The notes beneath the pieces are model-generated. The model did not search any database, was not told where the DNA came from, and was given only the letters and a program-made list of their open reading frames with translations. This document shows, piece after piece, positions 1 to 64,000 of a stretch of DNA of 64,000 nt. The DNA comes from a phage. The position numbers were made by a program, and so were the translations under genes. The stretch lies in the sequence record NC_100371.1; one strand, 5' to 3'. Every line of letters starts with the position of its first letter. Position 1 is the first letter of the stretch.

Positions 1-68
1 AGGAGGAGTTCTCTATCTCAAAGCCAATCTTGTTGACTGTTGTGGCAACTATTTTGTTTGTAGCCATG
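1..68 (-). CDS. 5' end of a gene running off the window edge (possibly tail tape measure protein, partial)
   Basis: ATG at 68 on minus strand preceded by GAGGAAAGC RBS; frame open to position 1 (MATNKIVATTVNKIGFEIENSS...); lies downstream of tail chaperone ORFs. Confidence 0.35.
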
Positions 69-121
69 CTTTCCTCATAATAAAAAGGGCCAGATCCCAG
101 AAAAGGAATCCGGCCCTTAGA

Positions 122-370
122 TTATCCTCTCCTGCGCTTAGCTTTCGCAGCAGCTGCGGCAGCCTTCTGCTCCCGCTCCATTTCCCTGTTTTGGACGGTA
201 TCTAGGAATTCTTCGATATCAAGATACTCACAGAGCTTCAGGAAATACGCCATATCTGCAAGATTTAGCGATTCAAAATTTTCCCCTTTGAAATTCTTGA
301 GCACCCTGCACCAAAGAAAGTCGAACCAGTTAAGTGAACTGTTCTTGGCTGCCCACTCACTGGCCCTCAC
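122..370 (-). CDS. hypothetical protein; possibly the -1 frame extension of the upstream tail chaperone
   Basis: 82-aa ORF in the -1 frame relative to ORF 382-855, its frame stays open upstream across that ORF's stop; Ala/Lys/Arg-rich C-terminus. Confidence 0.35.
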   Translation of the reverse strand: MRASEWAAKNSSLNWFDFLWCRVLKNFKGENFESLNLADMAYFLKLCEYLDIEEFLDTVQNREMEREQKAAAAAAKAKRRRG

Positions 371-381
371 AACAACCTTGC

Positions 382-855
382 TTATTCCTGCTCTTCCGGA
401 GTCTGATCCAGATTGTTCACCTGCTGGATCATACCCATCTGCTGTAACATCTCCAGAAGGCTTCCTAAACCGTCTTGTGTGAAAAAACAGCCGTAGTTAA
501 CCTCCAGAACCTTACCTGCCAGCTTAATCATCTCCAGCAGATGCCCTGCAAACACAACATCAGGGTTAAGCTTATCCACACCATCCACGGTAATATCTTC
601 GAACAAGATTTTAAATAACTCTTCAATAGAGTTATCATCAAGTTCTTGGAACAGGTAAGCCAGGGCTGTAGGAAGGACCTCTGCCATATTCTGACCGCCT
701 GAGAGAATAGATCCACCGATAGCACCTAGTGGGACAGCCACAATCTTACCGATTTTAGGCATGTTTTTCATTGCTTTCATCGGTCCCCAGTGAGTGATCA
801 CAAAGTTGTGCCCTGCTAAATCAATCTCTGTTGTAGGTCTAAAGTTTATAGCCAT
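382..855 (-). CDS. putative tail assembly chaperone
   Basis: 157-aa acidic protein immediately downstream of tail tube gene, own RBS (AAGGA) and promoter; assignment by gene order only. Confidence 0.4.
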   Translation of the reverse strand: MAINFRPTTEIDLAGHNFVITHWGPMKAMKNMPKIGKIVAVPLGAIGGSILSGGQNMAEVLPTALAYLFQELDDNSIEELFKILFEDITVDGVDKLNPDVVFAGHLLEMIKLAGKVLEVNYGCFFTQDGLGSLLEMLQQMGMIQQVNNLDQTPEEQE

Positions 856-898
856 TTTATAGCATCCTTATTAGTCATGTTGTGCACCATATTTGTGT

Positions 899-927
899 AT
901 TTTACCATGATTATAATGCATTGTCAA
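899..927 (-). promoter_or_regulatory. sigma70-like promoter (TTGACA-N17-TAAAAT) upstream of tail chaperone gene
   Basis: minus-strand TTGACA at 927-922 and TAAAAT at 904-899 with 17-nt spacer. Confidence 0.5.
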
Positions 928-971
928 TTTAACCTTTCAAGCAATCCAAAAATGGTGTGTCAAAACCATAA

Positions 972-1001
972 AAGCAAAAAGCCCCACCCGAAGGTGAGGC
1001 T
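972..1001 (-). terminator. Rho-independent terminator after tail tube gene
   Basis: minus-strand hairpin GCCTCACC-ttcg-GGTGGGGC followed by TTTTTGCTTTT. Confidence 0.6.
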
Positions 1002-1018
1002 TATACTAAAGTGTGCCC

Positions 1019-1492
1019 TTAGATAATGCCTGCAAGACCTGCGAGGCCAGTGAGAGCACCAGTGATGTTGTCACGGTTGAGCCATGCATCCAGAATACCG
1101 ATATCCCAGTCCAGCTGACCTACTTCGGTTCCGTAAGTGAGGTCAGGCTGTTTTTGGATCCAACCGATTGTAGCAATACCAGGACCCTGGCTACCTTCCA
1201 GCAGAACCGGGAAGAATACCAGACCAGTAATAGATGCCTGTTTCTGCCAGTCAGAAAGGTAAGCGTTCCATACAGAAGTGTTCTGCAAAGACACAGTCAT
1301 AACACCGGATTGGTTACGAGACAGGGCCGCAGACATTTCGCCATCCACACCAACATGAGGGTAGATGTTGTCTTCGTTTCTTGAAACAACGATCTTGGTG
1401 TCAGCAGCGAAGCCAGTGACACGCTGCTGCATCAGGTACAGTTTGACCTTTTTAGGGTCATAAGCATAAGGAGTTAAAATTTGAGTTTCCAT
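1019..1492 (-). CDS. tail tube protein
   Basis: 157-aa ORF directly downstream of the sheath gene in the sheath-tube order typical of contractile tails. Confidence 0.55.
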   Translation of the reverse strand: METQILTPYAYDPKKVKLYLMQQRVTGFAADTKIVVSRNEDNIYPHVGVDGEMSAALSRNQSGVMTVSLQNTSVWNAYLSDWQKQASITGLVFFPVLLEGSQGPGIATIGWIQKQPDLTYGTEVGQLDWDIGILDAWLNRDNITGALTGLAGLAGII

Positions 1493-1502
1493 CTAGTCTT
1501 CC

Positions 1503-2879
1503 TTATTCAGTCATTGCAACAGCATTGGTGGATTTAGAACCAACTTTGTCCAGAAGGACGTTGATCCGGATACGAACGAAGTGCAGGGCGTTGTTATACA
1601 CCAGTTCTACTTTCACACCTTCCAGAACACGAGCAGCCAACTGATTGGTTGGGATCTCTGCACGTTTAGGAACTGTGATAATCGGGTCGTAGAACACATT
1701 GTTGTCTTCGTCAAAACCTGTCAGGATCGCGCCATTCTTAATGCCAGTATTGATCGGGTTGTTCATCAGAACAGACTTGATAACCGGAAGATCATCATCA
1801 GACATCTTCATGCTTAAACCCATATTGGAGCGGCGATGCATGTACCCAAACATGGATTCTTCAGATCTGAACTTGATCCAGTGTGCAAAACGAATAGCGT
1901 CTGCATACTGACCTGAAGCACACTTACCTTCCCAGAAAGCGCCAACACCGTTAATCATTCTGTAGAAGTTAACGTGGTTTTCCCAAATCGCCATACGCTG
2001 AGTTAAAGTCAGAGATGGTGCAATCACACCCGGCATCTGTTTTAAGTGCAAGCTGTCACCGTAGGACGGATCGTTGGATGCCATAGCACCTATGATACCA
2101 CCCTCCGGGAAGTCCTTATCTGCACGAGGATCGTACATGCCAACACTGTCATATTGTGCAGCTTTCAGTTTGGTAGCGATGTTGCTATCTTTGCCAGTCA
2201 CATCTTCTGCAGTAGAGTAGACGTGCAGCTTGTAGTTGGCCTGAGCCCACTTAGCACATGCTTCAATGTCGGTGTGGTCTTCATGGCACAGGAAGTACCA
2301 ATTGTCCCGCTCAGCATTGATCTTATCAACTACTGTAGAAGGTTTTTCAGAATTGGCGATATTCTTGATTGTATAGTTACCAGTATGATAACCAACAGTG
2401 CAGTTACCAGTGATGGTGATAACACCTTCTTCAGCCTCTACAGTGATACCGTCCAAATTATCATCTGCTTCGATTTTAGTCTTCATTGACTCTGCAATCT
2501 GAGTTGCACCTGTTCCACCAGAGATAGGCACTATCAGAGAGGTATTGTAGCCACCTTTTGCAATAGTCATTACGACATCGGTATCGGCTGCGGCAGCAAT
2601 ACCTTTAAAGTCTACAGTGGTTTTTTCTTTGGCCTGTCTGCCGATCATAACATATTGTGGAGGGAATACACCACCAAAAGCTTTTGCTGCAAACTCATAC
2701 GCTGCAGAGCCTTGTGCGAAACCATCTTCCACCATCTGATCCAGCTCCGCATATACGCGAGCTCGCTCAGTAAAGTTGTTGTGGATAGCGATGAACAGGG
2801 GAGTTTCGAAACCTACAGTGTCAATAGGTTGGGTTCCGAGGTTAACTGTAACATCTACCACTTTATCTAAATATGGCAT
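1503..2879 (-). CDS. tail sheath protein
   Basis: 458-aa ORF of sheath-like size and composition, followed by the tube gene, strong RBS. Confidence 0.7.
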   Translation of the reverse strand: MPYLDKVVDVTVNLGTQPIDTVGFETPLFIAIHNNFTERARVYAELDQMVEDGFAQGSAAYEFAAKAFGGVFPPQYVMIGRQAKEKTTVDFKGIAAAADTDVVMTIAKGGYNTSLIVPISGGTGATQIAESMKTKIEADDNLDGITVEAEEGVITITGNCTVGYHTGNYTIKNIANSEKPSTVVDKINAERDNWYFLCHEDHTDIEACAKWAQANYKLHVYSTAEDVTGKDSNIATKLKAAQYDSVGMYDPRADKDFPEGGIIGAMASNDPSYGDSLHLKQMPGVIAPSLTLTQRMAIWENHVNFYRMINGVGAFWEGKCASGQYADAIRFAHWIKFRSEESMFGYMHRRSNMGLSMKMSDDDLPVIKSVLMNNPINTGIKNGAILTGFDEDNNVFYDPIITVPKRAEIPTNQLAARVLEGVKVELVYNNALHFVRIRINVLLDKVGSKSTNAVAMTE

Positions 2880-2951
2880 TTGTTTCCTCTTAATATCTGT
2901 GCACGGATATCAAACACGCAGTGTAATCATTACACTACACAATTATAACGA

Positions 2952-3503
2952 TTACTGACCACTGTCTGTAACCGCTTTACCAGAATTGGGTGAAGGGAAG
3001 TGTGTGGTTATTTCAGCCTTAATTCCCTGAAGATCCTCAAAAGCCCCAATGTCTGTCTCAACAAACCTTACGTTAAATGTCAGCATTACGGTGGCTCTAT
3101 TTTCATACGTCTGCTTATTCAACGGCACCCTTTGAGGTGAAATTGTTGAATTGTTAGAGTAGGCAAAGCACGATCCCAGAGGGAAATACTTGTCATAAAA
3201 CATTGGAAGGTTTATTGCTTGCAATACTCTGCTAAGTGCAGCATATGCCCTGCCGCGATAAGCTGTTAACAGATAAGAAACAGTGTAACTGTGGGTGACG
3301 TAAGCATTACCCTCCGCATCTTGAAACTCATTATCTTCCCAAGTGGTGGGATTGATCGCCAGGGTTTGCAAAAGTACAAACTCACCTTCCGGCTTCGGTA
3401 TGGTAGAGCTTTCTGCCAGAACTACAGTTCTTCCTGTGGCAACCTTGACAAGCTTAGCGATGGTTGTTTCAAGATCAGAAAAAACTTTTTCGAAAGCTTC
3501 CAT
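2952..3503 (-). CDS. hypothetical virion protein (tail completion / sheath terminator region)
   Basis: 183-aa ORF between neck genes and sheath; function by position only. Confidence 0.4.
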   Translation of the reverse strand: MEAFEKVFSDLETTIAKLVKVATGRTVVLAESSTIPKPEGEFVLLQTLAINPTTWEDNEFQDAEGNAYVTHSYTVSYLLTAYRGRAYAALSRVLQAINLPMFYDKYFPLGSCFAYSNNSTISPQRVPLNKQTYENRATVMLTFNVRFVETDIGAFEDLQGIKAEITTHFPSPNSGKAVTDSGQ

Positions 3504-3928
3504 CAGTTTTCTCCTTCAGGCTCTTCTACCACAAAAAATCTATATCTTCCACCACCAGACGTGACATAAGCATCACATTTTAAAACGGTAAACCACTTCA
3601 GGTCACCACGGATGTCAGGCAGTTGAATTTGATCAGCCATTGCATATGTTCCTTCGTCTGGACTATACAACCTGGTTGAGGAGTAAACTGTAAAAGCCTC
3701 GTACTGTCTGTCACCCTCAGGATTTATTTGAGAGGAGTAATCTTTAGCTGCCCTTCCTGTCAACGGCTGCACAACACATTCTAAGACATCAAACTCTTCA
3801 TACTCAAGTTCTAACCCCTCGTTAGCAAAAGGACCACCAACTGTTTTGTTATACACTCTGTGGCGACCTTTGAATGTTTTGCGAGGTATTAGCCTGTTCT
3901 TTCCTATCAGCTTATAACCTGCTGCCAC
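3503..3928 (-). CDS. hypothetical virion protein (neck/tail connector region)
   Basis: 141-aa ORF, start overlaps upstream stop in structural operon. Confidence 0.4.
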   Translation of the reverse strand: MAAGYKLIGKNRLIPRKTFKGRHRVYNKTVGGPFANEGLELEYEEFDVLECVVQPLTGRAAKDYSSQINPEGDRQYEAFTVYSSTRLYSPDEGTYAMADQIQLPDIRGDLKWFTVLKCDAYVTSGGGRYRFFVVEEPEGEN

Positions 3929-3943
3929 TCAACCCCCTTATTT

Positions 3944-4414
3944 TTACTGTCCAATTTTAAAGGTTGCAGATTCAAGCAGCACATCGTAATGCCGCATAGC
4001 CTCGTTGAAGCCCTTCTCTTGTGCCCACTGCTCACTAACAGTGGGGTTACTAAACTGACCAGCCTCAATAACAAACTGGATAGCTTTGGCCCCTGTATCC
4101 CCCATCTGCCTAAGAACAGCCTCTGCACTTGATCCTCTAGCCATAGCTCTCAACAATTTTTCTGTTAAGGTCTGCAGTTGCGTGCTGTGAAATGCAAAGG
4201 CCGTCTCCATGAAATTGCGAACAGGCAGCCCGTTCCAACCGAAGTTGTGAATAGCTGCCAATGTTGCCATATTTAAGCCTGACGGGTGAGGTTCATCATA
4301 AAAGCCGTAGGTTATTGTTTTGCTTTCAAGTTTCACAAGGTCTTTATAAAAGCGATCTAAACGCTTTAGGTTGAACCTTGTTTGACATTTAACCTTTAGC
4401 ATTATATTCCTCAC
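3944..4414 (-). CDS. hypothetical virion protein (head-tail joining region)
   Basis: 156-aa ORF in structural operon. Confidence 0.4.
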   Translation of the reverse strand: MRNIMLKVKCQTRFNLKRLDRFYKDLVKLESKTITYGFYDEPHPSGLNMATLAAIHNFGWNGLPVRNFMETAFAFHSTQLQTLTEKLLRAMARGSSAEAVLRQMGDTGAKAIQFVIEAGQFSNPTVSEQWAQEKGFNEAMRHYDVLLESATFKIGQ

Positions 4415-4455
4415 TAATGTATTTTACCACAAAGATACATCAAAAGCAACAATTT

Positions 4456-5133
4456 TTAAAAACTGCGTTTGCGTCTTGGGTGGCGAGGAGGTTGATTATT
4501 TAGACCACTGATAGGTGTAATCCCTTGAACATCGAACGGGCCGTTACTGTTTTCATTAAATTTAACCCGAATTCCCTCGTCTACACGAACACCGCCGATG
4601 ATAATCATTCTGCTATAAGCATCTAGCTCAGAGTCTACATAATCTGGGTGTGCCAGCAGCCAATCAAGAAAATCTTTCCACTGGGCGTAGGAAGATCCAC
4701 CACGAATCTCTATGGTCTCATCACCTATTTTTTCCAGACGAGAAGTTATACTTGCATTACCACTAGAAACTTCCTGCATCATCAGCCACCGCACAAGCTG
4801 CACAAGCACATTGTACTTAAGCAGGGGTAGCTTATCGGGGTCTGCCGGATAGTTTAGTTTCAGCTTCTCCATGTCAAGGAATGTTTTAATTACCTCATCA
4901 GGGAGTGTTTCCTCATCAACATTGCCAAGCAATAACCTCATAATATCGATAAGAGGTTGGTCTGGATCAGGTTCCGGAGGCACAGGATCTTCTTTTGGTG
5001 GTTCTTCTGGGGTATCGACTACACCATCATGGTTAGGCGGTGACGGGATAATCTCTTCATCTTCATACCATGCCATTTGAAAATACCTCGTAAAAATAAA
5101 GCCCCATTCCTGATTTGGAAGGGGCCTTAACAA
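4456..5133 (-). CDS. hypothetical virion protein
   Basis: 225-aa ORF, acidic Pro-rich N-terminus, in structural operon. Confidence 0.4.
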   Translation of the reverse strand: MLRPLPNQEWGFIFTRYFQMAWYEDEEIIPSPPNHDGVVDTPEEPPKEDPVPPEPDPDQPLIDIMRLLLGNVDEETLPDEVIKTFLDMEKLKLNYPADPDKLPLLKYNVLVQLVRWLMMQEVSSGNASITSRLEKIGDETIEIRGGSSYAQWKDFLDWLLAHPDYVDSELDAYSRMIIIGGVRVDEGIRVKFNENSNGPFDVQGITPISGLNNQPPRHPRRKRSF

Positions 5134-5135
5134 AA

Positions 5136-5990
5136 TTATGCCAGTGCAGCCTCAAAATCTTTCATCATATTTTGGAAAGTTTTTGCCTTACTTAAGGTAA
5201 CACCGTGCTCTTTAGCGAAGGTTTGGAGTGCATCTTTCGAACCACTCTTGTCATCTTCGTTGTTAAGAGCTGCGGCTTGCTGCAGTATGGCATCAACATC
5301 GCCGTGAGAAGATCTTGATTCTTGTGCCTGTTCAGGATCCTGCTCAGTACCTTCCGTACCCTCCGGTGCGGTCGGACCCGGTGATTCCTCACTGCCACCA
5401 CCAGGTTCAGTAGGGCCTACAGGTGGCTCCGGCTCTGGTTCAGGTTCTGGGGCTACTGTAGAAGTCAGACCAAGATTTACAACCTGAGAACGTTTCTTAG
5501 GCCACTCAATGGTGAAAGTCTGGGTATCTTCTGCATAAGCAACATCGCATTGCTCATCGTTTATGGTCACTTTTTTGGGCATCCCTTCAGGGTCCCACAG
5601 ATGACCTTCTGCCACTGAAACTTTGAAAGCGGCATCTACCTCTTTAAACACTGACGGGGTGAGTGTGATATTGACATCACCGCTTTGCAGTGTTAAAGTG
5701 CTTTCATCAAGGTTCTCTGTGAAGAACAGAAGAATAACACCCATACGGATAGTTGAGATACCAGTATCAATTGGCAGGCCTGTGTGTTTTGCAATCTTCT
5801 CGAAGAAGTCTACAATCGTTCTGCACGGATAGTGAACACTGCCAATAACGAATTCTGTTGGTGGCAGCAGGGCTGATAAACCAACATTGATTTCTGGATT
5901 GTATTGTGCTAAAAATTGATAAAAACTTAACTGATTGTTGAAAACTCTTAATAGAGGATCATACTCGACTGGATATACGGCTCTCTTCAC
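5136..5990 (-). CDS. hypothetical structural protein with low-complexity PEPEPEPEP/PGPT linker
   Basis: 284-aa ORF downstream of capsid gene; Pro/Glu-rich linker between two domains. Confidence 0.45.
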   Translation of the reverse strand: MKRAVYPVEYDPLLRVFNNQLSFYQFLAQYNPEINVGLSALLPPTEFVIGSVHYPCRTIVDFFEKIAKHTGLPIDTGISTIRMGVILLFFTENLDESTLTLQSGDVNITLTPSVFKEVDAAFKVSVAEGHLWDPEGMPKKVTINDEQCDVAYAEDTQTFTIEWPKKRSQVVNLGLTSTVAPEPEPEPEPPVGPTEPGGGSEESPGPTAPEGTEGTEQDPEQAQESRSSHGDVDAILQQAAALNNEDDKSGSKDALQTFAKEHGVTLSKAKTFQNMMKDFEAALA

Positions 5991-6014
5991 GGGACACTCC
6001 TGTTAAACCCTAAT

Positions 6015-6047
6015 AAGTAAAAAGGGGAGGGGAGAACCCCCTCCCCA
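6015..6047 (-). terminator. Rho-independent terminator after major capsid gene
   Basis: minus-strand hairpin GGGGAGGGGG-ttct-CCCCTCCCC followed by TTTTTACTT. Confidence 0.65.
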
Positions 6048-6070
6048 TATGGGATGAATCACATTAGTGA

Positions 6071-7093
6071 TTATTCACTTTTCAGAGTTACTTTAACAAC
6101 CAGCTCTGGGCGGGTGTTAACTGCCAGCATGGAAGTTTCAGATTCGATTTTCTGTTCTCTCAGGTAGGCAGAGTGTTTATACCACATATACAGCTCTTGA
6201 GCTGGGGTATTTGCATCTTCCAGAGTGTCAGCCGGAGCAAAGTGCAGCTGGAACATCTGATCGATACCCATAGGCATCAGACGAGCCTCACCGTCCGGAA
6301 TGTTGCCAGAGATGTCTTCGATGAAGGTCATACCCTTGTGTTCAAACACACGGTAAATGCTCTGTTCACCACCTGCACCCAGACGACGACGCAGCGGTTC
6401 CTGAGAAGAGCTGTAGTAGGTGTAAGCCAGCTCTACCAGCGGGTGATGAACCAGTGCTGAGAAGAATTTCGGAGAGCACAGCGCGATGATGTTGTAAGCA
6501 CCAGCGTTGTCACCAGCCTGCAGAGCAATGTGCAGACGTGCATCTTCGATTACTTCCATCGGGTCCTGTGCTGCATTTTTAGGATCGATTTCGATAGATT
6601 TCTGGGAAACGCCCCACAGTTTGTAATAGTCATACTGACAGGTGGTGTCGCCAGGGGCATATGATTTACCCAGAACTGCAGCAAACAGTGCTTTTTCACG
6701 CAGAGTTTCGTGGGTCAGACGGATACGACGAACCACACGGGTAACTACGTCCTGAACAGTTTTCGGTGCATCAGGGGTGAAGTAGCGACGGAAGTTCTGA
6801 ACATCCGCAGCGGTGATGCCTTTATCCAGCGGGAAGAACGGGATGTTCAGGTTTTTGATCTGAGCACGTTCGCTACCAACGTAGTTACGTTCACCACCAC
6901 GGCGACGTGCAGCAATATCACCAACCACTTCATCTACACGTTCAATCTGTGCGATTGTTGAGGTGCCTAGATGAGTTTCAAACAGATCCATACCAGTGAT
7001 CAGTCGGAATTGGCGCGGAACCAGTTCAAGAGTAGCACCTAAATCAACAATACCAAAATCATCTTTACGGGTGTTAGCCATTATTTTCTCCAA
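6071..7093 (-). CDS. major capsid protein (lambda gpE-like)
   Basis: 340-aa ORF following a gpD-like decoration gene and scaffold, strong terminator downstream; size and composition typical of E-family capsid proteins. Confidence 0.75.
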   Translation of the reverse strand: MEKIMANTRKDDFGIVDLGATLELVPRQFRLITGMDLFETHLGTSTIAQIERVDEVVGDIAARRRGGERNYVGSERAQIKNLNIPFFPLDKGITAADVQNFRRYFTPDAPKTVQDVVTRVVRRIRLTHETLREKALFAAVLGKSYAPGDTTCQYDYYKLWGVSQKSIEIDPKNAAQDPMEVIEDARLHIALQAGDNAGAYNIIALCSPKFFSALVHHPLVELAYTYYSSSQEPLRRRLGAGGEQSIYRVFEHKGMTFIEDISGNIPDGEARLMPMGIDQMFQLHFAPADTLEDANTPAQELYMWYKHSAYLREQKIESETSMLAVNTRPELVVKVTLKSE

Positions 7094-7127
7094 ATAACTT
7101 TAAAATTTATTTCCCAAAGATCTAGGA

Positions 7128-7502
7128 TTATTCCTGAACTTTGTTGCCTTTGGCTTCAAGCTCTGCCAGAACTGCTTCAGCTGCCGCTGTGCCGCCAGCA
7201 ACTTTCAAATGAGCTTTAGCGAAGGTTACACCGCGAACAGCAACAACCAGCTTGTACTTCTCGCCAACTTTCAGCGGTTCTGCAAGATTTACACGACCAG
7301 CAGAGTCGGGCAGAAGCGCACGGTCAACCAGCACACCAAAGGTGTCTGAACCATCTTGATTAGCCAGAGTACCGGTTTTGGTAACTACTGCGCCAGCAAC
7401 GTGATCAGCAGTGAGAGTGATTTCAATTTCTTTAAAGTTGAAACCTGCATCGCTAGAATCAACTTTGCCGAGCACGATATCAGAATATTGAGTGGTGATC
7501 AT
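7128..7502 (-). CDS. head decoration protein (lambda gpD-like)
   Basis: 124-aa Gly/Ala/Val-rich ORF immediately upstream of capsid gene. Confidence 0.6.
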   Translation of the reverse strand: MITTQYSDIVLGKVDSSDAGFNFKEIEITLTADHVAGAVVTKTGTLANQDGSDTFGVLVDRALLPDSAGRVNLAEPLKVGEKYKLVVAVRGVTFAKAHLKVAGGTAAAEAVLAELEAKGNKVQE

Positions 7503-7523
7503 TATTTTCCCCTATTAAACAAA

Positions 7524-8504
7524 TTATTTATTGGATTCTTTACGTGCGCGAGCCAGAGCTTTAGCGACGTTTTCAGCAATAATGTCTTCAGCAGATTTAG
7601 CAATGTCGTCCACCACGACATCACCATCTTTACCTTGCTCTGTGGTTGCGAACTCTTCTTTAGCTTTTTCAACTTTAGCTTCCAGTTCAGCAATACGAGC
7701 TTGAGCTTTTTCCAGCAATTCAACAACAGGGGCGTTAGCTTTATCCAGCATGAATTCGACCAGAGATGCGTGGTCTTCTTCAGTGGTGAAGCTTAACGCC
7801 TGAGCTTTTTCCAGCATTTTAGCTTTTTCAACTTCTACCTGAGCCTTGATGATTTCTTCAGCTTTTTCATTGGTAGCTTTCAGTTCTTCGAACTGTTTCA
7901 GCAGGTCCAGGTACTCTTGAGACTTGGTTACGTCTTCCACCGGATTCTCCTCGGTATTTGCGGATTTATCAACATTGTCCACAGCGTCTGTAACAACTTC
8001 TTCTGTGGTTTCCTGTGCCGCTTTAATAAGTTTCCCTTCTTCATCGAAGAGATCAGCGGTCATCTGCTCAAAAACTTGTTGGGTTTTCAGCAGAGTGTAT
8101 TGGTCAACAATACTTAAATCTTTACCTTCTTTAGCAGCTTTGTGAATGGTTACGTTATCACAACGTTCTTCTAACCACTGCACACAAGCCTCTGCATCAG
8201 CCTGTGCCCACTCCCAATCTGGGTGTTCTTTTGCCCAAGCTTCTTCCTCAATCTCGAACCCAAGCAGGTGAGCCAGTGCCTTAGCATCGTCATACCACAT
8301 ATCGAAAAAACGACGCAGGTATTCTTCAAAGCTAAGTTCAACAGTAACTTGGCGAAGAGCCTTAACGATATCCTCTGTTAACTGCTCAGGCTTAAGATCG
8401 CTCTTCATTAAAAGAGATACAGGTCTGTTGTTAGCGCTATAACCTTGCGCCTTATGGCACAGGGCAATCCCCTTCTCTTTAATAGTGATTGTTTTTTCAG
8501 ACAT
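7524..8504 (-). CDS. head scaffolding protein
   Basis: 326-aa highly charged Glu/Lys/Ala-rich ORF with long predicted coiled coils between portal and decoration genes. Confidence 0.55.
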   Translation of the reverse strand: MSEKTITIKEKGIALCHKAQGYSANNRPVSLLMKSDLKPEQLTEDIVKALRQVTVELSFEEYLRRFFDMWYDDAKALAHLLGFEIEEEAWAKEHPDWEWAQADAEACVQWLEERCDNVTIHKAAKEGKDLSIVDQYTLLKTQQVFEQMTADLFDEEGKLIKAAQETTEEVVTDAVDNVDKSANTEENPVEDVTKSQEYLDLLKQFEELKATNEKAEEIIKAQVEVEKAKMLEKAQALSFTTEEDHASLVEFMLDKANAPVVELLEKAQARIAELEAKVEKAKEEFATTEQGKDGDVVVDDIAKSAEDIIAENVAKALARARKESNK

Positions 8505-8935
8505 TATTCATTGCCCTCTTCTACAACACTGATCCCGAAATTTACGTTGGTAATTTCGCCCGTCTCTTCATCAACATTGCCTGTTGCCTGAATGCTTAGG
8601 CCACCAACAATGCCAGCCTTCTTAGCTTCCCATAATTCAGGATTATTGTATTTAACTTTAGCAACCCAAGAGCCAGCCTTGATGACCTGCTCAGTACCAA
8701 TTACTACAACATCAAACTCTTCTTGAATCCACGTCTTTTCAATAGTGAAAGCATCTGTAGAGGTCAAGTGGAAAAGGTTTTCAGAAACTAGGCCTGCGGC
8801 GTATGCTGCGTCCCAATTATCTTTAGCCTTTTTGATGGTGTCTTTACTCATCCACTCACCGTGAGCGTCTTTAGTGTCCGGTTCGTAGATGATTTCGTAG
8901 GAAATCATTTCTTCCTGTGGCATCTTATTCCCCAT
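8504..8935 (-). CDS. head morphogenesis protein (function uncertain)
   Basis: ORF 8504-9076 overlaps the portal gene; internal ATG at 8935 (MGNKMPQEEM...) is the likely start. Confidence 0.4.
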   Translation of the reverse strand: MGNKMPQEEMISYEIIYEPDTKDAHGEWMSKDTIKKAKDNWDAAYAAGLVSENLFHLTSTDAFTIEKTWIQEEFDVVVIGTEQVIKAGSWVAKVKYNNPELWEAKKAGIVGGLSIQATGNVDEETGEITNVNFGISVVEEGNE

Positions 8936-8990
8936 GTGGATTATTTTATCACGCCAAAGGAGGTTTTGCAACCCCCTGTGTTGATAATTT

Positions 8991-10547
8991 TTAATTTTCC
9001 ATGTTGGATATGGAATTATCTCTGGTTGATGACATCTTAGAAGTGCCGTTGCCAGTGGATCCTGCAGCCATTCCATCGCCAGCTCTACTGATGTCCTGGC
9101 CCAAGAGCTTCATTAGCTCTTCCTGATCCATGTCCTCGTCAAATCTTTCATCAAACCCACCTACTTCAAGAATCTTATTAATTACTGCAGGAGTTTTTGG
9201 CAAGTAACCTACAGCACCGATCCTCTGGACAAACTTGGAGAAGCTCTCCATGTCCACCTCTTCAATCAGGCCAGGTTTCAGTTTAGGCATATCATCATCT
9301 TCAAGGATGATACCATTCAATGCCAGAAGCTGTGGAATAAGATCTTTATTGAAGGCCTCAGTGATAATATCTATATCACGCTGAACAAAATGACCATGGA
9401 TAGACTGTTTTGACTCAGACAGAGAGAAGGATCCAACGTTATCGTTACCGAGGTTAATAAAGCCAGCACCGAAACGGTCAAGAATCGCCTTCTTACGGGC
9501 ATCAATCAAATCTTTAGTGGAATACTGCTTACCCATACCGTCAACCCCCTTCAGGGTCATGGAGTAAAGCTCTTTACCAGACTTATCTCTATCAGACGGA
9601 AGTATAAAGAAACTTTGCTCCCCACTATGGGCGTTTGCTGCGTCCAACATAAGATCTGCAACCATTCTCCCTTCCATCGAATTCGGGTCAATGCTGGCCT
9701 TGTTCAAAATATTGGAAGGAATTTTCAGCTCAAGCACACCACCAAGGTCTTTGGAGCAGCCAACAACCTCAAGGTTTTCAATCAAAACTTTCTCACGGAA
9801 AGATCTGTAGCAACCTATCATCGGTGACACACCTGCAGGATTAGATTCTGTTCCTGACAGAGTCATGAGCATAAGCTTTTTAGCAGGGATGAAAATTTCA
9901 GGCTCATTAAAGCCTTTTGAAGGCATTGCAGCGAGAGGTCCAGCCCAGCGTGCATTCTGAGTGTTTAGAAATGCATTAGGTGACTGATAAATACCTGTCA
10001 GTGTTCTGCTATTCTTGTCAAAGACAAACGGCTCTGATCTGGACAAACTGGCCTGTGGTCGGAATGCAATTTTATCAATAAGAAGCATCCCGGCATATTT
10101 ACCTTCTTTCTCTCTGCGGTATACTTTCTCAAACAGTGAAAAACCATACTCGTTAAAGGTAGCTGCGCTTCTTGCAATATCTCGAAGAGTTTGTTGGTTT
10201 GCCAAATTACGCAAAGAATACTCTATAAGCTCGGCGGCTTTCTTAGAGTCTTCACTTTTAACATTATAAAGGATCTTAAAATCATTGAATGCTTTCGTGA
10301 TGAAAACATATTTTGTATCTAAGGCAGTAGCAACTGTGGAATCACATTTCATAGTCTCCACTGTGGCAATCAGCTGAGGCCAACGCAATTCCTCAACCAT
10401 CATAGATTGTGATTCTGCCATAATTTGGGAAAGTGCGCCAGAACCGATCTCACTCATACGAACATTATGAGTTGGTGCGCCTGCGTTCCCAGATTTATTC
10501 ACAGTTTTGGCTGTGGCGTTGTGTTTCCTGCGGTTCTTTTTGGACAC
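8991..10547 (-). CDS. portal protein
   Basis: 518-aa ORF between terminase and head assembly genes; basic N-terminus, acidic C-terminal tail. Confidence 0.7.
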   Translation of the reverse strand: MSKKNRRKHNATAKTVNKSGNAGAPTHNVRMSEIGSGALSQIMAESQSMMVEELRWPQLIATVETMKCDSTVATALDTKYVFITKAFNDFKILYNVKSEDSKKAAELIEYSLRNLANQQTLRDIARSAATFNEYGFSLFEKVYRREKEGKYAGMLLIDKIAFRPQASLSRSEPFVFDKNSRTLTGIYQSPNAFLNTQNARWAGPLAAMPSKGFNEPEIFIPAKKLMLMTLSGTESNPAGVSPMIGCYRSFREKVLIENLEVVGCSKDLGGVLELKIPSNILNKASIDPNSMEGRMVADLMLDAANAHSGEQSFFILPSDRDKSGKELYSMTLKGVDGMGKQYSTKDLIDARKKAILDRFGAGFINLGNDNVGSFSLSESKQSIHGHFVQRDIDIITEAFNKDLIPQLLALNGIILEDDDMPKLKPGLIEEVDMESFSKFVQRIGAVGYLPKTPAVINKILEVGGFDERFDEDMDQEELMKLLGQDISRAGDGMAAGSTGNGTSKMSSTRDNSISNMEN

Positions 10548-10562
10548 AAGCTTTACCCCTCA

Positions 10563-10600
10563 AAACAGTATAACAAAATAGCCCTCGTGTCAGAGGGCTA
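10563..10600 (-). terminator. terminator-like hairpin between terminase and portal genes
   Basis: minus-strand hairpin AGCCCTC-tgacac-GAGGGCT followed by ATTTTGTTAT. Confidence 0.4.
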
Positions 10601-10649
10601 GTATCTCCGATTACTCTATTCTACCACATCTAATTAAGATTGGCAACAC

Positions 10650-11741
10650 TTAGATAAAACGCTTGAACATAGAAGGTGATGAGATTGATGGAATCACACA
10701 AGGCAGCGCTACCTCCTCTTTCTCCAGGAAATTAATCGCAGAAGCTACACAGTCGGCCCAGTCGTCTTTTCTGTTAAATGTTGATCTTTCCCCGTTGAAC
10801 TTTTCAAGTTCAGTCAGAAATGCTTCCAGAGTGTCAGGATGGAAACTGGATTTTACAATCCTCACCATTCCTTGTTGGGCAAGATTGGCAAAAGGTGAGA
10901 ACCTTGTCAGTTTAGATTTGTTGGAAGGCATTGGATCTTCTTCAACCCTGAACCCTTCGGCGAGCAAGGATCTGGACGAGGTTAAGAATTCACTCTTACC
11001 TGCCTGACCGGGGTCCACAGAAAATACGATTATGCAATCATCTCCATCAAACTGCGCCTGTTTCCTGATGATCACATCTCGTTCCCCAGCCTTTTTACAG
11101 AACTTACCTTCCAGACCTGTGGAATACCTACCGTCATCCACGTTCTCAGGACAATAATCTCCGGACAGGTAATAAAAGCCGTCGCTATCTTTACTTACCT
11201 TAACACTGGCGGTAAAGTCAGGAAATTTATTACCGGAAGTTCTCTCGGTTCCTGCTTTATCCCATGCCCTGCAAGATACTGATCCAAGAGGTACTCTATC
11301 GGCATCACGAAGGAAAGATCTTTGGAAATAGTTTGCACCCTCAGGTTTGGCAAACCAGTTGCCATGAAGAAGCTGGGCTTTTTCAAGCTCTGGCAGACCT
11401 TCAAGGAAAGCAAGGTATTCTGGGTTGTCTCTCAAGCAGACAGGGTTATCGAAAATTGTTGCTCCTATAAACGAGAATGACAACGGTCTTGGCTTGATCT
11501 CCACACCCAGTCCGTTAACCGTGGTGTATTTCTCTATTAACTCTTCTTTAGAGTCTCCCCAAATAAATTCACCGTCGCGTCGGATAAAATATCTTTTCTT
11601 ACCACATTTCTCCGGATCTGGATACCCTTCATCGTCCAACCACCACCTGACCAGTTTGGCAAGCATGTGTTCTGAGTCGGGGTTACAACTGATAACCATT
11701 CTTGATGGATACTTTGACTGAGATCGCAGACGAGACATCAA
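10650..11741 (-). CDS. terL: terminase large subunit, C-terminal part (exon 2, nuclease domain)
   Basis: Begins ...MVISCNPDSEH (ATPase coupling motif) and continues through a nuclease-like domain; frame is open upstream to about 11774 (TTQFEWEQIDYL). Confidence 0.7.
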   Translation of the reverse strand: MMSRLRSQSKYPSRMVISCNPDSEHMLAKLVRWWLDDEGYPDPEKCGKKRYFIRRDGEFIWGDSKEELIEKYTTVNGLGVEIKPRPLSFSFIGATIFDNPVCLRDNPEYLAFLEGLPELEKAQLLHGNWFAKPEGANYFQRSFLRDADRVPLGSVSCRAWDKAGTERTSGNKFPDFTASVKVSKDSDGFYYLSGDYCPENVDDGRYSTGLEGKFCKKAGERDVIIRKQAQFDGDDCIIVFSVDPGQAGKSEFLTSSRSLLAEGFRVEEDPMPSNKSKLTRFSPFANLAQQGMVRIVKSSFHPDTLEAFLTELEKFNGERSTFNRKDDWADCVASAINFLEKEEVALPCVIPSISSPSMFKRFI

Positions 11742-11774
11742 ATAGTCTATCTGCTCCCATTCGAATTGCGTCGT

Positions 11775-12651
11775 TTATGTTCGGGCAAGGTCGCTAGTCT
11801 TGCCCCGCCATTTTCAGGCAGCTGCATGTCTCCATGCAGACCAGACTATATCTTATGAATGTGCAAATACTCTGCTGCTCTAAGAATGGTTTCCTCATCC
11901 TCTTGGAAGAAACCTAAAGCTCTGTTGCATTTATCACAAAGCAACCCTCTTACAGCACCAGTTTTATGGTCATGATCAACACAAAAGAAATCTCTGTACC
12001 CTTGCGTCCTATACTCATCAAGAGATATTCTACAAATGGCACACTTATGATCTTGATCTGAGAGTAAGCGATAGTATTCATCTTTTGTTATGTGAAATTT
12101 CTTCTCAATCTGATAAAACTTTTCACACATCTTACACCTGTTCGTAACCAGATACACTTTACCATAGTCACGTTTTGTGTAAAAACTATCAGCAAGCATA
12201 CTTTCATGACAAGATTTACATTCAAAAAGCTCACCTTTCTTCAGTAAGTCTTGAATAAAAGATGCTGCATCATCTCTCTTAACCATATTTTTGTTTCTAC
12301 GAGATCCATTCTTCCTGTAGTACATATAGCATTCCTTGCATGTACCGGAGTATCCATCCTTGCTCTTAGATGATAAAAAGAAATCATCAAGAGGTAGAAC
12401 TCTTTGGCAATCCATACATTTTTTAGTATTACACATTCACCCTCCCGTTTCGAATCGCTTGATTCTACGTCTTTCGACTAGTCGTTGAACGTTCATCCTT
12501 TCGGATGCTTCGCTGCGGATTATCTAAATTAACACACTGTTACCATACCTTCGATCTCTCTTCGAAGCCTCTATCATGTTACCATGACAGGTTGGTGGTG
12601 TCAATAATAAAGATTTCCCCGCAATTAGGGAGGTTTTACGAGAGCTACAAA
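11775..12651 (-). mobile_element. putative group I intron (with homing endonuclease ORF) interrupting the terminase large subunit gene
   Basis: About 0.9 kb separates the two TerL parts; exon 1 ends GGU followed by in-frame UAA; contains HNH ORF 11846-12436; boundaries approximate. Confidence 0.5.
11846..12436 (-). CDS. HNH homing endonuclease (Endonuclease VII family)
   Basis: 196 aa; N-terminal Cys-rich zinc finger (CMDCQ...CKEC) and C-terminal CVDHDHKTGAVRGLLCDKCN motif. Confidence 0.75.
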   Translation of the reverse strand: MCNTKKCMDCQRVLPLDDFFLSSKSKDGYSGTCKECYMYYRKNGSRRNKNMVKRDDAASFIQDLLKKGELFECKSCHESMLADSFYTKRDYGKVYLVTNRCKMCEKFYQIEKKFHITKDEYYRLLSDQDHKCAICRISLDEYRTQGYRDFFCVDHDHKTGAVRGLLCDKCNRALGFFQEDEETILRAAEYLHIHKI

Positions 12652-13080
12652 TTAACCCTCATCGAAGCAAACCATGGTGTACTCAAGTCCTTGATGGTTA
12701 AGCTTATCTTGGACATACTCCATGTGGCAGTATTTTACAACAGCTCCTTTTTTGCTCCTGTCCCACTTGCCAGTGCTCGGATCAAACCGTGGAAAAATAA
12801 ACTTATGATCCTTCTCTCTGAACTTTGGTTTAATGTTTTCAGGCAGATCACTGTAAATAGCTACTGCTTTAGGCCATAGCCCACCCTCACCTTCCAACTG
12901 TGGAGTTGTTCTTCGGAACATAACCACAGAGCTGTGTGGGTCATCAATAATTTTAAGCGGCATCAACTGCAGGAGGAACGACTTACCTGACCCAGCCGCA
13001 CCACCAATGACAAGAATGTCTGCATCGTTTTCCAGGATCATCTTCTGCTTTTCAGAACACGGTCCGTAAATCTTAGACAT
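12652..13080 (-). CDS. terL: terminase large subunit, N-terminal ATPase part (exon 1)
   Basis: Walker A GGAAGSGKS, Walker B-like MVCFDEG immediately followed by a stop codon. Confidence 0.75.
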   Translation of the reverse strand: MSKIYGPCSEKQKMILENDADILVIGGAAGSGKSFLLQLMPLKIIDDPHSSVVMFRRTTPQLEGEGGLWPKAVAIYSDLPENIKPKFREKDHKFIFPRFDPSTGKWDRSKKGAVVKYCHMEYVQDKLNHQGLEYTMVCFDEG

Positions 13081-13367
13081 TAACCTCTCTCCTTTGGAAA
13101 CAGTGTTCTAATATAGTCTTGCAAAATGATCAATTTAGCCCTATCATTACTGCAAGACAGGTTATTATCCCTCATAATGCCAGAATTCACCGCATCAGGC
13201 GCACCTTTCTTTAAAGGTATAGCTTTAGCAGGAGGCTTCATAGCACCCTCGGGAGGTTTAACAATCAACCTTCCTACATCCGGAGGGTCAATCTTGTATT
13301 CTCTCTCAACGCTGGTTGCACACCCACACAATAACAAGCACAAAACAACCAGTGCAGTAACTCTCAT
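13080..13367 (-). CDS. o-spanin (Rz1-like outer-membrane lipoprotein)
   Basis: Signal peptide with lipobox-like LLCGC, Pro-rich mature region, 95 aa, start overlaps stop of upstream i-spanin. Confidence 0.55.
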   Translation of the reverse strand: MRVTALVVLCLLLCGCATSVEREYKIDPPDVGRLIVKPPEGAMKPPAKAIPLKKGAPDAVNSGIMRDNNLSCSNDRAKLIILQDYIRTLFPKERG

Positions 13368-13762
13368 CGAACCTCCTGATTGATACTCTCATTATAAATA
13401 TCTATTAGCTGATCAGGAAGTGTTGACTTCTTACCTTCAGGAGATTGGAGGTAGATAATCTGCTTTTCTTTGCCTGCCTTCTCAGCCATATTTAATTTAT
13501 CCTGTAGATCAGAAAGAGATTTTTCAAGGTTTTTAACCTCCTCTGCGTGGCCCATTTTAATTTTGTCGGCCTGCTTTTGTTGTTGGTCAAGGATCCGTTC
13601 CCACTTTAACTCTGTTGCTGACACACCTTCTTGATAAGCATCATTGAGCTTAGAGTTAAACCAATACACGGCCCCAAGATAAGCCATACCTATAGCCGCT
13701 GCAAAAACTAAACCTTTTATGATCCCTCTGTGTTTACTCATCAATGTTAAAACTGAAATCAT
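13364..13762 (-). CDS. i-spanin (Rz-like)
   Basis: N-terminal transmembrane helix (LVFAAAIGMAYLGAVYWF) followed by charged coiled-coil region, 132 aa. Confidence 0.55.
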   Translation of the reverse strand: MISVLTLMSKHRGIIKGLVFAAAIGMAYLGAVYWFNSKLNDAYQEGVSATELKWERILDQQQKQADKIKMGHAEEVKNLEKSLSDLQDKLNMAEKAGKEKQIIYLQSPEGKKSTLPDQLIDIYNESINQEVR

Positions 13763-13779
13763 TTTTAAGGCTCCAGAAA

Positions 13780-13817
13780 CGAAAAAACCCCGCAGCTATA
13801 CAGCTAACGGGGCGGGT
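13780..13817 (-). terminator. Rho-independent terminator
   Basis: minus-strand GC hairpin (CCCGCCCCG...CGGGG) followed by TTTTTTCGTTTC. Confidence 0.5.
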
Positions 13818-13868
13818 TAAAATTGAGTAACCTAAATAGATCGAAACTAACTAAAAGGAGACTAATAC

Positions 13869-14138
13869 TTATCGAGGCACTCGGTGGATGATTCTGACAG
13901 TAACCGCATTCTCATTCATCAAGTAAGCATCCACATCTCTGTAAATATAAAACTTCTGCTCGCTATCAACAACACAAGCTACTGCCCCTTCAGAGTTGTC
14001 TTCAAAGAAGACCACAACTGCATCGCAGCTTAGTTCATGATACGACTCTCGAAGATTTACAGCAAGAGGGTTGAAATCGTCACGAAGATCTAAAGTATGG
14101 GTTGGATTTACACGTTCTACAATTTTAAGTGTATACAT
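13869..14138 (-). CDS. hypothetical protein
   Basis: 89-aa ORF with RBS AAGGAAC; N-terminal 20 aa resemble those of ORF at 55950. Confidence 0.4.
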   Translation of the reverse strand: MYTLKIVERVNPTHTLDLRDDFNPLAVNLRESYHELSCDAVVVFFEDNSEGAVACVVDSEQKFYIYRDVDAYLMNENAVTVRIIHRVPR

Positions 14139-14184
14139 TTTAAAGGTTCCTTTTGTGTGTATATATTTAAAGTATAACTAAAGG

Positions 14185-14261
14185 TGGTCTCCACGGAGTG
14201 ATTCGAACACTCGACCTCCTGATCCCAAATCAGGCGCTCTACCAAGCTGAGCTACGCGGAG
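14185..14261 (-). tRNA. tRNA-Pro (anticodon UGG)
   Basis: Cloverleaf by eye: acceptor CTCCGCG/CGTGGAG (C1-G72 typical of Pro), anticodon loop TTTGGGA, T-loop GTTCGAATC, CCA encoded. Confidence 0.75.
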
Positions 14262-14272
14262 TATTTATTATT

Positions 14273-14347
14273 TGGTGGCCCTGGGTGGAATTGAACCACC
14301 GTCTGGCGATTATGAGTCGCTTGCTTGAACCTTCCAGCTACAGGGCC
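14273..14347 (-). tRNA. tRNA-Met (anticodon CAU; initiator/elongator/Ile-lysidine not distinguished)
   Basis: acceptor GGCCCTG/CAGGGCC, anticodon loop CTCATAA, T-loop GGTTCAATTCC, CCA encoded. Confidence 0.75.
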
Positions 14348-14348
14348 A

Positions 14349-14424
14349 TGGTGCTGATGGCAGGACTTGAACCTGCAACCTATTGATTACAAATCAATTG
14401 CACTGCCAATTGTGCTACATCAGC
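14349..14424 (-). tRNA. tRNA-Thr (anticodon UGU)
   Basis: acceptor GCTGATG/CATCAGC, anticodon arm ATTGA-TTTGTAA-TCAAT, T-arm GCAGG-TTCAAGT-CCTGC, CCA encoded. Confidence 0.75.
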
Positions 14425-14428
14425 AAAA

Positions 14429-14527
14429 GGTGCTAGGTGATGGAATCGAACCATCTATGTATTCAACGACTACCTCGTCTATTTTCAGGATTAAAAATCC
14501 TCGCCCTTGCCAAAGGGCTTACCTAGC
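14429..14527 (-). tRNA. atypical tRNA-like gene (99 nt; anticodon loop reads UUU; possibly degenerate or insert-containing)
   Basis: perfect acceptor GCTAGGT/ACCTAGC, D-arm GCCC-TTTGGCAA-GGGC, canonical T-arm GATGG-TTCGATT-CCATC, but about 30 nt between anticodon arm and T-arm. Confidence 0.4.
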
Positions 14528-14625
14528 TCAGCATGTTGACCATGTTGCTAGTCGGCGATGACGACTGTAACATTTGATAATCCGGTTCTGCTTCCGGCTT
14601 TCGCTTAATTACAAGGTCAACAATA

Positions 14626-14716
14626 TGGCAGAGGATAATGGAATCGAACCATCATCGAGTCATCCTCAACGGGACGGTTTTCAAGACCGCTTGAGCACCA
14701 TTGCTCCCTACCCTCT
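14626..14716 (-). tRNA. tRNA-Ser (anticodon UGA), type II
   Basis: acceptor AGAGGGT/ATCCTCT, anticodon arm GCGGT-CTTGAAA-ACCGT, long variable arm TTGAG-GATGA-CTCGA, T-loop GGTTCGATTCC, CCA encoded. Confidence 0.7.
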
Positions 14717-14830
14717 TTTATAAACAATACTGATAATGACACTGATTTTCGAGCAGTTAGTGACTAGTATAAACGACGATAAATATCAATGCCATTATCT
14801 GTATGATTTATGCATTTAAAAATATAAATT

Positions 14831-14918
14831 TGGTGGTGAGTGATGGAGTCGAACCACCCGAATCGCAATGATAACAGATTTACAGTCTGCCCCGCTACCC
14901 CTACGGAATTAACTCACC
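14831..14918 (-). tRNA. tRNA-Tyr (anticodon GUA), type II
   Basis: acceptor GGTGAGT/ACTCACC, anticodon arm GCAGA-CTGTAAA-TCTGT, long variable arm, T-loop TTCGACT, CCA encoded. Confidence 0.7.
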
Positions 14919-15048
14919 TAAATACTAATATTTAAATTCTTTTTAAAATAGCTAGTGTTCTAACCACTAACTATGAGGTATCGGTAAAGTGGTTACCGCC
15001 ACTTGCCGAAGATTTACTCTGCTAAAGTAAGCTACATTAAAAAGAACT

Positions 15049-15123
15049 TGGCACCCCGTACTGGACTCGAACCAGTGTCAACGGCTTAGAAGGCCGCTGC
15101 TTTATCCACTAAGCTAACAGGGC
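15049..15123 (-). tRNA. tRNA-Arg (anticodon UCU)
   Basis: acceptor GCCCTGT/ACGGGGT, anticodon arm GCGGC-CTTCTAA-GCCGT, T-arm ACTGG-TTCGAGT-CCAGT, CCA encoded. Confidence 0.7.
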
Positions 15124-15219
15124 ACTGGGTGGCTTTCTTTTACACCTGAGCCGCCAGAAAAGGTGGGAGACCATGTTTATAATATTACACTGTTAGGCAA
15201 AGTTTGTCAAGAAAATATT

Positions 15220-15558
15220 TTAACTATTGCCAACAGGCTGTATTTCTGTGGTAAATGGCATAAAAGGTGCTGGTTTTTCAGCCTCTTCCACTACCACCTC
15301 TTCCTCTTCACCAAACATCTCATCATATTCTTCCTGCATTCTGTCTGCCTTATCAAGAACATACTCTGCAATGCTTTGACGAATATTTTGTTTGGTTTTC
15401 GGGTCCAACATCAGCTCTCTTAAAACTTTGTGAGCTTCTGGAACCATCGCTATAAAAGATTCCTTCATATCAAGAATGTTCTTCTCTAGCTGAATGGCGT
15501 TGGACTCCTCTTTCAGAGGTCTGCCTCTACGGCGACGCTTTTTAGTTGTATCCGCCAT
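15220..15558 (-). CDS. hypothetical protein with basic AT-hook-like N-terminus
   Basis: Likely start at internal ATG 15558 with GGAGG RBS (MADTTKKRRRRGRPLKEES...); acidic C-terminus; the 12-bp palindrome TATCACGTGATA sits just upstream. Confidence 0.45.
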   Translation of the reverse strand: MADTTKKRRRRGRPLKEESNAIQLEKNILDMKESFIAMVPEAHKVLRELMLDPKTKQNIRQSIAEYVLDKADRMQEEYDEMFGEEEEVVVEEAEKPAPFMPFTTEIQPVGNS

Positions 15559-15903
15559 GTTTCCTCCATTATCACGTGATAGGTGGATTTTATCACGGCA
15601 AATACTGATTGTCAAGTTCGCCGCAGGGTGGTATTCCCTGCGACTTGCCCAGCGTCCTGGACCAGCAAGACCCAACAAGTGGGTTACCAGATACCCATTA
15701 CCGCGCTCTGGCTCGACCTTATTACAGGTTGGCTGGGGTCACATCGTCATGTGCTGGCTGCCCCTACCATTTTAAGTGTGGTGCACTATCAAGCCCTCTA
15801 AGGGGAACTCAGCCTTCTCCGAACCCTGTTTCAAAGCATCCGGAGATAAAGCCATCAAACTCATCTTTAAATTGGATATTCATCATGATACACGAAAACA
15901 ACC

Positions 15904-16146
15904 TCATTGTAAAGCACAAATAAATAAAACATACTTAATTTGTTTGTTATCAGGCTCAGGGTAGAAGTAGAAGATCTTGCTATCACCGATCTGAACACCA
16001 CCATCCCAACAGCATAACCCATAACCAGTATTCATACAAGCTAAGTCGTTGGCAAAATCTATTGCATCATCTAGTGCACGAAATTCACCTTCATCTTCTA
16101 AATAATCCTCATTCATGGAACGGAAAACGAGCTTAACCTTAAACAT
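15904..16146 (-). CDS. hypothetical protein
   Basis: 80-aa ORF, minus-strand small-gene block. Confidence 0.35.
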   Translation of the reverse strand: MFKVKLVFRSMNEDYLEDEGEFRALDDAIDFANDLACMNTGYGLCCWDGGVQIGDSKIFYFYPEPDNKQIKYVLFICALQ

Positions 16147-16222
16147 AGCATTACCTGTAGACCTCGTAAGTTAAAATTGTATCACATCATATTGCAGATC
16201 TTATCAGGTAACATTATTTTTG

Positions 16223-16411
16223 TCAACAGATTCCGGCCTTATCCCTCCTGTCTGCGTATTCTTTAATCGCAACCTCACCTGCATTGGTAACCAGATCTTC
16301 AAAGTAATTCTCAAGCTCCTCGTCAATGTCCGGTGACCAGCTCTTTTTCCTGTCAGTGTGAATTGCAGACTTGTTGAACTTATTACAATTCTTTGCTACC
16401 GGATTGTTCAT
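16223..16411 (-). CDS. hypothetical protein
   Basis: 62-aa ORF, start adjacent to stop of upstream gene. Confidence 0.3.
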   Translation of the reverse strand: MNNPVAKNCNKFNKSAIHTDRKKSWSPDIDEELENYFEDLVTNAGEVAIKEYADRRDKAGIC

Positions 16412-16421
16412 TAAGCTCTCC

Positions 16422-17000
16422 TCAACGTTCGTAGTAAATCTTATTCAACATTACCTCATCGTTTGCAGAAAGGATATCAAGATATGCATCACCAAATCTG
16501 CCTGCAACAACCTCTGCATGATACATCACTTCGTTAACATCGTCAAGAGTGATAACCGGATGACCATATCTTTCTGAATATTGTCTCAGTGTGCGATGTA
16601 ACGAGTCGTCATCATATGCAGACTTTTTAATATCACAAACACGACGAATGGCCTTGATGTCGAAAAAACCTGTGCGATACCACCCAAGAAAAAAGTTCCG
16701 TGTAGTGTCAACATCTACATCAATACCATTAAGAACCTTATCTACAAGATAGCTGTCATCCTTTGGACTAGCGTCCTTAGTGCGAATGTAGTTGCCATCT
16801 TTTCCAGGTGATAGCTCCTTCTCATCACCAACCTGCATGCCATCATTTGGCGGTGTTAGCCACTTATCAGGATGCTTACGATCACGAGCGTTAGAATGAT
16901 TACGCTGGAAACCTGGCTTCCACTTGAAAGTTTTCTCCATCTGTTCTTCATTCTGATAACGTTTTGCAATCTTTTCACTGGCATCTTTGCGTGAACTCAT
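16422..17000 (-). CDS. hypothetical protein
   Basis: 192-aa ORF, first gene downstream of the iteron/AT-rich region. Confidence 0.45.
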   Translation of the reverse strand: MSSRKDASEKIAKRYQNEEQMEKTFKWKPGFQRNHSNARDRKHPDKWLTPPNDGMQVGDEKELSPGKDGNYIRTKDASPKDDSYLVDKVLNGIDVDVDTTRNFFLGWYRTGFFDIKAIRRVCDIKKSAYDDDSLHRTLRQYSERYGHPVITLDDVNEVMYHAEVVAGRFGDAYLDILSANDEVMLNKIYYER

Positions 17001-17504
17001 AGCAGACTCCTCTTCAAGTTATAGAAAAACTCACTGTATCGCTTTGTAACGAGCTTTTCTATCAAACTGGTGCGATTGCCTTACTTGGTATAGTTTATAT
17101 AGCTGTGGAGCGATTTAGGGGCCTTCTTGTCAGTTTCCACACATAAACTTTATCCGAACTCGCGCGGGAGGCTCTCAACCGACTCCTTCCGGCGCTGGCA
17201 AGCTTTCGTCGGTGGTCCACATTAGTGCTCGGCCTTTGGCCTGCGCTATCGCTTCGCTCCCACACATGTTAACAGTCCTGCATGTATGCACTTCTGTTAT
17301 TGTGTGCACTATGGAGGCCCGGCATCTCGCCCCTCGTAGGCGAGTGCCAATGAAGGGCCGACACTACCCATAATAAGTAATAAATTTAAAACATGGTACT
17401 TAGGATCTAGTATATTCTACATAAGTTAAGTATATGTACTTTAGTACCATAAGTACTAGATCTTTTATTTTTTATTATTTAGTTATTTTAGTTATATTCT
17501 TTAT

Positions 17505-17587
17505 GTGTCCGTATCACGGACAGTTAGTGTCCGTATTACGGGCAGATGTGTCCGCGTGACGGACAGTAGTGTCCGTATCACGGACAG
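17505..17587. repeat. array of four 19-bp direct repeats, each an inverted-repeat palindrome (TGTCCGT-N3-ACGGACA), candidate operator/iteron array
   Basis: GTGTCCGTATCACGGACAG at 17505 and 17569; variants at 17528 and 17548; spacing 20-23 bp; AT-rich tract 17400-17500 adjacent. Confidence 0.7.
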
Positions 17588-17661
17588 TTACTAACCTCTG
17601 TTCCAGAGTGAACATAAAACATACAAATCCTTATAGTACAGATGTTTAAGTTTTTACTGGT

Positions 17662-18012
17662 CTAACCAGTTGTTGACATTCGAATAACTTCTTCTGGTGG
17701 CAAAACTTTGGAAAATGTGCATCTTTTACCTCTCCCTTGTGTGGATATTTCAACCACTCCTGCACATTCTAAAGTTTTAACGCACGCTGCTGCTTTTGTT
17801 TTCTTTATCCCAACATCTGCTGCAATTTTCCTGGTGCTGGGTGTGAAGCGTGAATTTTCTCCAAGCTTATACCAGTTGTGCAGGTAGCAGTATACGATCT
17901 TGTCATATAAGTCAAGAACAATAACCTCCCCAGTTGTGCCATTCAAAACTTTTGACATAGACAGTATTTCAAGGGGGACTTTAAGATATAGCAGCTTATC
18001 CCCATCTTTCAT
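17662..18012 (-). CDS. putative helix-turn-helix DNA-binding protein
   Basis: 116 aa; HTH-like segment TRKIAADVGIKKTKAAACVKTLECAGVV; adjacent to the palindromic repeat array. Confidence 0.45.
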   Translation of the reverse strand: MKDGDKLLYLKVPLEILSMSKVLNGTTGEVIVLDLYDKIVYCYLHNWYKLGENSRFTPSTRKIAADVGIKKTKAAACVKTLECAGVVEISTQGRGKRCTFSKVLPPEEVIRMSTTG

Positions 18013-18059
18013 ATCTCCTGATTCTCCTTGTGTGGCAATTTTCTTTAAAATAGCAGGGA

Positions 18060-18614
18060 TTACTCCCCGCTGTCAATAGCAAGACTCATTGCAATACGGT
18101 ATGCCTCTTCTAATGGTAAGAGTCTCCCCCACACATCCCAACCGACATCAAACTGCCTGCCAAACAACTGCTGTGTGGTTCCGTGAGCATGACCGAACAG
18201 TTGGACTGATCCGTGAGGCTTTCTGTTCCACTTTGCAAACTGGTAATGGCTCATACAGATCAAATTCTTGTTGTGGCGAAGCTCGTAATAATCTACAACC
18301 TCATGACCGAACTCTTTCATAATTCTGACAGTCGTCCTTGTGTCATGGTTACCACGAACAAGAATAATATGTCCGTTCAACATATTTAGAACATCTGGAA
18401 GCAATTTGTTGATATTCTTATCATTAGTGCACGCAATATCCCCCAAGTGAAACACAGTGTCTGCAGGTGACACAACAGAGTTCCACTTGGTGATGATTCC
18501 CGCATTCATACTGTCAAGATTGTGATCATACTGAGATCTGTGTTTTTGACATGAGTCGAACTCCATTACCCGCTGGTGGAGAAAGTGTGTGTCGCTTGTT
18601 ACAAAGTATTTCAT
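18060..18614 (-). CDS. calcineurin-like metallophosphoesterase (candidate polynucleotide 3'-phosphatase)
   Basis: Motifs DTHF, GDIACTND, GNHD, GHAH; start at internal ATG 18614 with GAGGA RBS (MKYFVTSDTHF...). Confidence 0.6.
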   Translation of the reverse strand: MKYFVTSDTHFLHQRVMEFDSCQKHRSQYDHNLDSMNAGIITKWNSVVSPADTVFHLGDIACTNDKNINKLLPDVLNMLNGHIILVRGNHDTRTTVRIMKEFGHEVVDYYELRHNKNLICMSHYQFAKWNRKPHGSVQLFGHAHGTTQQLFGRQFDVGWDVWGRLLPLEEAYRIAMSLAIDSGE

Positions 18615-18621
18615 ACATTCC

Positions 18622-19032
18622 TCATTTAAGTTTAATGCAGTTTTTAAGCTGGCGTTCCATACGATCCACAACCCTGTCTGGAACATCATGAATGCTTTTA
18701 TTACCATGGCGGTTTTCAACCACGATCACGGTATAACTATATCCATGACTGATCGCCATGTCAATATATTCTTGCACATATTTTTCTTTTGTAAACGTAT
18801 TACTTACCACGATACGGTCGTAGCCCATACGCATCATATCTTCTACGTTATCTTTGCACCATTTTGCTGCAAGTGTTACTTTACTTGCATCCCAATTGTA
18901 ATTGCCGTCATCGTCGTACCAGAACATATCGTTCTCAAAATGTGGATACAGACCTTCTAAAGATAGCGCATTTGCCAGTGTTGATTTGCCAGACCCTGGT
19001 AGACCACGCACGATATATAGCATTTTAGACAT
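18622..19032 (-). CDS. P-loop polynucleotide 5'-kinase-like protein
   Basis: Walker A GLPGSGKST as in T4 Pnk kinase domain (GCPGSGKST); start at ATG 19032 with GGAG RBS (MSKMLYIVRG...). Confidence 0.6.
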   Translation of the reverse strand: MSKMLYIVRGLPGSGKSTLANALSLEGLYPHFENDMFWYDDDGNYNWDASKVTLAAKWCKDNVEDMMRMGYDRIVVSNTFTKEKYVQEYIDMAISHGYSYTVIVVENRHGNKSIHDVPDRVVDRMERQLKNCIKLK

Positions 19033-19060
19033 AGTAACTCTCCGTTTTAATTTTAATGAT

Positions 19061-19089
19061 AGTATACCTAACTGTTTTGTTAATTTCAA
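19061..19089 (-). promoter_or_regulatory. sigma70-like promoter (TTGAAA-N17-TATACT) for kinase/phosphoesterase operon
   Basis: minus-strand TTGAAA at 19089-19084 and TATACT at 19066-19061. Confidence 0.5.
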
Positions 19090-19092
19090 GTG

Positions 19093-19121
19093 TTGACACC
19101 AGGTTATTTGTGTGGCAGAAT
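19093..19121 (+). promoter_or_regulatory. candidate divergent sigma70-like promoter (TTGACA-N17-CAGAAT) for RNA ligase gene
   Basis: TTGACA at 19093-19098; weak -10. Confidence 0.35.
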
Positions 19122-19132
19122 AAAGGGACAAA

Positions 19133-20068
19133 ATGACAAATGAGGAATGTATGATGAAGTATTTTAATGCAGACGACCTGGTTGACAAAGGTCTTGTAAC
19201 CAGCAGATATTACCCAGATCTTGGATTAAAGATCTACAAATATGCCAGAAAAGTATTCTACAACAATTTATGGCATTTGTCTCCGCGTTTACTAGAGTGC
19301 CGAGGCATTGTTGTCGGTAATGAAGGAAATGTTGTGGCATGGCCCTTCACAAAAGTGTTTAATTTGGGAGAAAACTCCACCAACCTGCCTGACAATAAAC
19401 TTGTGACGGCGGTAGAGAAAAAGAACGGATTCCTTGGTGTGGTATCATCTCATAAAGGTGAACTATTGTTTTCAACAACCGGGTCTCTTGATTCTCCATA
19501 TTGTAACCTTGCAAAGGAAACCATCCAGGAGCAATGTGGTAATTTAGATCTTATCAAGAAGGTTATGGGCCATGAAAACATGACATTCATGTTTGAAATT
19601 TGTCACCCTTCAGATCCGCATATTGTTCAGGAAGATCATGGCGCATATTTGATAGGTTGCAGATATAATGATTCTGGAATAATGCTACCAGAAGCAGCTT
19701 TAGATGGGATTGCCAAATACCTTGGTGCAAAACGTCCTCACACTGTGCGTGAAATTCCGTTCAGCTATGCAAAAGAATTAGCTGCAGAAACAAGGGGTGA
19801 AGGGTATATGATCCGTAAGCCTTACTACCCTTATGACCTGCAACTAAAGATCAAGTCTCCCTACTATCTGGCACGGAAGGCCGTAATGAGGTGTAGAGCT
19901 TGGAAGATTTGGGATGATGATATCTTTAAACGTGTTGACGAAGAGTTTTACGGCATGGTAAACTTCATTCGTAGGAACTACACAGAAGATGTGTGGAATT
20001 GCCTCCTGGAGCAGGAACGCCGTGAGATACTTGACTGCTATTTCCACAACGAGGACTATATGCAATGA
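19133..20068 (+). CDS. RNA ligase (T4 Rnl1/RnlA-like)
   Basis: Collinear with T4 Rnl1: LECRGIVVG, KVFNLGEN, adenylation lysine motif EKKNGFL, LKIKSPYY; likely true start at ATG about 19151 after GAGGA. Confidence 0.8.
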   Translation: MTNEECMMKYFNADDLVDKGLVTSRYYPDLGLKIYKYARKVFYNNLWHLSPRLLECRGIVVGNEGNVVAWPFTKVFNLGENSTNLPDNKLVTAVEKKNGFLGVVSSHKGELLFSTTGSLDSPYCNLAKETIQEQCGNLDLIKKVMGHENMTFMFEICHPSDPHIVQEDHGAYLIGCRYNDSGIMLPEAALDGIAKYLGAKRPHTVREIPFSYAKELAAETRGEGYMIRKPYYPYDLQLKIKSPYYLARKAVMRCRAWKIWDDDIFKRVDEEFYGMVNFIRRNYTEDVWNCLLEQERREILDCYFHNEDYMQ

Positions 20069-20415
20069 AGAAGTTGATTGTGTGGCTTGATGATTTTAGA
20101 GATCCGTCAGATTATGGACTACCAGACGCTCTGTGGCTGAAGAATTCTTCTGAGTTTATGGATTTTCTTAATGATAAGAGAAAGCTCTACAGACGCGTAT
20201 CTGAGTGGTATTTTGACAATGATCTAGGGGAAGTGCTTGAAGGGTACGACTGCTTCTCTGCGCTAGAGGAGAAACTTGTATTCGGAAAGCCACCACTTAT
20301 TGACAACGTGATTATTTTCGTGCATACTTCTAATCCATCGGCAGCTCGTAAATTTATGCTTGCTGCTGACTCATTCAAGAAGTTTGGAATAGAGATCAAA
20401 CAAAACATCTACTAA
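20065..20415 (+). CDS. hypothetical small alpha/beta protein, possible partner of the downstream Sir2 gene
   Basis: 116 aa; alternating beta/alpha segments (LIVWLDD, YFDNDLG, IIFVHTSNP); start overlaps RNA ligase stop; no family recognised. Confidence 0.4.
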   Translation: MKKLIVWLDDFRDPSDYGLPDALWLKNSSEFMDFLNDKRKLYRRVSEWYFDNDLGEVLEGYDCFSALEEKLVFGKPPLIDNVIIFVHTSNPSAARKFMLAADSFKKFGIEIKQNIY

Positions 20416-20423
20416 GGACATTT

Positions 20424-21185
20424 ATGCGACGACTTATTGTTATTTCTGGTGCTGGCTTGAGCGCAGAATCTGGGATCCCAACTTTTCGTTCTGGTCAAAC
20501 TGCAATGTGGGAGAATTTCAGCATCGATGAGGTGTGTAACATCCACACCTTTGCCAAGAACTACTATAAGGTGCATGACTTTTACAATGCACGGCGTGTA
20601 GCTCTGGGCAGTGTTGATCCTAACCTTGCACATCTCCGGATCGCTGAGTGGTATTCACGTTGGTCTGGTCGTGTGATCAACCTGACAACCAATGTAGATG
20701 ATTTGCTGGAGCGTGCTGGTGTTAAACATGAAGATATCTTACATGTCCACGGGTATTTGCCTGAAATCACCTACGAAGATGCTGAAGGTAATGATGTAAT
20801 TAAAAATATCGGATACACGGAGGTAGATACAGGCAAGTATACTTGGGTTAAGCCCAATGTGGTGTTCTTCGGTGAGGTTGCTCCTAAGTATACAGACATG
20901 TATGACCTATTGACATCTCTTACCAGCAATGATATGGTGATCCTGGTGGGTTGTTCTAACACAGTTATTAATTTTAACTGGGAATTGTTTCCTGCTACTT
21001 GTAAAGGCACAAAACTACTGATTGTAAACAAGTATGATTCGCAGAGTGCAGATGGAAGCGGCATTTCACGTAGCGACCTTTATCAATATGAGGATCGCGG
21101 GATCCCGGTTTGGTTTAACGGGGCGGTTGATGCTTTCTCTGATAAAACATTCATTGAGACCGTAGAAAACTTTATGGAACTTTAA
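20424..21185 (+). CDS. Sir2-family NAD-dependent protein deacylase / ADP-ribosyltransferase
   Basis: Sirtuin motifs GAGLSAESGIPTFR, TTNVDDL, catalytic His in LHVHGYL; canonical Zn-binding CxxC pairs not evident. Confidence 0.75.
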   Translation: MRRLIVISGAGLSAESGIPTFRSGQTAMWENFSIDEVCNIHTFAKNYYKVHDFYNARRVALGSVDPNLAHLRIAEWYSRWSGRVINLTTNVDDLLERAGVKHEDILHVHGYLPEITYEDAEGNDVIKNIGYTEVDTGKYTWVKPNVVFFGEVAPKYTDMYDLLTSLTSNDMVILVGCSNTVINFNWELFPATCKGTKLLIVNKYDSQSADGSGISRSDLYQYEDRGIPVWFNGAVDAFSDKTFIETVENFMEL

Positions 21186-21198
21186 AAGGAGACCTTTA

Positions 21199-21912
21199 AT
21201 GCTGAATACCAAATTAATTGACAACCTGGAAAAACTGTCCCAGCCTGAAAACTACCTTTGGTCTGCCAACTGGGTGGAAAACTGGAACCGTGTAGCAGCT
21301 AAAGTGAAAAAATCATACACACCATTCGAACTTCAGCTGAGTTTCATTGAGGAAGAGTTCAATGAGGTTTTGGAAGAGTTGGAGAAAGGTGATGGTGGGG
21401 ATCATCTCCTAAAAGAGGCCTGCGATCTTCATGTTGTCACAAGTTATGCCGCTTATCTTGTTAACGATAACCATGAAAAGTGGTCAAACCTGTTTGATAA
21501 TCCGCGAGGTCTTAAGTTTAAGATCGGTGAATTTTATGATACACTGATCGCTGCGAAAAATACCTCTAAGCAAAGAGCGTCTGCTTACCGCTTAGCAGAG
21601 TTGTCAACAGCTTTGCTGTTCCAGCTTCGCGGTGATGTGTGCGGGATGATGCGGAAGGTTCTAAAATCTAATGACAGCAAGTTTGCACGCGTCAACCATC
21701 TGCGGTATTCACACGGTGCCAGTGCAGATATGCCTGCTGAACAACTCATCGAGTTGGAGATTAAAGATCTTGAGCGACGCTTTGATGGTCGCTATGAAGG
21801 TTTTGTTGCTAAAGAAGAATTCTACAACGGAAATAAAGTTATCATATTCCTTGACAGTAAAGGTAAGATTATGAAGCCTTCAAGCTTCAAAGATGTAACA
21901 GAATATATTTAA
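21199..21912 (+). CDS. MazG-like nucleoside triphosphate pyrophosphohydrolase
   Basis: All-alpha NTP-PPase style acidic motif EEEFNEVLEELEKGD...EACDLHVV. Confidence 0.5.
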   Translation: MLNTKLIDNLEKLSQPENYLWSANWVENWNRVAAKVKKSYTPFELQLSFIEEEFNEVLEELEKGDGGDHLLKEACDLHVVTSYAAYLVNDNHEKWSNLFDNPRGLKFKIGEFYDTLIAAKNTSKQRASAYRLAELSTALLFQLRGDVCGMMRKVLKSNDSKFARVNHLRYSHGASADMPAEQLIELEIKDLERRFDGRYEGFVAKEEFYNGNKVIIFLDSKGKIMKPSSFKDVTEYI

Positions 21913-21976
21913 TAACATAGCCGGGGCGATCCCGGCTTTACTTGTTTCGGAAAGTATGCAAGTGAGGTAGAAAGTT

Positions 21977-22285
21977 ATGTACAAGCACTCCAGAGATCTT
22001 GAAAACGATGATGTGTTTGGGGATCAGATGAAAGAATTGGTTAAACTTATAGGTAGGATAGAGGATAAGTTTGACACTAAGATCTACATCGACAGTAAAG
22101 TATTCAACCACAAAATATGGACAAATCTGTGTGTTGGACTGCATGGAGATAAAGATGTGGTAAATTTGGTTGTAATTAAGTTCATAGTGTGGCAGAATAA
22201 AACTATAAATTATTACGATCCACACCCACTTGTTTACCCGATAAAAGACCTATTAGAGAAGGAGGACTGCAATGCAGTTATTTAA
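21977..22285 (+). CDS. hypothetical protein
   Basis: 102-aa ORF with RBS. Confidence 0.35.
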   Translation: MYKHSRDLENDDVFGDQMKELVKLIGRIEDKFDTKIYIDSKVFNHKIWTNLCVGLHGDKDVVNLVVIKFIVWQNKTINYYDPHPLVYPIKDLLEKEDCNAVI

Positions 22286-22541
22286 TCTTGCTAAACCTGT
22301 AGAAGCACACCAGTTTGACGGAAGCTCTTCATCAGTATCTGATCTGCAACGGTGGATTGATACAGGTGTGTTTACACCGTCACCTGTTCGGACCAGAGAT
22401 ATTCTTCGCATGTGTGAGCTTGTCGAGCCGTTTGGTAACCTGGTCTTGTACCAAGGGGATTGGTTAGTTGACTTTATGGGAGACTGGTTGGTAATTAGCA
22501 AAGAAGAGATGTTTAAAATTTTTAAGGAAGAGGCTGAGTAA
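22272..22541 (+). CDS. hypothetical protein
   Basis: 89-aa ORF, RBS AAGGAGGA upstream. Confidence 0.4.
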   Translation: MQLFNLAKPVEAHQFDGSSSSVSDLQRWIDTGVFTPSPVRTRDILRMCELVEPFGNLVLYQGDWLVDFMGDWLVISKEEMFKIFKEEAE

Positions 22542-23824
22542 TGCATCAGATCAAAACAACACTGTACGCACTGAACAAAGATGGCAGCTACCAACAGTGG
22601 AAAGTATTCACGGATGGTGATAAGGTTATCGTAGAGTTTGGCAAGCTTGATGGTAAACTGCAATACAAAGAGACGATCTGCACACCTAAGAACGTGGGTC
22701 GTGCCAATGAAACTACAGCTGAGCAACAGGCTGAGCTGGAAGCGATCAGTAAGTGGGAAAAACAAGTCCGTCTGGGGTATGTTGAAAATATGGAAGATTG
22801 CGAGCAGGGTGTTGACCTTTTACCCATGTTGGTGCATGACTACCTGAAGCGTGGAAAGGCACTTAAATTACCTTGCTGGATTTTGCGTAAGTTAGATGGC
22901 CTTCGTCTACTGGTTGTTTTCCAAAACGGTGAGCCTAAATTTATTTCCCGTGGTAATAAGTCCTACCCTATTCAAGGAAAGCTTCTGGAGCAACTTCGTT
23001 CTTTCCACTTCACCACCGGGATTAAACAGCTCGACGGAGAGATCTATATTCATGGTCTGCCTCTGCAGAAAATAGTGTCTCTTGCTAAACGGTGGCGCAC
23101 ACAGGAAGAGATTCAGGCCGAGATCGATAAAGACTACGAGGCAGATAAAAAACGCCGTCATGCCGCAATTAAGGCAGGCTTATCAACATACAAAAACTTC
23201 AATAAGGTAGATATTCCTGTTGATGTTGAGCCTGTTCGTGATGATTTGCGTTACGGAGGGTACTGTAGCTATGACTTAGAGTATCATATTTTCGACATCC
23301 CTAGTGACAAGGTATGGTGGGATCCAGAAACAGAATCTGGACGATGCAAGGATCTTATGGATGCAGAAGATACCATTACCACCCTGATGCTTGACCATAT
23401 CAAGGTTGTTGACGCAGAGCTTGCGTACACAGTTGATCATTGCGAAGAATCTGTTGGTGTATTCATGTCCGAAGGATATGAAGGTACTATCATGCGTAAC
23501 TTCTGTGGTAAATATGAATATGGTCAGCGAACATCTGAAGCATTGAAATGGAAAAAGTTCAACGATGCTGAGGTGAAAGTTATTGACGTTGAGAAAGATA
23601 AGAATGATGAAGGTGTTCTTATCTGCGTTGACAAGGAAGGTATCGTTGTTAAAATGAAGATGAAAGGCACGCACGAGGAGCGTAGCTATGACAGGATGCA
23701 GGAAATGATCGGCAAGTTTATCACCTTCAAATATCAAGCAAGGACAGAAGACAACAACTACCAATTCCCTGTCGGCATCTGCGTCCGAAATGTTAACCCT
23801 GACACTTGGGAGGTTCTGGAATGA
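22541..23824 (+). CDS. ATP-dependent DNA ligase
   Basis: Nucleotidyltransferase motifs: I RKLDGLR, III LDGEIYIHG, IV YEGTIMR, V LKWKKF. Confidence 0.7.
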   Translation: MHQIKTTLYALNKDGSYQQWKVFTDGDKVIVEFGKLDGKLQYKETICTPKNVGRANETTAEQQAELEAISKWEKQVRLGYVENMEDCEQGVDLLPMLVHDYLKRGKALKLPCWILRKLDGLRLLVVFQNGEPKFISRGNKSYPIQGKLLEQLRSFHFTTGIKQLDGEIYIHGLPLQKIVSLAKRWRTQEEIQAEIDKDYEADKKRRHAAIKAGLSTYKNFNKVDIPVDVEPVRDDLRYGGYCSYDLEYHIFDIPSDKVWWDPETESGRCKDLMDAEDTITTLMLDHIKVVDAELAYTVDHCEESVGVFMSEGYEGTIMRNFCGKYEYGQRTSEALKWKKFNDAEVKVIDVEKDKNDEGVLICVDKEGIVVKMKMKGTHEERSYDRMQEMIGKFITFKYQARTEDNNYQFPVGICVRNVNPDTWEVLE

Positions 23825-23948
23825 TGTAGGAATGTTTAGTAGATAATGGTAGCCAATTGAATGATGGTTTTTCAATTGGCACCTACATAACCACATTATG
23901 CAGTGTTGTTGATCTGGTTAGTTATGAGTAAACTGGAGAGTATGAAAA

Positions 23949-24419
23949 ATGAAACTTGATAAAAATGTTCAACGAAAAGCTTTCTTGGATATGATCGCAT
24001 ATTCAGAAGGTACAGATAATGGTAGACAACCTACCAAGGATCGGGGCTATGATGTCATAGTCGGTGGCAAGCTGTTTAGCGATTACAGTAAGCATCCAGG
24101 TGTTTACGTTAAGCTAAATGCTAAACTTACCTCCTCTGCTGCTGGGCGTTACCAGATTTTGGAGAAGTTTGCTAAACACTATATGGAACAGTTAGGATTA
24201 CCAGATTTTGGCCCTGCCAGTCAGGACAAGATTGCATTGCAACTGATCCGTGAGTGTAAGGCTCTCACTGACATTGACGAAGGTCGCATCCACGAAGCTA
24301 TCCGCAAATGCCGTTCCCGCTGGGCTTCGTTACCCGGTGCCGGATACGGTCAGCATGAACAGAAGATTGAGAAGTTGATCGAGGTGTTTAAAAAGGCAGG
24401 CGGCATTGTCCTAGATTAA
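23949..24419 (+). CDS. endolysin (phage lambda R-like lytic transglycosylase)
   Basis: Signature FLDMIAYSEGTD with catalytic Glu, about 156 aa, typical lambda-lysozyme size. Confidence 0.75.
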   Translation: MKLDKNVQRKAFLDMIAYSEGTDNGRQPTKDRGYDVIVGGKLFSDYSKHPGVYVKLNAKLTSSAAGRYQILEKFAKHYMEQLGLPDFGPASQDKIALQLIRECKALTDIDEGRIHEAIRKCRSRWASLPGAGYGQHEQKIEKLIEVFKKAGGIVLD

Positions 24420-24482
24420 TCATTGACATGACCACATGGACGTGGTATTGTTACCTAGTAAAATGTTAAGAAGGGTTTAACC

Positions 24483-24689
24483 ATGAAAGATTTTCTGTTG
24501 GCAATTTTGTTCATGGCAGCATGTCTGGCCTGTGGTGTCGTGTTTGCAGGTGAAACAGCGTATCTTGTCGATGTATATCGGGACAATGGTAAACGTATTT
24601 GCCTTTATGAAACAAGCCAAGGTGAGCTCTACGAGCTTGTTAAACAAGGCGAGGCTGGATCTTGTCCTCGGACTCACTTCTTCGAATAA
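24483..24689 (+). CDS. small secreted/membrane protein
   Basis: 68 aa with N-terminal hydrophobic signal-like segment (LLAILFMAACLACGVVFA); directly downstream of endolysin. Confidence 0.4.
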   Translation: MKDFLLAILFMAACLACGVVFAGETAYLVDVYRDNGKRICLYETSQGELYELVKQGEAGSCPRTHFFE

Positions 24690-24699
24690 GGTTGGTAGT

Positions 24700-24918
24700 A
24701 TGGCTTTAGAAGGCACTGATTATATTCACGATTACCGTGGGAGTGCAGTGTATGTGGGCGATACTGTTGCAGTATACTACGGTTATGGTTCCCTAGAAAC
24801 AGCGAAGGTCATACAGATCAAGAATGACCGTGCTAAGCTTGAAGTTTATTACTCTAATGGTGAAAGATCGATTTCTAAGTGGAAAGATGGTCATTGTATG
24901 GTCAAATTGGAGGGCTGA
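24700..24918 (+). CDS. hypothetical protein
   Basis: Internal ATG at 24700 with GGTTGG RBS (MALEGTDYIHDYRG...), 72 aa. Confidence 0.35.
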   Translation: MALEGTDYIHDYRGSAVYVGDTVAVYYGYGSLETAKVIQIKNDRAKLEVYYSNGERSISKWKDGHCMVKLEG

Positions 24919-25382
24919 TGGAAGACGGACGTTTAATGAAGTCTGAACGCAGGCTTATTGTGCAGCTGATCCCAGAAACAGCTTGGTATAATAATCTCCG
25001 AAACGCTGTGAAGAAGAGTGAGTGGGATAAGATCCGTAAGAAGTGCTACAGAGAAGCCAACTATACTTGTGAGGTGTGCGGCGGTAAAGGCAGCAAACAT
25101 CCGGTGGAGTGTCATGAACTTTACACTTTCGAAGAGGGAGTGATCCGGCTTGTCGGACTGATAGCGTTGTGCCCAGATTGTCACACATCGGTGCATCCTG
25201 GGTTAGCAAATATCCGTGGAAAGTATGCTCAGGCAGTTAATCAGTTGGCTAAGGTGAATAAGATCACCAAGGGTATGGCAGAGGCCTATTACCGAGACTG
25301 CTTTGCAGAATGGCGGGAGCTTAGCAAAGTTCCTGAATGGAGAACTGACTTTTCGTGGATAGAGGGTTACCTTGATGGCTAA
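24918..25382 (+). CDS. HNH endonuclease
   Basis: Cys/His motif CEVCGG...HPVECHEL...CPDCHTSVH; ATG at 24918 overlaps upstream stop (ATGA), GGAGGG RBS. Confidence 0.6.
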   Translation: MEDGRLMKSERRLIVQLIPETAWYNNLRNAVKKSEWDKIRKKCYREANYTCEVCGGKGSKHPVECHELYTFEEGVIRLVGLIALCPDCHTSVHPGLANIRGKYAQAVNQLAKVNKITKGMAEAYYRDCFAEWRELSKVPEWRTDFSWIEGYLDG

Positions 25383-25665
25383 GAAACCTGTAAAAGAGAA
25401 ATTTGATAAGACAGCTTTTGTATTCGATACACCTCTGGACGACATTATTAGAGGTATGCAAGCACTGTATCGAAAGGCTGAATCTGAGCAGTTGTCTGAA
25501 TCAGAACTTTACTGGCTTGGTTGGTGGGAGTTAAACCTGCCTAAAGCTGAAAGTTCTTGTCTGAGAACTGTTAAAACGTGCGCCCAAGAAAACGCCGCAC
25601 TTGGAATCTACCACAAAAGGAAAAGATCAACAAAAAGCTCTCCAAGAAAGACTAAAAAGTCTTGA
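25372..25665 (+). CDS. hypothetical protein
   Basis: 97-aa ORF, basic C-terminus. Confidence 0.35.
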   Translation: MMAKKPVKEKFDKTAFVFDTPLDDIIRGMQALYRKAESEQLSESELYWLGWWELNLPKAESSCLRTVKTCAQENAALGIYHKRKRSTKSSPRKTKKS

Positions 25666-25691
25666 CAAAAGTGCTATTAATCTGATATTAT
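25662..25691 (+). promoter_or_regulatory. sigma70-like promoter (TTGACA-N17/18-TATTAT)
   Basis: TTGACA at 25662-25667, TATTAT at 25686-25691. Confidence 0.55.
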
Positions 25692-25724
25692 CAGTCAGAT
25701 ATTTATAAACTAGGAGAACTAGAC

Positions 25725-26033
25725 ATGCTTAAAATTTTTATTGTTGAAGATAAAGATATTGTCCAGTTGTATGCAAACGAGAATCATAAAGGTATGATCC
25801 TGAAGAAGGCAAGCAACCTTCATGAAAACACCATTCAACCTGGCGATGTAATTAAGATCTGTGGCTATCTGATACCAGACTCCTTGATGAAAATAACCCA
25901 CCACTGGGGGTCTAATCCGTTCCTTTTTGAAAAATATTGGGATGTTGAGTCGCTTATTGCAGAGAGTGATGATGCATTCCATTACAGCATCCAACCATCT
26001 TGCAGAGTAACTAACAGGAGGGTCTTTGAGTAG
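25725..26033 (+). CDS. hypothetical protein
   Basis: 102-aa ORF with TAGGAGAA RBS downstream of promoter. Confidence 0.45.
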   Translation: MLKIFIVEDKDIVQLYANENHKGMILKKASNLHENTIQPGDVIKICGYLIPDSLMKITHHWGSNPFLFEKYWDVESLIAESDDAFHYSIQPSCRVTNRRVFE

Positions 26034-34513: not shown

Positions 34514-36825
34514 TCACCAAGGTAATTAAAAGCAACGGATGTGAAGTGGCATTCGATCCGGAACGTTTAAATAAGGCAGCTATTTTCGGTGACGACGGTA
34601 ACGGCAATTGGTCACATATTGCACTTGATGCATACAAACGGCTGTATGATGGATGCACAACCAAAGAAGTTAACCAAGCTATTATAGACTCCTGTGTTAG
34701 CCGTAAGGACGAAGCACATTCTCGTATGGCTGGTCGTGTTCTTATCGGTCAGATTTATAAAGAGGCTTTTGGAGGATTCACAAAGATCCCTTCCTTACCA
34801 TCATTTTACAATACCATGGTTGATAAAGGGTATTGGGAGGATATGGGCTATAGCTTTACCGAGTTAAACACTTTAGACACTGTTATTGATCACAGTAAAG
34901 ACCTTGGTTATGGCTATGCAGTCCTTAAACAGTTTCGAGACAAATACGGGATCAAGGATACTCTTAAAGACACCCTGTTCGAATCTCCACAGATGATGTT
35001 TATGGGGATAGCGATGGCTGTCATGAAAAATATGCCGAAAGAACGCCGTATTGACGATGTTGTAAAATTATACACTTATCTGTCAGACTTAAAGATCAAT
35101 GCCCCGACACCGTACTTAAACGGTCTACGCACAGGCAAGACAGGGTATGCATCTTGTTGTGTAATAAAAGCTGACGATACAGCAAAATCTATTGGTGTGG
35201 CACGTGAAGTTGCATACACAATGACGGTTAACCAAGCAGGTATTGGCTACTATTTATCATCAAGATCTGCAGGTGATGGTGTTCGTGGTAACACTATTAA
35301 ACATATGGGCAAGATTCCATATTATCGAGGTATTGATGCTGGGGTTAAGGAGAACAGACAACAATCACGTGGCGGTTCTGCAACAGTATCATTCCTTGCA
35401 CTGGACCCGCAGATTGATGAGCTAATCCGTTTGAGAAACCCTATGACTGTTGCTTCAAAAAGAATCAACACCATGGACTACTCTATAGGTATTAATAGGT
35501 CGTTTATCAACCGTGTGGCTAAGAATTTAGATTGGATGCTTGTTTCTTATAAGCACGCGCCTCAACTGCATGAGGGTATCTTCACCATGTCTATGGAGGA
35601 GTTTGATGCAGAGGTTGATCGTATCGCTAAAGATGACAGTATTCCTAAAACATGGATCCGAGCTAGAGATCTTGCTGTTGAGCTGATCACTCAGCGTACC
35701 GAGGTTGGAAGGCTGTACGTATACTGGACAGATGAGATGAATAGACATACACCTTTTAAAGATGTAATCTATTCAAGTAACCTGTGTGCAGAAATAGCCC
35801 TCCCGACAAAAGGCTATTCAGATATGCGTAATATCTTCAAGTACGATGTTGATGATGGCGAAGTTGCATTGTGCTTCCTGTCATCTCTTGTAGCCGGAAG
35901 GGTTACCCCAGAGGAGTATGAGGATGTTGCATACTACACGGTGCTTATGATTGACAATGTTATGGAAATCATGACATATCCGTATGAAAATATGGAGAGC
36001 ACTGTTAAAAAACGCAGATCCATTGGGGTTGGCCTTACTAATGTTGCACATTTTATTGCCAGCCACAAGGTTACTTACGGATCTCCTGAAAGTAAACAGC
36101 TTGTTCACGATCTTGCAGAACTTCACAGCTACAGCTTGCATAAGGCAAGTTTACGATTGGCAAAAGAGCGTGGTGTCTGTGAGTGGATGCATAAAACAAA
36201 ATACCCGGAGGGTTGGTTACCAATCGACACCTATAACAAAGAGGTCGATAGTGTGGTGAAAGATCCTTCTCTTAAGCAGGATTGGGAAGGGTTACGTAAA
36301 GAAATCATTGAAAATGGTGGGCTACGTAATAGCGTTCTTGAAGCATATATGCCTAATGAAAGCTCTTCGCTGGCAACAAACACCACTAACGGGGTTTATC
36401 CTGTCCGTGAACACATTATCTTTAAAAAGTCACCACAAGGGCAGGTGCTGTTTATCGTTCCTGAATATGATGAACTGAAAGAGTATTATACCTCGGCTTG
36501 GGACGTTGATACTAACGACATGATTGATATGTATGCTGTGATTCAAAAATTCACAGGACAGGCAATCAGTGCTGACCTATATATTGATTACACCAAGTTG
36601 AAAGATGGTAAAATTTCAATGAAAGAGCAGCTGGGGTATCTTATCCGTGCTACTAAATTCGGGATGAAGACATGGTATTACTTAAACTCTCGGGTTGGTG
36701 CTGGTGACTCTTTGACAGAGGAGCTTCACGCGAAGAAACAGGCTGAAGATGAAACCAGAAAGAACTATCCTTTGATTGCAGATAGTTCAGTTGAAGATCC
36801 GTATTGCGAAAGTTGTGCACTGTAA
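34510..36825 (+). CDS. nrdA: ribonucleoside-diphosphate reductase large subunit (class Ia)
   Basis: 771 aa; N-terminal ATP-cone (VIKSNGCEVAFDPERLNKA), active-site NLCAEI, PNESSS, C-terminal YCESCAL tail. Confidence 0.9.
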   Translation: MITKVIKSNGCEVAFDPERLNKAAIFGDDGNGNWSHIALDAYKRLYDGCTTKEVNQAIIDSCVSRKDEAHSRMAGRVLIGQIYKEAFGGFTKIPSLPSFYNTMVDKGYWEDMGYSFTELNTLDTVIDHSKDLGYGYAVLKQFRDKYGIKDTLKDTLFESPQMMFMGIAMAVMKNMPKERRIDDVVKLYTYLSDLKINAPTPYLNGLRTGKTGYASCCVIKADDTAKSIGVAREVAYTMTVNQAGIGYYLSSRSAGDGVRGNTIKHMGKIPYYRGIDAGVKENRQQSRGGSATVSFLALDPQIDELIRLRNPMTVASKRINTMDYSIGINRSFINRVAKNLDWMLVSYKHAPQLHEGIFTMSMEEFDAEVDRIAKDDSIPKTWIRARDLAVELITQRTEVGRLYVYWTDEMNRHTPFKDVIYSSNLCAEIALPTKGYSDMRNIFKYDVDDGEVALCFLSSLVAGRVTPEEYEDVAYYTVLMIDNVMEIMTYPYENMESTVKKRRSIGVGLTNVAHFIASHKVTYGSPESKQLVHDLAELHSYSLHKASLRLAKERGVCEWMHKTKYPEGWLPIDTYNKEVDSVVKDPSLKQDWEGLRKEIIENGGLRNSVLEAYMPNESSSLATNTTNGVYPVREHIIFKKSPQGQVLFIVPEYDELKEYYTSAWDVDTNDMIDMYAVIQKFTGQAISADLYIDYTKLKDGKISMKEQLGYLIRATKFGMKTWYYLNSRVGAGDSLTEELHAKKQAEDETRKNYPLIADSSVEDPYCESCAL

Positions 36826-36828
36826 TTT

Positions 36829-36855
36829 AAAAAAAGGGGCTTCGGCCCCATTTTA
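36829..36855 (+). terminator. Rho-independent terminator after nrdA
   Basis: AAAAAAA-GGGGC-ttcg-GCCCC-ATTTT. Confidence 0.65.
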
Positions 36856-36866
36856 GAGGTAGAATA

Positions 36867-37955
36867 ATGGCAGTATTTAATACTGAGAACACTGCTCATA
36901 AAACTGGTGATTATCCGCTGTTTTTAGGACAGCAGATGGGGATGTACGACTCTATTAACAAAAAGTACCCACAGCTGTTTGAACTATACAAAAAACAAAA
37001 AGAACAAGATTGGGCAGAGGACGAAGTAGATTTGTCACAGTCTATTTCGGATTTCGTAACATGCTCAAAGTCAACTTACGATGTAATGGTGCAGACACTG
37101 ATGTGGCAATGGGAGGCAGACAGTGTTGCAGCAAGATCTATCATTTGTCTGTTTTCACCATTTATCACTAATAGTGAACTTTTCACCTTGTTGATGAAGC
37201 AGTCTGAGATCGAGGTTCTTCATGCACTAACTTACTCAGAGATTGTTAGACAATGCCTTCCTAATGCTCGTGAGATTATAGAAGAGATTCAGGAAAACCA
37301 GAACGTGCTAAGCAGGTCTGGAGTTATTGTCAAATATATGCAAGAGCTTGAGGTTATTGGTGCAAAATACCGACTGGATCCTTCCAGTGTTGAAGAAGAT
37401 GTTGTACGGAAATGTATCCTTAGAGCACTTTTTGCACTTTTAGCTCTAGAGAGTATTGAGTTTATTGCAAGTTTTGCATGTACGTTCGCAGTAGCTGAGC
37501 AAGGTATTTTTGTTCAAGTTGCACAACTCGTTCAAAAAATTATGCTTGATGAGATGCTGCATTCGAAAGGTGATTTTGCTATCATCGATATCCTGCTTGA
37601 TGATCCTACATGGGAGCAAAGCTTTCTTGAGATTAAGGGAGAGTTAAAAGAGATTCTTGACGAAGTACGGATCAAGGAGTACGGTTGGAGTGACTATATT
37701 TTCAGCGAAGGAAGGGCGATTATAGGGCTTAACTCACCATTACTTAAAGAATGGGTTGACTATAACTGTTCACCGATTTATGATTATTATAACATCGACA
37801 AAGACTTTGTGCCGCCAACAAAAGACCCGTTACCGTTTATGCAGGTGTGGATGAAACCTTCACTGCAACAGACGGCTAACCAGGAAATGTCTAACACCGA
37901 CTATCGCGTCAACACAACTGTTAATGACGCTGAAGAAGAAATTTGGGAGTTTTAA
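36867..37955 (+). CDS. nrdB: ribonucleoside-diphosphate reductase small subunit
   Basis: 362 aa ferritin-like; iron-ligand style motifs SEIEVLHALTYSE, ESIEFIASFA, DEMLHSKGDF; directly follows nrdA. Confidence 0.85.
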   Translation: MAVFNTENTAHKTGDYPLFLGQQMGMYDSINKKYPQLFELYKKQKEQDWAEDEVDLSQSISDFVTCSKSTYDVMVQTLMWQWEADSVAARSIICLFSPFITNSELFTLLMKQSEIEVLHALTYSEIVRQCLPNAREIIEEIQENQNVLSRSGVIVKYMQELEVIGAKYRLDPSSVEEDVVRKCILRALFALLALESIEFIASFACTFAVAEQGIFVQVAQLVQKIMLDEMLHSKGDFAIIDILLDDPTWEQSFLEIKGELKEILDEVRIKEYGWSDYIFSEGRAIIGLNSPLLKEWVDYNCSPIYDYYNIDKDFVPPTKDPLPFMQVWMKPSLQQTANQEMSNTDYRVNTTVNDAEEEIWEF

Positions 37956-37958
37956 TAT

Positions 37959-38237
37959 ATGAGCTGTGAAAAATCTTTTTTCATTATCATCTACGGTAAG
38001 GATAACTGCCCACATTGTGTAAGAGCAAAAGAATTTGCAGCAAGCAAAGGTATACCTTTCGTATACAAGACGCTCGGTGAAGGATACACAAAAGAAGAGC
38101 TTATTGAGAAGTGTAGTCCATTTGTTCCCAGAACGTTGCCTCAGATCTTCTTGGAAAGCAACCTTGATAGTGTCCACATAGGTGGTGCTGACGATTTCAT
38201 CTCTTTTGTTAAGAATGGTTTTGGAGAGAAAAAGTGA
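37959..38237 (+). CDS. glutaredoxin (NrdH/NrdC-like redoxin)
   Basis: 92 aa with CPHC active site (YGKDNCPHCVRAKEF). Confidence 0.7.
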   Translation: MSCEKSFFIIIYGKDNCPHCVRAKEFAASKGIPFVYKTLGEGYTKEELIEKCSPFVPRTLPQIFLESNLDSVHIGGADDFISFVKNGFGEKK

Positions 38238-40357
38238 AAGTTGTAAAACGGGACGGTAGAGAAGAGGTCTATAACGGAGTTAAGGTAATCAAGGCGGCAG
38301 AGTCCGCCTTACTTGAGTCTGGGCATACTGAAGAAGAAGCTTACCGGATCGCTTGTGCGGTTAATGAAGTTGTTGCCAACAATCTACCAACCGACCAGTG
38401 CACGATCTCTGTAAAAAATATCCATATCCTTGTTGAAGATGCTCTTATGGATATGGGTTTAAAATGTGCAGCCAGAGAATATATCCAGTATAGACAGACA
38501 AGAGATAATAACAGAGAGGCAGGTGGAAAACTGCTTGCAGATATTAGTGGCTTCTTGGATCGAACTTGTGATGAATTTACAAAAGAAAACGCAAATAAGC
38601 CCACTAATCATGTACATACTCATCGTGACCTGCTTGCAGGTATCCTTAGCAAACACCTTGCATCAACACAGATACTGCCAGATCGTGTCTCCGAAGAGCA
38701 CAACAAGGGATTCATCCATGTGCATGATCTTGACTATCTGATCAGTCCGTTAACAAACTGCTGTTTGGTGAATTATCCGGATATGCTGGAAAACGGATTC
38801 AACATTGGCAACGCCCATGTCAGTAAGCCGAAGTCAATAGGGGTTGCAACAACAATCCTCAGCCAAATCTCTAGTGCAGTAGCTAGTGCTCAATATGGTG
38901 GTCAGACCATGAGCCATATTGATCATTATCTGGCGCAGTATGCTGAAGCAACCTATGAGAAGAATCTTAAATTTTGTCAGGAACATTGGTTGCCGGATGC
39001 TGAGACTGTTGCAATGCAAATGACGGATAAAGACGTGTTTGATAGTATGCAAACTTTGCTATACCAAATCAATACGTTAACTTCTGTCAACGGGCAAACC
39101 CCATTCATCACATTAAGTTTAGGACTGGATACCTCAATCTTTGGTAGAATGATTACCAAAAACTACCTGAAAGTCCACAAAATGGGTCTTGGTGAAGAAC
39201 GTATCACACCTGTGTTCCCTAAGGTGCTGTTCTTCCTGGAGGAAGGTATCAACATGAACCCCGGGGATCCTAACTATGATTTGAAACGATTAGCTCTGGA
39301 ATGCTCTGCAGAGCGGATTTATCCTGACTTCGTATCTGTACCACTAAATAGAAAAGTGACAGGTTCAACAGAAGGTAATGTCACAAGCATGGGTTGCCGG
39401 AGTTTTCTTAGCAAATACAATGACTTGGAAACAGGAGAGGAGAAATACCTTGGCAGATTTAACTTAGGTGTTGTTAGCCTTAACCTACCAATGATTGCGG
39501 CAAAAGCTAAAACGGAAGGTGTTGATTTCTTTGCAGTTCTTGACGAGTACTTGGATCTGGCATACGAGGCTCACCTTGTAAGGGTTAACCGTCTAAAAGG
39601 AACAAAGGCAGGGCAGAACCCCATCATGTGGTGTGAAGGAGCTCTTGCTCGCCTGGATCCTGAAGAGAGTATTGATAAACTCTTCTATGACGGGTATGCT
39701 TCCATAAGTATTGGATATATTGGTGTGTATGAAACCTGCCAGATTTTAGGCAGAGAGGGAGACAAGTCCTTAGCTCTTGGGATCCTTCAGCACATGAAAG
39801 ACGCTTGTGATCGGTACAAAAAAGAAAGTGGTCTGGCATTCAGCTTGTACGGCACTCCTTCAGAGAGCTTGTGCTATAAGGCTGCAACATGTCTAGATCG
39901 TGAATATCCTGAAGTGTTGAAGCACGAGCACGAATACCTTACCAACAGTTTCCACCAGCCCGTGTGGATCAATAGCTCACCTTTTGACAAGTGGAAGTAT
40001 GAGGAAGGTTTTGCTATGATCTCTTCTGGCGGTAACATTGGATACATAGAAACACCTAACCTGAAAAACAACCTGGATGCTTTGGAATCCCTTGTCGATT
40101 TCGGGTATAAACACATTATGTATTTTGGTATTAACCAACCTGTGGATAAATGTCTTAAGTGCGGATTCTCTGGTGAGTTCAGTGCAACAGCTAAAGGCTT
40201 TGTATGCCCAGAGTGCGGAAACCATGAAGAGGGAACGATCAGTGTGATTAGACGTGTATCTGGGTATCTGTCCAGTCCAAACTCCCGACCTTACAACAAA
40301 GGTAAGCAAGCGGAAGTTATAGAACGGGTTAAGCACTACGGAAGCTGTGGTTGCTGA
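38234..40357 (+). CDS. nrdD: anaerobic ribonucleoside-triphosphate reductase
   Basis: 707 aa; C-terminal glycyl-radical motif RRVSGYL and Zn-ribbon CPECG; GTG start overlapping upstream stop. Confidence 0.85.
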   Translation: MKVVKRDGREEVYNGVKVIKAAESALLESGHTEEEAYRIACAVNEVVANNLPTDQCTISVKNIHILVEDALMDMGLKCAAREYIQYRQTRDNNREAGGKLLADISGFLDRTCDEFTKENANKPTNHVHTHRDLLAGILSKHLASTQILPDRVSEEHNKGFIHVHDLDYLISPLTNCCLVNYPDMLENGFNIGNAHVSKPKSIGVATTILSQISSAVASAQYGGQTMSHIDHYLAQYAEATYEKNLKFCQEHWLPDAETVAMQMTDKDVFDSMQTLLYQINTLTSVNGQTPFITLSLGLDTSIFGRMITKNYLKVHKMGLGEERITPVFPKVLFFLEEGINMNPGDPNYDLKRLALECSAERIYPDFVSVPLNRKVTGSTEGNVTSMGCRSFLSKYNDLETGEEKYLGRFNLGVVSLNLPMIAAKAKTEGVDFFAVLDEYLDLAYEAHLVRVNRLKGTKAGQNPIMWCEGALARLDPEESIDKLFYDGYASISIGYIGVYETCQILGREGDKSLALGILQHMKDACDRYKKESGLAFSLYGTPSESLCYKAATCLDREYPEVLKHEHEYLTNSFHQPVWINSSPFDKWKYEEGFAMISSGGNIGYIETPNLKNNLDALESLVDFGYKHIMYFGINQPVDKCLKCGFSGEFSATAKGFVCPECGNHEEGTISVIRRVSGYLSSPNSRPYNKGKQAEVIERVKHYGSCGC

Positions 40358-40420
40358 TACTTGACAAAAGCCACAAGGATGTGGCATATTGTTGTTACAC
40401 AGTAAACTAGGAGGTGCAGT

Positions 40421-40537
40421 ATGTCGTCAGGTATTTATAAAATTTGCAAGTGTGGTTGTCATTGCAATCTTCGTTGGTGCAAGGCACTGGATGATTTTAT
40501 TTGGCATTGTCCTAAATGTGATGCGGAGTACTTATGA
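40421..40537 (+). CDS. small Cys-rich zinc-ribbon-like protein (38 aa)
   Basis: GGAGGTG RBS then MSSGIYKICKCGCHCNLRWCKALDDFIWHCPKCDAEYL; stop overlaps nrdG ATG (ATGA). Confidence 0.4.
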   Translation: MSSGIYKICKCGCHCNLRWCKALDDFIWHCPKCDAEYL

Positions 40538-41007
40538 ATATTGTCGGATACACAGAAATATCCTACACCGAAGGGCCAGGTCTCAGGACGGCCTTGTGGG
40601 TATCTGGGTGCCCACACGCTTGTCCTGGTTGCTTTAATCAAGCATTTTGGTCCAAAGATAAGGGAAGAGAATTCACCGAAGAAGATTTGCAGAGAATTTT
40701 GTCAGATTTGGACAATGAATCTATATGCGGTATTTCTTTGCTTGGTGGAGAGCCTTTGGCTACGTATAATGAGCCCGGTATTATTAAACTTATGAGGAGA
40801 ATTAAGGAAAAGTTTGGTGACAAGAAAACTATTCTTGTGTATACTGGGTTCACATTTGAGCATATCTCTAGTGATGTTCTTGAGCTGGCTGATATCATCA
40901 TTGATGGCAAGTATGTAAAAGATTTACCAACAAAGAAATCATTCCGAGGCAGCGATAACCAAAGAATGTTTAAAAAGGTAGCAGGCGGTTGGGTTCAGGT
41001 TGACTAA
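40534..41007 (+). CDS. nrdG: anaerobic ribonucleotide reductase activating protein (radical SAM)
   Basis: 157 aa with CPHACPGC (CxxxCxxC) radical-SAM cluster motif, downstream of nrdD. Confidence 0.85.
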   Translation: MNIVGYTEISYTEGPGLRTALWVSGCPHACPGCFNQAFWSKDKGREFTEEDLQRILSDLDNESICGISLLGGEPLATYNEPGIIKLMRRIKEKFGDKKTILVYTGFTFEHISSDVLELADIIIDGKYVKDLPTKKSFRGSDNQRMFKKVAGGWVQVD

Positions 41008-41009
41008 TC

Positions 41010-41039
41010 GTTGACAAAGCTTTGGTAAGTTGGTTATAA
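41010..41039 (+). promoter_or_regulatory. sigma70-like promoter (TTGACA-N18-TATAAT)
   Basis: TTGACA at 41010-41015, TATAAT at 41034-41039. Confidence 0.55.
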
Positions 41040-41069
41040 TTATCGTAATGAAAGCAGAGGAGGTGCCAA

Positions 41070-41183
41070 ATGGCTAAAAAAGCCTTGAAGAAGGCGTACA
41101 AGAAAGAGATTGCGCTTGAGCTTAAGAAAAAACACAAGCGTGAAAAGAAATATCATGAAGATGTAGAGGGGGTGCAACAGTGA
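41070..41183 (+). CDS. small lysine-rich basic protein (37 aa)
   Basis: GAGGAGGTG RBS then MAKKALKKAYKKEIALELKKKHKREKKYHEDVEGVQQ; stop overlaps next start (GTGA). Confidence 0.35.
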   Translation: MAKKALKKAYKKEIALELKKKHKREKKYHEDVEGVQQ

Positions 41184-41530
41184 CACAAGAGCGTATTGAT
41201 TTAGCCAGTAAGTTTGTAGATCTCATTTTGCCACGGTTGGTTACTCAACATGCAGACGCTATTTCTACTAATCTTGATGGCTTACGCCTAATGCTGAACC
41301 GAACAGATGACCCACGTATTCGGGCCGATTTAGAGGCCTCTGCCAACAAACTGGAAAAGTTCTTGCAAGTAGACACGCAAGAAGCCTTGCACAAGATTAT
41401 GGTGGAAGGTTTCTCTAAAGAATTCACCGTTAAAGAGCTTAAGGAGCTGATCCGCCAAGAAGAGATGAATATCCGAGTTCAGGCTGTTGCAAGCAGCATG
41501 GAAGCGGCTATTGAAAAACTGTTGCAGTAA
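41180..41530 (+). CDS. hypothetical protein
   Basis: 116-aa ORF, GTG start, helical composition. Confidence 0.4.
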   Translation: MTQERIDLASKFVDLILPRLVTQHADAISTNLDGLRLMLNRTDDPRIRADLEASANKLEKFLQVDTQEALHKIMVEGFSKEFTVKELKELIRQEEMNIRVQAVASSMEAAIEKLLQ

Positions 41531-41568
41531 AAGTCCTTGACACATCTCAATCTGAAAGGAGTCCCAAC

Positions 41569-42357
41569 ATGGGTCGAGCTAAAGAAACAAAACGCATGCG
41601 TGATGAAGCCAGAGAGGCTCGCAAATCTGATCGCCTGCGTAAGGCTGCTGAGAAATTTGCTGACGAACGAGAGCACACAGCTCCAGCTCTCCGACCAATG
41701 AACAAAAAGCAGCAAAAGTATCTTGATTATCTAGGATCGCGTAAGATTATTATTGTAAACGGTGTGTTTGGATCCGGTAAGACATTCATGGCATCCGCAT
41801 ATGCAGGTGATCTTTTGCGTAAGAACGAGATTGATAAGATCATTGTTGCACGCCCTTACGTTCAGACAGGAAAGACTTCAGGGTTTAAACCTGGAAACGC
41901 AATGCAGAAACTGTGGCCCTATCTCCGAAGCATGATGGACACGATTTGTCGTCGTGTTGGCAAAGGTGCTTTTGCCGCAATGCTGGGAGATGGTCAGAAC
42001 AGTCGTATCGAGATCTGTGAAGTTGAAAGCATTCGTGGTCGTAGTTTCGATGAGCGGTGCTTTGTCCTAATTGACGAGGCACAGCAAACTAACCCTGAAG
42101 AAATGTTGTCAATTATCACAAGGATCTCTGATCAGGCCACACTTGTAATCATGGGTGATAATAGCCAACGTGACATCCCTGGTAAGTCTGGACTTGCATG
42201 GGTAACGGATTTCTTTACTCGTCATCCAGATCCTGAGGTTGGGATGATTAGCTTTGATAGCCCAGATGATGTCGTTCGTTCCGGGTTGGGTCGTCAGATT
42301 GCACTCAATCTTATCGAGGATCGTGCAAATCATATTTGGACCCCTGTTTCCGAGTAA
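41569..42357 (+). CDS. phoH: PhoH-like ATPase
   Basis: Walker A NGVFGSGKTF, Walker B FVLIDEAQQ, PhoH-type size (262 aa). Confidence 0.85.
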   Translation: MGRAKETKRMRDEAREARKSDRLRKAAEKFADEREHTAPALRPMNKKQQKYLDYLGSRKIIIVNGVFGSGKTFMASAYAGDLLRKNEIDKIIVARPYVQTGKTSGFKPGNAMQKLWPYLRSMMDTICRRVGKGAFAAMLGDGQNSRIEICEVESIRGRSFDERCFVLIDEAQQTNPEEMLSIITRISDQATLVIMGDNSQRDIPGKSGLAWVTDFFTRHPDPEVGMISFDSPDDVVRSGLGRQIALNLIEDRANHIWTPVSE

Positions 42358-42363
42358 TACAGA

Positions 42364-42392
42364 AGGGTGGTTATTCCACCCTTAAATATCTA
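42364..42392 (+). terminator. terminator-like hairpin after phoH
   Basis: GGGTGG-ttatt-CCACCC followed by TTAAATATCT. Confidence 0.45.
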
Positions 42393-42401
42393 AAACAATT
42401 A

Positions 42402-42430
42402 TTGACAAACAGATAAGTTTTAGGTATTAT
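42402..42430 (+). promoter_or_regulatory. sigma70-like promoter (TTGACA-N17-TATTAT)
   Basis: TTGACA at 42402-42407, TATTAT at 42425-42430. Confidence 0.55.
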
Positions 42431-42455
42431 CGAACAAAACAAGGAGAATGACAGT

Positions 42456-42767
42456 ATGGCTACAATACAAGAGAGACTGAATAAGATATACTGCCTATTT
42501 GTCTATAACGGTGAGACAATTTTGGCAAACAAAGGATACAAGAATGTGTGGATTAAGGACAGCGGTGGTAACATAATCAACTTGGCGCTACTACGTGAGC
42601 GAAGACACCGATTCTTCACTGAGTCCCGTGTTATTGAAAGCAACACATTTTACAGAACAGGGGATAAAGTAATTGTTGACAATGACACGTGGTATGTGGT
42701 AGACTGGCAATCGTTGACCTGTGATGCTTCTGACAATTGTAAGTATTCCATGGTAATTGCTAAATAA
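42456..42767 (+). CDS. hypothetical protein
   Basis: 103-aa ORF with AAGGAGAA RBS. Confidence 0.4.
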   Translation: MATIQERLNKIYCLFVYNGETILANKGYKNVWIKDSGGNIINLALLRERRHRFFTESRVIESNTFYRTGDKVIVDNDTWYVVDWQSLTCDASDNCKYSMVIAK

Positions 42768-42828
42768 AGGCAAATGAGAATCAGGTTTAAATAGATCGCT
42801 TTTAACTTTCCAACATTAAGGACCTCAC

Positions 42829-43878
42829 ATGAATTTAACACCTCGCAGCACCATGGTACACGGCATGAAAGAAAAACAGAACGGCTTCGAACCGATGAGT
42901 AATAAAATGTTTGGTATGCCTGGTGGTATTATGGAAACATACAGCTACCCAACGCCAGTTGTTGACCACGTGCTTTATATTGACGATCTTGATGATTTGC
43001 AGGATCATATGTCCCGTTTGCAAACAATTCGTATGGCACAGCCGGAAGAAAGTATCCGTGTAATTGTTAACAGCCCTGGTGGTTGCGTCCACATTGCCAT
43101 GGCGTATTTGCAGGCATTCCGCGAGTCTCAGGCAAGCGTTGTTGTACACGCTGAAGGAATGTGCTGCTCAGCAGGAACAATCTTATGGCTGGGTTGCAAA
43201 GAACGAACTGTGGCTCCGGACACAGAGTTTATGTTCCACTACTATCAAGGTGGCACCTATGGCAACGGTGTGAACATGAATACTCAGGTCAACTACTGGA
43301 AGAAACGTTTTGAACGCCTGATCGAAAAATACTACGGTGGGGTTCTGACAGAAGATGAGATCGCATCCATCACGGCTGGTGGGGAAGTGTGGTTGGATGG
43401 AGAAGAGCTGGCAGCTCGAACTGGTGCTATCATTCTGGACGATGAAAACATTCAGCGTATTCAGAATGGGCAGAAACCGAAAAAGCTTTTGGCAAAAAGT
43501 GATGAAGAAGGTGTGCTAGGCGAAGCAGGCCTGCCAGAGATTCACCAATGCACATCTCTGGACGAGCTGGTTCACGCTGTTGAGTCTGCAAAAGCAAATG
43601 GTCTGAAAGGTGATGTTCACACTGTGTTCCTGAATCTGCAGATGGAGAGTGGTGAGACCGTTAAGATTGCACTGGGTGAGATTACCTCGGAAGATCTGCA
43701 GCGATTCTCTGTGGTAGAGCTTCAGGACATTTTGTCCCAATTGAAAACCACCCTGAACGGAGGTGAAGAAGTTCAGGTTAAAGATAAGACCCGCAAGCGT
43801 CTGGTGGACAATATTATTAAAACAGCAAAAGAGCTCAATGAAAAAATCCTGGGCGCAGGAATTATCGAAGAAGCTTAA
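42829..43878 (+). CDS. ClpP/S14-like serine peptidase with about 150-aa C-terminal extension
   Basis: VNSPGG and Ser nucleophile context MCCSAGT, His in FMFHYYQG; acidic helical C-terminal region. Confidence 0.55.
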   Translation: MNLTPRSTMVHGMKEKQNGFEPMSNKMFGMPGGIMETYSYPTPVVDHVLYIDDLDDLQDHMSRLQTIRMAQPEESIRVIVNSPGGCVHIAMAYLQAFRESQASVVVHAEGMCCSAGTILWLGCKERTVAPDTEFMFHYYQGGTYGNGVNMNTQVNYWKKRFERLIEKYYGGVLTEDEIASITAGGEVWLDGEELAARTGAIILDDENIQRIQNGQKPKKLLAKSDEEGVLGEAGLPEIHQCTSLDELVHAVESAKANGLKGDVHTVFLNLQMESGETVKIALGEITSEDLQRFSVVELQDILSQLKTTLNGGEEVQVKDKTRKRLVDNIIKTAKELNEKILGAGIIEEA

Positions 43879-43891
43879 ACATTAATCTTAA

Positions 43892-43914
43892 AGCCCTCTT
43901 CGGAGGGCTTTTAT
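43892..43914 (+). terminator. Rho-independent terminator
   Basis: GCCCTC-ttcg-GAGGGC followed by TTTTAT. Confidence 0.65.
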
Positions 43915-43929
43915 GATCTGGAGATTTGC

Positions 43930-44463
43930 ATGACTTGTGCTAGAAAACCTGACGAACAACGTAACGCCTATGATGAATATGTGACACCAGAGTGGTGTGC
44001 AGAAGGGTTGTATGACCTCATTCCGTTCCCAGAAGATTGGACCTATTTGGAGCCTTGCAGGAATAGCGCCTCAGGTGTGTTCTACTCCCGTATGCCGTTA
44101 GGATCTGCATGGGGAGAAATCCAAGAAGGTGTTGACTATCTGAATACAGAATACAACCATGTTGACTGTATTATCACCAACCCGCCGTACAGCCTGGCTC
44201 GTGAGTTTGTGGACAAGGCGTTGAAAGATGCCGACGTAGTTATTATGCTTTTGCGTCTTAATTTTCTGGAAAGCAAGGCCAGATTTGAATGGTGGCTTGA
44301 TAATGCCCCTACCACTGTGATCACAATATCTAAGCGTCCATCATTCCAATCGAATGGCAGAACTGACGGGCAAGCATATGCATATTTTGTGTGGGACAAG
44401 AAGAACCGTTTAGACCTACCACCATTTATGTGGTTGGCACCTCCGGAGGCAGACTTGAAATGA
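43930..44463 (+). CDS. phage-type DNA N6-adenine methyltransferase (Dam-like, orphan)
   Basis: 177 aa with IITNPPYS (NPPY) catalytic motif. Confidence 0.6.
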   Translation: MTCARKPDEQRNAYDEYVTPEWCAEGLYDLIPFPEDWTYLEPCRNSASGVFYSRMPLGSAWGEIQEGVDYLNTEYNHVDCIITNPPYSLAREFVDKALKDADVVIMLLRLNFLESKARFEWWLDNAPTTVITISKRPSFQSNGRTDGQAYAYFVWDKKNRLDLPPFMWLAPPEADLK

Positions 44464-44744
44464 AAATGAGTGCTAAGGACAAGTTGCACCAGTTAGCGCT
44501 AAAACGTCCTGTAACTCTCCCTGACGAGCTTAACTCCATTTATGATGCGATTGTAGGGGAGATACAAAATAAGGCGTTAGCAGGCTTTCTGGGATGCGGA
44601 TTTTCGATAAATCTTCCATCACACCTCTCAGACTACTTCCCACACATCGTTGGGGATTTGAGGGCAGGAGGTCTGCAGGTGGATGTTGTTGGCATCTCCC
44701 CGGAGAAAAATAACACAGTTGCCTACTTGACAGTGACCTGGTAG
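44460..44744 (+). CDS. hypothetical protein
   Basis: ATG 44460 overlaps upstream stop (ATGA); MKMSAKDKLHQ... Confidence 0.35.
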   Translation: MKMSAKDKLHQLALKRPVTLPDELNSIYDAIVGEIQNKALAGFLGCGFSINLPSHLSDYFPHIVGDLRAGGLQVDVVGISPEKNNTVAYLTVTW

Positions 44745-44779
44745 TAGTGTATTTTGTTTTCAACAAGAGGGGGTCATCT

Positions 44780-45019
44780 ATGTATAAGTCATTTTCAATT
44801 TACTCAAGACAGGCAAAACACTACACAGAGATTCTGATCACTCAGAAAAAATCTGTGGAAGGTGAGTGGGAATATCATCATAAAATGTTGCGTCCAGACT
44901 GGGTTTTTGATAGGCTTATTGCTATGATCCCTCTTGGAGAAGTATACCCTCTGACAGGTCATAGGGATGCTTGGGATTTAATTGACTATATAGATTCATT
45001 TAAGGAGCCTAGATTATGA
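44780..45019 (+). CDS. hypothetical protein
   Basis: ATG 44780 with AGAGGGGG RBS (MYKSFSIYSRQ...). Confidence 0.35.
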   Translation: MYKSFSIYSRQAKHYTEILITQKKSVEGEWEYHHKMLRPDWVFDRLIAMIPLGEVYPLTGHRDAWDLIDYIDSFKEPRL

Positions 45020-45414
45020 AGATTGAGATTACTGAAGAAGGTAAGAAAGTCTCTGGTAACTATGCAACAGTTATCCGTGATGTAATGTTCGAAGTCACTA
45101 AGATTGGCACATCCAAGGTTGGTCAAACGGTGAGTGTGCAAGGTAATATCACCTCAGGAGAGAAGATATTCATCGTGATAAAAGGCCAGGATCCTGTAGA
45201 AGGGACAGTTGGACGTGGTGGATACTTGTGTATCTCTGAAGAGCCTCGCATGCTAGTTGCTGATAACTCCACAGGTAAAAAGCGAGTATGTAACACGGAC
45301 GAGGTGATGATTATCTATCCAGTCAACCCGGATGATCCGGCAACATGGATTGTGGGAAATGAAATCTTCTCTTTAGAAGAGTTATCCTTCCCAGCTCCGC
45401 GATCTGTTCAGTAA
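45016..45414 (+). CDS. hypothetical protein
   Basis: 132-aa ORF, AAGGAG RBS. Confidence 0.4.
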   Translation: MKIEITEEGKKVSGNYATVIRDVMFEVTKIGTSKVGQTVSVQGNITSGEKIFIVIKGQDPVEGTVGRGGYLCISEEPRMLVADNSTGKKRVCNTDEVMIIYPVNPDDPATWIVGNEIFSLEELSFPAPRSVQ

Positions 45415-45453
45415 TAATTTATCTTACCAGGGACGGTAAAAGCAGGAGGTAGC

Positions 45454-45687
45454 ATGAAAGTTAAATTTCTTACAGATTTAGGGTACCCTTCCTTGGTTGA
45501 CTGCGTTGGTAAAATTGTGGAAGCAAAACGGCTATCTGCAAACGATAATGTTGTCATGGTTAAGGGAAAAGATTTACTAGCTGCAGGTGCAGAGTCTGGC
45601 AGGATCTCTCCTGACTATACGTATTACCTGTCTTTAAGTAATCTACCAGAACGAGGCGGCAAAGGCCTTGAAGTTGTGGAGGAGTGA
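45454..45687 (+). CDS. small acidic protein, paralogous family member
   Basis: MKVKFL... N-terminus, DLLAAGA motif, C-terminal LEVVEE; shared with ORFs at 49111 and 49325. Confidence 0.5.
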   Translation: MKVKFLTDLGYPSLVDCVGKIVEAKRLSANDNVVMVKGKDLLAAGAESGRISPDYTYYLSLSNLPERGGKGLEVVEE

Positions 45688-46229
45688 CAGGTATGCTTCT
45701 GATTAACTGGGAAGACCTCTATGGGGACAAAGACCCTGTTGCGTTTGTTGATCGTAGGTGGAGGTACACTGAAGAACAACTGGCTGCAAAAAATTTAACT
45801 GCAAAACGCAGAAAGATCATCCAGTGCAAGTACAAATACGCACAGTTTGCTGCAAAAGTGTCTCCACAAATCGAGAGTTTTGTACTTAAATTGTATGACG
45901 AGTACCTCAAATTCAAATTGGATTTTGTACAGGTATACCGTGCACAGGTACGTCCAGATACCAACATCTGCAGATGGAAGGTTGTTTGTGATGGTAAAGA
46001 TTTGCCGCTCAGTTTGACAATTGAGTGGCGTTGGGGGTATCATGAGTGCGGTTTGTATGATATTTGGGATGTCATTGTAGATCCTGCTAAGTACCTGAAC
46101 ACAGAGGAGCTGGAATATATCAATAAGGTTATTCTAGATATGTTTTTCAGCTACACCCATGAAAACTCTGAGAAAGAACGGGATAATTTTCTTGACACCC
46201 TCGGCAACCACCTGCAGTGTACAATTTAA
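45684..46229 (+). CDS. hypothetical protein
   Basis: 181-aa ORF. Confidence 0.4.
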   Translation: MTGMLLINWEDLYGDKDPVAFVDRRWRYTEEQLAAKNLTAKRRKIIQCKYKYAQFAAKVSPQIESFVLKLYDEYLKFKLDFVQVYRAQVRPDTNICRWKVVCDGKDLPLSLTIEWRWGYHECGLYDIWDVIVDPAKYLNTEELEYINKVILDMFFSYTHENSEKERDNFLDTLGNHLQCTI

Positions 46230-46247
46230 CCTACAAAGGAGGAGCCA

Positions 46248-46484
46248 ATGAGTATAGATGCTGTGCTGATAGGTTACCTGGTAGTAGCTGTTATAACAGC
46301 AGTAATCTTGGCAGGTATATGCATCGTGTCTACACGAAGGGTGAAGTTTGATGATTTTATCACCATCATCACTGCTGCGCCCTTTTGGCCTGTTGTTATC
46401 TTCATCGTAATAATGTGCCTAGTTGATTACCACAAGAATATCCGTAAGGAGAAAAAGGAGAGTAGGGATGGATACCGCACCTAA
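46248..46484 (+). CDS. small membrane protein (two predicted TM helices)
   Basis: 78 aa, hydrophobic segments LIGYLVVAVITAVILAGICIV and AAPFWPVVIFIVIMCLV, basic C-terminus. Confidence 0.45.
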   Translation: MSIDAVLIGYLVVAVITAVILAGICIVSTRRVKFDDFITIITAAPFWPVVIFIVIMCLVDYHKNIRKEKKESRDGYRT

Positions 46485-46620
46485 AACTGTTTATACTGTT
46501 CTTAAAGAGATTGCGTTCTACGCAGATCTTAGCCGGGCACCTTTATGGGAAAAGAATATGTATTTAAAATGGTGCGTGAAATTAGGGGGGCCTTCTAATG
46601 TTTCAAGCCATGTTTATTGA
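46468..46620 (+). CDS. hypothetical small protein
   Basis: Internal ATG 46468 with AAGGAGA RBS (MDTAPKTVYTVLKE...). Confidence 0.3.
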   Translation: MDTAPKTVYTVLKEIAFYADLSRAPLWEKNMYLKWCVKLGGPSNVSSHVY

Positions 46621-46703
46621 AATGCTCTCTGGGGTATTACTGCTGGTAGCCATTTTGGGTGGCGCGGCACTGATGTATAATTATCTTGAAAAAGGGGACA
46701 GTA

Positions 46704-46889
46704 ATGACAAAAAATAAATCCTTAGAACAGGCTGAAAACCTTCTCCACGAGCTGGTAAAGGAGTGGAAAGTTGAATACTCAGATTTTAATGCAAGAGAGG
46801 GGGAAGATTATTGGCCTACAGAGCGCTCAGAGGGAGAGTGGTATCAAGATTTCATAGAATGGCTATATCAGACGTGCGATGAGGGGTGA
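46704..46889 (+). CDS. hypothetical small protein
   Basis: ATG 46704 after AAAGGGGA (MTKNKSLEQAENLL...). Confidence 0.35.
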   Translation: MTKNKSLEQAENLLHELVKEWKVEYSDFNAREGEDYWPTERSEGEWYQDFIEWLYQTCDEG

Positions 46890-47347
46890 CGATGTTTGTT
46901 AAATATGTAAAAACGTGCCTCAACAACCTTGGTAGAGAGCATTGGTACACACTGCTTGAAAAAGGAGAAATTTTAACAAAATCTGGAAAGATAACTTTGA
47001 TACCTTTGGACGATAAAGACCCGTCACTACTTGTCATAGATGATTACGTTACAGGTGTGTCGTACGAGGTATCTGTGGAGAGGTTAATACGCAGATCTGG
47101 AGGTCCTTATGACCGAAGAGAGTATGTTTTCGATTCCGTTACAGAGAAGGAAGATCCGTCCCTAATGTTTAGAATGGTAATCAGGGATATGAAATCATCT
47201 ATAAATAGGATCGTAAAGGACATTAAGGAGCCTTTTAGGGTAAAAGTTAAGAAGTTTTTTGATTCTAAGATCAACATACTCGCCGTTGTGCTAGGCGTAA
47301 TTCAACTTCTGTTAATTTTGCACTATTTTGAACTGTTGTTTAAGTAA
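46886..47347 (+). CDS. hypothetical protein with C-terminal hydrophobic helix
   Basis: 153-aa ORF; C-terminal ILAVVLGVIQLLLILHYF. Confidence 0.4.
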   Translation: MTMFVKYVKTCLNNLGREHWYTLLEKGEILTKSGKITLIPLDDKDPSLLVIDDYVTGVSYEVSVERLIRRSGGPYDRREYVFDSVTEKEDPSLMFRMVIRDMKSSINRIVKDIKEPFRVKVKKFFDSKINILAVVLGVIQLLLILHYFELLFK

Positions 47348-47407
47348 TGTGCATTATGGCACAAAGGATGTGCCATAATTAAATAAACTAAGAAAGAGGT
47401 AGAGAGA

Positions 47408-47755
47408 ATGTCAAAGATTAAATCGATATTAATGTGGGTGGCTGTTGTAGCTTTTGTAGGATACTGGACTTGGGAAACTGAATTAAAAGATATTGGGTAT
47501 ACCAGCCTTGAGAGCAAGGCGTGCATTGGCATAACCGATGCATTCAGGCAGAATGCTATGGATCACGAATGTGTCGATGCAGATATAGATGAGAAACTGT
47601 CTAAGGACAAAGATTTTTACCATGGTCATGCCTTGCTTGATAGTGGTGACACTGTGGAATTCTGGTCGTGGTTCCGTGAAGATGGGACAATAAAGACAGC
47701 AGTAAAGATTTCCAACAAAGAGTTGATGCTGTTGCAGCAGAAGGAGGTGCAATGA
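47408..47755 (+). CDS. hypothetical protein with N-terminal signal/TM segment
   Basis: 115-aa ORF; N-terminal ILMWVAVVAFVGYW; AGAGGTAGAGAGA RBS. Confidence 0.4.
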   Translation: MSKIKSILMWVAVVAFVGYWTWETELKDIGYTSLESKACIGITDAFRQNAMDHECVDADIDEKLSKDKDFYHGHALLDSGDTVEFWSWFREDGTIKTAVKISNKELMLLQQKEVQ

Positions 47756-48039
47756 TCTGGATATCCTACGCTGATGGCACCATGCTGTATACTGCAGGTA
47801 CTAGATATGAAGTTAAGGAGGACGATAAAAAATTTATCGTAAAAACATTTGACAAGGACGACAACCTTTTGCTAGAATTGACTTACAAGGTTGGGGATGT
47901 ATCTAGCATCCAATTAGATTGCGGTCATAAAGATAACCCGCTCAAGAAACCTGGGGTAGGTAAAGCTTCAGAAGAACGCCTGTCTCGTATTGCAGAAAGC
48001 GTTTCTGCACAAAAATCTAAAAAGGGGACTAGAAAATGA
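47752..48039 (+). CDS. hypothetical protein
   Basis: 95-aa ORF, overlapping stop/start. Confidence 0.35.
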   Translation: MIWISYADGTMLYTAGTRYEVKEDDKKFIVKTFDKDDNLLLELTYKVGDVSSIQLDCGHKDNPLKKPGVGKASEERLSRIAESVSAQKSKKGTRK

Positions 48040-48230
48040 AAAACTTACATTTTAACACTTATTACTACAACACTTTGAATGATTTGTATTATATTGTTCG
48101 AAGTAAAAATCCTGAAACAGTCCTATTCTGCCGCGAACCTTTCAAAGGAGAGGAAGTGGAGTCTGAGATGAATGTTAGCCAGATTACCTCTTTGTTGCTC
48201 TCAGGTGCAATGGAAGAAGCAATATTCTAA
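48036..48230 (+). CDS. hypothetical protein
   Basis: 64-aa ORF, overlapping stop/start. Confidence 0.3.
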   Translation: MKNLHFNTYYYNTLNDLYYIVRSKNPETVLFCREPFKGEEVESEMNVSQITSLLLSGAMEEAIF

Positions 48231-48248
48231 ACCAGGCGGGAGGGTTTT

Positions 48249-48434
48249 ATGAAGCACTATTGTCTGTCTGGTAGGATGGGGGTGGATTGTGATTGGGTTT
48301 TCTTAAAACTTGTCAGCGTTCGAGAGTCCATCCCAGAGGAAGAGCAAGAAAGTGAGCTGATGTCATGGATCAACTATTACGGCAACACTTTCCGGCATGT
48401 CAAAATGGAAGAGCTGCCAAACGAGGCTGATTGA
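48249..48434 (+). CDS. hypothetical protein
   Basis: 61-aa ORF. Confidence 0.3.
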   Translation: MKHYCLSGRMGVDCDWVFLKLVSVRESIPEEEQESELMSWINYYGNTFRHVKMEELPNEAD

Positions 48435-48529
48435 TTATGGTCGCATCAATATTAACGTTTATGGGTGGCGTGGCATTCGGATTCATTCTTTGTCTGTTTA
48501 TAGTTATCATGGCTATGCGAGGCTGAATT

Positions 48530-48814
48530 ATGAAACTGTTCGAGTGGTTTAAAAAGTTTAAATACCAGGCTGTTGCTGTATCGAAATGGACCGTCCGCTG
48601 GGTGGACGATGATGGAACACAAATTCCCGGTGATCAGGATACCGGATACTGGGTTATGATGGAGAACGGATTTGGGAAAAGGAAGTTTAAATGTGTTGGT
48701 GCTCCTACTCTTTTAAATGTTAGAAGTGTGCCAGGGTACAGCACTATGGTTGTTTGGGAGCTATCCGGTGTTCCTCCTGCTAATGTGCAATATCTGCCAA
48801 ACCAAGAAAAATAA
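48530..48814 (+). CDS. hypothetical protein
   Basis: 94-aa ORF. Confidence 0.35.
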   Translation: MKLFEWFKKFKYQAVAVSKWTVRWVDDDGTQIPGDQDTGYWVMMENGFGKRKFKCVGAPTLLNVRSVPGYSTMVVWELSGVPPANVQYLPNQEK

Positions 48815-48826
48815 AAGGAGAAGATA

Positions 48827-49111
48827 ATGAGCAATGGTGTTAGCAATAGTGCTGCAGAGTTTAAAGTGATCTGTAAAGGAACTTATTGGATAGTGAAACA
48901 GAAAGTGTACCTATTCGGTTTCATACCGTTTTGGCAGAGATTTTGCTGGGGAGCTAACGAGCTTAAGAGATACGCAACCAAGGCTATGGCACTTATTGGT
49001 ATAGCTGAATACATTGCTGCCAGGGACAGAGAGGGTAAAACTTGTTACTACACTGCTGACGAGATTCGTAACAGTGTTTACGTTCCACAACCGCCCGATG
49101 GAGACCGCTGA
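48827..49111 (+). CDS. hypothetical protein
   Basis: 94-aa ORF, AAGGAGAAGA RBS. Confidence 0.4.
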   Translation: MSNGVSNSAAEFKVICKGTYWIVKQKVYLFGFIPFWQRFCWGANELKRYATKAMALIGIAEYIAARDREGKTCYYTADEIRNSVYVPQPPDGDR

Positions 49112-49335
49112 TGAAAGTTAAAGTTTTAGATTCAAGCTTCTATATTGGTCAGGAGCCCTTAGTGGGGAAAGTGTTTACCGCTATCCCTAACGAAGATTAT
49201 CCTGACCTTTTAAAAATAAAAGGTGCAGATCTTATTGCCGCTGGTGCATCCCAGGAATGCTTTGACAGTCAGTGGACCTACAACTTTGCCCTAGGAGAGG
49301 ATGTGGAGATAGTGGAGGACGATCATGAAGGTTAA
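49111..49335 (+). CDS. small acidic protein, paralogous family member
   Basis: MKVKVLDSSFYIGQ..., DLIAAGA, C-terminal EIVEDD. Confidence 0.5.
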   Translation: MKVKVLDSSFYIGQEPLVGKVFTAIPNEDYPDLLKIKGADLIAAGASQECFDSQWTYNFALGEDVEIVEDDHEG

Positions 49336-49579
49336 AATTCTTGACTCTAACGTCTACTTGGGACAATCCTTCCTGAAAGGAAAGGTAGTACCTGCTGTAT
49401 ACTTCGAAGGGTTGCCGTGGGACGATCCTGTGCGGCAAAATCACAGCCATGTAGGCCACAATGTGGTGTTCATCTTGGGATCAGACCTGATCGCGGCTGG
49501 TGCCCCGGAATATTATTTCGGAGAGGACTCGTATTATGCCTTTGGGGCAGGGTCAGATGCAGATATTTTAGAGCTGTGA
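49325..49579 (+). CDS. small acidic protein, paralogous family member
   Basis: MKVKILDSNVYLGQ..., DLIAAGA, C-terminal DILEL; tandem to 49111. Confidence 0.5.
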   Translation: MKVKILDSNVYLGQSFLKGKVVPAVYFEGLPWDDPVRQNHSHVGHNVVFILGSDLIAAGAPEYYFGEDSYYAFGAGSDADILEL

Positions 49580-49591
49580 TGGGGAACTGTT

Positions 49592-49990
49592 GTGAAAAAT
49601 AAACTGTTCAAAGTTACAATGAAAATTCGCGGAGCTTGGAGCGTAAAGCAAGGGCGTATCCCCGAATTTGAGAAAGACTTCTACGTAGTCTCCACCTCGG
49701 AGGAGGCTGCATGCTGGCAGGCTGGCTATGCCTATGCAAGAACCTGGTACGAAGGATACCAGACTGGAGGCTATGACGGAGAAATTGTCAGTAAGGGTGT
49801 GGAAGAAATTAATGTGTTGACAAGTGAAAAAGTTTTTGTTATAGTGCATCCAGATTCCAGAGTGAAGCATTACTGGAATGCCAGAACAAAAACCTGGACA
49901 CCGTTTGCAGATTCTGCTACACCACTTTTAAACCAGAAAGCTCTTGACTCTGCCCCAAGCTATGGGGTTGTTGAAGAAAAGATAAGCTGA
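49592..49990 (+). CDS. hypothetical protein (paralogue of 51797-52192)
   Basis: VHPDSRVKHYWNARTKTWTP vs RHPHSNIAYYWDVLNNEWTP in 51797 ORF. Confidence 0.45.
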   Translation: MKNKLFKVTMKIRGAWSVKQGRIPEFEKDFYVVSTSEEAACWQAGYAYARTWYEGYQTGGYDGEIVSKGVEEINVLTSEKVFVIVHPDSRVKHYWNARTKTWTPFADSATPLLNQKALDSAPSYGVVEEKIS

Positions 49991-50007
49991 AATAGTGGGG
50001 TGCTTAC

Positions 50008-50298
50008 ATGATGGATTTAGTTTTGGACGCTGATAACACCGGATCGTTTAAAAAAGATGGTGTAATAAGCATGGACCAATCCTGCGATGTCAAGATTGAC
50101 TCAAAATGGACCTACAAGTTTGACGGTGAGATCTTCGCAAATGATGAGAAGGTCGTGGATGCTGTAGCCATTTTAAACGCTTTAGGGTATGACCCTGTGA
50201 ACTCATTGATCAAGGATCCTGTTGAGTTTGCAGAGTATGTTCGTAAAATGGCAGATCTTGCAGTAGATATTTTAAAAACTATCGACAACAAGTTGTAA
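50008..50298 (+). CDS. hypothetical protein
   Basis: 96-aa acidic ORF. Confidence 0.4.
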   Translation: MMDLVLDADNTGSFKKDGVISMDQSCDVKIDSKWTYKFDGEIFANDEKVVDAVAILNALGYDPVNSLIKDPVEFAEYVRKMADLAVDILKTIDNKL

Positions 50299-50304
50299 AA
50301 ACTG

Positions 50305-50333
50305 TTGACACAACGCTTCAGATTTAGTATCAT
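50305..50333 (+). promoter_or_regulatory. sigma70-like promoter (TTGACA-N17-TATCAT) upstream of hpf-like gene
   Basis: TTGACA at 50305-50310, TATCAT at 50328-50333. Confidence 0.55.
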
Positions 50334-50379
50334 TGTTTTCAAAGAGGGGTTGGTCCCTCTTCTTTAAAAGGAACACATT

Positions 50380-50697
50380 ATGCAAATTGAAATCACTGGC
50401 AACGTAGAGATCACTGAAGGTATGGTGTCTTTCATTTCCAACAAAATGTCCAAGCTGGAGCGTTTGCACCCCTCTGCCAACTATGCACGTGTGAGTGTAA
50501 AAGTTGAAAATGATCACCAGGAAGTTATGGCTTTCATTTTTGACACTTCTGGAAAAGAAGTTATCGCCAAAGCTAAAGGTAGTGATGCTTACGAGGCAAC
50601 TGACCGTATGGTAGATGTTGCAGCACGCCAGTTGGCTAAGTGTGGTGGAAAGAAAGGTAAGGGAAAAGGCAAAGTAAAGATTGACTTTTTAGATTAA
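50380..50697 (+). CDS. hpf: ribosome hibernation promoting factor / RaiA (YfiA) family protein
   Basis: MQIEITGNVEITEGMVSFISNKMSKLERL...AKGSDAYEATDRMVDVAARQLAK collinear with bacterial HPF/YfiA (MQLNITG...DMYAAIDGLIDKLARQL); Lys/Gly-rich tail. Confidence 0.65.
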   Translation: MQIEITGNVEITEGMVSFISNKMSKLERLHPSANYARVSVKVENDHQEVMAFIFDTSGKEVIAKAKGSDAYEATDRMVDVAARQLAKCGGKKGKGKGKVKIDFLD

Positions 50698-50834
50698 GGT
50701 GCTACAATGGGCACGATTAAGAAATTAATCCCAAATGTGGAGATTGCATGCTTTGAAATTATGTTTGCAATCGCAGTTGTAGTTAATGTGTTAGGTTACG
50801 GCTATTAATATCAAATAATTGAGGAGACCTCTAA

Positions 50835-51104
50835 ATGAAAATTAAATTATTCCAAACTGAGCTGGCAGACAAAAACTGTGGACTGGTTGAAGGCATGATC
50901 GTTGAAGCACAACCAGTTGACTACATGAAGGTGGTTCGTGATGCCCTGGGTGAAGGTTTTGATCTGATGGAGCCAGCTCTGCGAGAAGATGTCATCGAAA
51001 TGGCTAAAAAGCACACACCGGAAGGTTTGGTAGTGTTTGTTGCTCCAGGTAATGGAGAGGAGTTGATTGTAACTCCGGATGTGTATGAGGTTGTAGAAGA
51101 GTAA
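50835..51104 (+). CDS. small acidic protein, paralogous family member
   Basis: MKIKLFQ... N-terminus and C-terminal YEVVEE. Confidence 0.45.
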   Translation: MKIKLFQTELADKNCGLVEGMIVEAQPVDYMKVVRDALGEGFDLMEPALREDVIEMAKKHTPEGLVVFVAPGNGEELIVTPDVYEVVEE

Positions 51105-51196
51105 TCCTGCTTGGGTTGGAATACTTTCCTCGACAAGAAAGGTTTATAATTATTTGTGGGAAAGGAATCCCCATCTCTTACCAGAGGTGATACTAT

Positions 51197-51460
51197 ATGA
51201 TTGTTTATTTTAAAACTTCAGGTGGATACCCTGATTCTCAAAGCTTGATTGGAAAAACGTGCACAGCATACTCACCTCTTGATGAGGAGGTAAGTGGTAT
51301 CCTACGAGATATGTATCGGATTGATCCACAAGAAGCTTTTGATCAAAACCTTGTATTTGTCAAGGGATCAGACATAAAGTCTTTGGGGGCATTCCCTGAA
51401 GCAGATGATGATGCTGTTTATTCGTTTATGACACCTTTTGAAGCTATGGTTGTGGGGTAA
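51197..51460 (+). CDS. small acidic protein, paralogous family member
   Basis: VKGSDIKSLGAF motif resembling KGADLIAAGA of 49111. Confidence 0.4.
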   Translation: MIVYFKTSGGYPDSQSLIGKTCTAYSPLDEEVSGILRDMYRIDPQEAFDQNLVFVKGSDIKSLGAFPEADDDAVYSFMTPFEAMVVG

Positions 51461-51464
51461 GAAT

Positions 51465-51797
51465 ATGAAAGTACGCTTTATTGGTGAAACAATTCCTGTG
51501 CATCTCCGGTCTCCTGAAGACTCTGCAGATCTTGCATCTCAAAAGGCGAGAGGGTATGATAAGAAAGTGATCTCAAGCAATGTAGAGCTTGAGGCCACCA
51601 GTCTGCCTGACCCAGCTGCATTCTTCAATCATTATGGCTACTATTTTAGCAATCTGATGAATATTGGTGAGCTTGTGTTTATTAGTGGTGGAGAGATAGT
51701 TAGCAAGCTTGGTGGAGATCCGGATATCTTTCATGAAACCTGTCCTTTTGCATTTGTGGTGGGTTCAGATGTGGAAGTTATTGAGGAGGTTCGGTAA
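51465..51797 (+). CDS. small acidic protein, paralogous family member
   Basis: Start at internal ATG (MKVRFIGE...), C-terminal VEVIEEVR. Confidence 0.4.
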   Translation: MKVRFIGETIPVHLRSPEDSADLASQKARGYDKKVISSNVELEATSLPDPAAFFNHYGYYFSNLMNIGELVFISGGEIVSKLGGDPDIFHETCPFAFVVGSDVEVIEEVR

Positions 51798-52192
51798 TGG
51801 TAAGTCTATACCGTGTTGAGTATAGCTCGGATACTGTATACAACGTAAGAAGCAAAGATCGCAGTGATAGAGTGCAAGAAATGTATGTTCTTGCAGATAG
51901 TCCGTTATCTGCAGCGTTCAAGGCAGGAGCTCTTGCATCTCGTTGGAAATTTGAGGGTGGATCTTTCTATGAAGAAACCCTTGAAGATTCTGTTGTTATT
52001 TCTTCTGTAGAGGTTTCAACCGACTACGAAGGGAAAAAGTTCGTAATGCGGCACCCACACAGCAATATTGCGTACTACTGGGATGTTCTGAACAATGAGT
52101 GGACCCCTGATCTTCAGAAGGCCACTGTTCTAACCCCATTCCTGGCAGATAAGTTCCCACCAGAAGGTAATTTATCTGCACTGTTTCAGTAA
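51797..52192 (+). CDS. hypothetical protein (paralogue of 49592-49990)
   Basis: Shared RHPHSNIAYYWDVLNNEWTP block. Confidence 0.45.
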   Translation: MVSLYRVEYSSDTVYNVRSKDRSDRVQEMYVLADSPLSAAFKAGALASRWKFEGGSFYEETLEDSVVISSVEVSTDYEGKKFVMRHPHSNIAYYWDVLNNEWTPDLQKATVLTPFLADKFPPEGNLSALFQ

Positions 52193-52210
52193 TTTTATGC
52201 CACACAGGTG

Positions 52211-52239
52211 TTGACAACACCAACCCTGTGTGCAATAAT
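52211..52239 (+). promoter_or_regulatory. candidate sigma70-like promoter (TTGACA-N17-AATAAT) inside an inverted repeat
   Basis: TTGACA at 52211-52216; flanked by CACACAGG/CCTGTGTG inverted repeat. Confidence 0.4.
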
Positions 52240-52268
52240 ACCTTCATCTTAACAAGATAGGAGACCGA

Positions 52269-52529
52269 TTGATGAAGATTAAATTGAAAAACCTTGAAAC
52301 GGCAGAGATTCAGGAAGGTGTTGATTTCCGTTCTAAAGATGGAGACATCCTAGAGGCGAATGTCCCGACATATAAGTTGATTAAAGGTTTTGGCAACGTT
52401 CCGGAGGAGGATATTACAGACATTCTTATGATGTTGATCCTTGACGGGACTGTGTTTGTAGGTGAAGGTGAGAACGCTATTGCAATCCCGAGCCATTTTT
52501 ATGAAGTAGTTGACGAAGAGGTGCTGTAA
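52269..52529 (+). CDS. small acidic protein, paralogous family member
   Basis: MMKIKLKNLE..., C-terminal YEVVDEEVL. Confidence 0.45.
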   Translation: MMKIKLKNLETAEIQEGVDFRSKDGDILEANVPTYKLIKGFGNVPEEDITDILMMLILDGTVFVGEGENAIAIPSHFYEVVDEEVL

Positions 52530-52880
52530 ATGAAAGTAGAGATCACAGGTTTTGATATGAATGCGGTTCCGGAAGATATTTTAGCTAAACTCCCGGAAGG
52601 TTTTGGTAACGGTGTTGTGGTTGATGCTGTTCCTCCTACCAAAGACATCCTGCTGCAGTATGGTGTGGCAGAGGAAGATGTTGATAAAGTTCTTACAATG
52701 ATGGCAATCGACCGTGTTGTCGTTGTTAAAGGTCTTGAAGGTTTTGATAACGATCCTCTGATTATTCGTGGTGATGACTATCGCATCATCGACAACGAAG
52801 GCCAAGAGTTCTACGAACCTTCTGCTGAAGATGTTCTTAACTTACTACTGGAAGCAGGCACCGAAGAGGAGGAAGAATAA
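52530..52880 (+). CDS. small acidic protein, paralogous family member
   Basis: MKVEITGFD..., acidic C-terminus TEEEEE. Confidence 0.45.
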   Translation: MKVEITGFDMNAVPEDILAKLPEGFGNGVVVDAVPPTKDILLQYGVAEEDVDKVLTMMAIDRVVVVKGLEGFDNDPLIIRGDDYRIIDNEGQEFYEPSAEDVLNLLLEAGTEEEEE

Positions 52881-53209
52881 TGAAAATTGATCCGTTACTG
52901 AAGGCTCGTGCAGAAAAAGCATACACTATCAAGCTGACCTCTCTGGTCCCTACTTGTCATCCGGATGTAGGTTGGCCTGAAGGCTTGGTAGAGGGGACTG
53001 TAACAGCTGCATACCTTCCTAACATCAAATACCTCATGGAGATCTTGGAGATGGATGAGGAAACGGCAGAACAGTTCCAGTTAGACATGAAGCAAAGTGG
53101 GACTCTGGTTATTCACGGGTGGTATAATACTAAAGATGCAGAAGATCCCCTGGTAACTTCTAATCTGGCATATGAGATCTTAGGGCCTTTGAACTTGGGG
53201 GAAGACTAA
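52880..53209 (+). CDS. small acidic protein, probable family member
   Basis: MKIDPLLKA..., tandem position, similar size and composition. Confidence 0.4.
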   Translation: MKIDPLLKARAEKAYTIKLTSLVPTCHPDVGWPEGLVEGTVTAAYLPNIKYLMEILEMDEETAEQFQLDMKQSGTLVIHGWYNTKDAEDPLVTSNLAYEILGPLNLGED

Positions 53210-53496
53210 TGAAAGATTTGGTTAAGATCAAGATTAAAGACACCAATGGAGAACTCAGCCATTTTGGAATTAACGATGGTGACGAGCTGATCGCCCACCT
53301 GCCTACCAAGGAAGTTGTAAGCAAAGCGGTTGCCGGAGAAGAAGATGCAATGCAGGCTGCAGGTGTGGATGAAAACTATGTAGCAATGTGTATGTGCCGA
53401 GATCAGGTTGTTCTGTATAAAGCGTATCGACCAAATGGAGCACCTGAGTGGCTTGTTTTCCGACCAGAAGGGTATGAAATTTTAGAGACGCTATGA
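53209..53496 (+). CDS. small acidic protein, probable family member
   Basis: MKDLVKIKIKD..., C-terminal YEILETL. Confidence 0.4.
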   Translation: MKDLVKIKIKDTNGELSHFGINDGDELIAHLPTKEVVSKAVAGEEDAMQAAGVDENYVAMCMCRDQVVLYKAYRPNGAPEWLVFRPEGYEILETL

Positions 53497-53585
53497 TAAA
53501 TCCTGCCAAGGTTGCAACGGCACTGTTAATTATTTGCTGGATAGTGACCTTGGCACTATGTCTTGTATTTCATTAAGGGGGCTGT

Positions 53586-53849
53586 ATGAACATCTTGGTG
53601 TGGGTTGTAGCAGTAGCGTTTGTTGCGTGCCTCTCTTGTTGGGTTGCTGTGAGGATTTCTATAGCCACTCTTCGGAAATTAGGGTTCTCAGAGTGGGATA
53701 TTGATATCCTTTCTTTTCGCAATGAGACAATCTCAGCCGCCCTGCTGTGTAAGAAGTTTAAGTGGGAACCTTGTGAGGTCATGAACTATCTAAGAACAGG
53801 AGATATTCCTGAGAGATTTAAAAAAGTTCTTGACGGCAAAGACAAATGA
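53586..53849 (+). CDS. small membrane protein
   Basis: N-terminal TM segment ILVWVVAVAFVACLSCWVAV, 87 aa. Confidence 0.4.
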   Translation: MNILVWVVAVAFVACLSCWVAVRISIATLRKLGFSEWDIDILSFRNETISAALLCKKFKWEPCEVMNYLRTGDIPERFKKVLDGKDK

Positions 53850-54004
53850 TAGTATAGTGACTAACAAGAGGTGAGGAATGACTGATTTTACTGAAGCTTT
53901 AATGATGGCCTTATCTGTTTTAGCGCTATCGGTGTGTTTTGGGGCGTTATTCACATCTCTAGTTAAAGTTTTACATACCATATTCTCACCCAAGGAGCAC
54001 AGTA

Positions 54005-54256
54005 ATGACGAAGATTGACTTAAATGCTGGCGACCATGTTGTTGTCAAATGCATCGGGGATTATCTTGGATTCACAATCGGCAATACTTACGAGGCAGTG
54101 GTGGCGAAGGTTTATCATGATAAAGTCCTTAGCCTTGTATTTGACTGCGATGATGACGGAGATGACCGTTACGTCTGTGAGGTGCTGGCACGTGACGATA
54201 GTGAAGACCAGAAATTCCTGGTTATCGAACTGAACGGTATTTTTGTAGAACGTTAA
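54005..54256 (+). CDS. hypothetical protein
   Basis: 83-aa acidic ORF with AAGGAG RBS. Confidence 0.4.
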   Translation: MTKIDLNAGDHVVVKCIGDYLGFTIGNTYEAVVAKVYHDKVLSLVFDCDDDGDDRYVCEVLARDDSEDQKFLVIELNGIFVER

Positions 54257-54284
54257 TTTAAAACAATATAAGGAGACTCTTACT

Positions 54285-54590
54285 ATGGCTAAATCTAAAG
54301 TTGAACTGTTCACCTCTCTTCCTTCTGACATTGCAGAGCGTGATCGCCTCCGTAAAACAATTGAAGAGCTGGTGGAACTTCAGCTTCAGATTAAAGATCT
54401 GAAAGACGCTATCAAGGATATTATTCTTGTCGAGAAACAGGATCACCTGTACTCTCCTAAGTTTATCAAGTCTTTGGTGGCTACCGAATTCGATATCCGC
54501 TACGAAGCTGAAAAACGTCGGGCTAAAATCGAAGAAGAGGTTGAGCACATGTCTGAAGCAGACATTCTGTTCAAACGCTCTGCAGAATAA
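54285..54590 (+). CDS. hypothetical protein
   Basis: 101-aa charged helical ORF with AAGGAGA RBS, followed by terminator. Confidence 0.45.
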   Translation: MAKSKVELFTSLPSDIAERDRLRKTIEELVELQLQIKDLKDAIKDIILVEKQDHLYSPKFIKSLVATEFDIRYEAEKRRAKIEEEVEHMSEADILFKRSAE

Positions 54591-54594
54591 CGAC

Positions 54595-54622
54595 AAAGAG
54601 GGGCCTTGGCCCCTCTTTTTTA
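54595..54622 (+). terminator. Rho-independent terminator
   Basis: GAGGGGCC-tt-GGCCCCTC followed by TTTTTTACT. Confidence 0.65.
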
Positions 54623-54644
54623 CTATCTATGAAGGAGATCAGAG

Positions 54645-54971
54645 ATGCTAATGCCGGTTACTGTAAAAGAGCTAAATGAACGTGATGCAGGGGGCCTGTG
54701 GCCTGCACGGAAAATACGCTGCGTCTATATGAAAGAGAATCTTGAGCACCTTGATCAGCAGATTGCGGTTGGTGATATTTTCGAAGTTCTCTATTCTAAT
54801 CGTCGCAACTGGGAAACCATTCAACCTTCCGGTTTTGTTCTTGCCAGACTTGATACTGGAGAAGTGATTATCCCTGGGCTGGACATTGTCTTCGAAATTA
54901 TCCAGGAGTGGGATCCTGATAAGATTAAATATGAAGAGTTATTCGGTGAAGGTATTATCAAACCTGTGTGA
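54645..54971 (+). CDS. hypothetical protein
   Basis: 108-aa ORF, GAAGGAGA RBS. Confidence 0.4.
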   Translation: MLMPVTVKELNERDAGGLWPARKIRCVYMKENLEHLDQQIAVGDIFEVLYSNRRNWETIQPSGFVLARLDTGEVIIPGLDIVFEIIQEWDPDKIKYEELFGEGIIKPV

Positions 54972-55279
54972 GGTGGATTATGTCTACAACGACAGCTAAA
55001 TACTCCTATATGCCAGCAACCTCAGCAGAAATAGACTTCAGTTTCGATGTGTTTCCATTGTTTGAGGTGGTTCTGGCATACCCAACAATACTATCTACTC
55101 CTGAATCCCTTGTACCTGTTAAGTTGCAGAACGCTATGCACTCCATGCACTACAACAATAAATGTAGGCACAGATGGTGTCAAGACGAGGAAAAAGATCT
55201 GGAGAGTTTGAAAGATTTTGACAGTCACCTTTTGACACCTTTTAGTTACTCAAACCTAGACAAGCCTTCATGGGTATAG
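54968..55279 (+). CDS. hypothetical protein
   Basis: 103-aa ORF overlapping upstream stop. Confidence 0.35.
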   Translation: MRWIMSTTTAKYSYMPATSAEIDFSFDVFPLFEVVLAYPTILSTPESLVPVKLQNAMHSMHYNNKCRHRWCQDEEKDLESLKDFDSHLLTPFSYSNLDKPSWV

Positions 55280-55492
55280 CAAAGTATCAAATTTAAGGCA
55301 CATAGGACGCTCTGTGGCGTCCTTTTCTTTATCCGGTGAACGATTCCATACCTTAAGCAGTTAATCTCATTACAGAGCGTTTAAGGGCGGCTTACAAGCA
55401 ACTCTCTATTTCGAGCGTAGCGAGAACGCACGTCCGTTTTGACCAAAATCACCATACGCTCGGATTTTAACCAAACCCTCGCGGCGCTTCTG

Positions 55493-55521
55493 TTGACACA
55501 TTACCGCTCCTGTGATAGTAT
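55493..55521 (+). promoter_or_regulatory. sigma70-like promoter (TTGACA-N17-TAGTAT)
   Basis: TTGACA at 55493-55498, TAGTAT at 55516-55521. Confidence 0.45.
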
Positions 55522-55553
55522 CCGCACATCGTTTGAAGAATATGGGATACACA

Positions 55554-55634
55554 ATGAAAACATTGTCAGAGGTTTTAGTGGTGATCCTGATAATCATTGC
55601 GTCCATAGCGGCTGTTGCCGGAATATGCTTATAG
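55554..55634 (+). CDS. small hydrophobic peptide (26 aa, single TM-like helix)
   Basis: MKTLSEVLVVILIIIASIAAVAGICL about 30 nt downstream of the promoter; weak RBS. Confidence 0.3.
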   Translation: MKTLSEVLVVILIIIASIAAVAGICL

Positions 55635-55709
55635 CATCGACACGTTCCAGCCATATGTCGATAAAGTCTTATTTTTTAAACATGTTGCCGGAATACTCAC
55701 GGGTGGAAC

Positions 55710-55895
55710 ATGACCAACACACATGCATCTAAAGAGACATCTGAAGGGGTGACAGAGGAAAACTTCAATTCTGAGGATTCTCTATCTCCGTCCCAGGTGG
55801 ACCCTGAGGCTGATGACCTGACGTGGGAGGATATCATAGCCATCTGGTTCTCTATTATGCCTGAGCACGAAGAGTTCAGAGGTGGGAGACTATGA
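55710..55895 (+). CDS. hypothetical acidic small protein
   Basis: 61-aa ORF. Confidence 0.3.
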   Translation: MTNTHASKETSEGVTEENFNSEDSLSPSQVDPEADDLTWEDIIAIWFSIMPEHEEFRGGRL

Positions 55896-56015
55896 AGCAC
55901 CGAGCCCACATAAGTTTATCATGCTAAAGCATGGCCTGAAGGGGCAAACGTGTATAATTCTAGCGTATTGGAACGTATAAACCCTGTTCACACTCTCATT
56001 TCCAGAGGAGATTTC

Positions 56016-56231
56016 ATGAAAATAGAGATATTTGGTGGGGCTGACAACACTCGTGGCCTGATTTACCTTGAATTTGATGAATCTTATCTGCCAGAGGTGT
56101 TAAATATAGATGCTGTTGCGGAAGCCCTTGATGTAGACCCTAAAGATCTCTACTCTGGTGCTGAGATTGATGGTTGGGAAGAGACTCTGAACATTGATTT
56201 CAGTGAAGTAGTGGGTGAACCTTTGGACTGA
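56016..56231 (+). CDS. hypothetical protein
   Basis: ORF 55950-56231; likely start at ATG 56016 after GGAGA (MKIEIFGG...); upstream 66 nt resemble the 5' end of gene 13869-14138. Confidence 0.4.
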   Translation: MKIEIFGGADNTRGLIYLEFDESYLPEVLNIDAVAEALDVDPKDLYSGAEIDGWEETLNIDFSEVVGEPLD

Positions 56232-56594
56232 CACACAAGTCTGCTTTGCAGGTTTAGCTGCCCAGCTAAGGTTCTGGAGGCACCTATAACATCTTTCAAC
56301 TAAATTTCCTACCAACACAGTTACTTACCCACCACACATAACTGTTTGCTTGTTTAGTGAGCAGTCATCCCTTGACATTCTTGCCTATCTTGATAAAATT
56401 AAGTTCTTCTCTTTTCTTTTACCGAGTAATTCGGGTTTTCTGTTCTCTTCGGTTTGAAGGGGTATGGAGATACACCTGAGTGAACAGGGTGAACAACCGA
56501 ACATTTGGCTATGGCATTAGCATGGCGAAGCGGACGGGTGACGAAAGAGGGGCCGGAGGACACCAGTCACTGCCATATAGTATATGGGTGATAA

Positions 56595-57135
56595 CCTGAA
56601 GAGTCTGAATAAGTGTTTAAGTACCAGTCAGAGGAAAAGGTGAATGGTAGCCGAAGGGGGAGAGGGGGTTTCTTATATCTTTAATTTGTATATTATGTAT
56701 ACACTTGTAAACCAATTCAATTAGGATCTGTTTACCACACAAAGTGGATGGAGACAAATATCACCTATTAAACTTGAATTATTTATAGAAAATACCACAA
56801 CACCTCTTAAGTATTTGATTTTACACACAAATCTTACAAATATCCTACCTCCATATTTAACATACTTGTAACATATTCCATATCCTACCTGCCTGATCAA
56901 TTTACTCCCACCACATCCCCACATTTTCCCTGTCTGTACTACCCCTGCCCCGCCGGGAGTCCCGTCATATCTGGCTTTCCAGCAAATATCGCACCCACAA
57001 ATATCATCACCTGAAGAGGGTTTCATCCCATAATACCTGCCTTACCTGAAGAGCGCTTCATACACCACGTAAATTTTTTAATTGACCCCTCCCCGCCGCC
57101 GGAGAGGTTGGCTTTTCCCACACAGGCCTGAAGAG
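56595..57135. repeat. dispersed CCTGAAGAG motif (4 copies) within non-coding region
   Basis: Copies at 56595, 57010, 57045, 57127, two of them in tandem units ACCTGAAGAG-N3-TTCAT. Confidence 0.6.
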
Positions 57136-57760
57136 TCAGCCAGAAATATCTGAACAGGTCCAGTTATACCCCGATTTTGTGCCTGTCCTACAGGAGTGCT
57201 GCCCTGTCAGGAGCCGGTAGCGACTGGAGTGCTGCCAGGCGGACGGAATGGGAATACTTCTCATTTTTATAATAATTCTCAAATATCGAGGCAGTGAGGC
57301 AAATTAATAGGCCAGGCCGTTCACACAGTGGCACAACATTTGCAATCTATCTTGTGGGAGTGAATGAGAATACCTATCATTGTGAGAATGGTTATCATTA
57401 CGGGCAATTTAACATAATACCCATTATGCGCACCACTGGCGATACATACAGGGATTGATAACATGGGTTACTGTTTACGCATATAACAATTATATTTCTT
57501 ACTATTTGTGTGGGATATAGTTAGCAACCAATAGATTAGATATTGACCTGCAGACTTCTGACCGTCCAGACGTCTAAACGCCCACACAGCAAGGATTATA
57601 CATACACTCCTGCATGTAAACAGGACCGCAAAAATGCTACCATACCAGTTTGTAAATTTTTCATGCAGCACTTGACAAAGAGGAGAAAAACTTGTCTGAC
57701 ACACTGGACACAATGTCCCACAATATGACACAATAACGGCTGTTACTATTCCATATCTCA

Positions 57761-57815
57761 CTGTTTACGCATAGACTGTTTACGCCTGAATAGTTTACGC
57801 AAAAACTGTTTACAC
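57761..57815. repeat. tandem array of four CTGTTTACGC-like 10-mers with 15-bp periodicity
   Basis: Copies at 57761, 57776, 57791 (tagtttacgc), 57806 (ctgtttacac); further isolated copies at 57471 and 58217. Confidence 0.65.
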
Positions 57816-57827
57816 AGAGATGATAAG

Positions 57828-58059
57828 CCATGCCATTCGTTTGCATGAAAACAATTAACAAGCTAACAATCTATGACATAATATAAAAGCAGGGCAACTA
57901 TTAGAAGATCTATAGTTGCCTTGCTTGTTATGTCATGATTAACTAAATACAAGGCAACTATGATCTGAATAATAGATTGCAGACAAACTATCACGGGGGT
58001 GATTGTTACTGCTTTTATATTATGTCGCGACTCCGTCGCGCCATGCCATTCGTTTGCAT
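57828..58059. repeat. pair of 19-bp direct repeats (CCATGCCATTCGTTTGCAT) flanking a palindrome-rich about 190-bp segment
   Basis: Repeats at 57828-57846 and 58041-58059; inside, inverted copies of GGCAACTAT/ATAGTTGCC and GACATAATATAAAAGCAG/CTGCTTTTATATTATGTC. Confidence 0.6.
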
Positions 58060-58682
58060 AGTTGCCTTATTGTTACAGGTAAAACAATTACATTATTAAT
58101 TATTTCTTATCTTTCTCTTAGTCATCTAATGATTCCAGTCAGTATAGTAATGTACAGTAAACATTAGACGACTAAAGATTTCTCTGTGTATAATAACTTA
58201 TCGTGACAATTTCGAACTGTTTACGAAAAATGTTGACACCTGAGCTGATTTATGTTATGCAGTTTACACGAATAATTATTTTATGCAGGTATTGACTATT
58301 CCGTTATTCTGTGGTTGGAATAAATACTTTGCAGACTATAGAATGGCGTGCGTACGTGAATTCTGAGATCTGGCGGCTATAGTTATACTCGATTTTTCGC
58401 GTAGAACACGCTTTCGATGCTGTGTAAGTGTATGACTTATAAAGATTTTTAGTTGTTGACAAGATATTGGAGATGTGCATCAGGTTAAAATTTGTGCAAT
58501 AGCGGCATTACGTGCACTTTTGGGAGAGAAAACGGGTAAAAATGGCCCTGCTACCACACAATGAAAGATTATGCAATAGTTATTTTCCATGTATATTTGT
58601 ACAGTATGTGGGATTGATGGCTAGTCAATTATTCCACTTGCCAGGTAGGGCCGTTTATGGTAGGAGAAGAGCAGACAAAAAG

Positions 58683-58708
58683 AAAGGGGCCTTTAAGCCC
58701 CTTGATAA
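58683..58708 (-). terminator. Rho-independent terminator ending the right-hand minus-strand gene block
   Basis: minus-strand GGGGC-ttaaag-GCCCC followed by TTTCTTTTTGTCT. Confidence 0.6.
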
Positions 58709-58721
58709 TTCAGTTAAGAAA

Positions 58722-59141
58722 TTATAATGATTCGTATATTTCAAAAATCCGATTTGCCAGGTCGTTACGGTAGCGGAATTTTTCATCGCGCTTGATCATT
58801 AAATCCTTATAGCCGTACTCTTTAAGCACTTCATTAACTTTATAGCGGCATACCTGCATATTATCTTGAGCGTCACCAATAAACTTGTTGCTGTGGTGCA
58901 TTGCTTTAATTTCTTCTTCCAGGACCAGGGCAACTACCCGGACCGGATCAAGCTGATAGGCGGTAACATCTATGCGGCATTGTAGACGGCTTTTAACGTC
59001 TGCCACCGGATATACTGCAACCTCTTCCCCGTCAACATTGACAATAATTAGTTTACCATCGATTTCGAATCCTTTCGCCGCCGGACCGTGACAAAAAGCG
59101 TTATCAAAGCTATATGCCGGATTATCAGATTTAATGTTCAT
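58722..59141 (-). CDS. hypothetical protein
   Basis: 139-aa ORF with RBS, last gene before terminator. Confidence 0.45.
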   Translation of the reverse strand: MNIKSDNPAYSFDNAFCHGPAAKGFEIDGKLIIVNVDGEEVAVYPVADVKSRLQCRIDVTAYQLDPVRVVALVLEEEIKAMHHSNKFIGDAQDNMQVCRYKVNEVLKEYGYKDLMIKRDEKFRYRNDLANRIFEIYESL

Positions 59142-59285
59142 GGTGTTTTTACCTCTTAGTTAATTTTCTTACAACTTCCCTTCAAAAAAGAATATAGCAA
59201 AACTGCCGATCCCTGTCAACAAGGGATAGCATAATTTTTATGTGATCAAGGGGCTTTATCGCCCCTGACCATGCAACCTGTTGTA

Positions 59286-59633
59286 TTATTTGTTGCTCAT
59301 CCAGTTTTCCCAAGCTGCCTGATAATCTGCCTCACTACGGCGGATCTCTTCTTGTTCTTCAAGCCGGATCTCTTCTTCCAGGTACCCCAAGATATCGGCT
59401 TTTTTGGTCTGGCGTAACATCCAATCGTCTTTTTTGCGAGTAAAGATCTTGTACGCTTTCTCGCAAACTTCTTTTTTGCTACCTTTTTGGACTTCAAGAA
59501 TTCTGTAAGCCATGTACTGAACTAGTTTGAGCTGGTCAAGACGTTTCATGATGTTTTCCTCTTTATGTGGTCCTGGTTTAGTGGGCCTTTTGGCCCGTGT
59601 CATTATCTTATTACTTACGGCGGCAGAATTCAA
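59286..59633 (-). CDS. hypothetical protein
   Basis: 115-aa basic ORF. Confidence 0.4.
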   Translation of the reverse strand: MNSAAVSNKIMTRAKRPTKPGPHKEENIMKRLDQLKLVQYMAYRILEVQKGSKKEVCEKAYKIFTRKKDDWMLRQTKKADILGYLEEEIRLEEQEEIRRSEADYQAAWENWMSNK

Positions 59634-59883
59634 GCGTTTTTAATTGATAATCTTCCTCAGCCTGGAGTACAACCGCCTCGATCATTTCGTTGGCATTGTT
59701 GAAGCCATACCCTTTAGCGAACTCGTCCGCACCACCTTCGTGATCATGTTCTGCGTTCATCGCTTCCACGAAATGGAATTCAAGATTATTGAGATAAGGG
59801 CTTGATGTTCCGTCCTCTTTTTCGATGAGATCCCAAATAGTATTAAAACGTGATTCGACTTCTTGGTTAATCCAGCTTAACAT
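59611..59883 (-). CDS. hypothetical protein
   Basis: 90-aa acidic ORF. Confidence 0.4.
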   Translation of the reverse strand: MLSWINQEVESRFNTIWDLIEKEDGTSSPYLNNLEFHFVEAMNAEHDHEGGADEFAKGYGFNNANEMIEAVVLQAEEDYQLKTLEFCRRK

Positions 59884-60095
59884 GGCGTTTTCCTCTCTTC
59901 TGGTTGTTGTGTGGGCACTTTTGCCCCTTCAAGATAAATGTTACCCTACCACCTGGCAGGTGTCAACGGTTTTTATAGTTTTTTATATGACAGGCACCCC
60001 CGGTGATTGTCTCCCCCCGTCACCAGGTGCCTGCCGTGAAATAAGTATAACAAAAAACAGGACCATTACAAGCCCTGTTTTATGGTTTATAAAGA

Positions 60096-60287
60096 TTATA
60101 TTTTTTCGCCTATATAGTCCGGTCGGTTTTTCTCTGTCATACGCTTAAGCAATTCTTGCATGTTGCTTATGGCTTGTAGTGTATCCTCTTCAAGGGATGA
60201 ATCGAGATAATCAGGATCATTCTTCACCTTGCAATGATTATGGTAACGTAGTACTGCCAGTACTTTTTTAACTTCTTCTGCTGTCAT
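60096..60287 (-). CDS. hypothetical protein
   Basis: 63-aa ORF. Confidence 0.35.
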   Translation of the reverse strand: MTAEEVKKVLAVLRYHNHCKVKNDPDYLDSSLEEDTLQAISNMQELLKRMTEKNRPDYIGEKI

Positions 60288-60295
60288 TATTCCAC

Positions 60296-60430
60296 CTAAA
60301 ACAATGAGTTAATATATAACATTAGATCGCTGACTACCAGGACAACACTGATCAGCACATACCTAACCATAAGTGGAAAGATCGCCAACATTGCCACCAC
60401 GATCCCCATGGTAATAATTATCTTTCTCAT
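60296..60430 (-). CDS. small hydrophobic membrane peptide (44 aa)
   Basis: MRKIIITMGIVVAMLAIFPLMVRYVLISVVLVV...; start abuts stop of upstream gene. Confidence 0.3.
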   Translation of the reverse strand: MRKIIITMGIVVAMLAIFPLMVRYVLISVVLVVSDLMLYINSLF

Positions 60431-60432
60431 GG

Positions 60433-60717
60433 TTAACGGTTCACGTAAGTTTTCCCGTTTACGGTTATCGGCAGATCCTCCAGGTCTGGATCTTCTTTAA
60501 GGTCGCGAGCAAGTTCACCGCACCGGACGCCCTCGAATCCGTAGTACTCTGTAGTGCCGTCCTTAAAAGTTTTTGCGGCAAGGCATAGGCGATAAGTAAC
60601 CCCGATTTGATTGACGGCATGGATATCAGTTAGATCTACCTCTTTTGCCAACTCTTTAGCCATTACAGGCGCATTAAGTCCAACAACCAGGGCAACCACT
60701 GCGATCATCTTTTTCAT
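60433..60717 (-). CDS. secreted/periplasmic small protein
   Basis: N-terminal signal peptide MKKMIAVVALVVGLNAPVMA, 94 aa. Confidence 0.45.
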   Translation of the reverse strand: MKKMIAVVALVVGLNAPVMAKELAKEVDLTDIHAVNQIGVTYRLCLAAKTFKDGTTEYYGFEGVRCGELARDLKEDPDLEDLPITVNGKTYVNR

Positions 60718-60808
60718 TGTGTCTATCCTCTTTCTGCTACGTTTAAGGCGGCAGTAACCGCCTGTTTATGCTTTGTTGGTTAATTTTCGGGTATCTGTAT
60801 AAATTAAA

Positions 60809-61024
60809 CTATGCTGTACGCTCAACTATAACAACGGCTTGAGGGATCTCACCTTCAACCACTATCAAGGCTTTTTTCTGCGTGATAGATATCTTTACCC
60901 GCTTCAGCGTGGCGGTAAAATCTTTCATTTCGTCACGTGGTGTTTTAGTGCAATACCAGATCTCAGGCTTGCCGATCTGCAAGTTGCGTAAAAATTCTGT
61001 TTTGCCTGTTTTGTTGGTGATCAT
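60809..61024 (-). CDS. hypothetical protein
   Basis: 71-aa ORF. Confidence 0.35.
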   Translation of the reverse strand: MITNKTGKTEFLRNLQIGKPEIWYCTKTPRDEMKDFTATLKRVKISITQKKALIVVEGEIPQAVVIVERTA

Positions 61025-61032
61025 TTGCCCAC

Positions 61033-61137
61033 CTTATCCGATACCGTTGGAAGACAAGATCATATTAGCCATGGTTGCAATCAGGCCAATACCTAGGGCA
61101 ATAACCAGGATCATCGCATCAATTAATTTCTGTTTCA
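61033..61137 (-). CDS. small hydrophobic membrane peptide (34 aa)
   Basis: AGAGGAAAA RBS then MKQKLIDAMILVIALGIGLIATMANMILSSNGIG. Confidence 0.3.
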
Positions 61138-61485
61138 TCTTGTTTTCCTCTTCTTGCTCCAGGTGGCGGACCATTCCACCACCTTATGTATTATGCTTTG
61201 TTAGATAGTGTTGTTTGTTGTCAAACTATTTTAACGATAGTCATCATATGCTTTATTAACCTGGCGAATATAACATTCAAAAGCTAGATCAATAGACTTA
61301 TACTCACGGATATACTCGCCATAGGAAACCACATACATTTCTATAGCTTCCTCATATGCCAGGAGAATAGAATCTAACCCTACAATCTCGGTCTTTGCAA
61401 TAATAGCCATGATTTTTATCCTCTTTGTGGTTGGTGGGGCTTGCCCCTTTGATTTATATACTACAGTCTTATACGGTCATGTCAA

Positions 61486-61719
61486 CTATTTTTCAAAAAA
61501 TTTTTCTGCTGTGATATTCTTCCCGGTCGGATTAGCTACTTTTAAAATTCTATCATGCACCGGACGCCCAAAAGAATACGATCCGTATACAGTAAACCAA
61601 TAATCCCCGTTCGGTTGAACTGTTACCGCAGCGTACGGTGTCCCTCTTTCATTATCACCAATAAAGTGAGAAACATTGCCGTTAACGTTCGGTTTAGTGC
61701 TTTTAATTTGTTCAATCAT
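61486..61719 (-). CDS. hypothetical protein
   Basis: 77-aa ORF. Confidence 0.35.
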   Translation of the reverse strand: MIEQIKSTKPNVNGNVSHFIGDNERGTPYAAVTVQPNGDYWFTVYGSYSFGRPVHDRILKVANPTGKNITAEKFFEK

Positions 61720-61781
61720 GATGATTTACCCCTCTTTATTTTTTCATAATTTCAGGAGGGGCCTTTTCGGCCCCGCCAGGC

Positions 61782-62066
61782 TTATTTATTGATGGCGTGC
61801 AACGGGAAAGGTACGCCAGGTTGATAGATAACTTTTACAACCTCATCAGGGCAAAAGAAGTTGCAAAATTCACCGCAATAGGCTTCGTCTTCTTTTAGCT
61901 CTTCATCAACATACTCAAAAAAGTAGTCGATGCTTGGATAATCCTGGCCGGGATTATAGTCGACCATTGTCAGGACTAGCTCAAGATCGTTGCGTAGGAT
62001 ATGCATACCCGCTTTTAAGTATTTGGCTTCCATTTCTACTACATCGCCAACGGTAACAATAGCCAT
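61782..62066 (-). CDS. hypothetical protein
   Basis: 94-aa acidic ORF with RBS. Confidence 0.4.
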   Translation of the reverse strand: MAIVTVGDVVEMEAKYLKAGMHILRNDLELVLTMVDYNPGQDYPSIDYFFEYVDEELKEDEAYCGEFCNFFCPDEVVKVIYQPGVPFPLHAINK

Positions 62067-62267
62067 AGTTTTAACTCCTATCTATCCGGTTAATGATTGG
62101 GGGCCGCCCCCTGACACGTCCTATTATCCATATTGTAGGACTTGATGCAAGTACTTCTTTAAAAAAATTTTTAAGCGCCTTGGGGCCGCTGTAACGCCAA
62201 AATAATAAAGGCCATGCGGTTGCATAGCCTTTAGATGATTATATCGCTGTAGGCCCTGCTGGGGGCC

Positions 62268-62618
62268 TTATTTTGCATTATTTCCTATATTGCCGCCACG
62301 GTACCAGCGTTTACGGTGAAAATGGTAATAATCGCCATCGGCATTGAACATCAGATGGTTTTCAATAACCAGCTTACGAAGGTGGGCCGGATCTTGTTCC
62401 ATTCTTGCCAGACTCTGGCGGCTGTTACGTAAGCGGATAAATTCCATATTCAGGCCGTTGATTGCAGCATGGATGTCAAAGTAACCACCTTTGAGACGTT
62501 CACGCATGGCGTTAATCTCAACACAATATACAGATTTCTCACAAATCAAGGTATTAGCCAGGGCGCGGACCTGGGCAAGGGGGTTAAGCTCATTAAGGTA
62601 ATATAGTTTTACTTTCAT
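62268..62618 (-). CDS. hypothetical protein
   Basis: 116-aa ORF. Confidence 0.4.
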   Translation of the reverse strand: MKVKLYYLNELNPLAQVRALANTLICEKSVYCVEINAMRERLKGGYFDIHAAINGLNMEFIRLRNSRQSLARMEQDPAHLRKLVIENHLMFNADGDYYHFHRKRWYRGGNIGNNAK

Positions 62619-62635
62619 AAAATAACCTGCTGAAA

Positions 62636-62956
62636 CTAGTTTGAGAAAACATCGTTCACAATAGCGATCACAATGCCGTTCACCTTGTCACGGTCAACAA
62701 TGCACAAATCGCCATAGATCATGTGGTAGTCTGGATGATCTTTCACGGAATAATCAATGAGTGTTTTCTTATCGTCCAGCTTACTAACTTCCATTCTCAT
62801 AACGATATGAGAATCATCGAAGACATTATTCCGAAAAGTCATAACCTGACCGCCAGGGCACCCTGTGATCTCTACTTCCACGCCGTCTACGATCTGACCA
62901 TCAAAGAAATAAAGATTATTAGCCTGGATAAACATGATCATTACTCCTTTTTGCAC
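62636..62956 (-). CDS. hypothetical protein
   Basis: 106-aa ORF. Confidence 0.4.
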   Translation of the reverse strand: MQKGVMIMFIQANNLYFFDGQIVDGVEVEITGCPGGQVMTFRNNVFDDSHIVMRMEVSKLDDKKTLIDYSVKDHPDYHMIYGDLCIVDRDKVNGIVIAIVNDVFSN

Positions 62957-63026
62957 TGATTATTTTAACAGGGTTTAAATTTACTTTATTGATGGCCCTG
63001 GAGTCAAGGCCATCTAAAAATAAATT

Positions 63027-63227
63027 TTACAGGCCTACAATCTCTTTAATTCGTTTTACTGCTGCCTCAGCGCCTTGAGGGTAAAAATTATGGTAACCAA
63101 TCACGCGGGTAATACTGATCGCCACTTGATGATCTTCATAATCGCCTTTGAAGATTTCTTGACCGTCAATCAACACGGCAATTTTTTCTTCTTTTTTGAA
63201 GTTAATAACGCGGATATTGTTGCTCAT
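63027..63227 (-). CDS. hypothetical protein
   Basis: 66-aa ORF with RBS. Confidence 0.35.
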   Translation of the reverse strand: MSNNIRVINFKKEEKIAVLIDGQEIFKGDYEDHQVAISITRVIGYHNFYPQGAEAAVKRIKEIVGL

Positions 63228-63708
63228 TTTGTTTCTCCTTTTGGAACTTTGTCTATGTGGTGAGGAGTGTCTCCCCGTTGATTGTTATTATCCATATTCT
63301 GGATCGGATTGCAACACCCAGGGAGAAAAAAATTTAAAAAGTTAGGCCCCCAGGGATCAGGGGCCGTTATCAGTTACTTACAGCGATAAAATACATCCCT
63401 ACGCCTAACAATATTTCAAGGGCGATGATCTCAAGCCATACCATAGCACGGCTTGCCTTATCGGTGCGGGGCTTATCCTTGGGTGTCATCGTCTCCCCCT
63501 TTCCTCCTGTTAGCAGTTACGTGGTTTGCAATGGTCCCCAGGAGTATTATCACCACGCACATTACAAGAAAAATTATCTCTGTCGTTGTTCGATCCATTG
63601 TTATAAAATTCCTTAAGATCAGGCCTGAAAATAAAGCTTTCGTTATTGAATCCATCCCGCCAGGCGGCTGGCTTCAAATCTTCACTAAATGGATTAATTA
63701 ACGTGGCA

Positions 63709-63972
63709 TTATTTAAACGGCTGGCCCACATATTTTCTATTCCTCTCAAATAAGCGATCCGCCTCAGTTAAACAAATCTCATGGGCGTGATCTCTGGTTT
63801 TAGCTTCATCGAAAACCTGTTGTGCAAGGCTGCAACGTAGGGAGACTGGAAGATCACTATAATAGGCGTTGACAAACGTTTGAGCGTCGTACAGGTCTGA
63901 AAATACTTTACCCTTTCTATTATTCCCCTTGTCAACAATTGCAAGGATAACCAATACAATAGTTGCAACCAC
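63709..63972 (-). CDS. small membrane protein
   Basis: N-terminal TM segment MVATIVLVILAIV, 87 aa. Confidence 0.4.
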   Translation of the reverse strand: MVATIVLVILAIVDKGNNRKGKVFSDLYDAQTFVNAYYSDLPVSLRCSLAQQVFDEAKTRDHAHEICLTEADRLFERNRKYVGQPFK

Positions 63973-64000
63973 TCCCAGGAAGATAGATATAATAAACCAT

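What the first reader, a model, noticed from the sequence alone, without database searches (positions are those of the whole stretch)
42829..43878. ClpP-like serine peptidase with a long C-terminal extension, encoded among early genes rather than in the head module
The N-terminal 200 aa carry ClpP/S49-type features (VNSPGG, Ser in MCCSAGT, His in FMFHYYQG) followed by a 150-aa acidic helical extension. Phage ClpP-fold proteases are normally prohead proteases sited next to portal and capsid genes; this one is 30 kb away on the opposite strand. Either head maturation uses a remotely encoded protease, or this protease targets host or early proteins.
Basis: partly seen in the sequence, partly recalled or inferred. 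Interest (0 to 1): 0.5.

Follow-up and report, generated by a model that had tools for sequence, protein, structure and literature searches.

The report
Non-structural ClpP-like protease of rV5-like phage
This is the already-annotated ClpP-like serine protease of rV5-type E. coli phages (rV5 gp122); it is very probably not the capsid-maturation protease, because the head gene cluster has its own protease, and it lacks the surface that normal ClpP uses to dock its ATPase partners, so its real job in the infected cell is still unknown.

Summary
The ORF (42829..43878, +, 349 aa) is real and carries a genuine ClpP fold (Pfam CLP_protease above cutoff; the top 50 PDB fold matches are all ClpP). The window is a Vequintavirus, 99.8% identical to phage NHEP1, and the gene is the ortholog of rV5 gp122, annotated "ClpP protease subunit" since 2013, so it is already known. 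The "remote prohead protease" reading is disfavoured. The head module encodes its own XkdF-type protease (8504..9076, -) and a scaffold, syntenic with ICP1's capsid operon. The rV5 capsid protein keeps its N-terminus. The ClpP-like protein was not found in rV5 or CB7 virions. The gene sits behind a sigma70-type promoter among nucleotide-metabolism genes. Related ClpP-like genes occur outside head modules in ICP1, KVP40, Pakpunaviruses and T5-like phages. The "ATP-dependent" label is also doubtful. Ser114 and His137 are invariant, but the ClpX/ClpA docking-pocket residues are replaced by invariant polar or charged ones, and the protein scores far below curated ClpP cutoffs. The C-terminal extension is a disordered linker plus a small alpha/beta domain found only in this family. 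A PhoH-like ATPase gene lies just upstream in 8 of 15 sampled lineages. Function remains untested.

The parts
42402..42430 (+). sigma70-type promoter-like site (TTGACA-N17-TATTAT) upstream of the 103-aa ORF and the ClpP-like gene
   Evidence: 11/12 consensus match; sequence read. It corresponds to promoter P121 (90197..90242) listed in Table S4 of the rV5 paper, PMC3606486. This is a prediction only, with no transcript data.
42456..42767 (+). 103-aa ORF of unknown function (rV5 gp121 ortholog), first gene after the promoter
   Evidence: ORF; phrog_5456, unknown function, E 1.5e-36; no NCBIfam or PADLOC hit.
42829..43878 (+). ClpP-like serine peptidase gene, 349 aa (rV5 gp122 ortholog)
42829..42963 (+). 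N-terminal region (residues 1-45). It is variable up to about residue 22, then carries a conserved FG...YP motif. It is not alignable to the ClpP axial loop or helix A, and is low-confidence in the model
   Evidence: pLDDT 30-35 for residues 1-43; F28, G29, Y40, P41 invariant; alignment to Ec/Bs ClpP.
42964..43473 (+). ClpP-fold core (residues 46-215), including the handle helix 147-169
   Evidence: pLDDT ~85-94. Foldseek against PDB: top 50 all ClpP, TM relative to target 0.58-0.73. phmmer against PDB ClpPs, E 5e-8.
43168..43170 (+). Ser114 codon, aligned to ClpP catalytic Ser97
   Evidence: Invariant in the 21-sequence family and in 14 diverse phage ClpP-like proteins.
43237..43239 (+). His137 codon, aligned to ClpP catalytic His122
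   Evidence: Invariant.
43384..43386 (+). Glu186 codon, at the position of ClpP catalytic Asp171
   Evidence: E in 4/20 and Q in 16/20 family members. D in ICP1 and KVP40, E in PBES02. D or E in all the other, more distant phage ClpP-like proteins aligned.
43474..43548 (+). linker (residues ~216-240), mostly predicted disordered; variable in length and sequence between relatives
   Evidence: pLDDT <50 for 222-240; alignment columns 230-280 are gap-rich.
43549..43857 (+). family-private C-terminal alpha/beta domain (residues 241-343): helix, beta-hairpin, then a helix-loop-helix with F293, E297, L298, R322 and L325 conserved
41569..42357 (+). PhoH-like P-loop ATPase gene, same strand, one gene upstream; this linkage recurs in other phages
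   Evidence: phrog_170, E 3.8e-75. Linkage seen.
43930..44463 (+). DNA methyltransferase-like gene immediately downstream; no terminator-like site between the two genes
   Evidence: phrog_799, E 5.1e-67; terminator scan; same order in PBES02.
8504..9076 (-). context, not part of the ClpP-like unit: XkdF-type (Peptidase_S78_2) protease between portal and scaffold, the likely real prohead protease
   Evidence: Pfam PF14550 at 64.6 bits against cutoff 24. 41% identical to ICP1 'capsid protease' gp125, with the DAHG His and GLSI Ser conserved. The CB7 ortholog was detected in virions. Curated BASEL records call it 'prohead protease'.
7524..8504 (-). context: scaffold protein gene of the head module
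   Evidence: 26% identity over ~300 aa, E 3e-10, to ICP1 gp124, which was shown experimentally to be a scaffold in PMC10945586.

Best explanation
The gene encodes a diverged, non-structural ClpP-fold serine peptidase, the ortholog of rV5 gp122. It is transcribed by host RNA polymerase from a sigma70-type promoter together with nucleotide-metabolism and replication genes, and it acts in the cytoplasm of the infected cell rather than inside the procapsid. Catalysis uses Ser114 and His137, assisted by Glu186 in this phage. The preserved handle helix suggests that it still forms ClpP-like rings. It has lost the hydrophobic pockets and the N-terminal gate that canonical ClpP uses to couple to ClpX/ClpA, so it probably does not work as the host-ATPase-dependent 'ATP-dependent Clp protease subunit' it is annotated as. 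Its private C-terminal domain, tethered by a flexible linker, is the likeliest element for recruiting substrates or partners. Shown here: the fold, the conserved Ser and His, the altered pocket residues, the genomic context, and a separate head protease and scaffold. Inferred: expression timing, oligomeric state, independence from ClpX/ClpA, and the role of the C-terminal domain. Unknown: the substrates.
For: ClpP fold. Ser114 and His137 are invariant across the family and across distant phage homologs. The docking-pocket positions Y60, F82, I90, M92, F112 and L48 of E. coli ClpP are R77, E99, H107, E109, T127 and Q65 here, each 20/20 in the family, and sensor Arg170 is Gly. It scores 32.4 bits against a cutoff of 308.6 for the TIGR00493 clpP equivalog. 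Not the head protease: the head module has an XkdF-type protease above the Pfam cutoff plus a scaffold, in the same gene order as, and homologous to, ICP1's capsid operon. The CB7 virion proteome contains that small protease but no ClpP-like protein. The molecular weight of rV5 gp122 is absent from the 19-locus rV5 virion MS file. rV5 MCP peptides start at residue 6, so no propeptide is removed. The C-terminal domain shows no similarity to the scaffold. Timing: a sigma70-like promoter at 42402-42430, equivalent to rV5 P121. rV5 places gene 122 in transcription unit 82-163, while late genes are 27-66. Exact copies of the rV5 late motif occur only in the structural module. In ICP1 the gp176-gp211 block peaks at 12 min with nucleotide-metabolism genes, while the capsid operon with protease gp125 is late. 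Homologs lie outside head modules in KVP40, JG004, UAVern, KIL4, Sugarland, AAS21, K412 and others.
Against: There are no transcript, protein or activity data for any Vequintavirus ClpP-like protein. Absence from virions is weak evidence, because prohead proteases often leave or self-degrade, and the rV5 MS run was shallow. The best curated family hits are phage head-maturation ClpP-related models (NF045542 at 61.3 bits, below its cutoff of 120; PHROGs 1684 and 94), and protease-scaffold fusions with C-terminal extensions are common. The pocket mapping rests on a sequence alignment at about 20% identity, although it is ungapped between the SPGG and Ser motifs, and on a monomer model. The third triad residue is Gln in most relatives. 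The ICP1 timing statement covers a gene range, not gp211 individually, and the supplement search found no per-gene entry.
Confidence: 0.6

Rival explanations
1. It is a head-maturation (prohead) protease encoded away from the head module, or a second capsid protease, and its C-terminal domain targets it into the procapsid as in protease-scaffold fusions.
For: The highest-scoring curated families are ClpP-related head-maturation proteases (NF045542 at 61.3 bits; NF045540; PHROGs 1684, 94, 2976 and 133). It has a C-terminal extension ending in helices. Prohead proteases are often missing from mature virions.
Against: All those scores are below the curated cutoffs. The head module already has an XkdF-type protease and a scaffold, homologous to and in the same gene order as ICP1's capsid operon. 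The CB7 virion MS sees that protease and not the ClpP-like protein. The MCP keeps its N-terminus. The C-terminal domain is unrelated to the scaffold. The promoter is sigma70-type with no late motif. Homologs coexist with unrelated prohead proteases, for example in T4-like KVP40 (that T4-like phages use a gp21-type protease is from general knowledge).
Confidence: 0.12
2. It is a canonical ClpP subunit, as annotated, that forms tetradecamers and is driven by the host ClpX or ClpA unfoldases, redirecting host ATP-dependent proteolysis.
For: Genuine ClpP fold with the handle region; Ser and His conserved; this is the database annotation in more than 100 genomes.
Against: Seven of the nine docking-pocket positions checked are changed to polar, charged or small residues, six of them invariant in the family. 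The N-terminal loop and helix A are not conserved, and sensor Arg170 is Gly. It scores 32-40 bits against cutoffs of 228-309 for the ClpP models. Identity to E. coli ClpP is about 18%.
Confidence: 0.1
3. It works with the neighbouring phage PhoH-like ATPase as a phage-specific ATPase-peptidase pair.
For: PhoH lies within about 3 kb upstream on the same strand in 8 of 15 sampled lineages. In UAVern and KIL4 the two genes overlap by 4 and 8 nt. The peptidase lacks the canonical ATPase-docking pocket but has an invariant charged patch at that position.
Against: PhoH is not adjacent in 7 of 15 lineages (KVP40, JG004, Roomu-2 and four Demerecviridae). The intervening genes vary. The linkage may be inherited synteny, since ICP1 and this phage also share head-module order. 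PhoH-type ATPases are not known protein unfoldases (general knowledge).
Confidence: 0.08
4. It is a catalytically dead ClpP-like scaffold or decoy, for example one that poisons host ClpP or sequesters a host factor.
For: The third triad residue is Gln in 16/20 relatives, and the oligomerisation-sensor residues are lost.
Against: Ser114, His137 and the oxyanion-region GG motif (G84, G85) are invariant over very divergent sequences, which is the pattern expected for an active serine peptidase.
Confidence: 0.05

Closest known systems
rV5 gp122 and its orthologs in Vequintavirinae (PHROG 5410, 'ATP-dependent protease')
   Same: The same gene: 349 aa and the same neighbours (gp120 PhoH, gp121, gp122). 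It is annotated in over 100 genomes that are 92-99.8% identical to the window.
   Different: Nothing material. Existing records carry only a homology-based name. No functional study was found in the searched library.
Bacterial ClpP (MEROPS S14; E. coli ClpP, PDB 1TYF/1YG6)
   Same: Same fold, including the handle helix. The catalytic Ser and His are aligned and conserved.
   Different: About 18% identity. Asp171 is replaced by Glu or Gln. The hydrophobic IGF/LGF docking pocket is replaced by invariant polar and charged residues. The N-terminal gate is not conserved. There is an extra C-terminal domain. It scores far below the curated ClpP cutoffs.
Non-structural ClpP-like proteins of other large virulent phages (ICP1 gp211, KVP40 ClpP, Pakpunavirus JG004 gp042, UAVern gp123, KIL4 gp0031, Sugarland gp045)
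   Same: 24-37% identity in the core. They share the Ser motif context (for example AEG-x-x-CSAGT in KVP40). They are located among replication and nucleotide-metabolism genes, and PhoH lies upstream in several. In ICP1 the gene block peaks mid-infection.
   Different: Sizes range from 182 to 326 aa. Most lack a C-terminal domain. The ICP1 extension is not detectably homologous, and KVP40 has only a charged low-complexity tail.
ClpP-related phage head-maturation proteases (NCBIfam NF045542; for example gene 4 of Gordonia phage Blino)
   Same: ClpP fold in a phage. This is the best-scoring curated family, and such proteases often carry C-terminal scaffold or targeting extensions.
   Different: It scores below the family cutoff (61.3 against 120). 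It is not in the head module, is not behind a late promoter, and coexists with a different head protease.
XkdF-type prohead protease (Pfam Peptidase_S78_2), present in this same window at 8504..9076
   Same: Both are phage-encoded serine-protease-like proteins of this genome.
   Different: It has an unrelated fold family and sits between the portal and scaffold genes. It is homologous to ICP1 capsid protease gp125, and its CB7 ortholog was detected in virions. It, not the ClpP-like protein, fits the prohead-protease role.

Membership tests
ClpP superfamily domain (Pfam PF00574 CLP_protease) | Profile score above the Pfam gathering cutoff | tested here: met
   48.8 bits against 20.2, residues 59-169.
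ClpP superfamily domain (Pfam PF00574 CLP_protease) | ClpP alpha/beta fold with handle helix | tested here: met
   AF2 core pLDDT ~90. The top 50 Foldseek PDB hits are all ClpP, TM relative to target 0.58-0.73.
Canonical ATP-dependent ClpP (TIGR00493 / MEROPS S14.001) | Score above the curated equivalog cutoff | tested here: not met
   32.4 bits against 308.6. The other ClpP models give 20-40 bits against cutoffs of 228-361.
Canonical ATP-dependent ClpP (TIGR00493 / MEROPS S14.001) | Ser-His-Asp catalytic triad | tested here: inconclusive
   Ser114 and His137 are invariant. The Asp position is Glu186 here and Gln in 16/20 relatives.
Canonical ATP-dependent ClpP (TIGR00493 / MEROPS S14.001) | Hydrophobic pocket for the IGF/LGF loops of ClpX/ClpA (E. 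coli Y60, Y62, F82, I90, M92, F112, L114, L189; residue list from general knowledge) | tested here: not met
   The corresponding residues are R77, I79, E99, H107, E109, T127, A129 and I202. R, E, H, E and T are each 20/20 in the family. This is based on sequence alignment only.
Canonical ATP-dependent ClpP (TIGR00493 / MEROPS S14.001) | N-terminal axial loop and helix A that gate the pore | tested here: not met
   No alignable counterpart was found, and residues 1-43 have pLDDT 30-35.
Canonical ATP-dependent ClpP (TIGR00493 / MEROPS S14.001) | Tetradecameric barrel and functional coupling to an AAA+ unfoldase | not testable with these tools
   Only monomer prediction was available, and no biochemical data were found.
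ClpP-related head-maturation protease (NCBIfam NF045542) | Score above the curated cutoff | tested here: not met
   61.3 bits against 120.
ClpP-related head-maturation protease (NCBIfam NF045542) | Encoded in the head module next to the portal, scaffold and capsid genes | tested here: not met
   It lies about 33 kb away on the other strand. That slot is occupied by an XkdF-type protease.
ClpP-related head-maturation protease (NCBIfam NF045542) | Late expression and presence in proheads; cleavage of capsid or scaffold proteins | tested here: inconclusive
   It has a sigma70-type promoter and no late motif. It was not detected in rV5 or CB7 virions. The MCP N-terminus is intact. No prohead or transcript data exist.
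Peptidase S49 (SppA / lambda gpC type) | Peptidase_S49 profile match and a Ser-Lys dyad | tested here: not met
   No PF01343 hit at E<=1. There are only weak SDH_protease and NfeD hits below their cutoffs.
Vequintavirinae ClpP-like family with the private C-terminal domain (PHROG 5410) | Full-length match that includes the C-terminal domain | tested here: met
   E 1.9e-154 over residues 24-344. The C-terminal profile recovers only family members. The PBES02 C-terminal domain is homologous.

The most novel reading that the evidence does not exclude
The ClpP-like peptidase has swapped partners. It may no longer dock host ClpX/ClpA and may instead work with the phage's own PhoH-like P-loop ATPase encoded just upstream, possibly using the invariant charged patch that replaces the IGF pocket and/or the private C-terminal domain. 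That would form a previously unrecognised phage ATPase-peptidase machine, and would give the widespread but functionally obscure phage phoH gene a role.
Probability: 0.07. Interest if true: 0.75.

Novelty: already known. Interest (0 to 1): 0.3.

Why it matters
As a gene it is ordinary. It has been annotated in rV5 since 2013 and now appears in over a hundred near-identical genomes. Three points are still worth knowing. First, the common labels 'ATP-dependent Clp protease subunit' and, in PHROG-based pipelines, 'head maturation protease' are probably both misleading for this family. Second, the real prohead protease of these phages is the small XkdF-type ORF, which several pipelines mis-call 'DNA methyltransferase'. 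Third, a broad set of large virulent phages carries a conserved, apparently active ClpP-fold peptidase of unknown function among their replication genes, often next to phoH. Finding its substrates could reveal a proteolytic step in host takeover, but nothing here shows that yet.

Tried and rejected
1. Adding E. coli ClpP to the family alignment with mafft --keeplength gave a broken alignment. It was replaced by an L-INS-i alignment of the cores.

2. Literature searches for phage-encoded ClpP and for Vequintavirinae transcriptomics found no functional study. The ICP1 supplement has no per-gene entry retrievable for gp211.

4. The C-terminal domain as a scaffold-like capsid-targeting domain: hhalign against the phage's scaffold gives 0.1% probability. 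Rejected at the sequence level.

5. Homology of the ICP1 gp211 extension to this domain: 0.3% probability. Rejected.

6. Defence or anti-defence family membership: PADLOC gives only a non-significant hit.

It was replaced by manual sampling of 15 lineages, which is not a statistical test.

8. S49/SppA membership: no profile hit.

Full report
**What the window is.**
The region 41500-45500 is 99.8% identical to Escherichia phage NHEP1 and 92-99% identical to over 100 Vequintavirus genomes, including FV3, DrSchubert and other rV5-like phages. The target ORF corresponds to rV5 gp122, which has the same 349 aa, a mass of 38.5 kDa and pI 5.0. It is listed as 'ClpP (ATP-dependent) protease subunit' in Table S3 of the rV5 paper, with Vibrio phage ICP1 as the best hit (PMC3606486). 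The feature is therefore already annotated. The question is what it really is.

**Observation check.**
- The ORF 42829..43878 (+) exists and has an AAGGA ribosome-binding site 6 nt upstream.
- Pfam CLP_protease matches residues 59-169 above the gathering cutoff, 48.8 against 20.2 bits. PHROG 5410 matches full length at E 1.9e-154.
- phmmer against PDB sequences finds only ClpPs, best E 5e-8.
- An AlphaFold2 model built on 21 homologs gives a confident core (residues 46-215, pLDDT about 90). Its top 50 Foldseek hits in the PDB are all ClpP (TM relative to target 0.58-0.73), and the match includes the long handle helix.
No S49 profile matches.
- The extension is about 145 aa and only mildly acidic (pI 5.05). 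It is predicted as a disordered linker (222-240) plus a small alpha/beta domain at 241-343: one helix, a beta-hairpin and three further helices.

**Is it the prohead protease?**
The head module lies on the minus strand. It comprises TerL (split by an HNH ORF), the portal at 8991..10547, a 190-aa ORF at 8504..9076, an acidic 326-aa ORF at 7524..8504, the decoration protein and a lambda-E-type MCP at 6071..7093.

- The 190-aa ORF matches Pfam Peptidase_S78_2 (XkdF-type phage serine protease) at 64.6 bits against a cutoff of 24.
- It is 41% identical to ICP1 gp125, annotated 'capsid protease'. The DAHG histidine and the GLSI serine are conserved between the two; these are my candidate catalytic residues by analogy, and they have not been assayed.
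- ICP1's operon has the same gene order: TerL, portal, gp126, protease gp125, scaffold gp124, decoration gp123, coat gp122.
- The window's 326-aa ORF is homologous to ICP1 gp124 (E 3e-10). gp124 was shown experimentally to be a scaffold (PMC10945586).
- Curated BASEL records call the Vequintavirus ORF 'prohead protease'. Relatives SSBI34 and CR9 are annotated likewise (PMC8879037).
- In the Certrevirus CB7, virion MS found the 21-kDa head-module protease and its scaffold-like neighbour at low coverage. None of the 26 virion proteins can be the ~35-kDa ClpP-like protein (PMC7344957).
- The rV5 virion MS lists 19 loci without gp122.
- rV5 MCP peptides begin at residue 6, so the capsid protein is not N-terminally trimmed.
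- The C-terminal domain of the ClpP-like protein has no similarity to the scaffold.

Together these results make a remote prohead protease unlikely. Absence from mature virions is weak evidence on its own.

**Expression context.**
- A near-consensus sigma70-type promoter (TTGACA-N17-TATTAT) lies at 42402-42430, upstream of a 103-aa ORF and the target. It is the same element as promoter P121 in the rV5 paper.
- The rV5 authors place gene 122 in transcription unit 82-163, while the late genes are 27-66.
- Their T4-late-like motif TGGTAAAATA occurs exactly only at 898 and 4420 (minus strand), inside the structural module.
- In ICP1, RNA-seq showed the capsid operon (including protease gp125) to be late. 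[quoted passage not shown]
- No Vequintavirus transcriptome was found, so the timing here is inferred.

**A wider class.**
A tblastn of the core against 50,697 phage records hits 888 records. Beyond Vequintavirinae, the relatives at 24-37% identity fall in several groups:
- ICP1 gp211, 326 aa.
- Certrevirus PBES02, 307 aa, lying between PhoH and a methyltransferase as in this window.
- KVP40 clpP, between frd and uvsX.
- Pakpunavirus JG004.
- UAVern, KIL4 and Roomu-2.
- Vibrio phage K412.
- T5-like Demerecviridae, where the gene follows a dNMP kinase.

All 13 inspected neighbourhoods are replication, nucleotide-metabolism or lysis regions, not head modules. Records annotated as true head-maturation proteases (Gordonia, Arthrobacter and Bacteroides phages) appear only at the weak end of the list.

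**Is it a canonical ClpP?**
- Ser97 and His122 map to the invariant Ser114 and His137.
- Asp171 maps to Glu186 here. This position is Gln in 16/20 family members and Asp or Glu in the more distant phage homologs.
- The residues that form the hydrophobic IGF/LGF docking pocket in E. coli ClpP (list from general knowledge) map as follows: Y60 to R77, Y62 to I79, F82 to E99, I90 to H107, M92 to E109, F112 to T127, L114 to A129, L48 to Q65.
- R, E, H, E, T and Q are each invariant in the family.
- The oligomerisation-sensor Arg170 is Gly.
- The N-terminal loop and helix A have no counterpart.
- NCBIfam scores are 32.4 bits for TIGR00493 clpP (cutoff 308.6) and 61.3 bits for the ClpP-related head-maturation model NF045542 (cutoff 120), so the protein is below threshold for both curated families.

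I conclude that the fold and the nucleophile machinery are kept, but the features that make ClpP 'ATP-dependent' are not. This conclusion rests on sequence alignment and a monomer model.

**The C-terminal domain.**
- F293, E297 and R322 are invariant, and L298 and L325 nearly so.
- An exhaustive profile search of 1.84 billion representative proteins found only 9 hits. The significant ones are family members with the domain at the same position.
- PBES02 carries a homologous domain (hhalign 85%, E 6e-6). ICP1 does not.
- Foldseek against viral models gives one significant hit, a 303-aa protein that is probably a family member.
- The domain is conserved and private, and its function is unknown. 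A substrate- or partner-recruiting role is my inference.

**Side observation.**
A PhoH-like ATPase gene lies upstream on the same strand in the window, in ICP1, PBES02, K412, UAVern and KIL4, and in two divergent metagenomic family members. That is 8 of 15 sampled lineages. In UAVern and KIL4 the two genes overlap by 4 and 8 nt. The linkage could be inherited synteny, because ICP1 and this phage also share head-module order. A functional link is the most novel reading not excluded, and I give it a low probability.

**Verdict.**
The remote prohead-protease idea is disfavoured. The 'ATP-dependent ClpP' label is probably wrong in mechanism. The best-supported description is a non-structural, probably active ClpP-fold peptidase of unknown substrate, expressed with the replication genes. 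Interest is modest.

Noticed in passing
window 41569-43878; also L003, L005, L007, L010, L011, L016, L017: A PhoH-like ATPase gene lies upstream of the ClpP-like gene on the same strand in 8 of 15 sampled phage lineages. In Pseudomonas phages UAVern and KIL4 the two genes overlap by 4 and 8 nt. It is not linked in KVP40, JG004, Roomu-2 or four T5-like Demerecviridae.
   Followed up: partly
window 8504-9076 (-): The XkdF-type prohead protease ORF is labelled 'DNA methyltransferase' in RefSeq FV3 and in several PHROG-annotated genomes. The PHROG hit (phrog_1530) covers only profile positions 218-373 of 379, so the label appears to come from a fusion family and is probably an annotation artefact.
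   Followed up: partly
window ~56200-58700: A gene-poor stretch sits at the strand and GC-skew switch. It is unannotated in DrSchubert and appears to correspond to the 'non-coding' box in the rV5 paper's map. It contains iteron-like 15-nt tandem repeats (GTTTACGC..., 57753-57813, with further copies at 57463 and 58209), a perfect 18-nt inverted repeat (57875-57892 / 58009-58026) and a perfect 20-nt direct repeat (57827 / 58040). There is no Rfam match. It is a candidate replication origin or regulatory region.
   Followed up: no
window 14185-15123 (-): A tRNA cluster (Pro, Met, Thr, Ser, Arg, plus an Rfam-only tRNA hit at 14834-14918) includes a 99-nt tRNA-like gene at 14429-14527. ARAGORN assigns it a four-base anticodon (atcc), and Rfam scores it just above the tRNA threshold (37.5 bits).
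   Followed up: no
window 10650-13080 (-): The large terminase gene is split into two ORFs (12652..13080 and 10650..11741), with an HNH endonuclease ORF (11846..12436) between them. This is consistent with the intron in the terminase gene described for rV5.
   Followed up: no
GenBank records MG065658, MG065661, MG065676, MG065647 and others (hits H25, H81, H83, H87): About 18-23 records named 'Campylobacter phage' (host listed as C. jejuni) are 96-100% identical at the protein level to this E. coli Vequintavirus. They look like mislabelled or contaminant sequences.
   Followed up: no
window 42829-43878, residues R77, E99, H107, E109, T127, Q65: The positions that form the hydrophobic ATPase-docking pocket in ClpP are occupied by a polar and charged set (Arg, Glu, His, Glu, Thr, Gln) that is invariant across the family. 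This suggests a conserved new interface or a metal or ligand site rather than simple decay.
   Followed up: partly

What the first reader, a model, noticed from the sequence alone, without database searches (positions are those of the whole stretch)
45454..53496. Tandem array of about ten paralogous small acidic proteins
ORFs at 45454, 49111, 49325, 50835, 51197, 51465, 52269, 52530, 52880 and 53209 are 74-116 aa, begin MK(V/I)K(V/I/F)... and end in acidic (Y/L)E(V/I)VEE-like tails. Several share an internal DLIAAGA block. The clearest trio is 45454, 49111 and 49325. Diversifying small-protein families of this kind in phage early regions are typical of host-takeover or anti-defence factors, each copy possibly tuned to a different host target.
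Basis: seen in the sequence. Interest (0 to 1): 0.65.

Follow-up and report, generated by a model that had tools for sequence, protein, structure and literature searches.

The report
Two small barrel-protein families in a phage
An rV5-like E. coli phage carries ten small acidic early genes that form two five-member families with the same predicted SH3-like barrel fold; their function is unknown, but published transposon data show that one cluster containing two of them is needed only to infect a particular clinical E. coli strain.

Summary
The window is a Vequintavirus (rV5-like E. coli myophage). All ten ORFs are real genes. They are annotated CDS in more than 100 genomes, and dN/dS against an ortholog set is 0.02-0.16.

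They are not one demonstrable family of ten. They split into two sequence families of five:
- Group A: 45454, 49111, 49325, 51197, 51465. It carries the GxDLIAAGA motif and corresponds to phrog_5009 and relatives.
- Group B: 50835, 52269, 52530, 52880, 53209. It was found only in Vequintavirus.

In leave-one-out HMM tests every member is recovered as the top hit among 680 window ORFs, even with the first 8 residues removed.

AlphaFold models of one member per group (pLDDT 92 and 93) are both five-strand SH3-like barrels. The A-B sequence link is weak and comes largely from the N-terminal strand.

Group A is a wider uncurated phage family with no Pfam model. It occurs in lambdoid prophages, T4-like and T1-like phages.

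All ten proteins are acidic. They lie among near-consensus sigma-70 promoters.

Published phage Tn-seq on Bas54 finds all ten dispensable in E. coli K-12. Insertions in the orthologs of 51197, 51465 and the adjacent gene X2 are lost completely in the uropathogenic isolate CFE311.

Best reading: early accessory binder proteins, some acting as host-specific (probably counter-defence) factors. The mechanism is unproven.

The parts
45454..45687 (+). Group A member, 77 aa (ortholog of bas54_0166)
   Evidence: Matches phrog_5009 at E 2.5e-36. Leave-one-out HMM E 3.1e-9. dN/dS 0.10.
49111..49335 (+). Group A member, 74 aa (ortholog of bas54_0159). This is the sequence modelled for group A.
49325..49579 (+). 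Group A member, 84 aa (ortholog of bas54_0158). Its start overlaps the previous gene by 11 nt.
   Evidence: Matches phrog_5009 at E 1.1e-31. hhalign to 49111 gives 99.5% probability.
51197..51460 (+). Divergent group A member, 87 aa (ortholog of bas54_0152)
   Evidence: An HMM built from the trio finds it at E 3.4e-6. Leave-one-out E 2.6e-5. In Bas54, Tn insertions are lost in CFE311: log2FC -7.16, adjusted p 0.
51465..51797 (+). Divergent group A member, 110 aa, with a long insertion between strands 1 and 3 (ortholog of bas54_0151)
   Evidence: Leave-one-out E 3.5e-6. hhalign to 49325 gives 91% probability. In Bas54, Tn insertions are lost in CFE311: log2FC -6.17.
50835..51104 (+). Group B member, 89 aa (ortholog of bas54_0153). 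This is the sequence modelled for group B.
52272..52529 (+). Group B member, 85 aa. The ATG is at 52272; an upstream TTG lies at 52269 (ortholog of bas54_0149).
   Evidence: Leave-one-out E 6.5e-8. phmmer against 52530 gives E 4.4e-4.
52530..52880 (+). Group B member, 116 aa, with an extra acidic C-terminal tail (ortholog of bas54_0148)
   Evidence: Leave-one-out E 4.5e-8. Net charge -21.
52880..53209 (+). Group B member, 109 aa, with an N-terminal extension (ortholog of bas54_0147). Its start overlaps the previous stop codon by 1 nt.
   Evidence: Leave-one-out E 6e-3, improving to 6.8e-5 with N-termini removed.
53209..53496 (+). Group B member, 95 aa (ortholog of bas54_0146). Its start overlaps the previous stop codon by 1 nt.
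   Evidence: Leave-one-out E 6.8e-5. hhalign to 50835 aligns 84 columns.
49592..49990 (+). X1, a member of a second paralog family (phrog_7379). It directly follows the group A pair 49111/49325. Ortholog of bas54_0157.
   Evidence: BLASTP of X1 against X2 gives E 3e-9. Matches phrog_7379. log2FC -2.14, adjusted p 0, in CFE311.
51797..52192 (+). X2, the paralog of X1. It directly follows the group A pair 51197/51465. Ortholog of bas54_0150.
   Evidence: In Bas54, Tn insertions are lost in CFE311: log2FC -6.77. The family was found only in Vequintavirus.
50681..50708 (+). Sigma-70-like promoter (10 of 12 matches, TG-extended) upstream of 50835
52211..52239 (+). Near-consensus sigma-70-like promoter (11 of 12 matches), intergenic, upstream of the four contiguous group B genes

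Best explanation
**What it is**
- The ten genes are two lineage-expanded families, five members each, of small acidic single-domain proteins.
- Both families are built on a five-stranded SH3-like beta-barrel.
- Group A carries a conserved GGY-x-G loop and a G-x-(D/E)-L-I-x-x-G-A helix after strand 3.
- Group B carries a three-helix insert between strands 2 and 3.

**How it arose**
- Old duplications produced the set, including duplication of an A-A-X cassette (49111-49990 and 51197-52192).
- Each copy has since been kept under purifying selection.

**How it most likely works**
- The genes are transcribed from host-type promoters, probably early.
- Many are translationally coupled to their neighbours.
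- They are dispensable in a laboratory host.
- The most likely mode of action is stoichiometric protein binding. Each copy would use its variable loops or inserts to bind and block, or redirect, a different host protein or host defence protein.
- At least the 51197-51465-X2 cluster behaves as a host-specific infection factor, required in uropathogenic E. coli CFE311. A counter-defence role is the leading reading.

**Shown versus inferred**
- Shown: gene reality, the two families, the predicted fold of one member per family, the distribution, the selection regime, and the Tn-seq phenotypes (from a preprint supplement).
- Inferred: early timing, protein-binding mode, counter-defence role, and common ancestry of A and B.
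For: **Identity and families**
- The block is 99.5% identical to Vequintavirus vB_EcoM-ECP32.
- Two families are supported by in-window HMM iteration, pairwise hhalign and leave-one-out tests, with and without N-termini.
- None of 23 neighbouring small ORFs matches either profile better than P=0.0047, and then only over at most 41 columns.

**Fold**
- pLDDT is 92 and 93 for the two models, with the same strand order.
- Both models hit the same SH3, KOW, PsaE and integrase C-terminal-domain structures.

**A-B link**
- hhalign P=3.4e-4 over 83 columns, with strands in register.
- No column shuffle out of 200 reaches the real score.

**Distribution of group A**
- An exhaustive HMMER search found 83 cluster representatives. 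Some have two or three domain copies in one polypeptide.
- One is fused to DUF3310, and three carry Cys-rich C-terminal regions.
- Members sit in accessory regions of unrelated phages: between the Q antiterminator and the holin in E. coli prophages, in nin-like and RecE/RecT regions, and between gene 32 and frd of T4-like Citrobacter phages.

**Cassette duplication**
- X1 and X2 are paralogs.

**Properties and expression**
- All ten are acidic.
- dN/dS is 0.02-0.16.
- Six promoters with at least 11 of 12 consensus matches lie on the coding strand, against 0.14 expected.

**Experiment (bioRxiv 10.1101/2025.11.20.689424, Extended Data Table 8)**
- In K-12 the orthologs are 'Non-essential', except bas54_0151-0153, which are 'Intermediate'.
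- In CFE311, bas54_0150, 0151 and 0152 have zero reads (log2FC -6.8, -6.2, -7.2; adjusted p 0).
- bas54_0157 (X1) has log2FC -2.1. The ortholog mapping was verified at 92-99% amino-acid identity.
- The nearby gene bas54_0140 is a reported anti-DS-28 gene.
Against: - No binding partner, defence system or biochemical activity is known for any member.
- Eight of the ten orthologs show no depletion in CFE311. bas54_0153 falls by log2FC -2.78, but this is not significant.
- The complete loss across three contiguous genes could be a polar effect on X2 alone. In that case no group A member would have a demonstrated phenotype.
- The preprint's authors did not follow up these genes. The data are from a preprint supplement, and one of its sheets is mislabelled.
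- Only two of the ten proteins were modelled.
- Strong purifying selection and universal conservation within the genus fit a housekeeping phage role as well as a counter-defence role.
- Vequintavirinae are reported to be unusually sensitive to restriction-modification (RM) and abortive-infection (Abi) systems (PMC8594841). The array therefore does not provide broad protection.
Confidence: 0.5

Rival explanations
1. The proteins are LSm/Hfq-like RNA-binding modulators of gene expression. [quoted passage not shown]
For: - They share the broad fold class, a five-strand SH3/LSm-like barrel.
- The T4 precedent is three non-essential early paralogs with this fold (PMC12152347).
- The array sits beside a phage HPF/RaiA ribosome hibernation homolog.
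- A group A member lies next to frd.2-like genes in T4-like Citrobacter phages.
Against: - All ten are strongly acidic, with pI 4.05-5.4 and net charge -1 to -21. That is unfavourable for RNA binding.
- There is no sequence similarity to T4 Frd.1, Frd.2 or Frd.3.
- No Sm or Hfq Pfam hit was found.
- RNA binding is unproven even for wild-type GoF.
Confidence: 0.12
2. The proteins serve a phage-internal role with no host target, for example as regulators or chaperones of phage enzymes or of replication. Under this reading the CFE311 phenotype belongs to X2 alone and arises from polar transposon effects in the upstream group A genes.
For: - Every copy is under strong purifying selection and is conserved across the genus.
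- The genes are translationally coupled (1-nt and 11-nt overlaps).
- bas54_0151-0153 are 'Intermediate' rather than fully non-essential in K-12.
- The depleted genes are contiguous and lie in one apparent transcription unit, between the promoters at 50681 and 52211.
Against: - Seven of the ten are classed as non-essential in K-12.
- The most upstream gene of the unit, bas54_0153, is only partly depleted, and not significantly. This argues against full polarity.
- The preprint's authors argue against widespread polar effects.
- Group A homologs occur singly in accessory regions of unrelated phages that lack X.
Confidence: 0.2
3. The proteins are acidic DNA mimics that inhibit restriction enzymes or other DNA-binding defence proteins, in the manner of Ocr, ArdA or T7 Gp5.9.
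For: - High negative charge and small size.
- Location in an early-type region.
Against: - The predicted fold is a compact SH3-like barrel, not the helical Ocr-type mimic (Ocr fold from my own knowledge, not tested here).
- Vequintavirinae are reported as exceptionally sensitive to RM systems (PMC8594841).
- The orthologs show no phenotype in K-12.
Confidence: 0.07
4. There is no real family. The resemblance comes only from a shared translation-start context (MK...) and acidic composition.
For: - The A-B signal drops by half when the first six residues are removed.
- A broader group A profile aligns to group B only over the N-terminal 29 columns, at P=0.015.
Against: - Within each group, leave-one-out HMMs recover every member as the top hit with the first 8 residues removed, with E from 2e-17 to 6e-3.
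- Control ORFs of similar size and composition do not match either profile.
- The predicted folds agree.
Confidence: 0.02

Closest known systems
PHROG families phrog_5009, phrog_13367, phrog_8603, phrog_7345, phrog_15322 (all 'unknown function')
   Same: - The group A trio matches phrog_5009 end to end, at E 1e-31 to 2e-38.
- 63 of 64 wider relatives also match phrog_5009.
- They share the same roughly 70-aa architecture: MKVKLL...GGYxGM...GxELIxxGA...YxF...EVxEE.
   Different: - These families carry no name, structure or function.
- 51197 matches phrog_5009 only weakly (E 1.6e-4); 51465 and all five group B genes do not match it. Each of these seven has its own single-genus PHROG, so the link shown here between them and phrog_5009 is not recorded there.
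T4 GoF / MotB.1 / Frd.2 family of LSm-like-fold early proteins (PMC12152347)
   Same: - Several sequence-divergent paralogs in one phage.
- Early genes that are non-essential in the laboratory.
- A five-strand SH3/LSm-like barrel predicted by AlphaFold.
- Function unknown.
   Different: - No detectable sequence similarity to T4 Frd.1, Frd.2 or Frd.3. GoF and MotB.1 were not tested.
- The T4 proteins are two-domain (N-terminal barrel plus a C-terminal domain). Nine of the ten here appear to be the barrel alone (52530 also carries a roughly 30-residue acidic C-terminal tail); two of the ten were modelled.
- The T4 set is three dispersed genes. Here there are 5+5 genes clustered within 8 kb.
SH3-like small beta-barrel fold (eukaryotic SH3, KOW of NusG/Spt5, PsaE, retroviral integrase C-terminal domain)
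   Different: - No Pfam SH3 or KOW hit was found.
- Group B has a 30-residue helical insert at the n-Src-loop position.
- Group A has a helix plus a long loop in place of the distal hairpin.
Bas54 anti-defence genes bas54_0140 and bas54_0063, reported against DS-28 (bioRxiv 10.1101/2025.11.20.689424)
   Same: - bas54_0140 lies in the same early block as the ten genes; bas54_0063 lies elsewhere in the genome.
- Dispensable in K-12.
- Depleted in the same CFE311 Tn-seq experiment as bas54_0150-0152.
   Different: - bas54_0140 (window 54980-55279) is not a member of either family.
- Its link to a defence system was confirmed by a knockout. For bas54_0150-0152 no knockout and no matched defence system is reported.

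Membership tests
phrog_5009 (uncharacterised phage protein family) | Full-length match to the family HMM | tested here: met
   - 45454, 49111 and 49325 match at E 2.5e-36, 2.1e-38 and 1.1e-31.
- 51197 matches only weakly, at E 1.6e-4.
- 51465 and all five group B genes give no match.
- 51197 and 51465 join the family through window-built and wider HMMs.
SH3-like small beta-barrel fold | Five antiparallel strands in SH3 order forming a partly open barrel | tested here: met
   - Met for the two predicted models only, 49111 and 50835 (pLDDT 92 and 93).
Eukaryotic-type SH3 domain (Pfam SH3 families) or KOW motif (PF00467) | Sequence match to the Pfam model at or above its gathering score | tested here: not met
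   None of the ten has any Pfam hit at E<=1 other than chance-level hits to unrelated families. None of 64 wider group A relatives has a hit either.
T4 GoF/MotB.1/Frd.2 LSm-like family | Sequence-profile relatedness to the N-terminal domains of GoF, MotB.1 or Frd.2 | tested here: not met
   Group A and group B HMMs score T4 Frd.1, Frd.2 and Frd.3 at -3 to +4.5 bits. GoF and MotB.1 were not retrieved, so they are untested.
T4 GoF/MotB.1/Frd.2 LSm-like family | N-terminal barrel joined by a linker to a separate C-terminal domain | tested here: not met
   The models of 49111 (74 aa) and 50835 (89 aa) are single barrels with no second domain.
HPF/RaiA 'sigma 54 modulation factor' (PF02482), the GenBank annotation of 50835 orthologs | Match to PF02482 (Ribosomal_S30AE) | tested here: not met
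   50835 has no Pfam hit. The neighbouring gene 50380-50697 does match, at E 1.2e-12 and 48.8 bits against a cut-off of 23.7. The annotation on 50835 orthologs looks like an error carried over from the neighbour.
Phage anti-defence (counter-defence) proteins | Required for infection only when a specific host defence system is present | tested here: inconclusive
   - Published Tn-seq shows bas54_0151 and bas54_0152 (with X2) are dispensable in K-12 and lost in CFE311.
- No defence system has been matched to them.
- Polarity is not excluded.
- The other eight members show no effect.
DNA-mimic anti-restriction proteins (Ocr/ArdA/Gp5.9-like) | Surface charge array that mimics DNA, and inhibition of restriction or other DNA-binding enzymes | not testable with these tools
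   Only bulk acidity could be measured (pI 4.05-5.4). The reported RM sensitivity of Vequintavirinae argues against this role.

The most novel reading that the evidence does not exclude
Group A is a widespread, still unnamed phage domain for counter-defence or host-range control. In Vequintavirus, a three-gene module made of two group A barrels plus X2 (window 51197-52192) neutralises a so far unidentified barrier in uropathogenic E. coli CFE311. The other copies, and the Vequintavirus-specific group B offshoot, would be the same scaffold retargeted to other host barriers. The array would then be a toolkit of binders on one fold.
Probability: 0.3. Interest if true: 0.65.

Novelty: new member of a known kind. 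Interest (0 to 1): 0.42.

Why it matters
- Large lytic phages considered for therapy, including rV5-like phages, carry dozens of small early genes of unknown function.
- This analysis groups ten such genes into two families that share a fold.
- It ties group A to a wider unnamed family found in T4-like and T1-like phages and in lambdoid prophages.
- It points to an existing but uninterpreted data set in which one cluster (51197, 51465, X2) is needed only in a clinical isolate.
- That gives a short, concrete list of candidates for host-range or counter-defence determinants in a poorly studied phage group.
- It also corrects a propagated mis-annotation ('sigma 54 modulation factor') on the 50835 orthologs.

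Tried and rejected
**Searches that found nothing**
- Pfam, NCBIfam and PDB sequence searches found nothing for any member or for either profile.
- tblastn of 49111 and 50835 against 50,697 phage records found only Vequintavirus.
- The search for related loci with the broad group A alignment failed because no stretch was conserved enough. It worked with a narrower alignment.
- Full-text search for 'phrog_5009' returned no paper.
- The phage accessory-gene screen preprint (10.1101/2023.04.06.535777) does not mention rV5, Vequintavirus, SH3 or paralogs.
- Searches for Vequintavirus transcriptomics gave nothing usable.
- Rfam found no RNA family in 44-60 kb.

**Ideas tested and rejected**
- One family of ten. 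In-window HMM iteration never bridges A and B. A broader group A profile aligns to B only at the N-terminus.
- Extra members among 23 neighbouring small ORFs, including 45016, 54005 and 54645. None was found.
- A link between group A and the X family outside Vequintavirus. X was found nowhere else.
- Homology to T4 Frd.2. None was found.
- bas54_0140 as a member of the array. It is the ortholog of 54980-55279, outside both families.

**Limited result**
- The BFVD fold search returned only a 95-aa vB_EcoM-ECP32 protein (taken to be the 53209 ortholog) as a convincing match. It could not link A and B.

Full report
**Source and gene reality**

The 8.6-kb block is 99.5% identical to Escherichia phage vB_EcoM-ECP32. 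It is at least 80% identical (90% or more in most) to 121 records of the genus Vequintavirus, the rV5-like myophages of about 136 kb.

They are annotated as hypothetical CDS in the BASEL phages EmilHeitz, JeffSchatz, JohannBauhin, AlexBoehm and MaxBurger.

Against EmilHeitz (88-95% nucleotide identity), each of the ten has dN/dS between 0.02 and 0.16, and the pooled pN/pS is 0.09. They are therefore real protein-coding genes. Each copy is held by purifying selection and is not currently diversifying.

tblastn finds 49111 and 50835 in all 117 matching records at 84-100% identity.

**One family or two**

All-against-all BLASTP and phmmer link 45454, 49111 and 49325 strongly. They link 51197 and 51465 to that trio weakly, and 52269 to 52530 weakly.

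An HMM built from the trio recovers 51197 (E 3.4e-6) and 51465 (E 2e-4) from all window ORFs and then stops.

Profile-profile comparison of the ortholog sets gave three results:
- Within group A, probabilities reach 85-99% between most pairs (lower for 49325-51197, and near zero for 45454-51465 and 51197-51465).
- Among 50835, 52269, 52530, 52880 and 53209, matches are weak but full length, with P from 3.5e-4 to 0.24.
- Across the two sets there is nothing significant.

Leave-one-out HMMs settle the within-group question. For every one of the ten, a profile of the other four ortholog sets ranks the left-out gene first among 680 window ORFs:
- Group A: E from 1e-20 to 2.6e-5.
- Group B: E from 4.5e-8 to 6e-3.
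- The next unrelated ORF has E above 0.1.

The same holds after deleting the first 8 residues from every sequence, with E from 2e-17 to 6e-3.

None of 23 neighbouring small ORFs matches either profile better than P=0.0047, and then only over short stretches.

- MK[VI] starts occur in 9 of 134 gene-like ORFs, and 6 of those are among the ten.
- The C-terminal x-E-[VI]-[VIL] strand occurs in 7 ORFs, all among the ten.

**Are A and B related?**

The family-level profiles align at P=3.4e-4 over 83 columns. No column shuffle out of 200 reaches the real score of 27.5.

With the first six residues removed the score falls to 13.3, and 6 of 200 shuffles reach it. A broader group A profile aligns to group B only over the N-terminal 29 columns, at P=0.015.

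AlphaFold2 models of 49111 (group A alignment, pLDDT 92) and 50835 (group B alignment, pLDDT 93) both show five strands in the same order. The strands match the columns paired by hhalign.

The two groups differ in their additions to the barrel:
- Group A has a short helix (the GxDLIAAGA motif) and a long loop after strand 3.
- Group B has a three-helix insert between strands 2 and 3.

Foldseek against BFVD matched the 50835 model to the predicted structure of a 95-aa vB_EcoM-ECP32 protein, which I take to be the 53209 ortholog, at probability 1.0 and TM 0.57.

I conclude that A and B share a predicted fold and plausibly an ancestor. This is inferred, not shown.

**Distribution**

Group B was found only in Vequintavirus: 55 clusters in a word-indexed search of 5.8 billion proteins, all orthologs, and only that genus by tblastn.

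Group A is wider. An exhaustive HMMER search of 1.84 billion representatives gave 83 clusters at E<=1e-3:
- Most are stand-alone proteins of 63-90 aa with the consensus MKVKLLxxGGYxGM...GxELIxxGA...YxF...EVxEE.
- Several have two or three copies of the domain in one polypeptide.
- One is fused to DUF3310.
- Three carry Cys-rich C-terminal regions.

None of 64 such relatives has a Pfam model. They fall into phrog_5009 and six other PHROGs of unknown function.

The genomic settings are accessory regions of unrelated phages:
- Between the Q antiterminator and the holin in E. coli lambdoid prophages. This gene is rare, present in 13 of 5,426 complete genomes.
- Beside an HTH gene in a small phage contig, where two adjacent copies occur.
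- In nin-like and RecE/RecT-Dam regions.
- Between gene 32 and frd in T4-like Citrobacter phages.
- In T1-like coliphages.

Most phages carry one copy. Five copies is the largest set seen.

**Anatomy of the array**

The gene order is: A (45454); about 3.4 kb of other small genes; A (49111); A (49325); X1; one ORF; the HPF homolog; B (50835); A (51197); A (51465); X2; B (52269); B (52530); B (52880); B (53209).

X1 and X2 are paralogs (BLASTP E 3e-9, both in phrog_7379). The family was found only in Vequintavirus. An A-A-X cassette has therefore been duplicated.

Many junctions overlap by 1 or 11 nt (coordinates), which suggests translational coupling.

All ten proteins are acidic, with pI 4.05-5.4 and net charge -1 to -21. 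The median pI of small ORFs in the window is 6.7.

Six sigma-70-type promoters with at least 11 of 12 consensus matches lie on the coding strand between 43.5 and 56.5 kb. None lies on the other strand, and 0.14 are expected. Two of the six are intergenic, upstream of the HPF gene and of 52269; a separate 10-of-12 site lies just upstream of 50835. This supports, but does not prove, early host-polymerase transcription.

**Experimental evidence from the literature**

A 2025 preprint (bioRxiv 10.1101/2025.11.20.689424) applied transposon sequencing to Bas54. I identified Bas54 as phage MaxBurger, MZ501093. I mapped its genes to the window at 92-99% amino-acid identity.

In E. coli K-12 the orthologs are classed as follows:
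- 45454, 49111, 49325, 52269, 52530, 52880 and 53209 are 'Non-essential'.
- 50835, 51197 and 51465 are 'Intermediate', with 69-73% of TA sites hit.

In the comparison of K-12 with the uropathogenic isolate CFE311:

| Bas54 gene | Window gene | log2FC | Adjusted p |
|---|---|---|---|
| bas54_0152 | 51197 | -7.2 (zero reads) | 0 |
| bas54_0151 | 51465 | -6.2 (zero reads) | 0 |
| bas54_0150 | X2 | -6.8 (zero reads) | 0 |
| bas54_0157 | X1 | -2.1 | 0 |
| bas54_0153 | 50835 | -2.8 | not significant |
| other seven members | | -0.3 to +1.0 | not significant |

The preprint does not discuss these genes. Its authors followed up only bas54_0063 and bas54_0140, which they report as required against a predicted defence system, DS-28. 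bas54_0140 is the ortholog of window 54980-55279, 1.5 kb downstream of the array, and is not a family member.

Polar effects on X2 cannot be excluded. Two points argue against full polarity: the most upstream gene of the unit is only partly depleted, and the authors argue against widespread polarity.

The two data sheets, labelled CFE303 and CFE311, contain the same CFE311 run. Only one clinical strain is therefore documented.

**Interpretation**

The best-supported reading is a set of early accessory proteins built on a small binding fold. They are dispensable in the laboratory host. At least one cluster acts as a host-specific infection factor, most simply a counter-defence module.

- Shown: the two families, the fold of one member per family, the distribution, the selection regime and the Tn-seq phenotypes.
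- Inferred: the protein-binding mechanism, early timing and counter-defence role.

Three rivals remain:
- LSm-like RNA modulators, as proposed for T4 GoF/MotB.1/Frd.2 (PMC12152347). The fold and the HPF neighbour fit. The acidity and the lack of similarity to T4 Frd.2 argue against.
- A purely phage-internal role, with the phenotype due to X2 alone.
- DNA mimicry. This is disfavoured by the fold and by the reported restriction sensitivity of Vequintavirinae (PMC8594841).

**Novelty and score**

Paralogous sets of small early proteins of unknown function are a familiar feature of large phages. A comparable SH3/LSm-like set was described in T4 in 2025. Group A already exists as unnamed PHROGs.

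Four things are new here:
- The 5+5 split with a shared predicted fold.
- The duplicated A-A-X cassette.
- The tie between the divergent copies 51197 and 51465 and a wider phage family.
- The link to an uninterpreted conditional-essentiality signal.

I rate this as a new member of a known kind, of moderate interest (0.42).

Noticed in passing
window 50380-50697 (+): The phage encodes a ribosome hibernation factor (HPF/RaiA) homolog inside the array. It matches PF02482 at E 1.2e-12, above the gathering score, and has its own near-consensus sigma-70 promoter at 50305-50333. Its Bas54 ortholog is non-essential in K-12.
   Followed up: partly
window 50835-51104 (+): Orthologs of this group B gene are annotated 'sigma 54 modulation factor' in many GenBank records. 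The protein has no Pfam hit. The name seems to have been carried over from the true HPF homolog next door.
   Followed up: yes
window 49592-49990 and 51797-52192 (+): A second paralog pair, X1 and X2 (about 131 aa, phrog_7379, BLASTP E 3e-9). Each follows a pair of group A genes, which indicates a duplicated three-gene cassette. The family was found only in Vequintavirus and has no Pfam hit. X2 is conditionally essential in CFE311, and X1 is depleted about 4-fold.
   Followed up: partly
window 54980-55279 (+): This gene is the ortholog (93% amino-acid identity) of bas54_0140, reported in a 2025 preprint as an anti-defence gene required against the predicted system DS-28 of E. coli CFE311. It has no Pfam hit and is unrelated to the two families.
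   Followed up: partly
window about 56300-58700: An ORF-poor region lies at the switch between divergently transcribed blocks. It contains iteron-like GTTTACGC repeats spaced 15 nt apart (57763-57813) and several inverted repeats (57875-58075). It corresponds to the roughly 2-kb intergenic region of Bas54 in which no transposon insertions were recovered. It may be a replication origin or a regulatory hub.
   Followed up: partly
window 43500-56500 (+): Six sigma-70-type promoters with at least 11 of 12 consensus matches, all with a perfect TTGACA, lie on the coding strand. None lies on the other strand, and 0.14 are expected from a Markov-1 null. Three of them sit inside ORFs (46014, 47849, 49817).
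   Followed up: partly
window 54595-54618: A strong bidirectional terminator-like hairpin (10-bp stem with 6 GC pairs, T-runs on both strands) follows the ORF that ends at 54590.
   Followed up: no
window 14185-15123 (-): A tRNA cluster (Pro, Met, Thr, Ser, Arg) also includes a 99-nt tRNA-like call with a four-base anticodon at 14429-14527.
   Followed up: no
related GenBank records MG0656xx: Eighteen records named 'Campylobacter phage' are more than 90% identical to this E. coli Vequintavirus block. The host attribution of those records looks doubtful.
   Followed up: no
bioRxiv 10.1101/2025.11.20.689424, Extended Data Table 8, sheets S6 and S7: The sheet headed 'K-12_vs_CFE303' contains the same command line and numbers as the CFE311 sheet. 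The CFE303 gene-level results for Bas54 are therefore not in the held file.
   Followed up: yes
window 42829-44463 (+): A ClpP-like protease gene (42829-43878) and an N6-adenine methyltransferase gene (43930-44463) lie just upstream of the array, as annotated in related phages. The Bas54 ClpP-like gene is classed as 'Intermediate' in K-12.
   Followed up: no

What the first reader, a model, noticed from the sequence alone, without database searches (positions are those of the whole stretch)
56232..58720. 2.4-kb repeat-dense non-coding region between the converging plus and minus gene blocks
No credible ORF with an RBS occupies this region. It contains (a) four dispersed CCTGAAGAG motifs (56595-57135), (b) duplicated GGAGTGCTGCC and ATATCCTACCT motifs, (c) four tandem CTGTTTACGC repeats with 15-bp period (57761-57815) plus isolated copies, and (d) two 19-bp direct repeats (57828, 58041) flanking a segment full of inverted GGCAACTAT/ATAGTTGCC and 18-bp inverted repeats. 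This looks like a binding-site-rich control region: replication origin, packaging/terminus region, or a small inverted-repeat element with flanking duplication.
Basis: seen in the sequence. Interest (0 to 1): 0.7.

Follow-up and report, generated by a model that had tools for sequence, protein, structure and literature searches.

The report
Genome-end junction of rV5-like phage
This gene-free 2.5-kb stretch is where the linear DNA of an rV5-like E. coli phage begins and ends: a 459-bp terminal repeat flanked by conserved repeats and a large DNA fold-back that probably guide cutting and packaging, plus one very conserved, promoter-driven candidate non-coding RNA that nobody has described.

Summary
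56232-58721 is non-coding and every listed repeat is present at the stated place and is non-random. The window is a Vequintavirus (rV5-like myophage), and this is the "non-coding" box of the 2013 rV5 paper.

The published 459-bp direct terminal repeat (DTR) of phage Gotham maps ungapped onto 57238-57696. Six independent GenBank records start or end exactly at those two boundaries. The region is therefore the genome-end (concatemer) junction: right-end arm, DTR, left-end arm.

The DTR length is fixed at 458-460 bp in 30 relatives. The tandem arrays that begin right after its right boundary vary from 95 to 219 bp.

Two islands are three to four times less diverse than the neighbouring genes:
- **Element A (56339-56670):** the only strong conserved sigma-70 promoter in the region, followed by about 265 nt with no ORF and no Rfam match.
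- **Module B (57827-58075):** a roughly 150-nt fold-back (DNA z = -10.8) between two perfect 20-nt repeats.

A divergent lineage keeps both islands with compensating changes, so module B is not a recent insertion.

The packaging/terminus reading is supported and the insertion reading is rejected. An origin function is untested. The terminus itself is already known; the architecture and element A are new.

The parts
56232..57237 (.). Right-end non-coding arm: the unique DNA just inside the right-hand terminal repeat of virion DNA.
   Evidence: It lies between the stop of the 71-aa gene (56231) and the DTR left boundary. No ORF in it is conserved.
56372..56399 (+). Near-consensus sigma-70 promoter: TTGACA, 16-nt spacer, TGaTAAAAT (extended -10). 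It points towards the DTR.
   Evidence: It matches 11 of 12 hexamer positions plus TG. It is the only strong promoter-like site conserved in all 20 genus sequences. The divergent lineage keeps it as TTGCAA-17-TGcTATAAT.
56404..56670 (+). Element A: candidate non-coding RNA of about 265 nt. It has a pyrimidine leader, a leader hairpin, conserved single-stranded blocks and a 3' G-run (GGGGGAGAGGGGG at 56655-56667).
   Evidence: Diversity is pi 0.024 against 0.076 in the adjacent gene. Identity is 95-99% in 118 phage records. There is no Rfam match and no conserved ORF. The divergent homolog is 68% identical (E 4e-21). Independent folds of both lineages predict a closing helix between the 5' leader and the 3' G-run.
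56422..56434 (+). Leader hairpin CCGA-GUAAU-UCGG followed by a U-rich tract (attenuator-like).
   Evidence: One search lists it as terminator-like. In the divergent lineage the stem is CCAGAA/UUCUGG at the same place.
56671..56870 (.). AT-rich stretch (GC 17-30%). Its first 80 nt are variable; 56753-56830 is conserved.
56595..57135 (+). Four CCTGAAGAG copies (56595, 57010, 57045, 57127), interleaved with CAAATATC copies (56755, 56837, 56983, 56998, 57280).
   Evidence: Both motifs are enriched. Both are kept in the divergent lineage IMG1.
57190..57237 (+). GGAGTGCTGCC duplication. The distal copy belongs to a 33-bp duplication absent from about 7 of 21 genomes. The proximal copy ACWGGAGTGCTGCCA abuts the left cut site.
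   Evidence: Alignment. Phapecoctavirus Mt1B1_P17 has GAAGTGCTT directly before its own DTR.
57238..57696 (.). Direct terminal repeat (DTR), present once in this collapsed assembly. The mature left end would start GGCGGACGG; the mature right end would finish AAACTTGTC.
   Evidence: The Gotham DTR maps ungapped at 96.3% identity. The records of EdH4, bov11CS3 and bov25_3 start at 57238. The records of Gotham and YN3 end at 57696, and the Aya record starts there on the opposite strand. Published lengths are 458-459 bp. The length is 458-460 bp in 30 relatives.
57360..57402 (+). Two tandem copies of TGAGAATnnnTATCATT inside the DTR (Fur-box-like, best match 15 of 19).
   Evidence: The same motif occurs in the Phapecoctavirus DTR.
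57697..57759 (+). Array of TGACAYAAT-like units at about 10-bp spacing. It starts at the first base after the DTR.
   Evidence: IMG1 has AGGCATACTT units in the same position.
57760..57815 (+). Array of CTGTTTACRY units with 15-bp period (4 units here). Dispersed copies lie at 56728, 57471, 57616 (minus strand) and 58217.
   Evidence: The span from the DTR end to the first 20-nt repeat varies from 95 to 219 bp, with 1-8 units, among relatives.
57827..57846 (+). 20-nt direct repeat, copy 1: GCCATGCCATTCGTTTGCAT.
   Evidence: Diversity is pi 0.012. Both copies are changed in concert in IMG1.
57875..58026 (.). Module B core: an imperfect palindrome (fold-back) of about 150 nt. It is built from an 18-nt perfect outer inverted repeat, four GGCAACTAT motifs (two in each orientation) and the inner hairpin CTATCACGGGGGTGATTG.
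   Evidence: Single-strand DNA fold -44.8 kcal/mol, z = -10.8. The IMG1 equivalent, with a different sequence, gives z = -8.4. Compensatory arm changes are seen.
58040..58059 (+). 20-nt direct repeat, copy 2.
58076..58683 (.). AT-rich remainder of the left-end arm. It is moderately conserved and has only weak promoter-like sites.
58684..58703 (-). Intrinsic terminator of the converging minus-strand gene block.
   Evidence: Other annotators also predict a terminator here in Alma and Murica.

Best explanation
The region is the genome-terminus (concatemer-junction) region of a Vequintavirus whose virion DNA has fixed ends and a short direct terminal repeat, as in T7.

Shown or well supported:
- The DTR is 57238-57696.
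- 56232-57237 is the arm just inside the right end, and 57697-58721 is the arm just inside the left end.
- In replicating concatemers, and in this collapsed assembly, the DTR is present once.

Inferred mechanism:
- Terminase must cut at GGAGTGCTGCCA^GGCGGACG (left boundary) and at AAACTTGTC^TGACAC (right boundary), and the DTR must be duplicated for each packaged genome.
- The repeated motifs in the arms are cis-acting sites for the terminase small subunit or other end-processing factors. These motifs are CCTGAAGAG, CAAATATC and GGAGTGCTGCC on the left of the DTR, and the TGACAYAAT and CTGTTTACRY arrays directly on its right.
- The 150-nt fold-back between the two 20-nt repeats is a structural element. 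It could act like the hairpin intermediate proposed for T7 terminal-repeat duplication.

A separate unit sits in the right arm. Element A is most likely a gene for a non-coding RNA of about 265 nt made by host RNA polymerase. Its role is unknown; it could act in trans or prime replication through its G-run.
For: Identity of the locus:
- 123 Vequintavirus records match at 90-98% identity.
- The rV5 paper marks this stretch as "non-coding".

The DTR:
- The Gotham record carries identical 459-bp repeats at both ends. [quoted passage not shown]
- EdH4 and HdK5 have 458-bp terminal redundancies.
- The Gotham DTR maps ungapped to 57238-57696.
- Six independent records begin or end at exactly these two positions.
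- The DTR-equivalent is 458-460 bp in 30 relatives, while the DNA directly outside the right boundary varies from 95 to 219 bp.
- A related subfamily member, KPP-1, has a 514-bp DTR of T7 type.
- Phapecoctavirus Mt1B1_P17 has an exact 328-bp DTR in the equivalent gap, next to the homolog of the 139-aa gene, with similar boundary motifs.

The motifs:
- They are strongly non-random.
- They are kept in a divergent lineage.

Module B:
- Fold z-scores are -10.8 and -8.4 in two lineages with different sequences.
- Both direct-repeat copies and both inverted-repeat arms changed in concert.

Element A.
Against: - No read data exist for this particular phage, so its ends are inferred by homology (96% identity).
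- One recent paper reports a PhageTerm call of headful packaging with partial permutation for another Vequintavirus, although CheckV flagged a DTR in that genome. The 2013 rV5 paper also assumed circular permutation.
- No protein has been shown to bind any of the motifs.
- The arms share no detectable sequence with the Phapecoctavirus arms, so the site assignments cannot be cross-checked there.
- The RNA fold of element A is only weakly better than shuffles (z = -1.74). The paired-versus-unpaired substitution test is biased, because the opposite strand gives a similar result.
- The divergent homolog lacks a U-tract after the G-run, so the 3' end of the RNA is undefined.
Confidence: 0.78

Rival explanations
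1. The region, or part of it, is the origin of DNA replication. Either the CTGTTTAC/GGCAACTAT repeats act as iterons bound by a phage initiator, or the origin is transcription-primed: the strong promoter makes an RNA whose G-run forms a stable RNA-DNA hybrid next to the AT-rich stretch, as in ColE1 RNA II, T4 oriF/oriG or mitochondrial CSBII. This is compatible with the terminus reading, not exclusive of it.
For: - Motifs are repeated in both orientations.
- The layout is promoter 56372-56399, then about 265 nt, then G5AGAG5, then a stretch of 17-30% GC. The two G-runs are kept in both lineages.
- The divergent relative IMG1 carries three perfect DnaA boxes inside its DTR-equivalent.
- The rV5 authors saw a skew change here.
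- From memory: T7 secondary origins lie near its genome ends.
Against: - The window has only 2 loose DnaA-box matches and GATC is depleted.
- The skew change coincides with the switch in transcription direction, so it is uninformative.
- No initiator gene is adjacent; the flanking proteins have no Pfam match.
- No functional data exist.
Confidence: 0.3
2. The region is essentially an RNA locus. Its conservation reflects one or more non-coding RNAs (element A, and perhaps module B as an RNA hairpin or terminator) rather than DNA-level packaging signals.
For: - Element A has a conserved consensus promoter, no ORF and extreme conservation.
- A homolog in a second lineage keeps the promoter and the terminal helix.
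- One IMG1-type contig (L042) lacks exactly one predicted hairpin (26 nt), as expected for a modular RNA.
- The inner hairpin of module B is followed on the minus strand by TTTTATATTAT, and other annotators predict a terminator there.
Against: - Only one strong conserved promoter exists in the 2.5 kb, so most of the region has no evident transcription signal.
- The DTR mapping explains the centre of the region without any RNA.
- There is no Rfam family.
- Fold z-scores for element A are modest.
Confidence: 0.25
3. 57828-58059 is a small inverted-repeat mobile element (MITE-like) that inserted here and duplicated its 19-20-bp target.
For: Perfect 20-nt direct repeats flank a segment rich in inverted repeats.
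Against: - It is present in all 30 genus sequences and is less diverse than any neighbouring DNA.
- No genome has an empty site.
- There is no second copy in the window.
- In the divergent lineage both direct-repeat copies differ from the window in the same way. That indicates selection on a pair of sites, not a neutral target duplication.
Confidence: 0.03
4. The region contains overlooked small protein-coding genes. Several GenBank records annotate hypothetical proteins here.
For: Some annotators call ORFs in this stretch: FFH2 ORF150, Murica150, Mangalyan 163-174. Gene callers called ORFs of up to 208 aa on two metagenome contigs.
Against: - The called ORFs differ from record to record.
- The longest window ORFs are interrupted in most relatives, while the flanking genes are intact wherever they are present.
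- The 18-codon ORF inside element A loses its ATG in some genus members and in the divergent lineage.
Confidence: 0.03

Closest known systems
Terminal repeats of Vequintavirus relatives (Gotham 459 bp, Dias et al. 2020; EdH4 and HdK5 458 bp, Korf et al. 2019) and the "non-coding" box of rV5 (Kropinski et al. 2013)
   Same: It is the same locus at 90-98% identity. The DTR boundaries transfer base for base.
   Different: Those reports give only a repeat length or an empty box. None of the papers found by these searches links the two or describes the arms, the boundary-abutting arrays, the fold-back or element A.
Phage T7/T3 concatemer junction (160/230-bp terminal repeat flanked by arrays of short repeats SRL and SRR; hairpin intermediate in repeat duplication). 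Recalled from Dunn & Studier 1983 and Chung, Nardone & Hinkle 1990; not re-read here.
   Same: A short exact DTR with fixed ends, arrays of short imperfect tandem repeats directly outside the repeat, and a palindrome near the junction. A subfamily relative (KPP-1) is classed as T7-type by PhageTerm.
   Different: This is a 137-kb myovirus with no phage RNA polymerase. The DTR is three times longer, the repeat units are unrelated, and the fold-back lies on the left-end side. No sequence similarity exists. Homology of the terminase was not tested.
Lambda cos (cosQ-cosN-cosB, with repeated R sites for the small terminase subunit)
   Same: Repeated short motifs lie next to the cut site in a gene-free stretch.
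   Different: Lambda makes 12-nt cohesive ends, not a duplicated 459-bp repeat. The motifs are unrelated.
Transcription-primed origins: ColE1 RNA II, T4 oriF/oriG, mitochondrial LSP-CSBII (from general knowledge)
   Same: Element A has a strong promoter, a structured transcript, a tract of two G-runs (G5AGAG5; G5AG6 in rV5; G6TAG5 in IMG1) and then AT-rich DNA.
   Different: No evidence exists for an R-loop, for RNase H processing or for initiation here. No sequence similarity exists. A 5'-3' closing helix would compete with hybrid formation.
Phage T5 terminal non-coding region with repeats, palindromes and DnaA boxes (recalled from Davison 2015; not re-read here)
   Same: A repeat- and palindrome-dense gene-free stretch close to a genome end. 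DnaA boxes are present in the IMG1 relative.
   Different: The T5 repeat is about 10 kb and that region is tied to two-step DNA injection. Nothing suggests that mechanism here.

Membership tests
Short direct-terminal-repeat (T7-type) genome terminus | The same sequence is present at both ends of virion DNA. | tested here: met
   Met for close relatives. In Gotham, positions 1-459 equal 136567-137025. Mt1B1_P17 has an exact 328-bp repeat. For the window phage this is inferred by 96% homology, because no reads are available.
Short direct-terminal-repeat (T7-type) genome terminus | Fixed, sequence-specific ends (not permuted). | tested here: met
   Six independent records start or end exactly at 57238 or 57696. 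The authors report the same start sequence in all virions. One PhageTerm report for another isolate disagrees.
Short direct-terminal-repeat (T7-type) genome terminus | About two-fold read coverage over the repeat, and read-start peaks at both boundaries, in this phage. | not testable with these tools
   No sequencing reads are available.
Short direct-terminal-repeat (T7-type) genome terminus | The large terminase subunit groups with short-DTR terminases. | not tested
   The terminase gene was not looked for. Only the PhageTerm T7-type call for subfamily member KPP-1 is available.
Chromosome-type (DnaA/oriC-like) replication origin | A cluster of DnaA boxes with an AT-rich unwinding element and GATC clustering. 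| tested here: not met
   There are 2 loose DnaA-box matches and no perfect one. GATC occurs at 5 sites against about 14 expected. An AT-rich stretch exists. The relative IMG1 does have 3 perfect boxes.
Iteron-type origin | Tandem iterons plus an adjacent initiator gene. | tested here: inconclusive
   Tandem and dispersed CTGTTTAC repeats are present. No initiator gene is recognisable nearby.
MITE / insertion with target-site duplication | Presence/absence polymorphism and multiple copies. | tested here: not met
   It is present in 30 of 30 genus sequences and in IMG1. The window holds a single copy.
Any Rfam RNA family | A covariance-model match. | tested here: not met
   There is no hit in the region at gathering threshold, and nothing meaningful at E < 5.
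Structured non-coding RNA gene (element A) | A promoter conserved across lineages, no ORF, and base pairs supported by compensatory change. | tested here: inconclusive
   Promoter conservation and absence of an ORF are met. Some helices are kept with different sequences (leader hairpin; UAUGGCA/UGCCAUA becomes UAUCGCA/UGCGAUG). Only two lineages exist, many pairs are G-U, and the alignment is uncertain.

The most novel reading that the evidence does not exclude
Two undescribed functional elements sit beside the genome ends of rV5-like phages.

1. Element A is a new family of non-coding RNA of about 265-280 nt, transcribed by host RNA polymerase from a consensus promoter about 850 bp from the right end. 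Its conserved pair of G-runs and 5'-3' closing helix may serve either to prime replication through an R-loop or to act in trans on the host.

2. Module B is a conserved 150-nt DNA fold-back bracketed by two co-evolving 20-nt sites. It may be the hairpin intermediate or recognition structure that allows the 459-bp terminal repeat to be duplicated during packaging.
Probability: 0.3. Interest if true: 0.6.

Novelty: new member of a known kind. Interest (0 to 1): 0.4.

Why it matters
rV5-like phages are widely isolated and are used in E. coli O157 typing, biocontrol and therapy cocktails. Yet their largest gene-free stretch has stood as an unexplained "non-coding" box since 2013, and many database records are still opened at arbitrary positions.

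Placing the fixed ends at 57238 and 57696 gives a correct way to orient and compare these genomes. It also defines the cis-acting DNA that any engineered or rebooted genome must keep.

The boundary-abutting arrays and the co-evolving fold-back offer a myovirus counterpart to the T7 junction for studying how short terminal repeats are recognised and duplicated. Element A, if expressed, would be a new, very highly conserved phage RNA with a simple experimental handle: one promoter and one transcript.

Tried and rejected
- **Rfam.** Searches at gathering and at permissive thresholds found nothing in the region. A hammerhead reading of CUGAAGAG was considered and dropped, because no ribozyme model matched and the flanks lack the GAAA core.
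- **Host origin of element A.** There is no match in 5,426 complete E. coli genomes.
- **More distant carriers through the flanking 71-aa gene.** All homologs are at least 85% identical, so the gene is limited to the genus.
- **Phapecoctavirus arms.** The terminus location is the same, but there is no alignable sequence and none of the window's motifs. They are useful for architecture only.
- **CsrA-sponge idea for element A.** GGA motifs are not enriched: 6 observed against 7.2 in shuffles.
- **Paired-versus-unpaired substitution test for element A.** It gave p = 0.016, but the opposite strand's consensus fold gives a similar bias. I do not count it as evidence.
- **Early-promoter cluster like T7 A1-A3.** Only one strong conserved promoter exists, and it points outward.
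- **Fur boxes in the DTR.** Four phased matches were found (best 15 of 19), but 36 matches of at least 13 of 19 occur across the window, so this is only a lead.
- **A correction.** An early conclusion that IMG1 lacks element A was wrong. My extraction stopped short, and the homolog lies beyond an inserted HNH endonuclease gene.
- **Structure-aware alignment.** MAFFT Q-INS-i was unavailable.
- **Literature.** Searches found no transcriptome of a Vequintavirus.
Full report
**What the window is.** The 3-kb stretch around the finding matches 123 phage records at 90-98% identity. Nearly all are Vequintavirus, the rV5-like E. coli myophages. Annotators leave about 2.5 kb empty between a 71-aa gene on the plus strand (56016-56231) and a 139-aa gene on the minus strand (58722-59141). 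The 2013 rV5 paper draws this stretch as a grey box "labeled non-coding [that] contained no ORFs". It notes a GC-skew change here that coincides with the change in transcription direction, and it treats these genomes as circularly permuted.

**Check of the observation.**
- CCTGAAGAG occurs 4 times in the region and 7 times in the window, against 0.58 expected.
- CTGTTTAC occurs 8 times in the window, 7 of them here, against 2.3 expected.
- An unbiased k-mer count also picks out CAAATATC, with 5 copies here and 2 elsewhere.
- The direct repeat is 20 nt and perfect.
- The longest ORFs in the region are interrupted in most of 20 relatives, whereas the flanking genes are intact wherever they are present.

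The region is truly non-coding and truly repeat-dense.

**The key result: the genome ends are here.** In the distant-similarity search, several records begin or end inside the region at recurring positions. Gotham's record carries an annotated 459-bp repeat at both ends. [quoted passage not shown] Korf et al. report 458-bp terminal redundancies for EdH4 and HdK5.

The two Gotham copies are identical and map ungapped onto window 57238-57696 at 96.3% identity. The records of EdH4, bov11CS3 and bov25_3 start at the position equivalent to 57238. The records of Gotham and YN3 end at 57696, and the Aya record starts there on the other strand.

The window therefore shows the collapsed (concatemer-like) form: right-end arm 56232-57237, DTR 57238-57696, left-end arm 57697-58721. 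Both converging gene blocks are transcribed towards the genome ends.

**Comparative anatomy.** I aligned the window with 17 GenBank relatives, 10 metagenome contigs and 2 IMG/VR contigs.
- The DTR-equivalent is 458-460 bp in all 30 genus sequences.
- Conservation stops abruptly at the right boundary (AAACTTGTC | TGACAC). What follows is the most variable DNA of the locus (pi 0.295). It is an array of TGACAYAAT-like units at about 10-bp spacing, then CTGTTTACRY units at 15-bp spacing. Together they span 95 to 219 bp in different phages.
- At the left boundary the conserved sequence is ACWGGAGTGCTGCCA | GGCGGACG.
- Phapecoctavirus Mt1B1_P17, from another subfamily, has an exact 328-bp DTR in the equivalent gap beside the homolog of the 139-aa gene. 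Its boundary contexts are similar: GAAGTGCTT | AACGCGAA and AAGAGAAGATGCT | CAAC. Its arms share no alignable sequence with the window.
- The subfamily member KPP-1 has a 514-bp DTR classed as T7-type.

**Two islands of extreme conservation.** Nucleotide diversity is 0.076 in the 71-aa gene and in the DTR. It is 0.024 in element A (56339-56670), 0.020 in module B (57873-58075) and 0.012 in the first 20-nt repeat.

**Module B.** The segment between the two 20-nt repeats folds back on itself as single-stranded DNA at -44.8 kcal/mol, with z = -10.8 against shuffles. A divergent lineage keeps the architecture with other sequences. This lineage is IMG/VR contig 3300045988_159287, here called IMG1; its 139-aa protein is 93% identical.
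- Both direct-repeat copies read GCCATGTTATCGTTGCAT.
- The outer inverted repeat is GACATAATAACGCTGAG on both arms.
- The inner repeated motif is ACTATAACGCTGA instead of GGCAACTAT.
- The small hairpin changes from CTATCAC-GGGG-GTGATTG to ATAACAC-GGGG-GTGTTAT.
- The fold is again exceptional (z = -8.4).

This rules out a recent insertion with a target duplication. It argues for a selected structure, or for a set of sites that co-evolve with a binding protein.

**Element A.** The only strong promoter-like site conserved across the genus is TTGACA-16-TGaTAAAAT at 56372-56399, pointing towards the DTR. The following 265 nt or so are 95-99% identical in 118 records. They have no Rfam match, no match in E. 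coli genomes and no conserved ORF.

IMG1 and two sister contigs carry a homolog at 68% identity (E 4e-21). In IMG1 an HNH endonuclease gene is inserted between element A and the DTR-proximal motif cluster. These homologs keep:
- the promoter, as TTGCAA-17-TGcTATAAT;
- the pyrimidine leader;
- a leader hairpin with a different stem (CCGA/UCGG against CCAGAA/UUCUGG);
- long invariant blocks (CTGAGTGAACAGsGTGAACAwCCGAA and GTTTAAGTACCAG);
- a 3' pair of G-runs.

Independent folds of both versions pair the 5' leader with the 3' G-run. One helix shows a G-C to C-G swap. One contig lacks exactly one predicted hairpin.

Against this, the fold z-score is modest (-1.74), many pairs are G-U, and my substitution test proved uninformative. 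I rate a transcribed non-coding RNA as more likely than not. Its role is open.

**Mechanism proposed.** The location of the fixed ends and of the repeat is shown. The rest is inferred.
- As in T7-type phages, terminase would recognise sites in the arms, cut at the two boundaries, and the repeat would be duplicated for each packaged genome.
- The motif cluster left of the DTR, and the arrays that start at the first base right of it, are the natural candidates for recognition sites. Their copy-number drift is what redundant sites would show.
- The fold-back may play the part of the hairpin intermediate proposed for T7. This comparison rests on my memory of Dunn & Studier 1983 and Chung et al. 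1990, which I could not re-read.

**Origin of replication.** This remains possible but is unsupported. The window has no DnaA-box cluster and GATC is depleted, although IMG1 has three perfect DnaA boxes inside its DTR-equivalent. Element A's layout (promoter, G-run, AT-rich stretch) would suit a transcription-primed origin.

**Contrary evidence.** One 2026 paper reports a PhageTerm inference of headful packaging for another Vequintavirus, while CheckV flagged a DTR in that genome. The ends of the window phage itself are inferred by homology.

**Verdict.** The packaging/terminus alternative is right, the insertion alternative is wrong, and the origin alternative is untested. The terminus itself is already documented for relatives. 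The architecture of the arms, the co-evolving fold-back and the candidate RNA were not described in any paper or record I examined.

Noticed in passing
window 14429-14527 (minus strand): Within the tRNA cluster at 14185-15123, ARAGORN calls one 99-nt tRNA of unknown identity with a 4-base anticodon (atcc). Rfam scores it as tRNA at only 37.5 bits.
   Followed up: no
window 57360-57402; L007 57-75 and 237-255: Two tandem copies of TGAGAATnnnTATCATT lie inside the DTR. They resemble the Fur box (best 15 of 19, four hits phased by 6 bp). The same motif occurs in the otherwise unalignable DTR of Phapecoctavirus Mt1B1_P17. Matches of at least 13 of 19 are common in the window (36), so significance is unclear.
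   Followed up: partly
L010 about 5839-5886 (IMG/VR contig 3300045988_159287): The divergent relative has three perfect DnaA boxes (TTATCCACA) in tandem, plus a fourth near-match. They lie in an insertion inside its DTR-equivalent and are absent from the window phage.
   Followed up: partly
L010 6716-7486: A 256-aa HNH endonuclease ORF (Pfam HNH_3, E 1.6e-18) is inserted between element A and the DTR-proximal motif cluster in the divergent lineage. This shows the right arm tolerates a mobile gene at that point.
   Followed up: partly
phage collection, records MG0656xx: Nineteen GenBank records named "Campylobacter phage" (several marked UNVERIFIED, none annotated) are 86-91% identical to this E. 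coli Vequintavirus locus. The host attribution looks doubtful.
   Followed up: no
window 58722-59141 (minus strand); L007 1245-1664; L009 5001-5420: The 139-aa gene next to the left-end arm is about 89% identical in protein to a gene of Phapecoctavirus (a different subfamily) that also sits beside the genome end. It is missing in Gotham, Alma and one metagenome contig. It has no Pfam match. Record annotations such as "DNA translocase" or "Rel homology domain" are unsupported.
   Followed up: partly
window 56232-58721: GATC is depleted in the region: 5 sites against about 14 expected from the window's own density of one per 173 bp.
   Followed up: no
L042 (IMG/VR contig 3300045988_140627), element A homolog: This contig lacks a 26-nt segment that forms the CCUGAAGAG-containing hairpin in its sister contigs. 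The result is a clean loss of one predicted helix.
   Followed up: no
window 57887-57926: The inner hairpin of module B (15-bp stem) is followed on the minus strand by TTTTATATTAT. Two other annotation teams predict a terminator here (Alma, Murica). No convincing minus-strand promoter lies upstream of it within the region.
   Followed up: partly
window 32161, 33023, 39659: The three CCTGAAGAG copies outside the region are all on the plus strand, inside the plus-strand gene block. They may simply be Pro-Glu-Glu codons.
   Followed up: no
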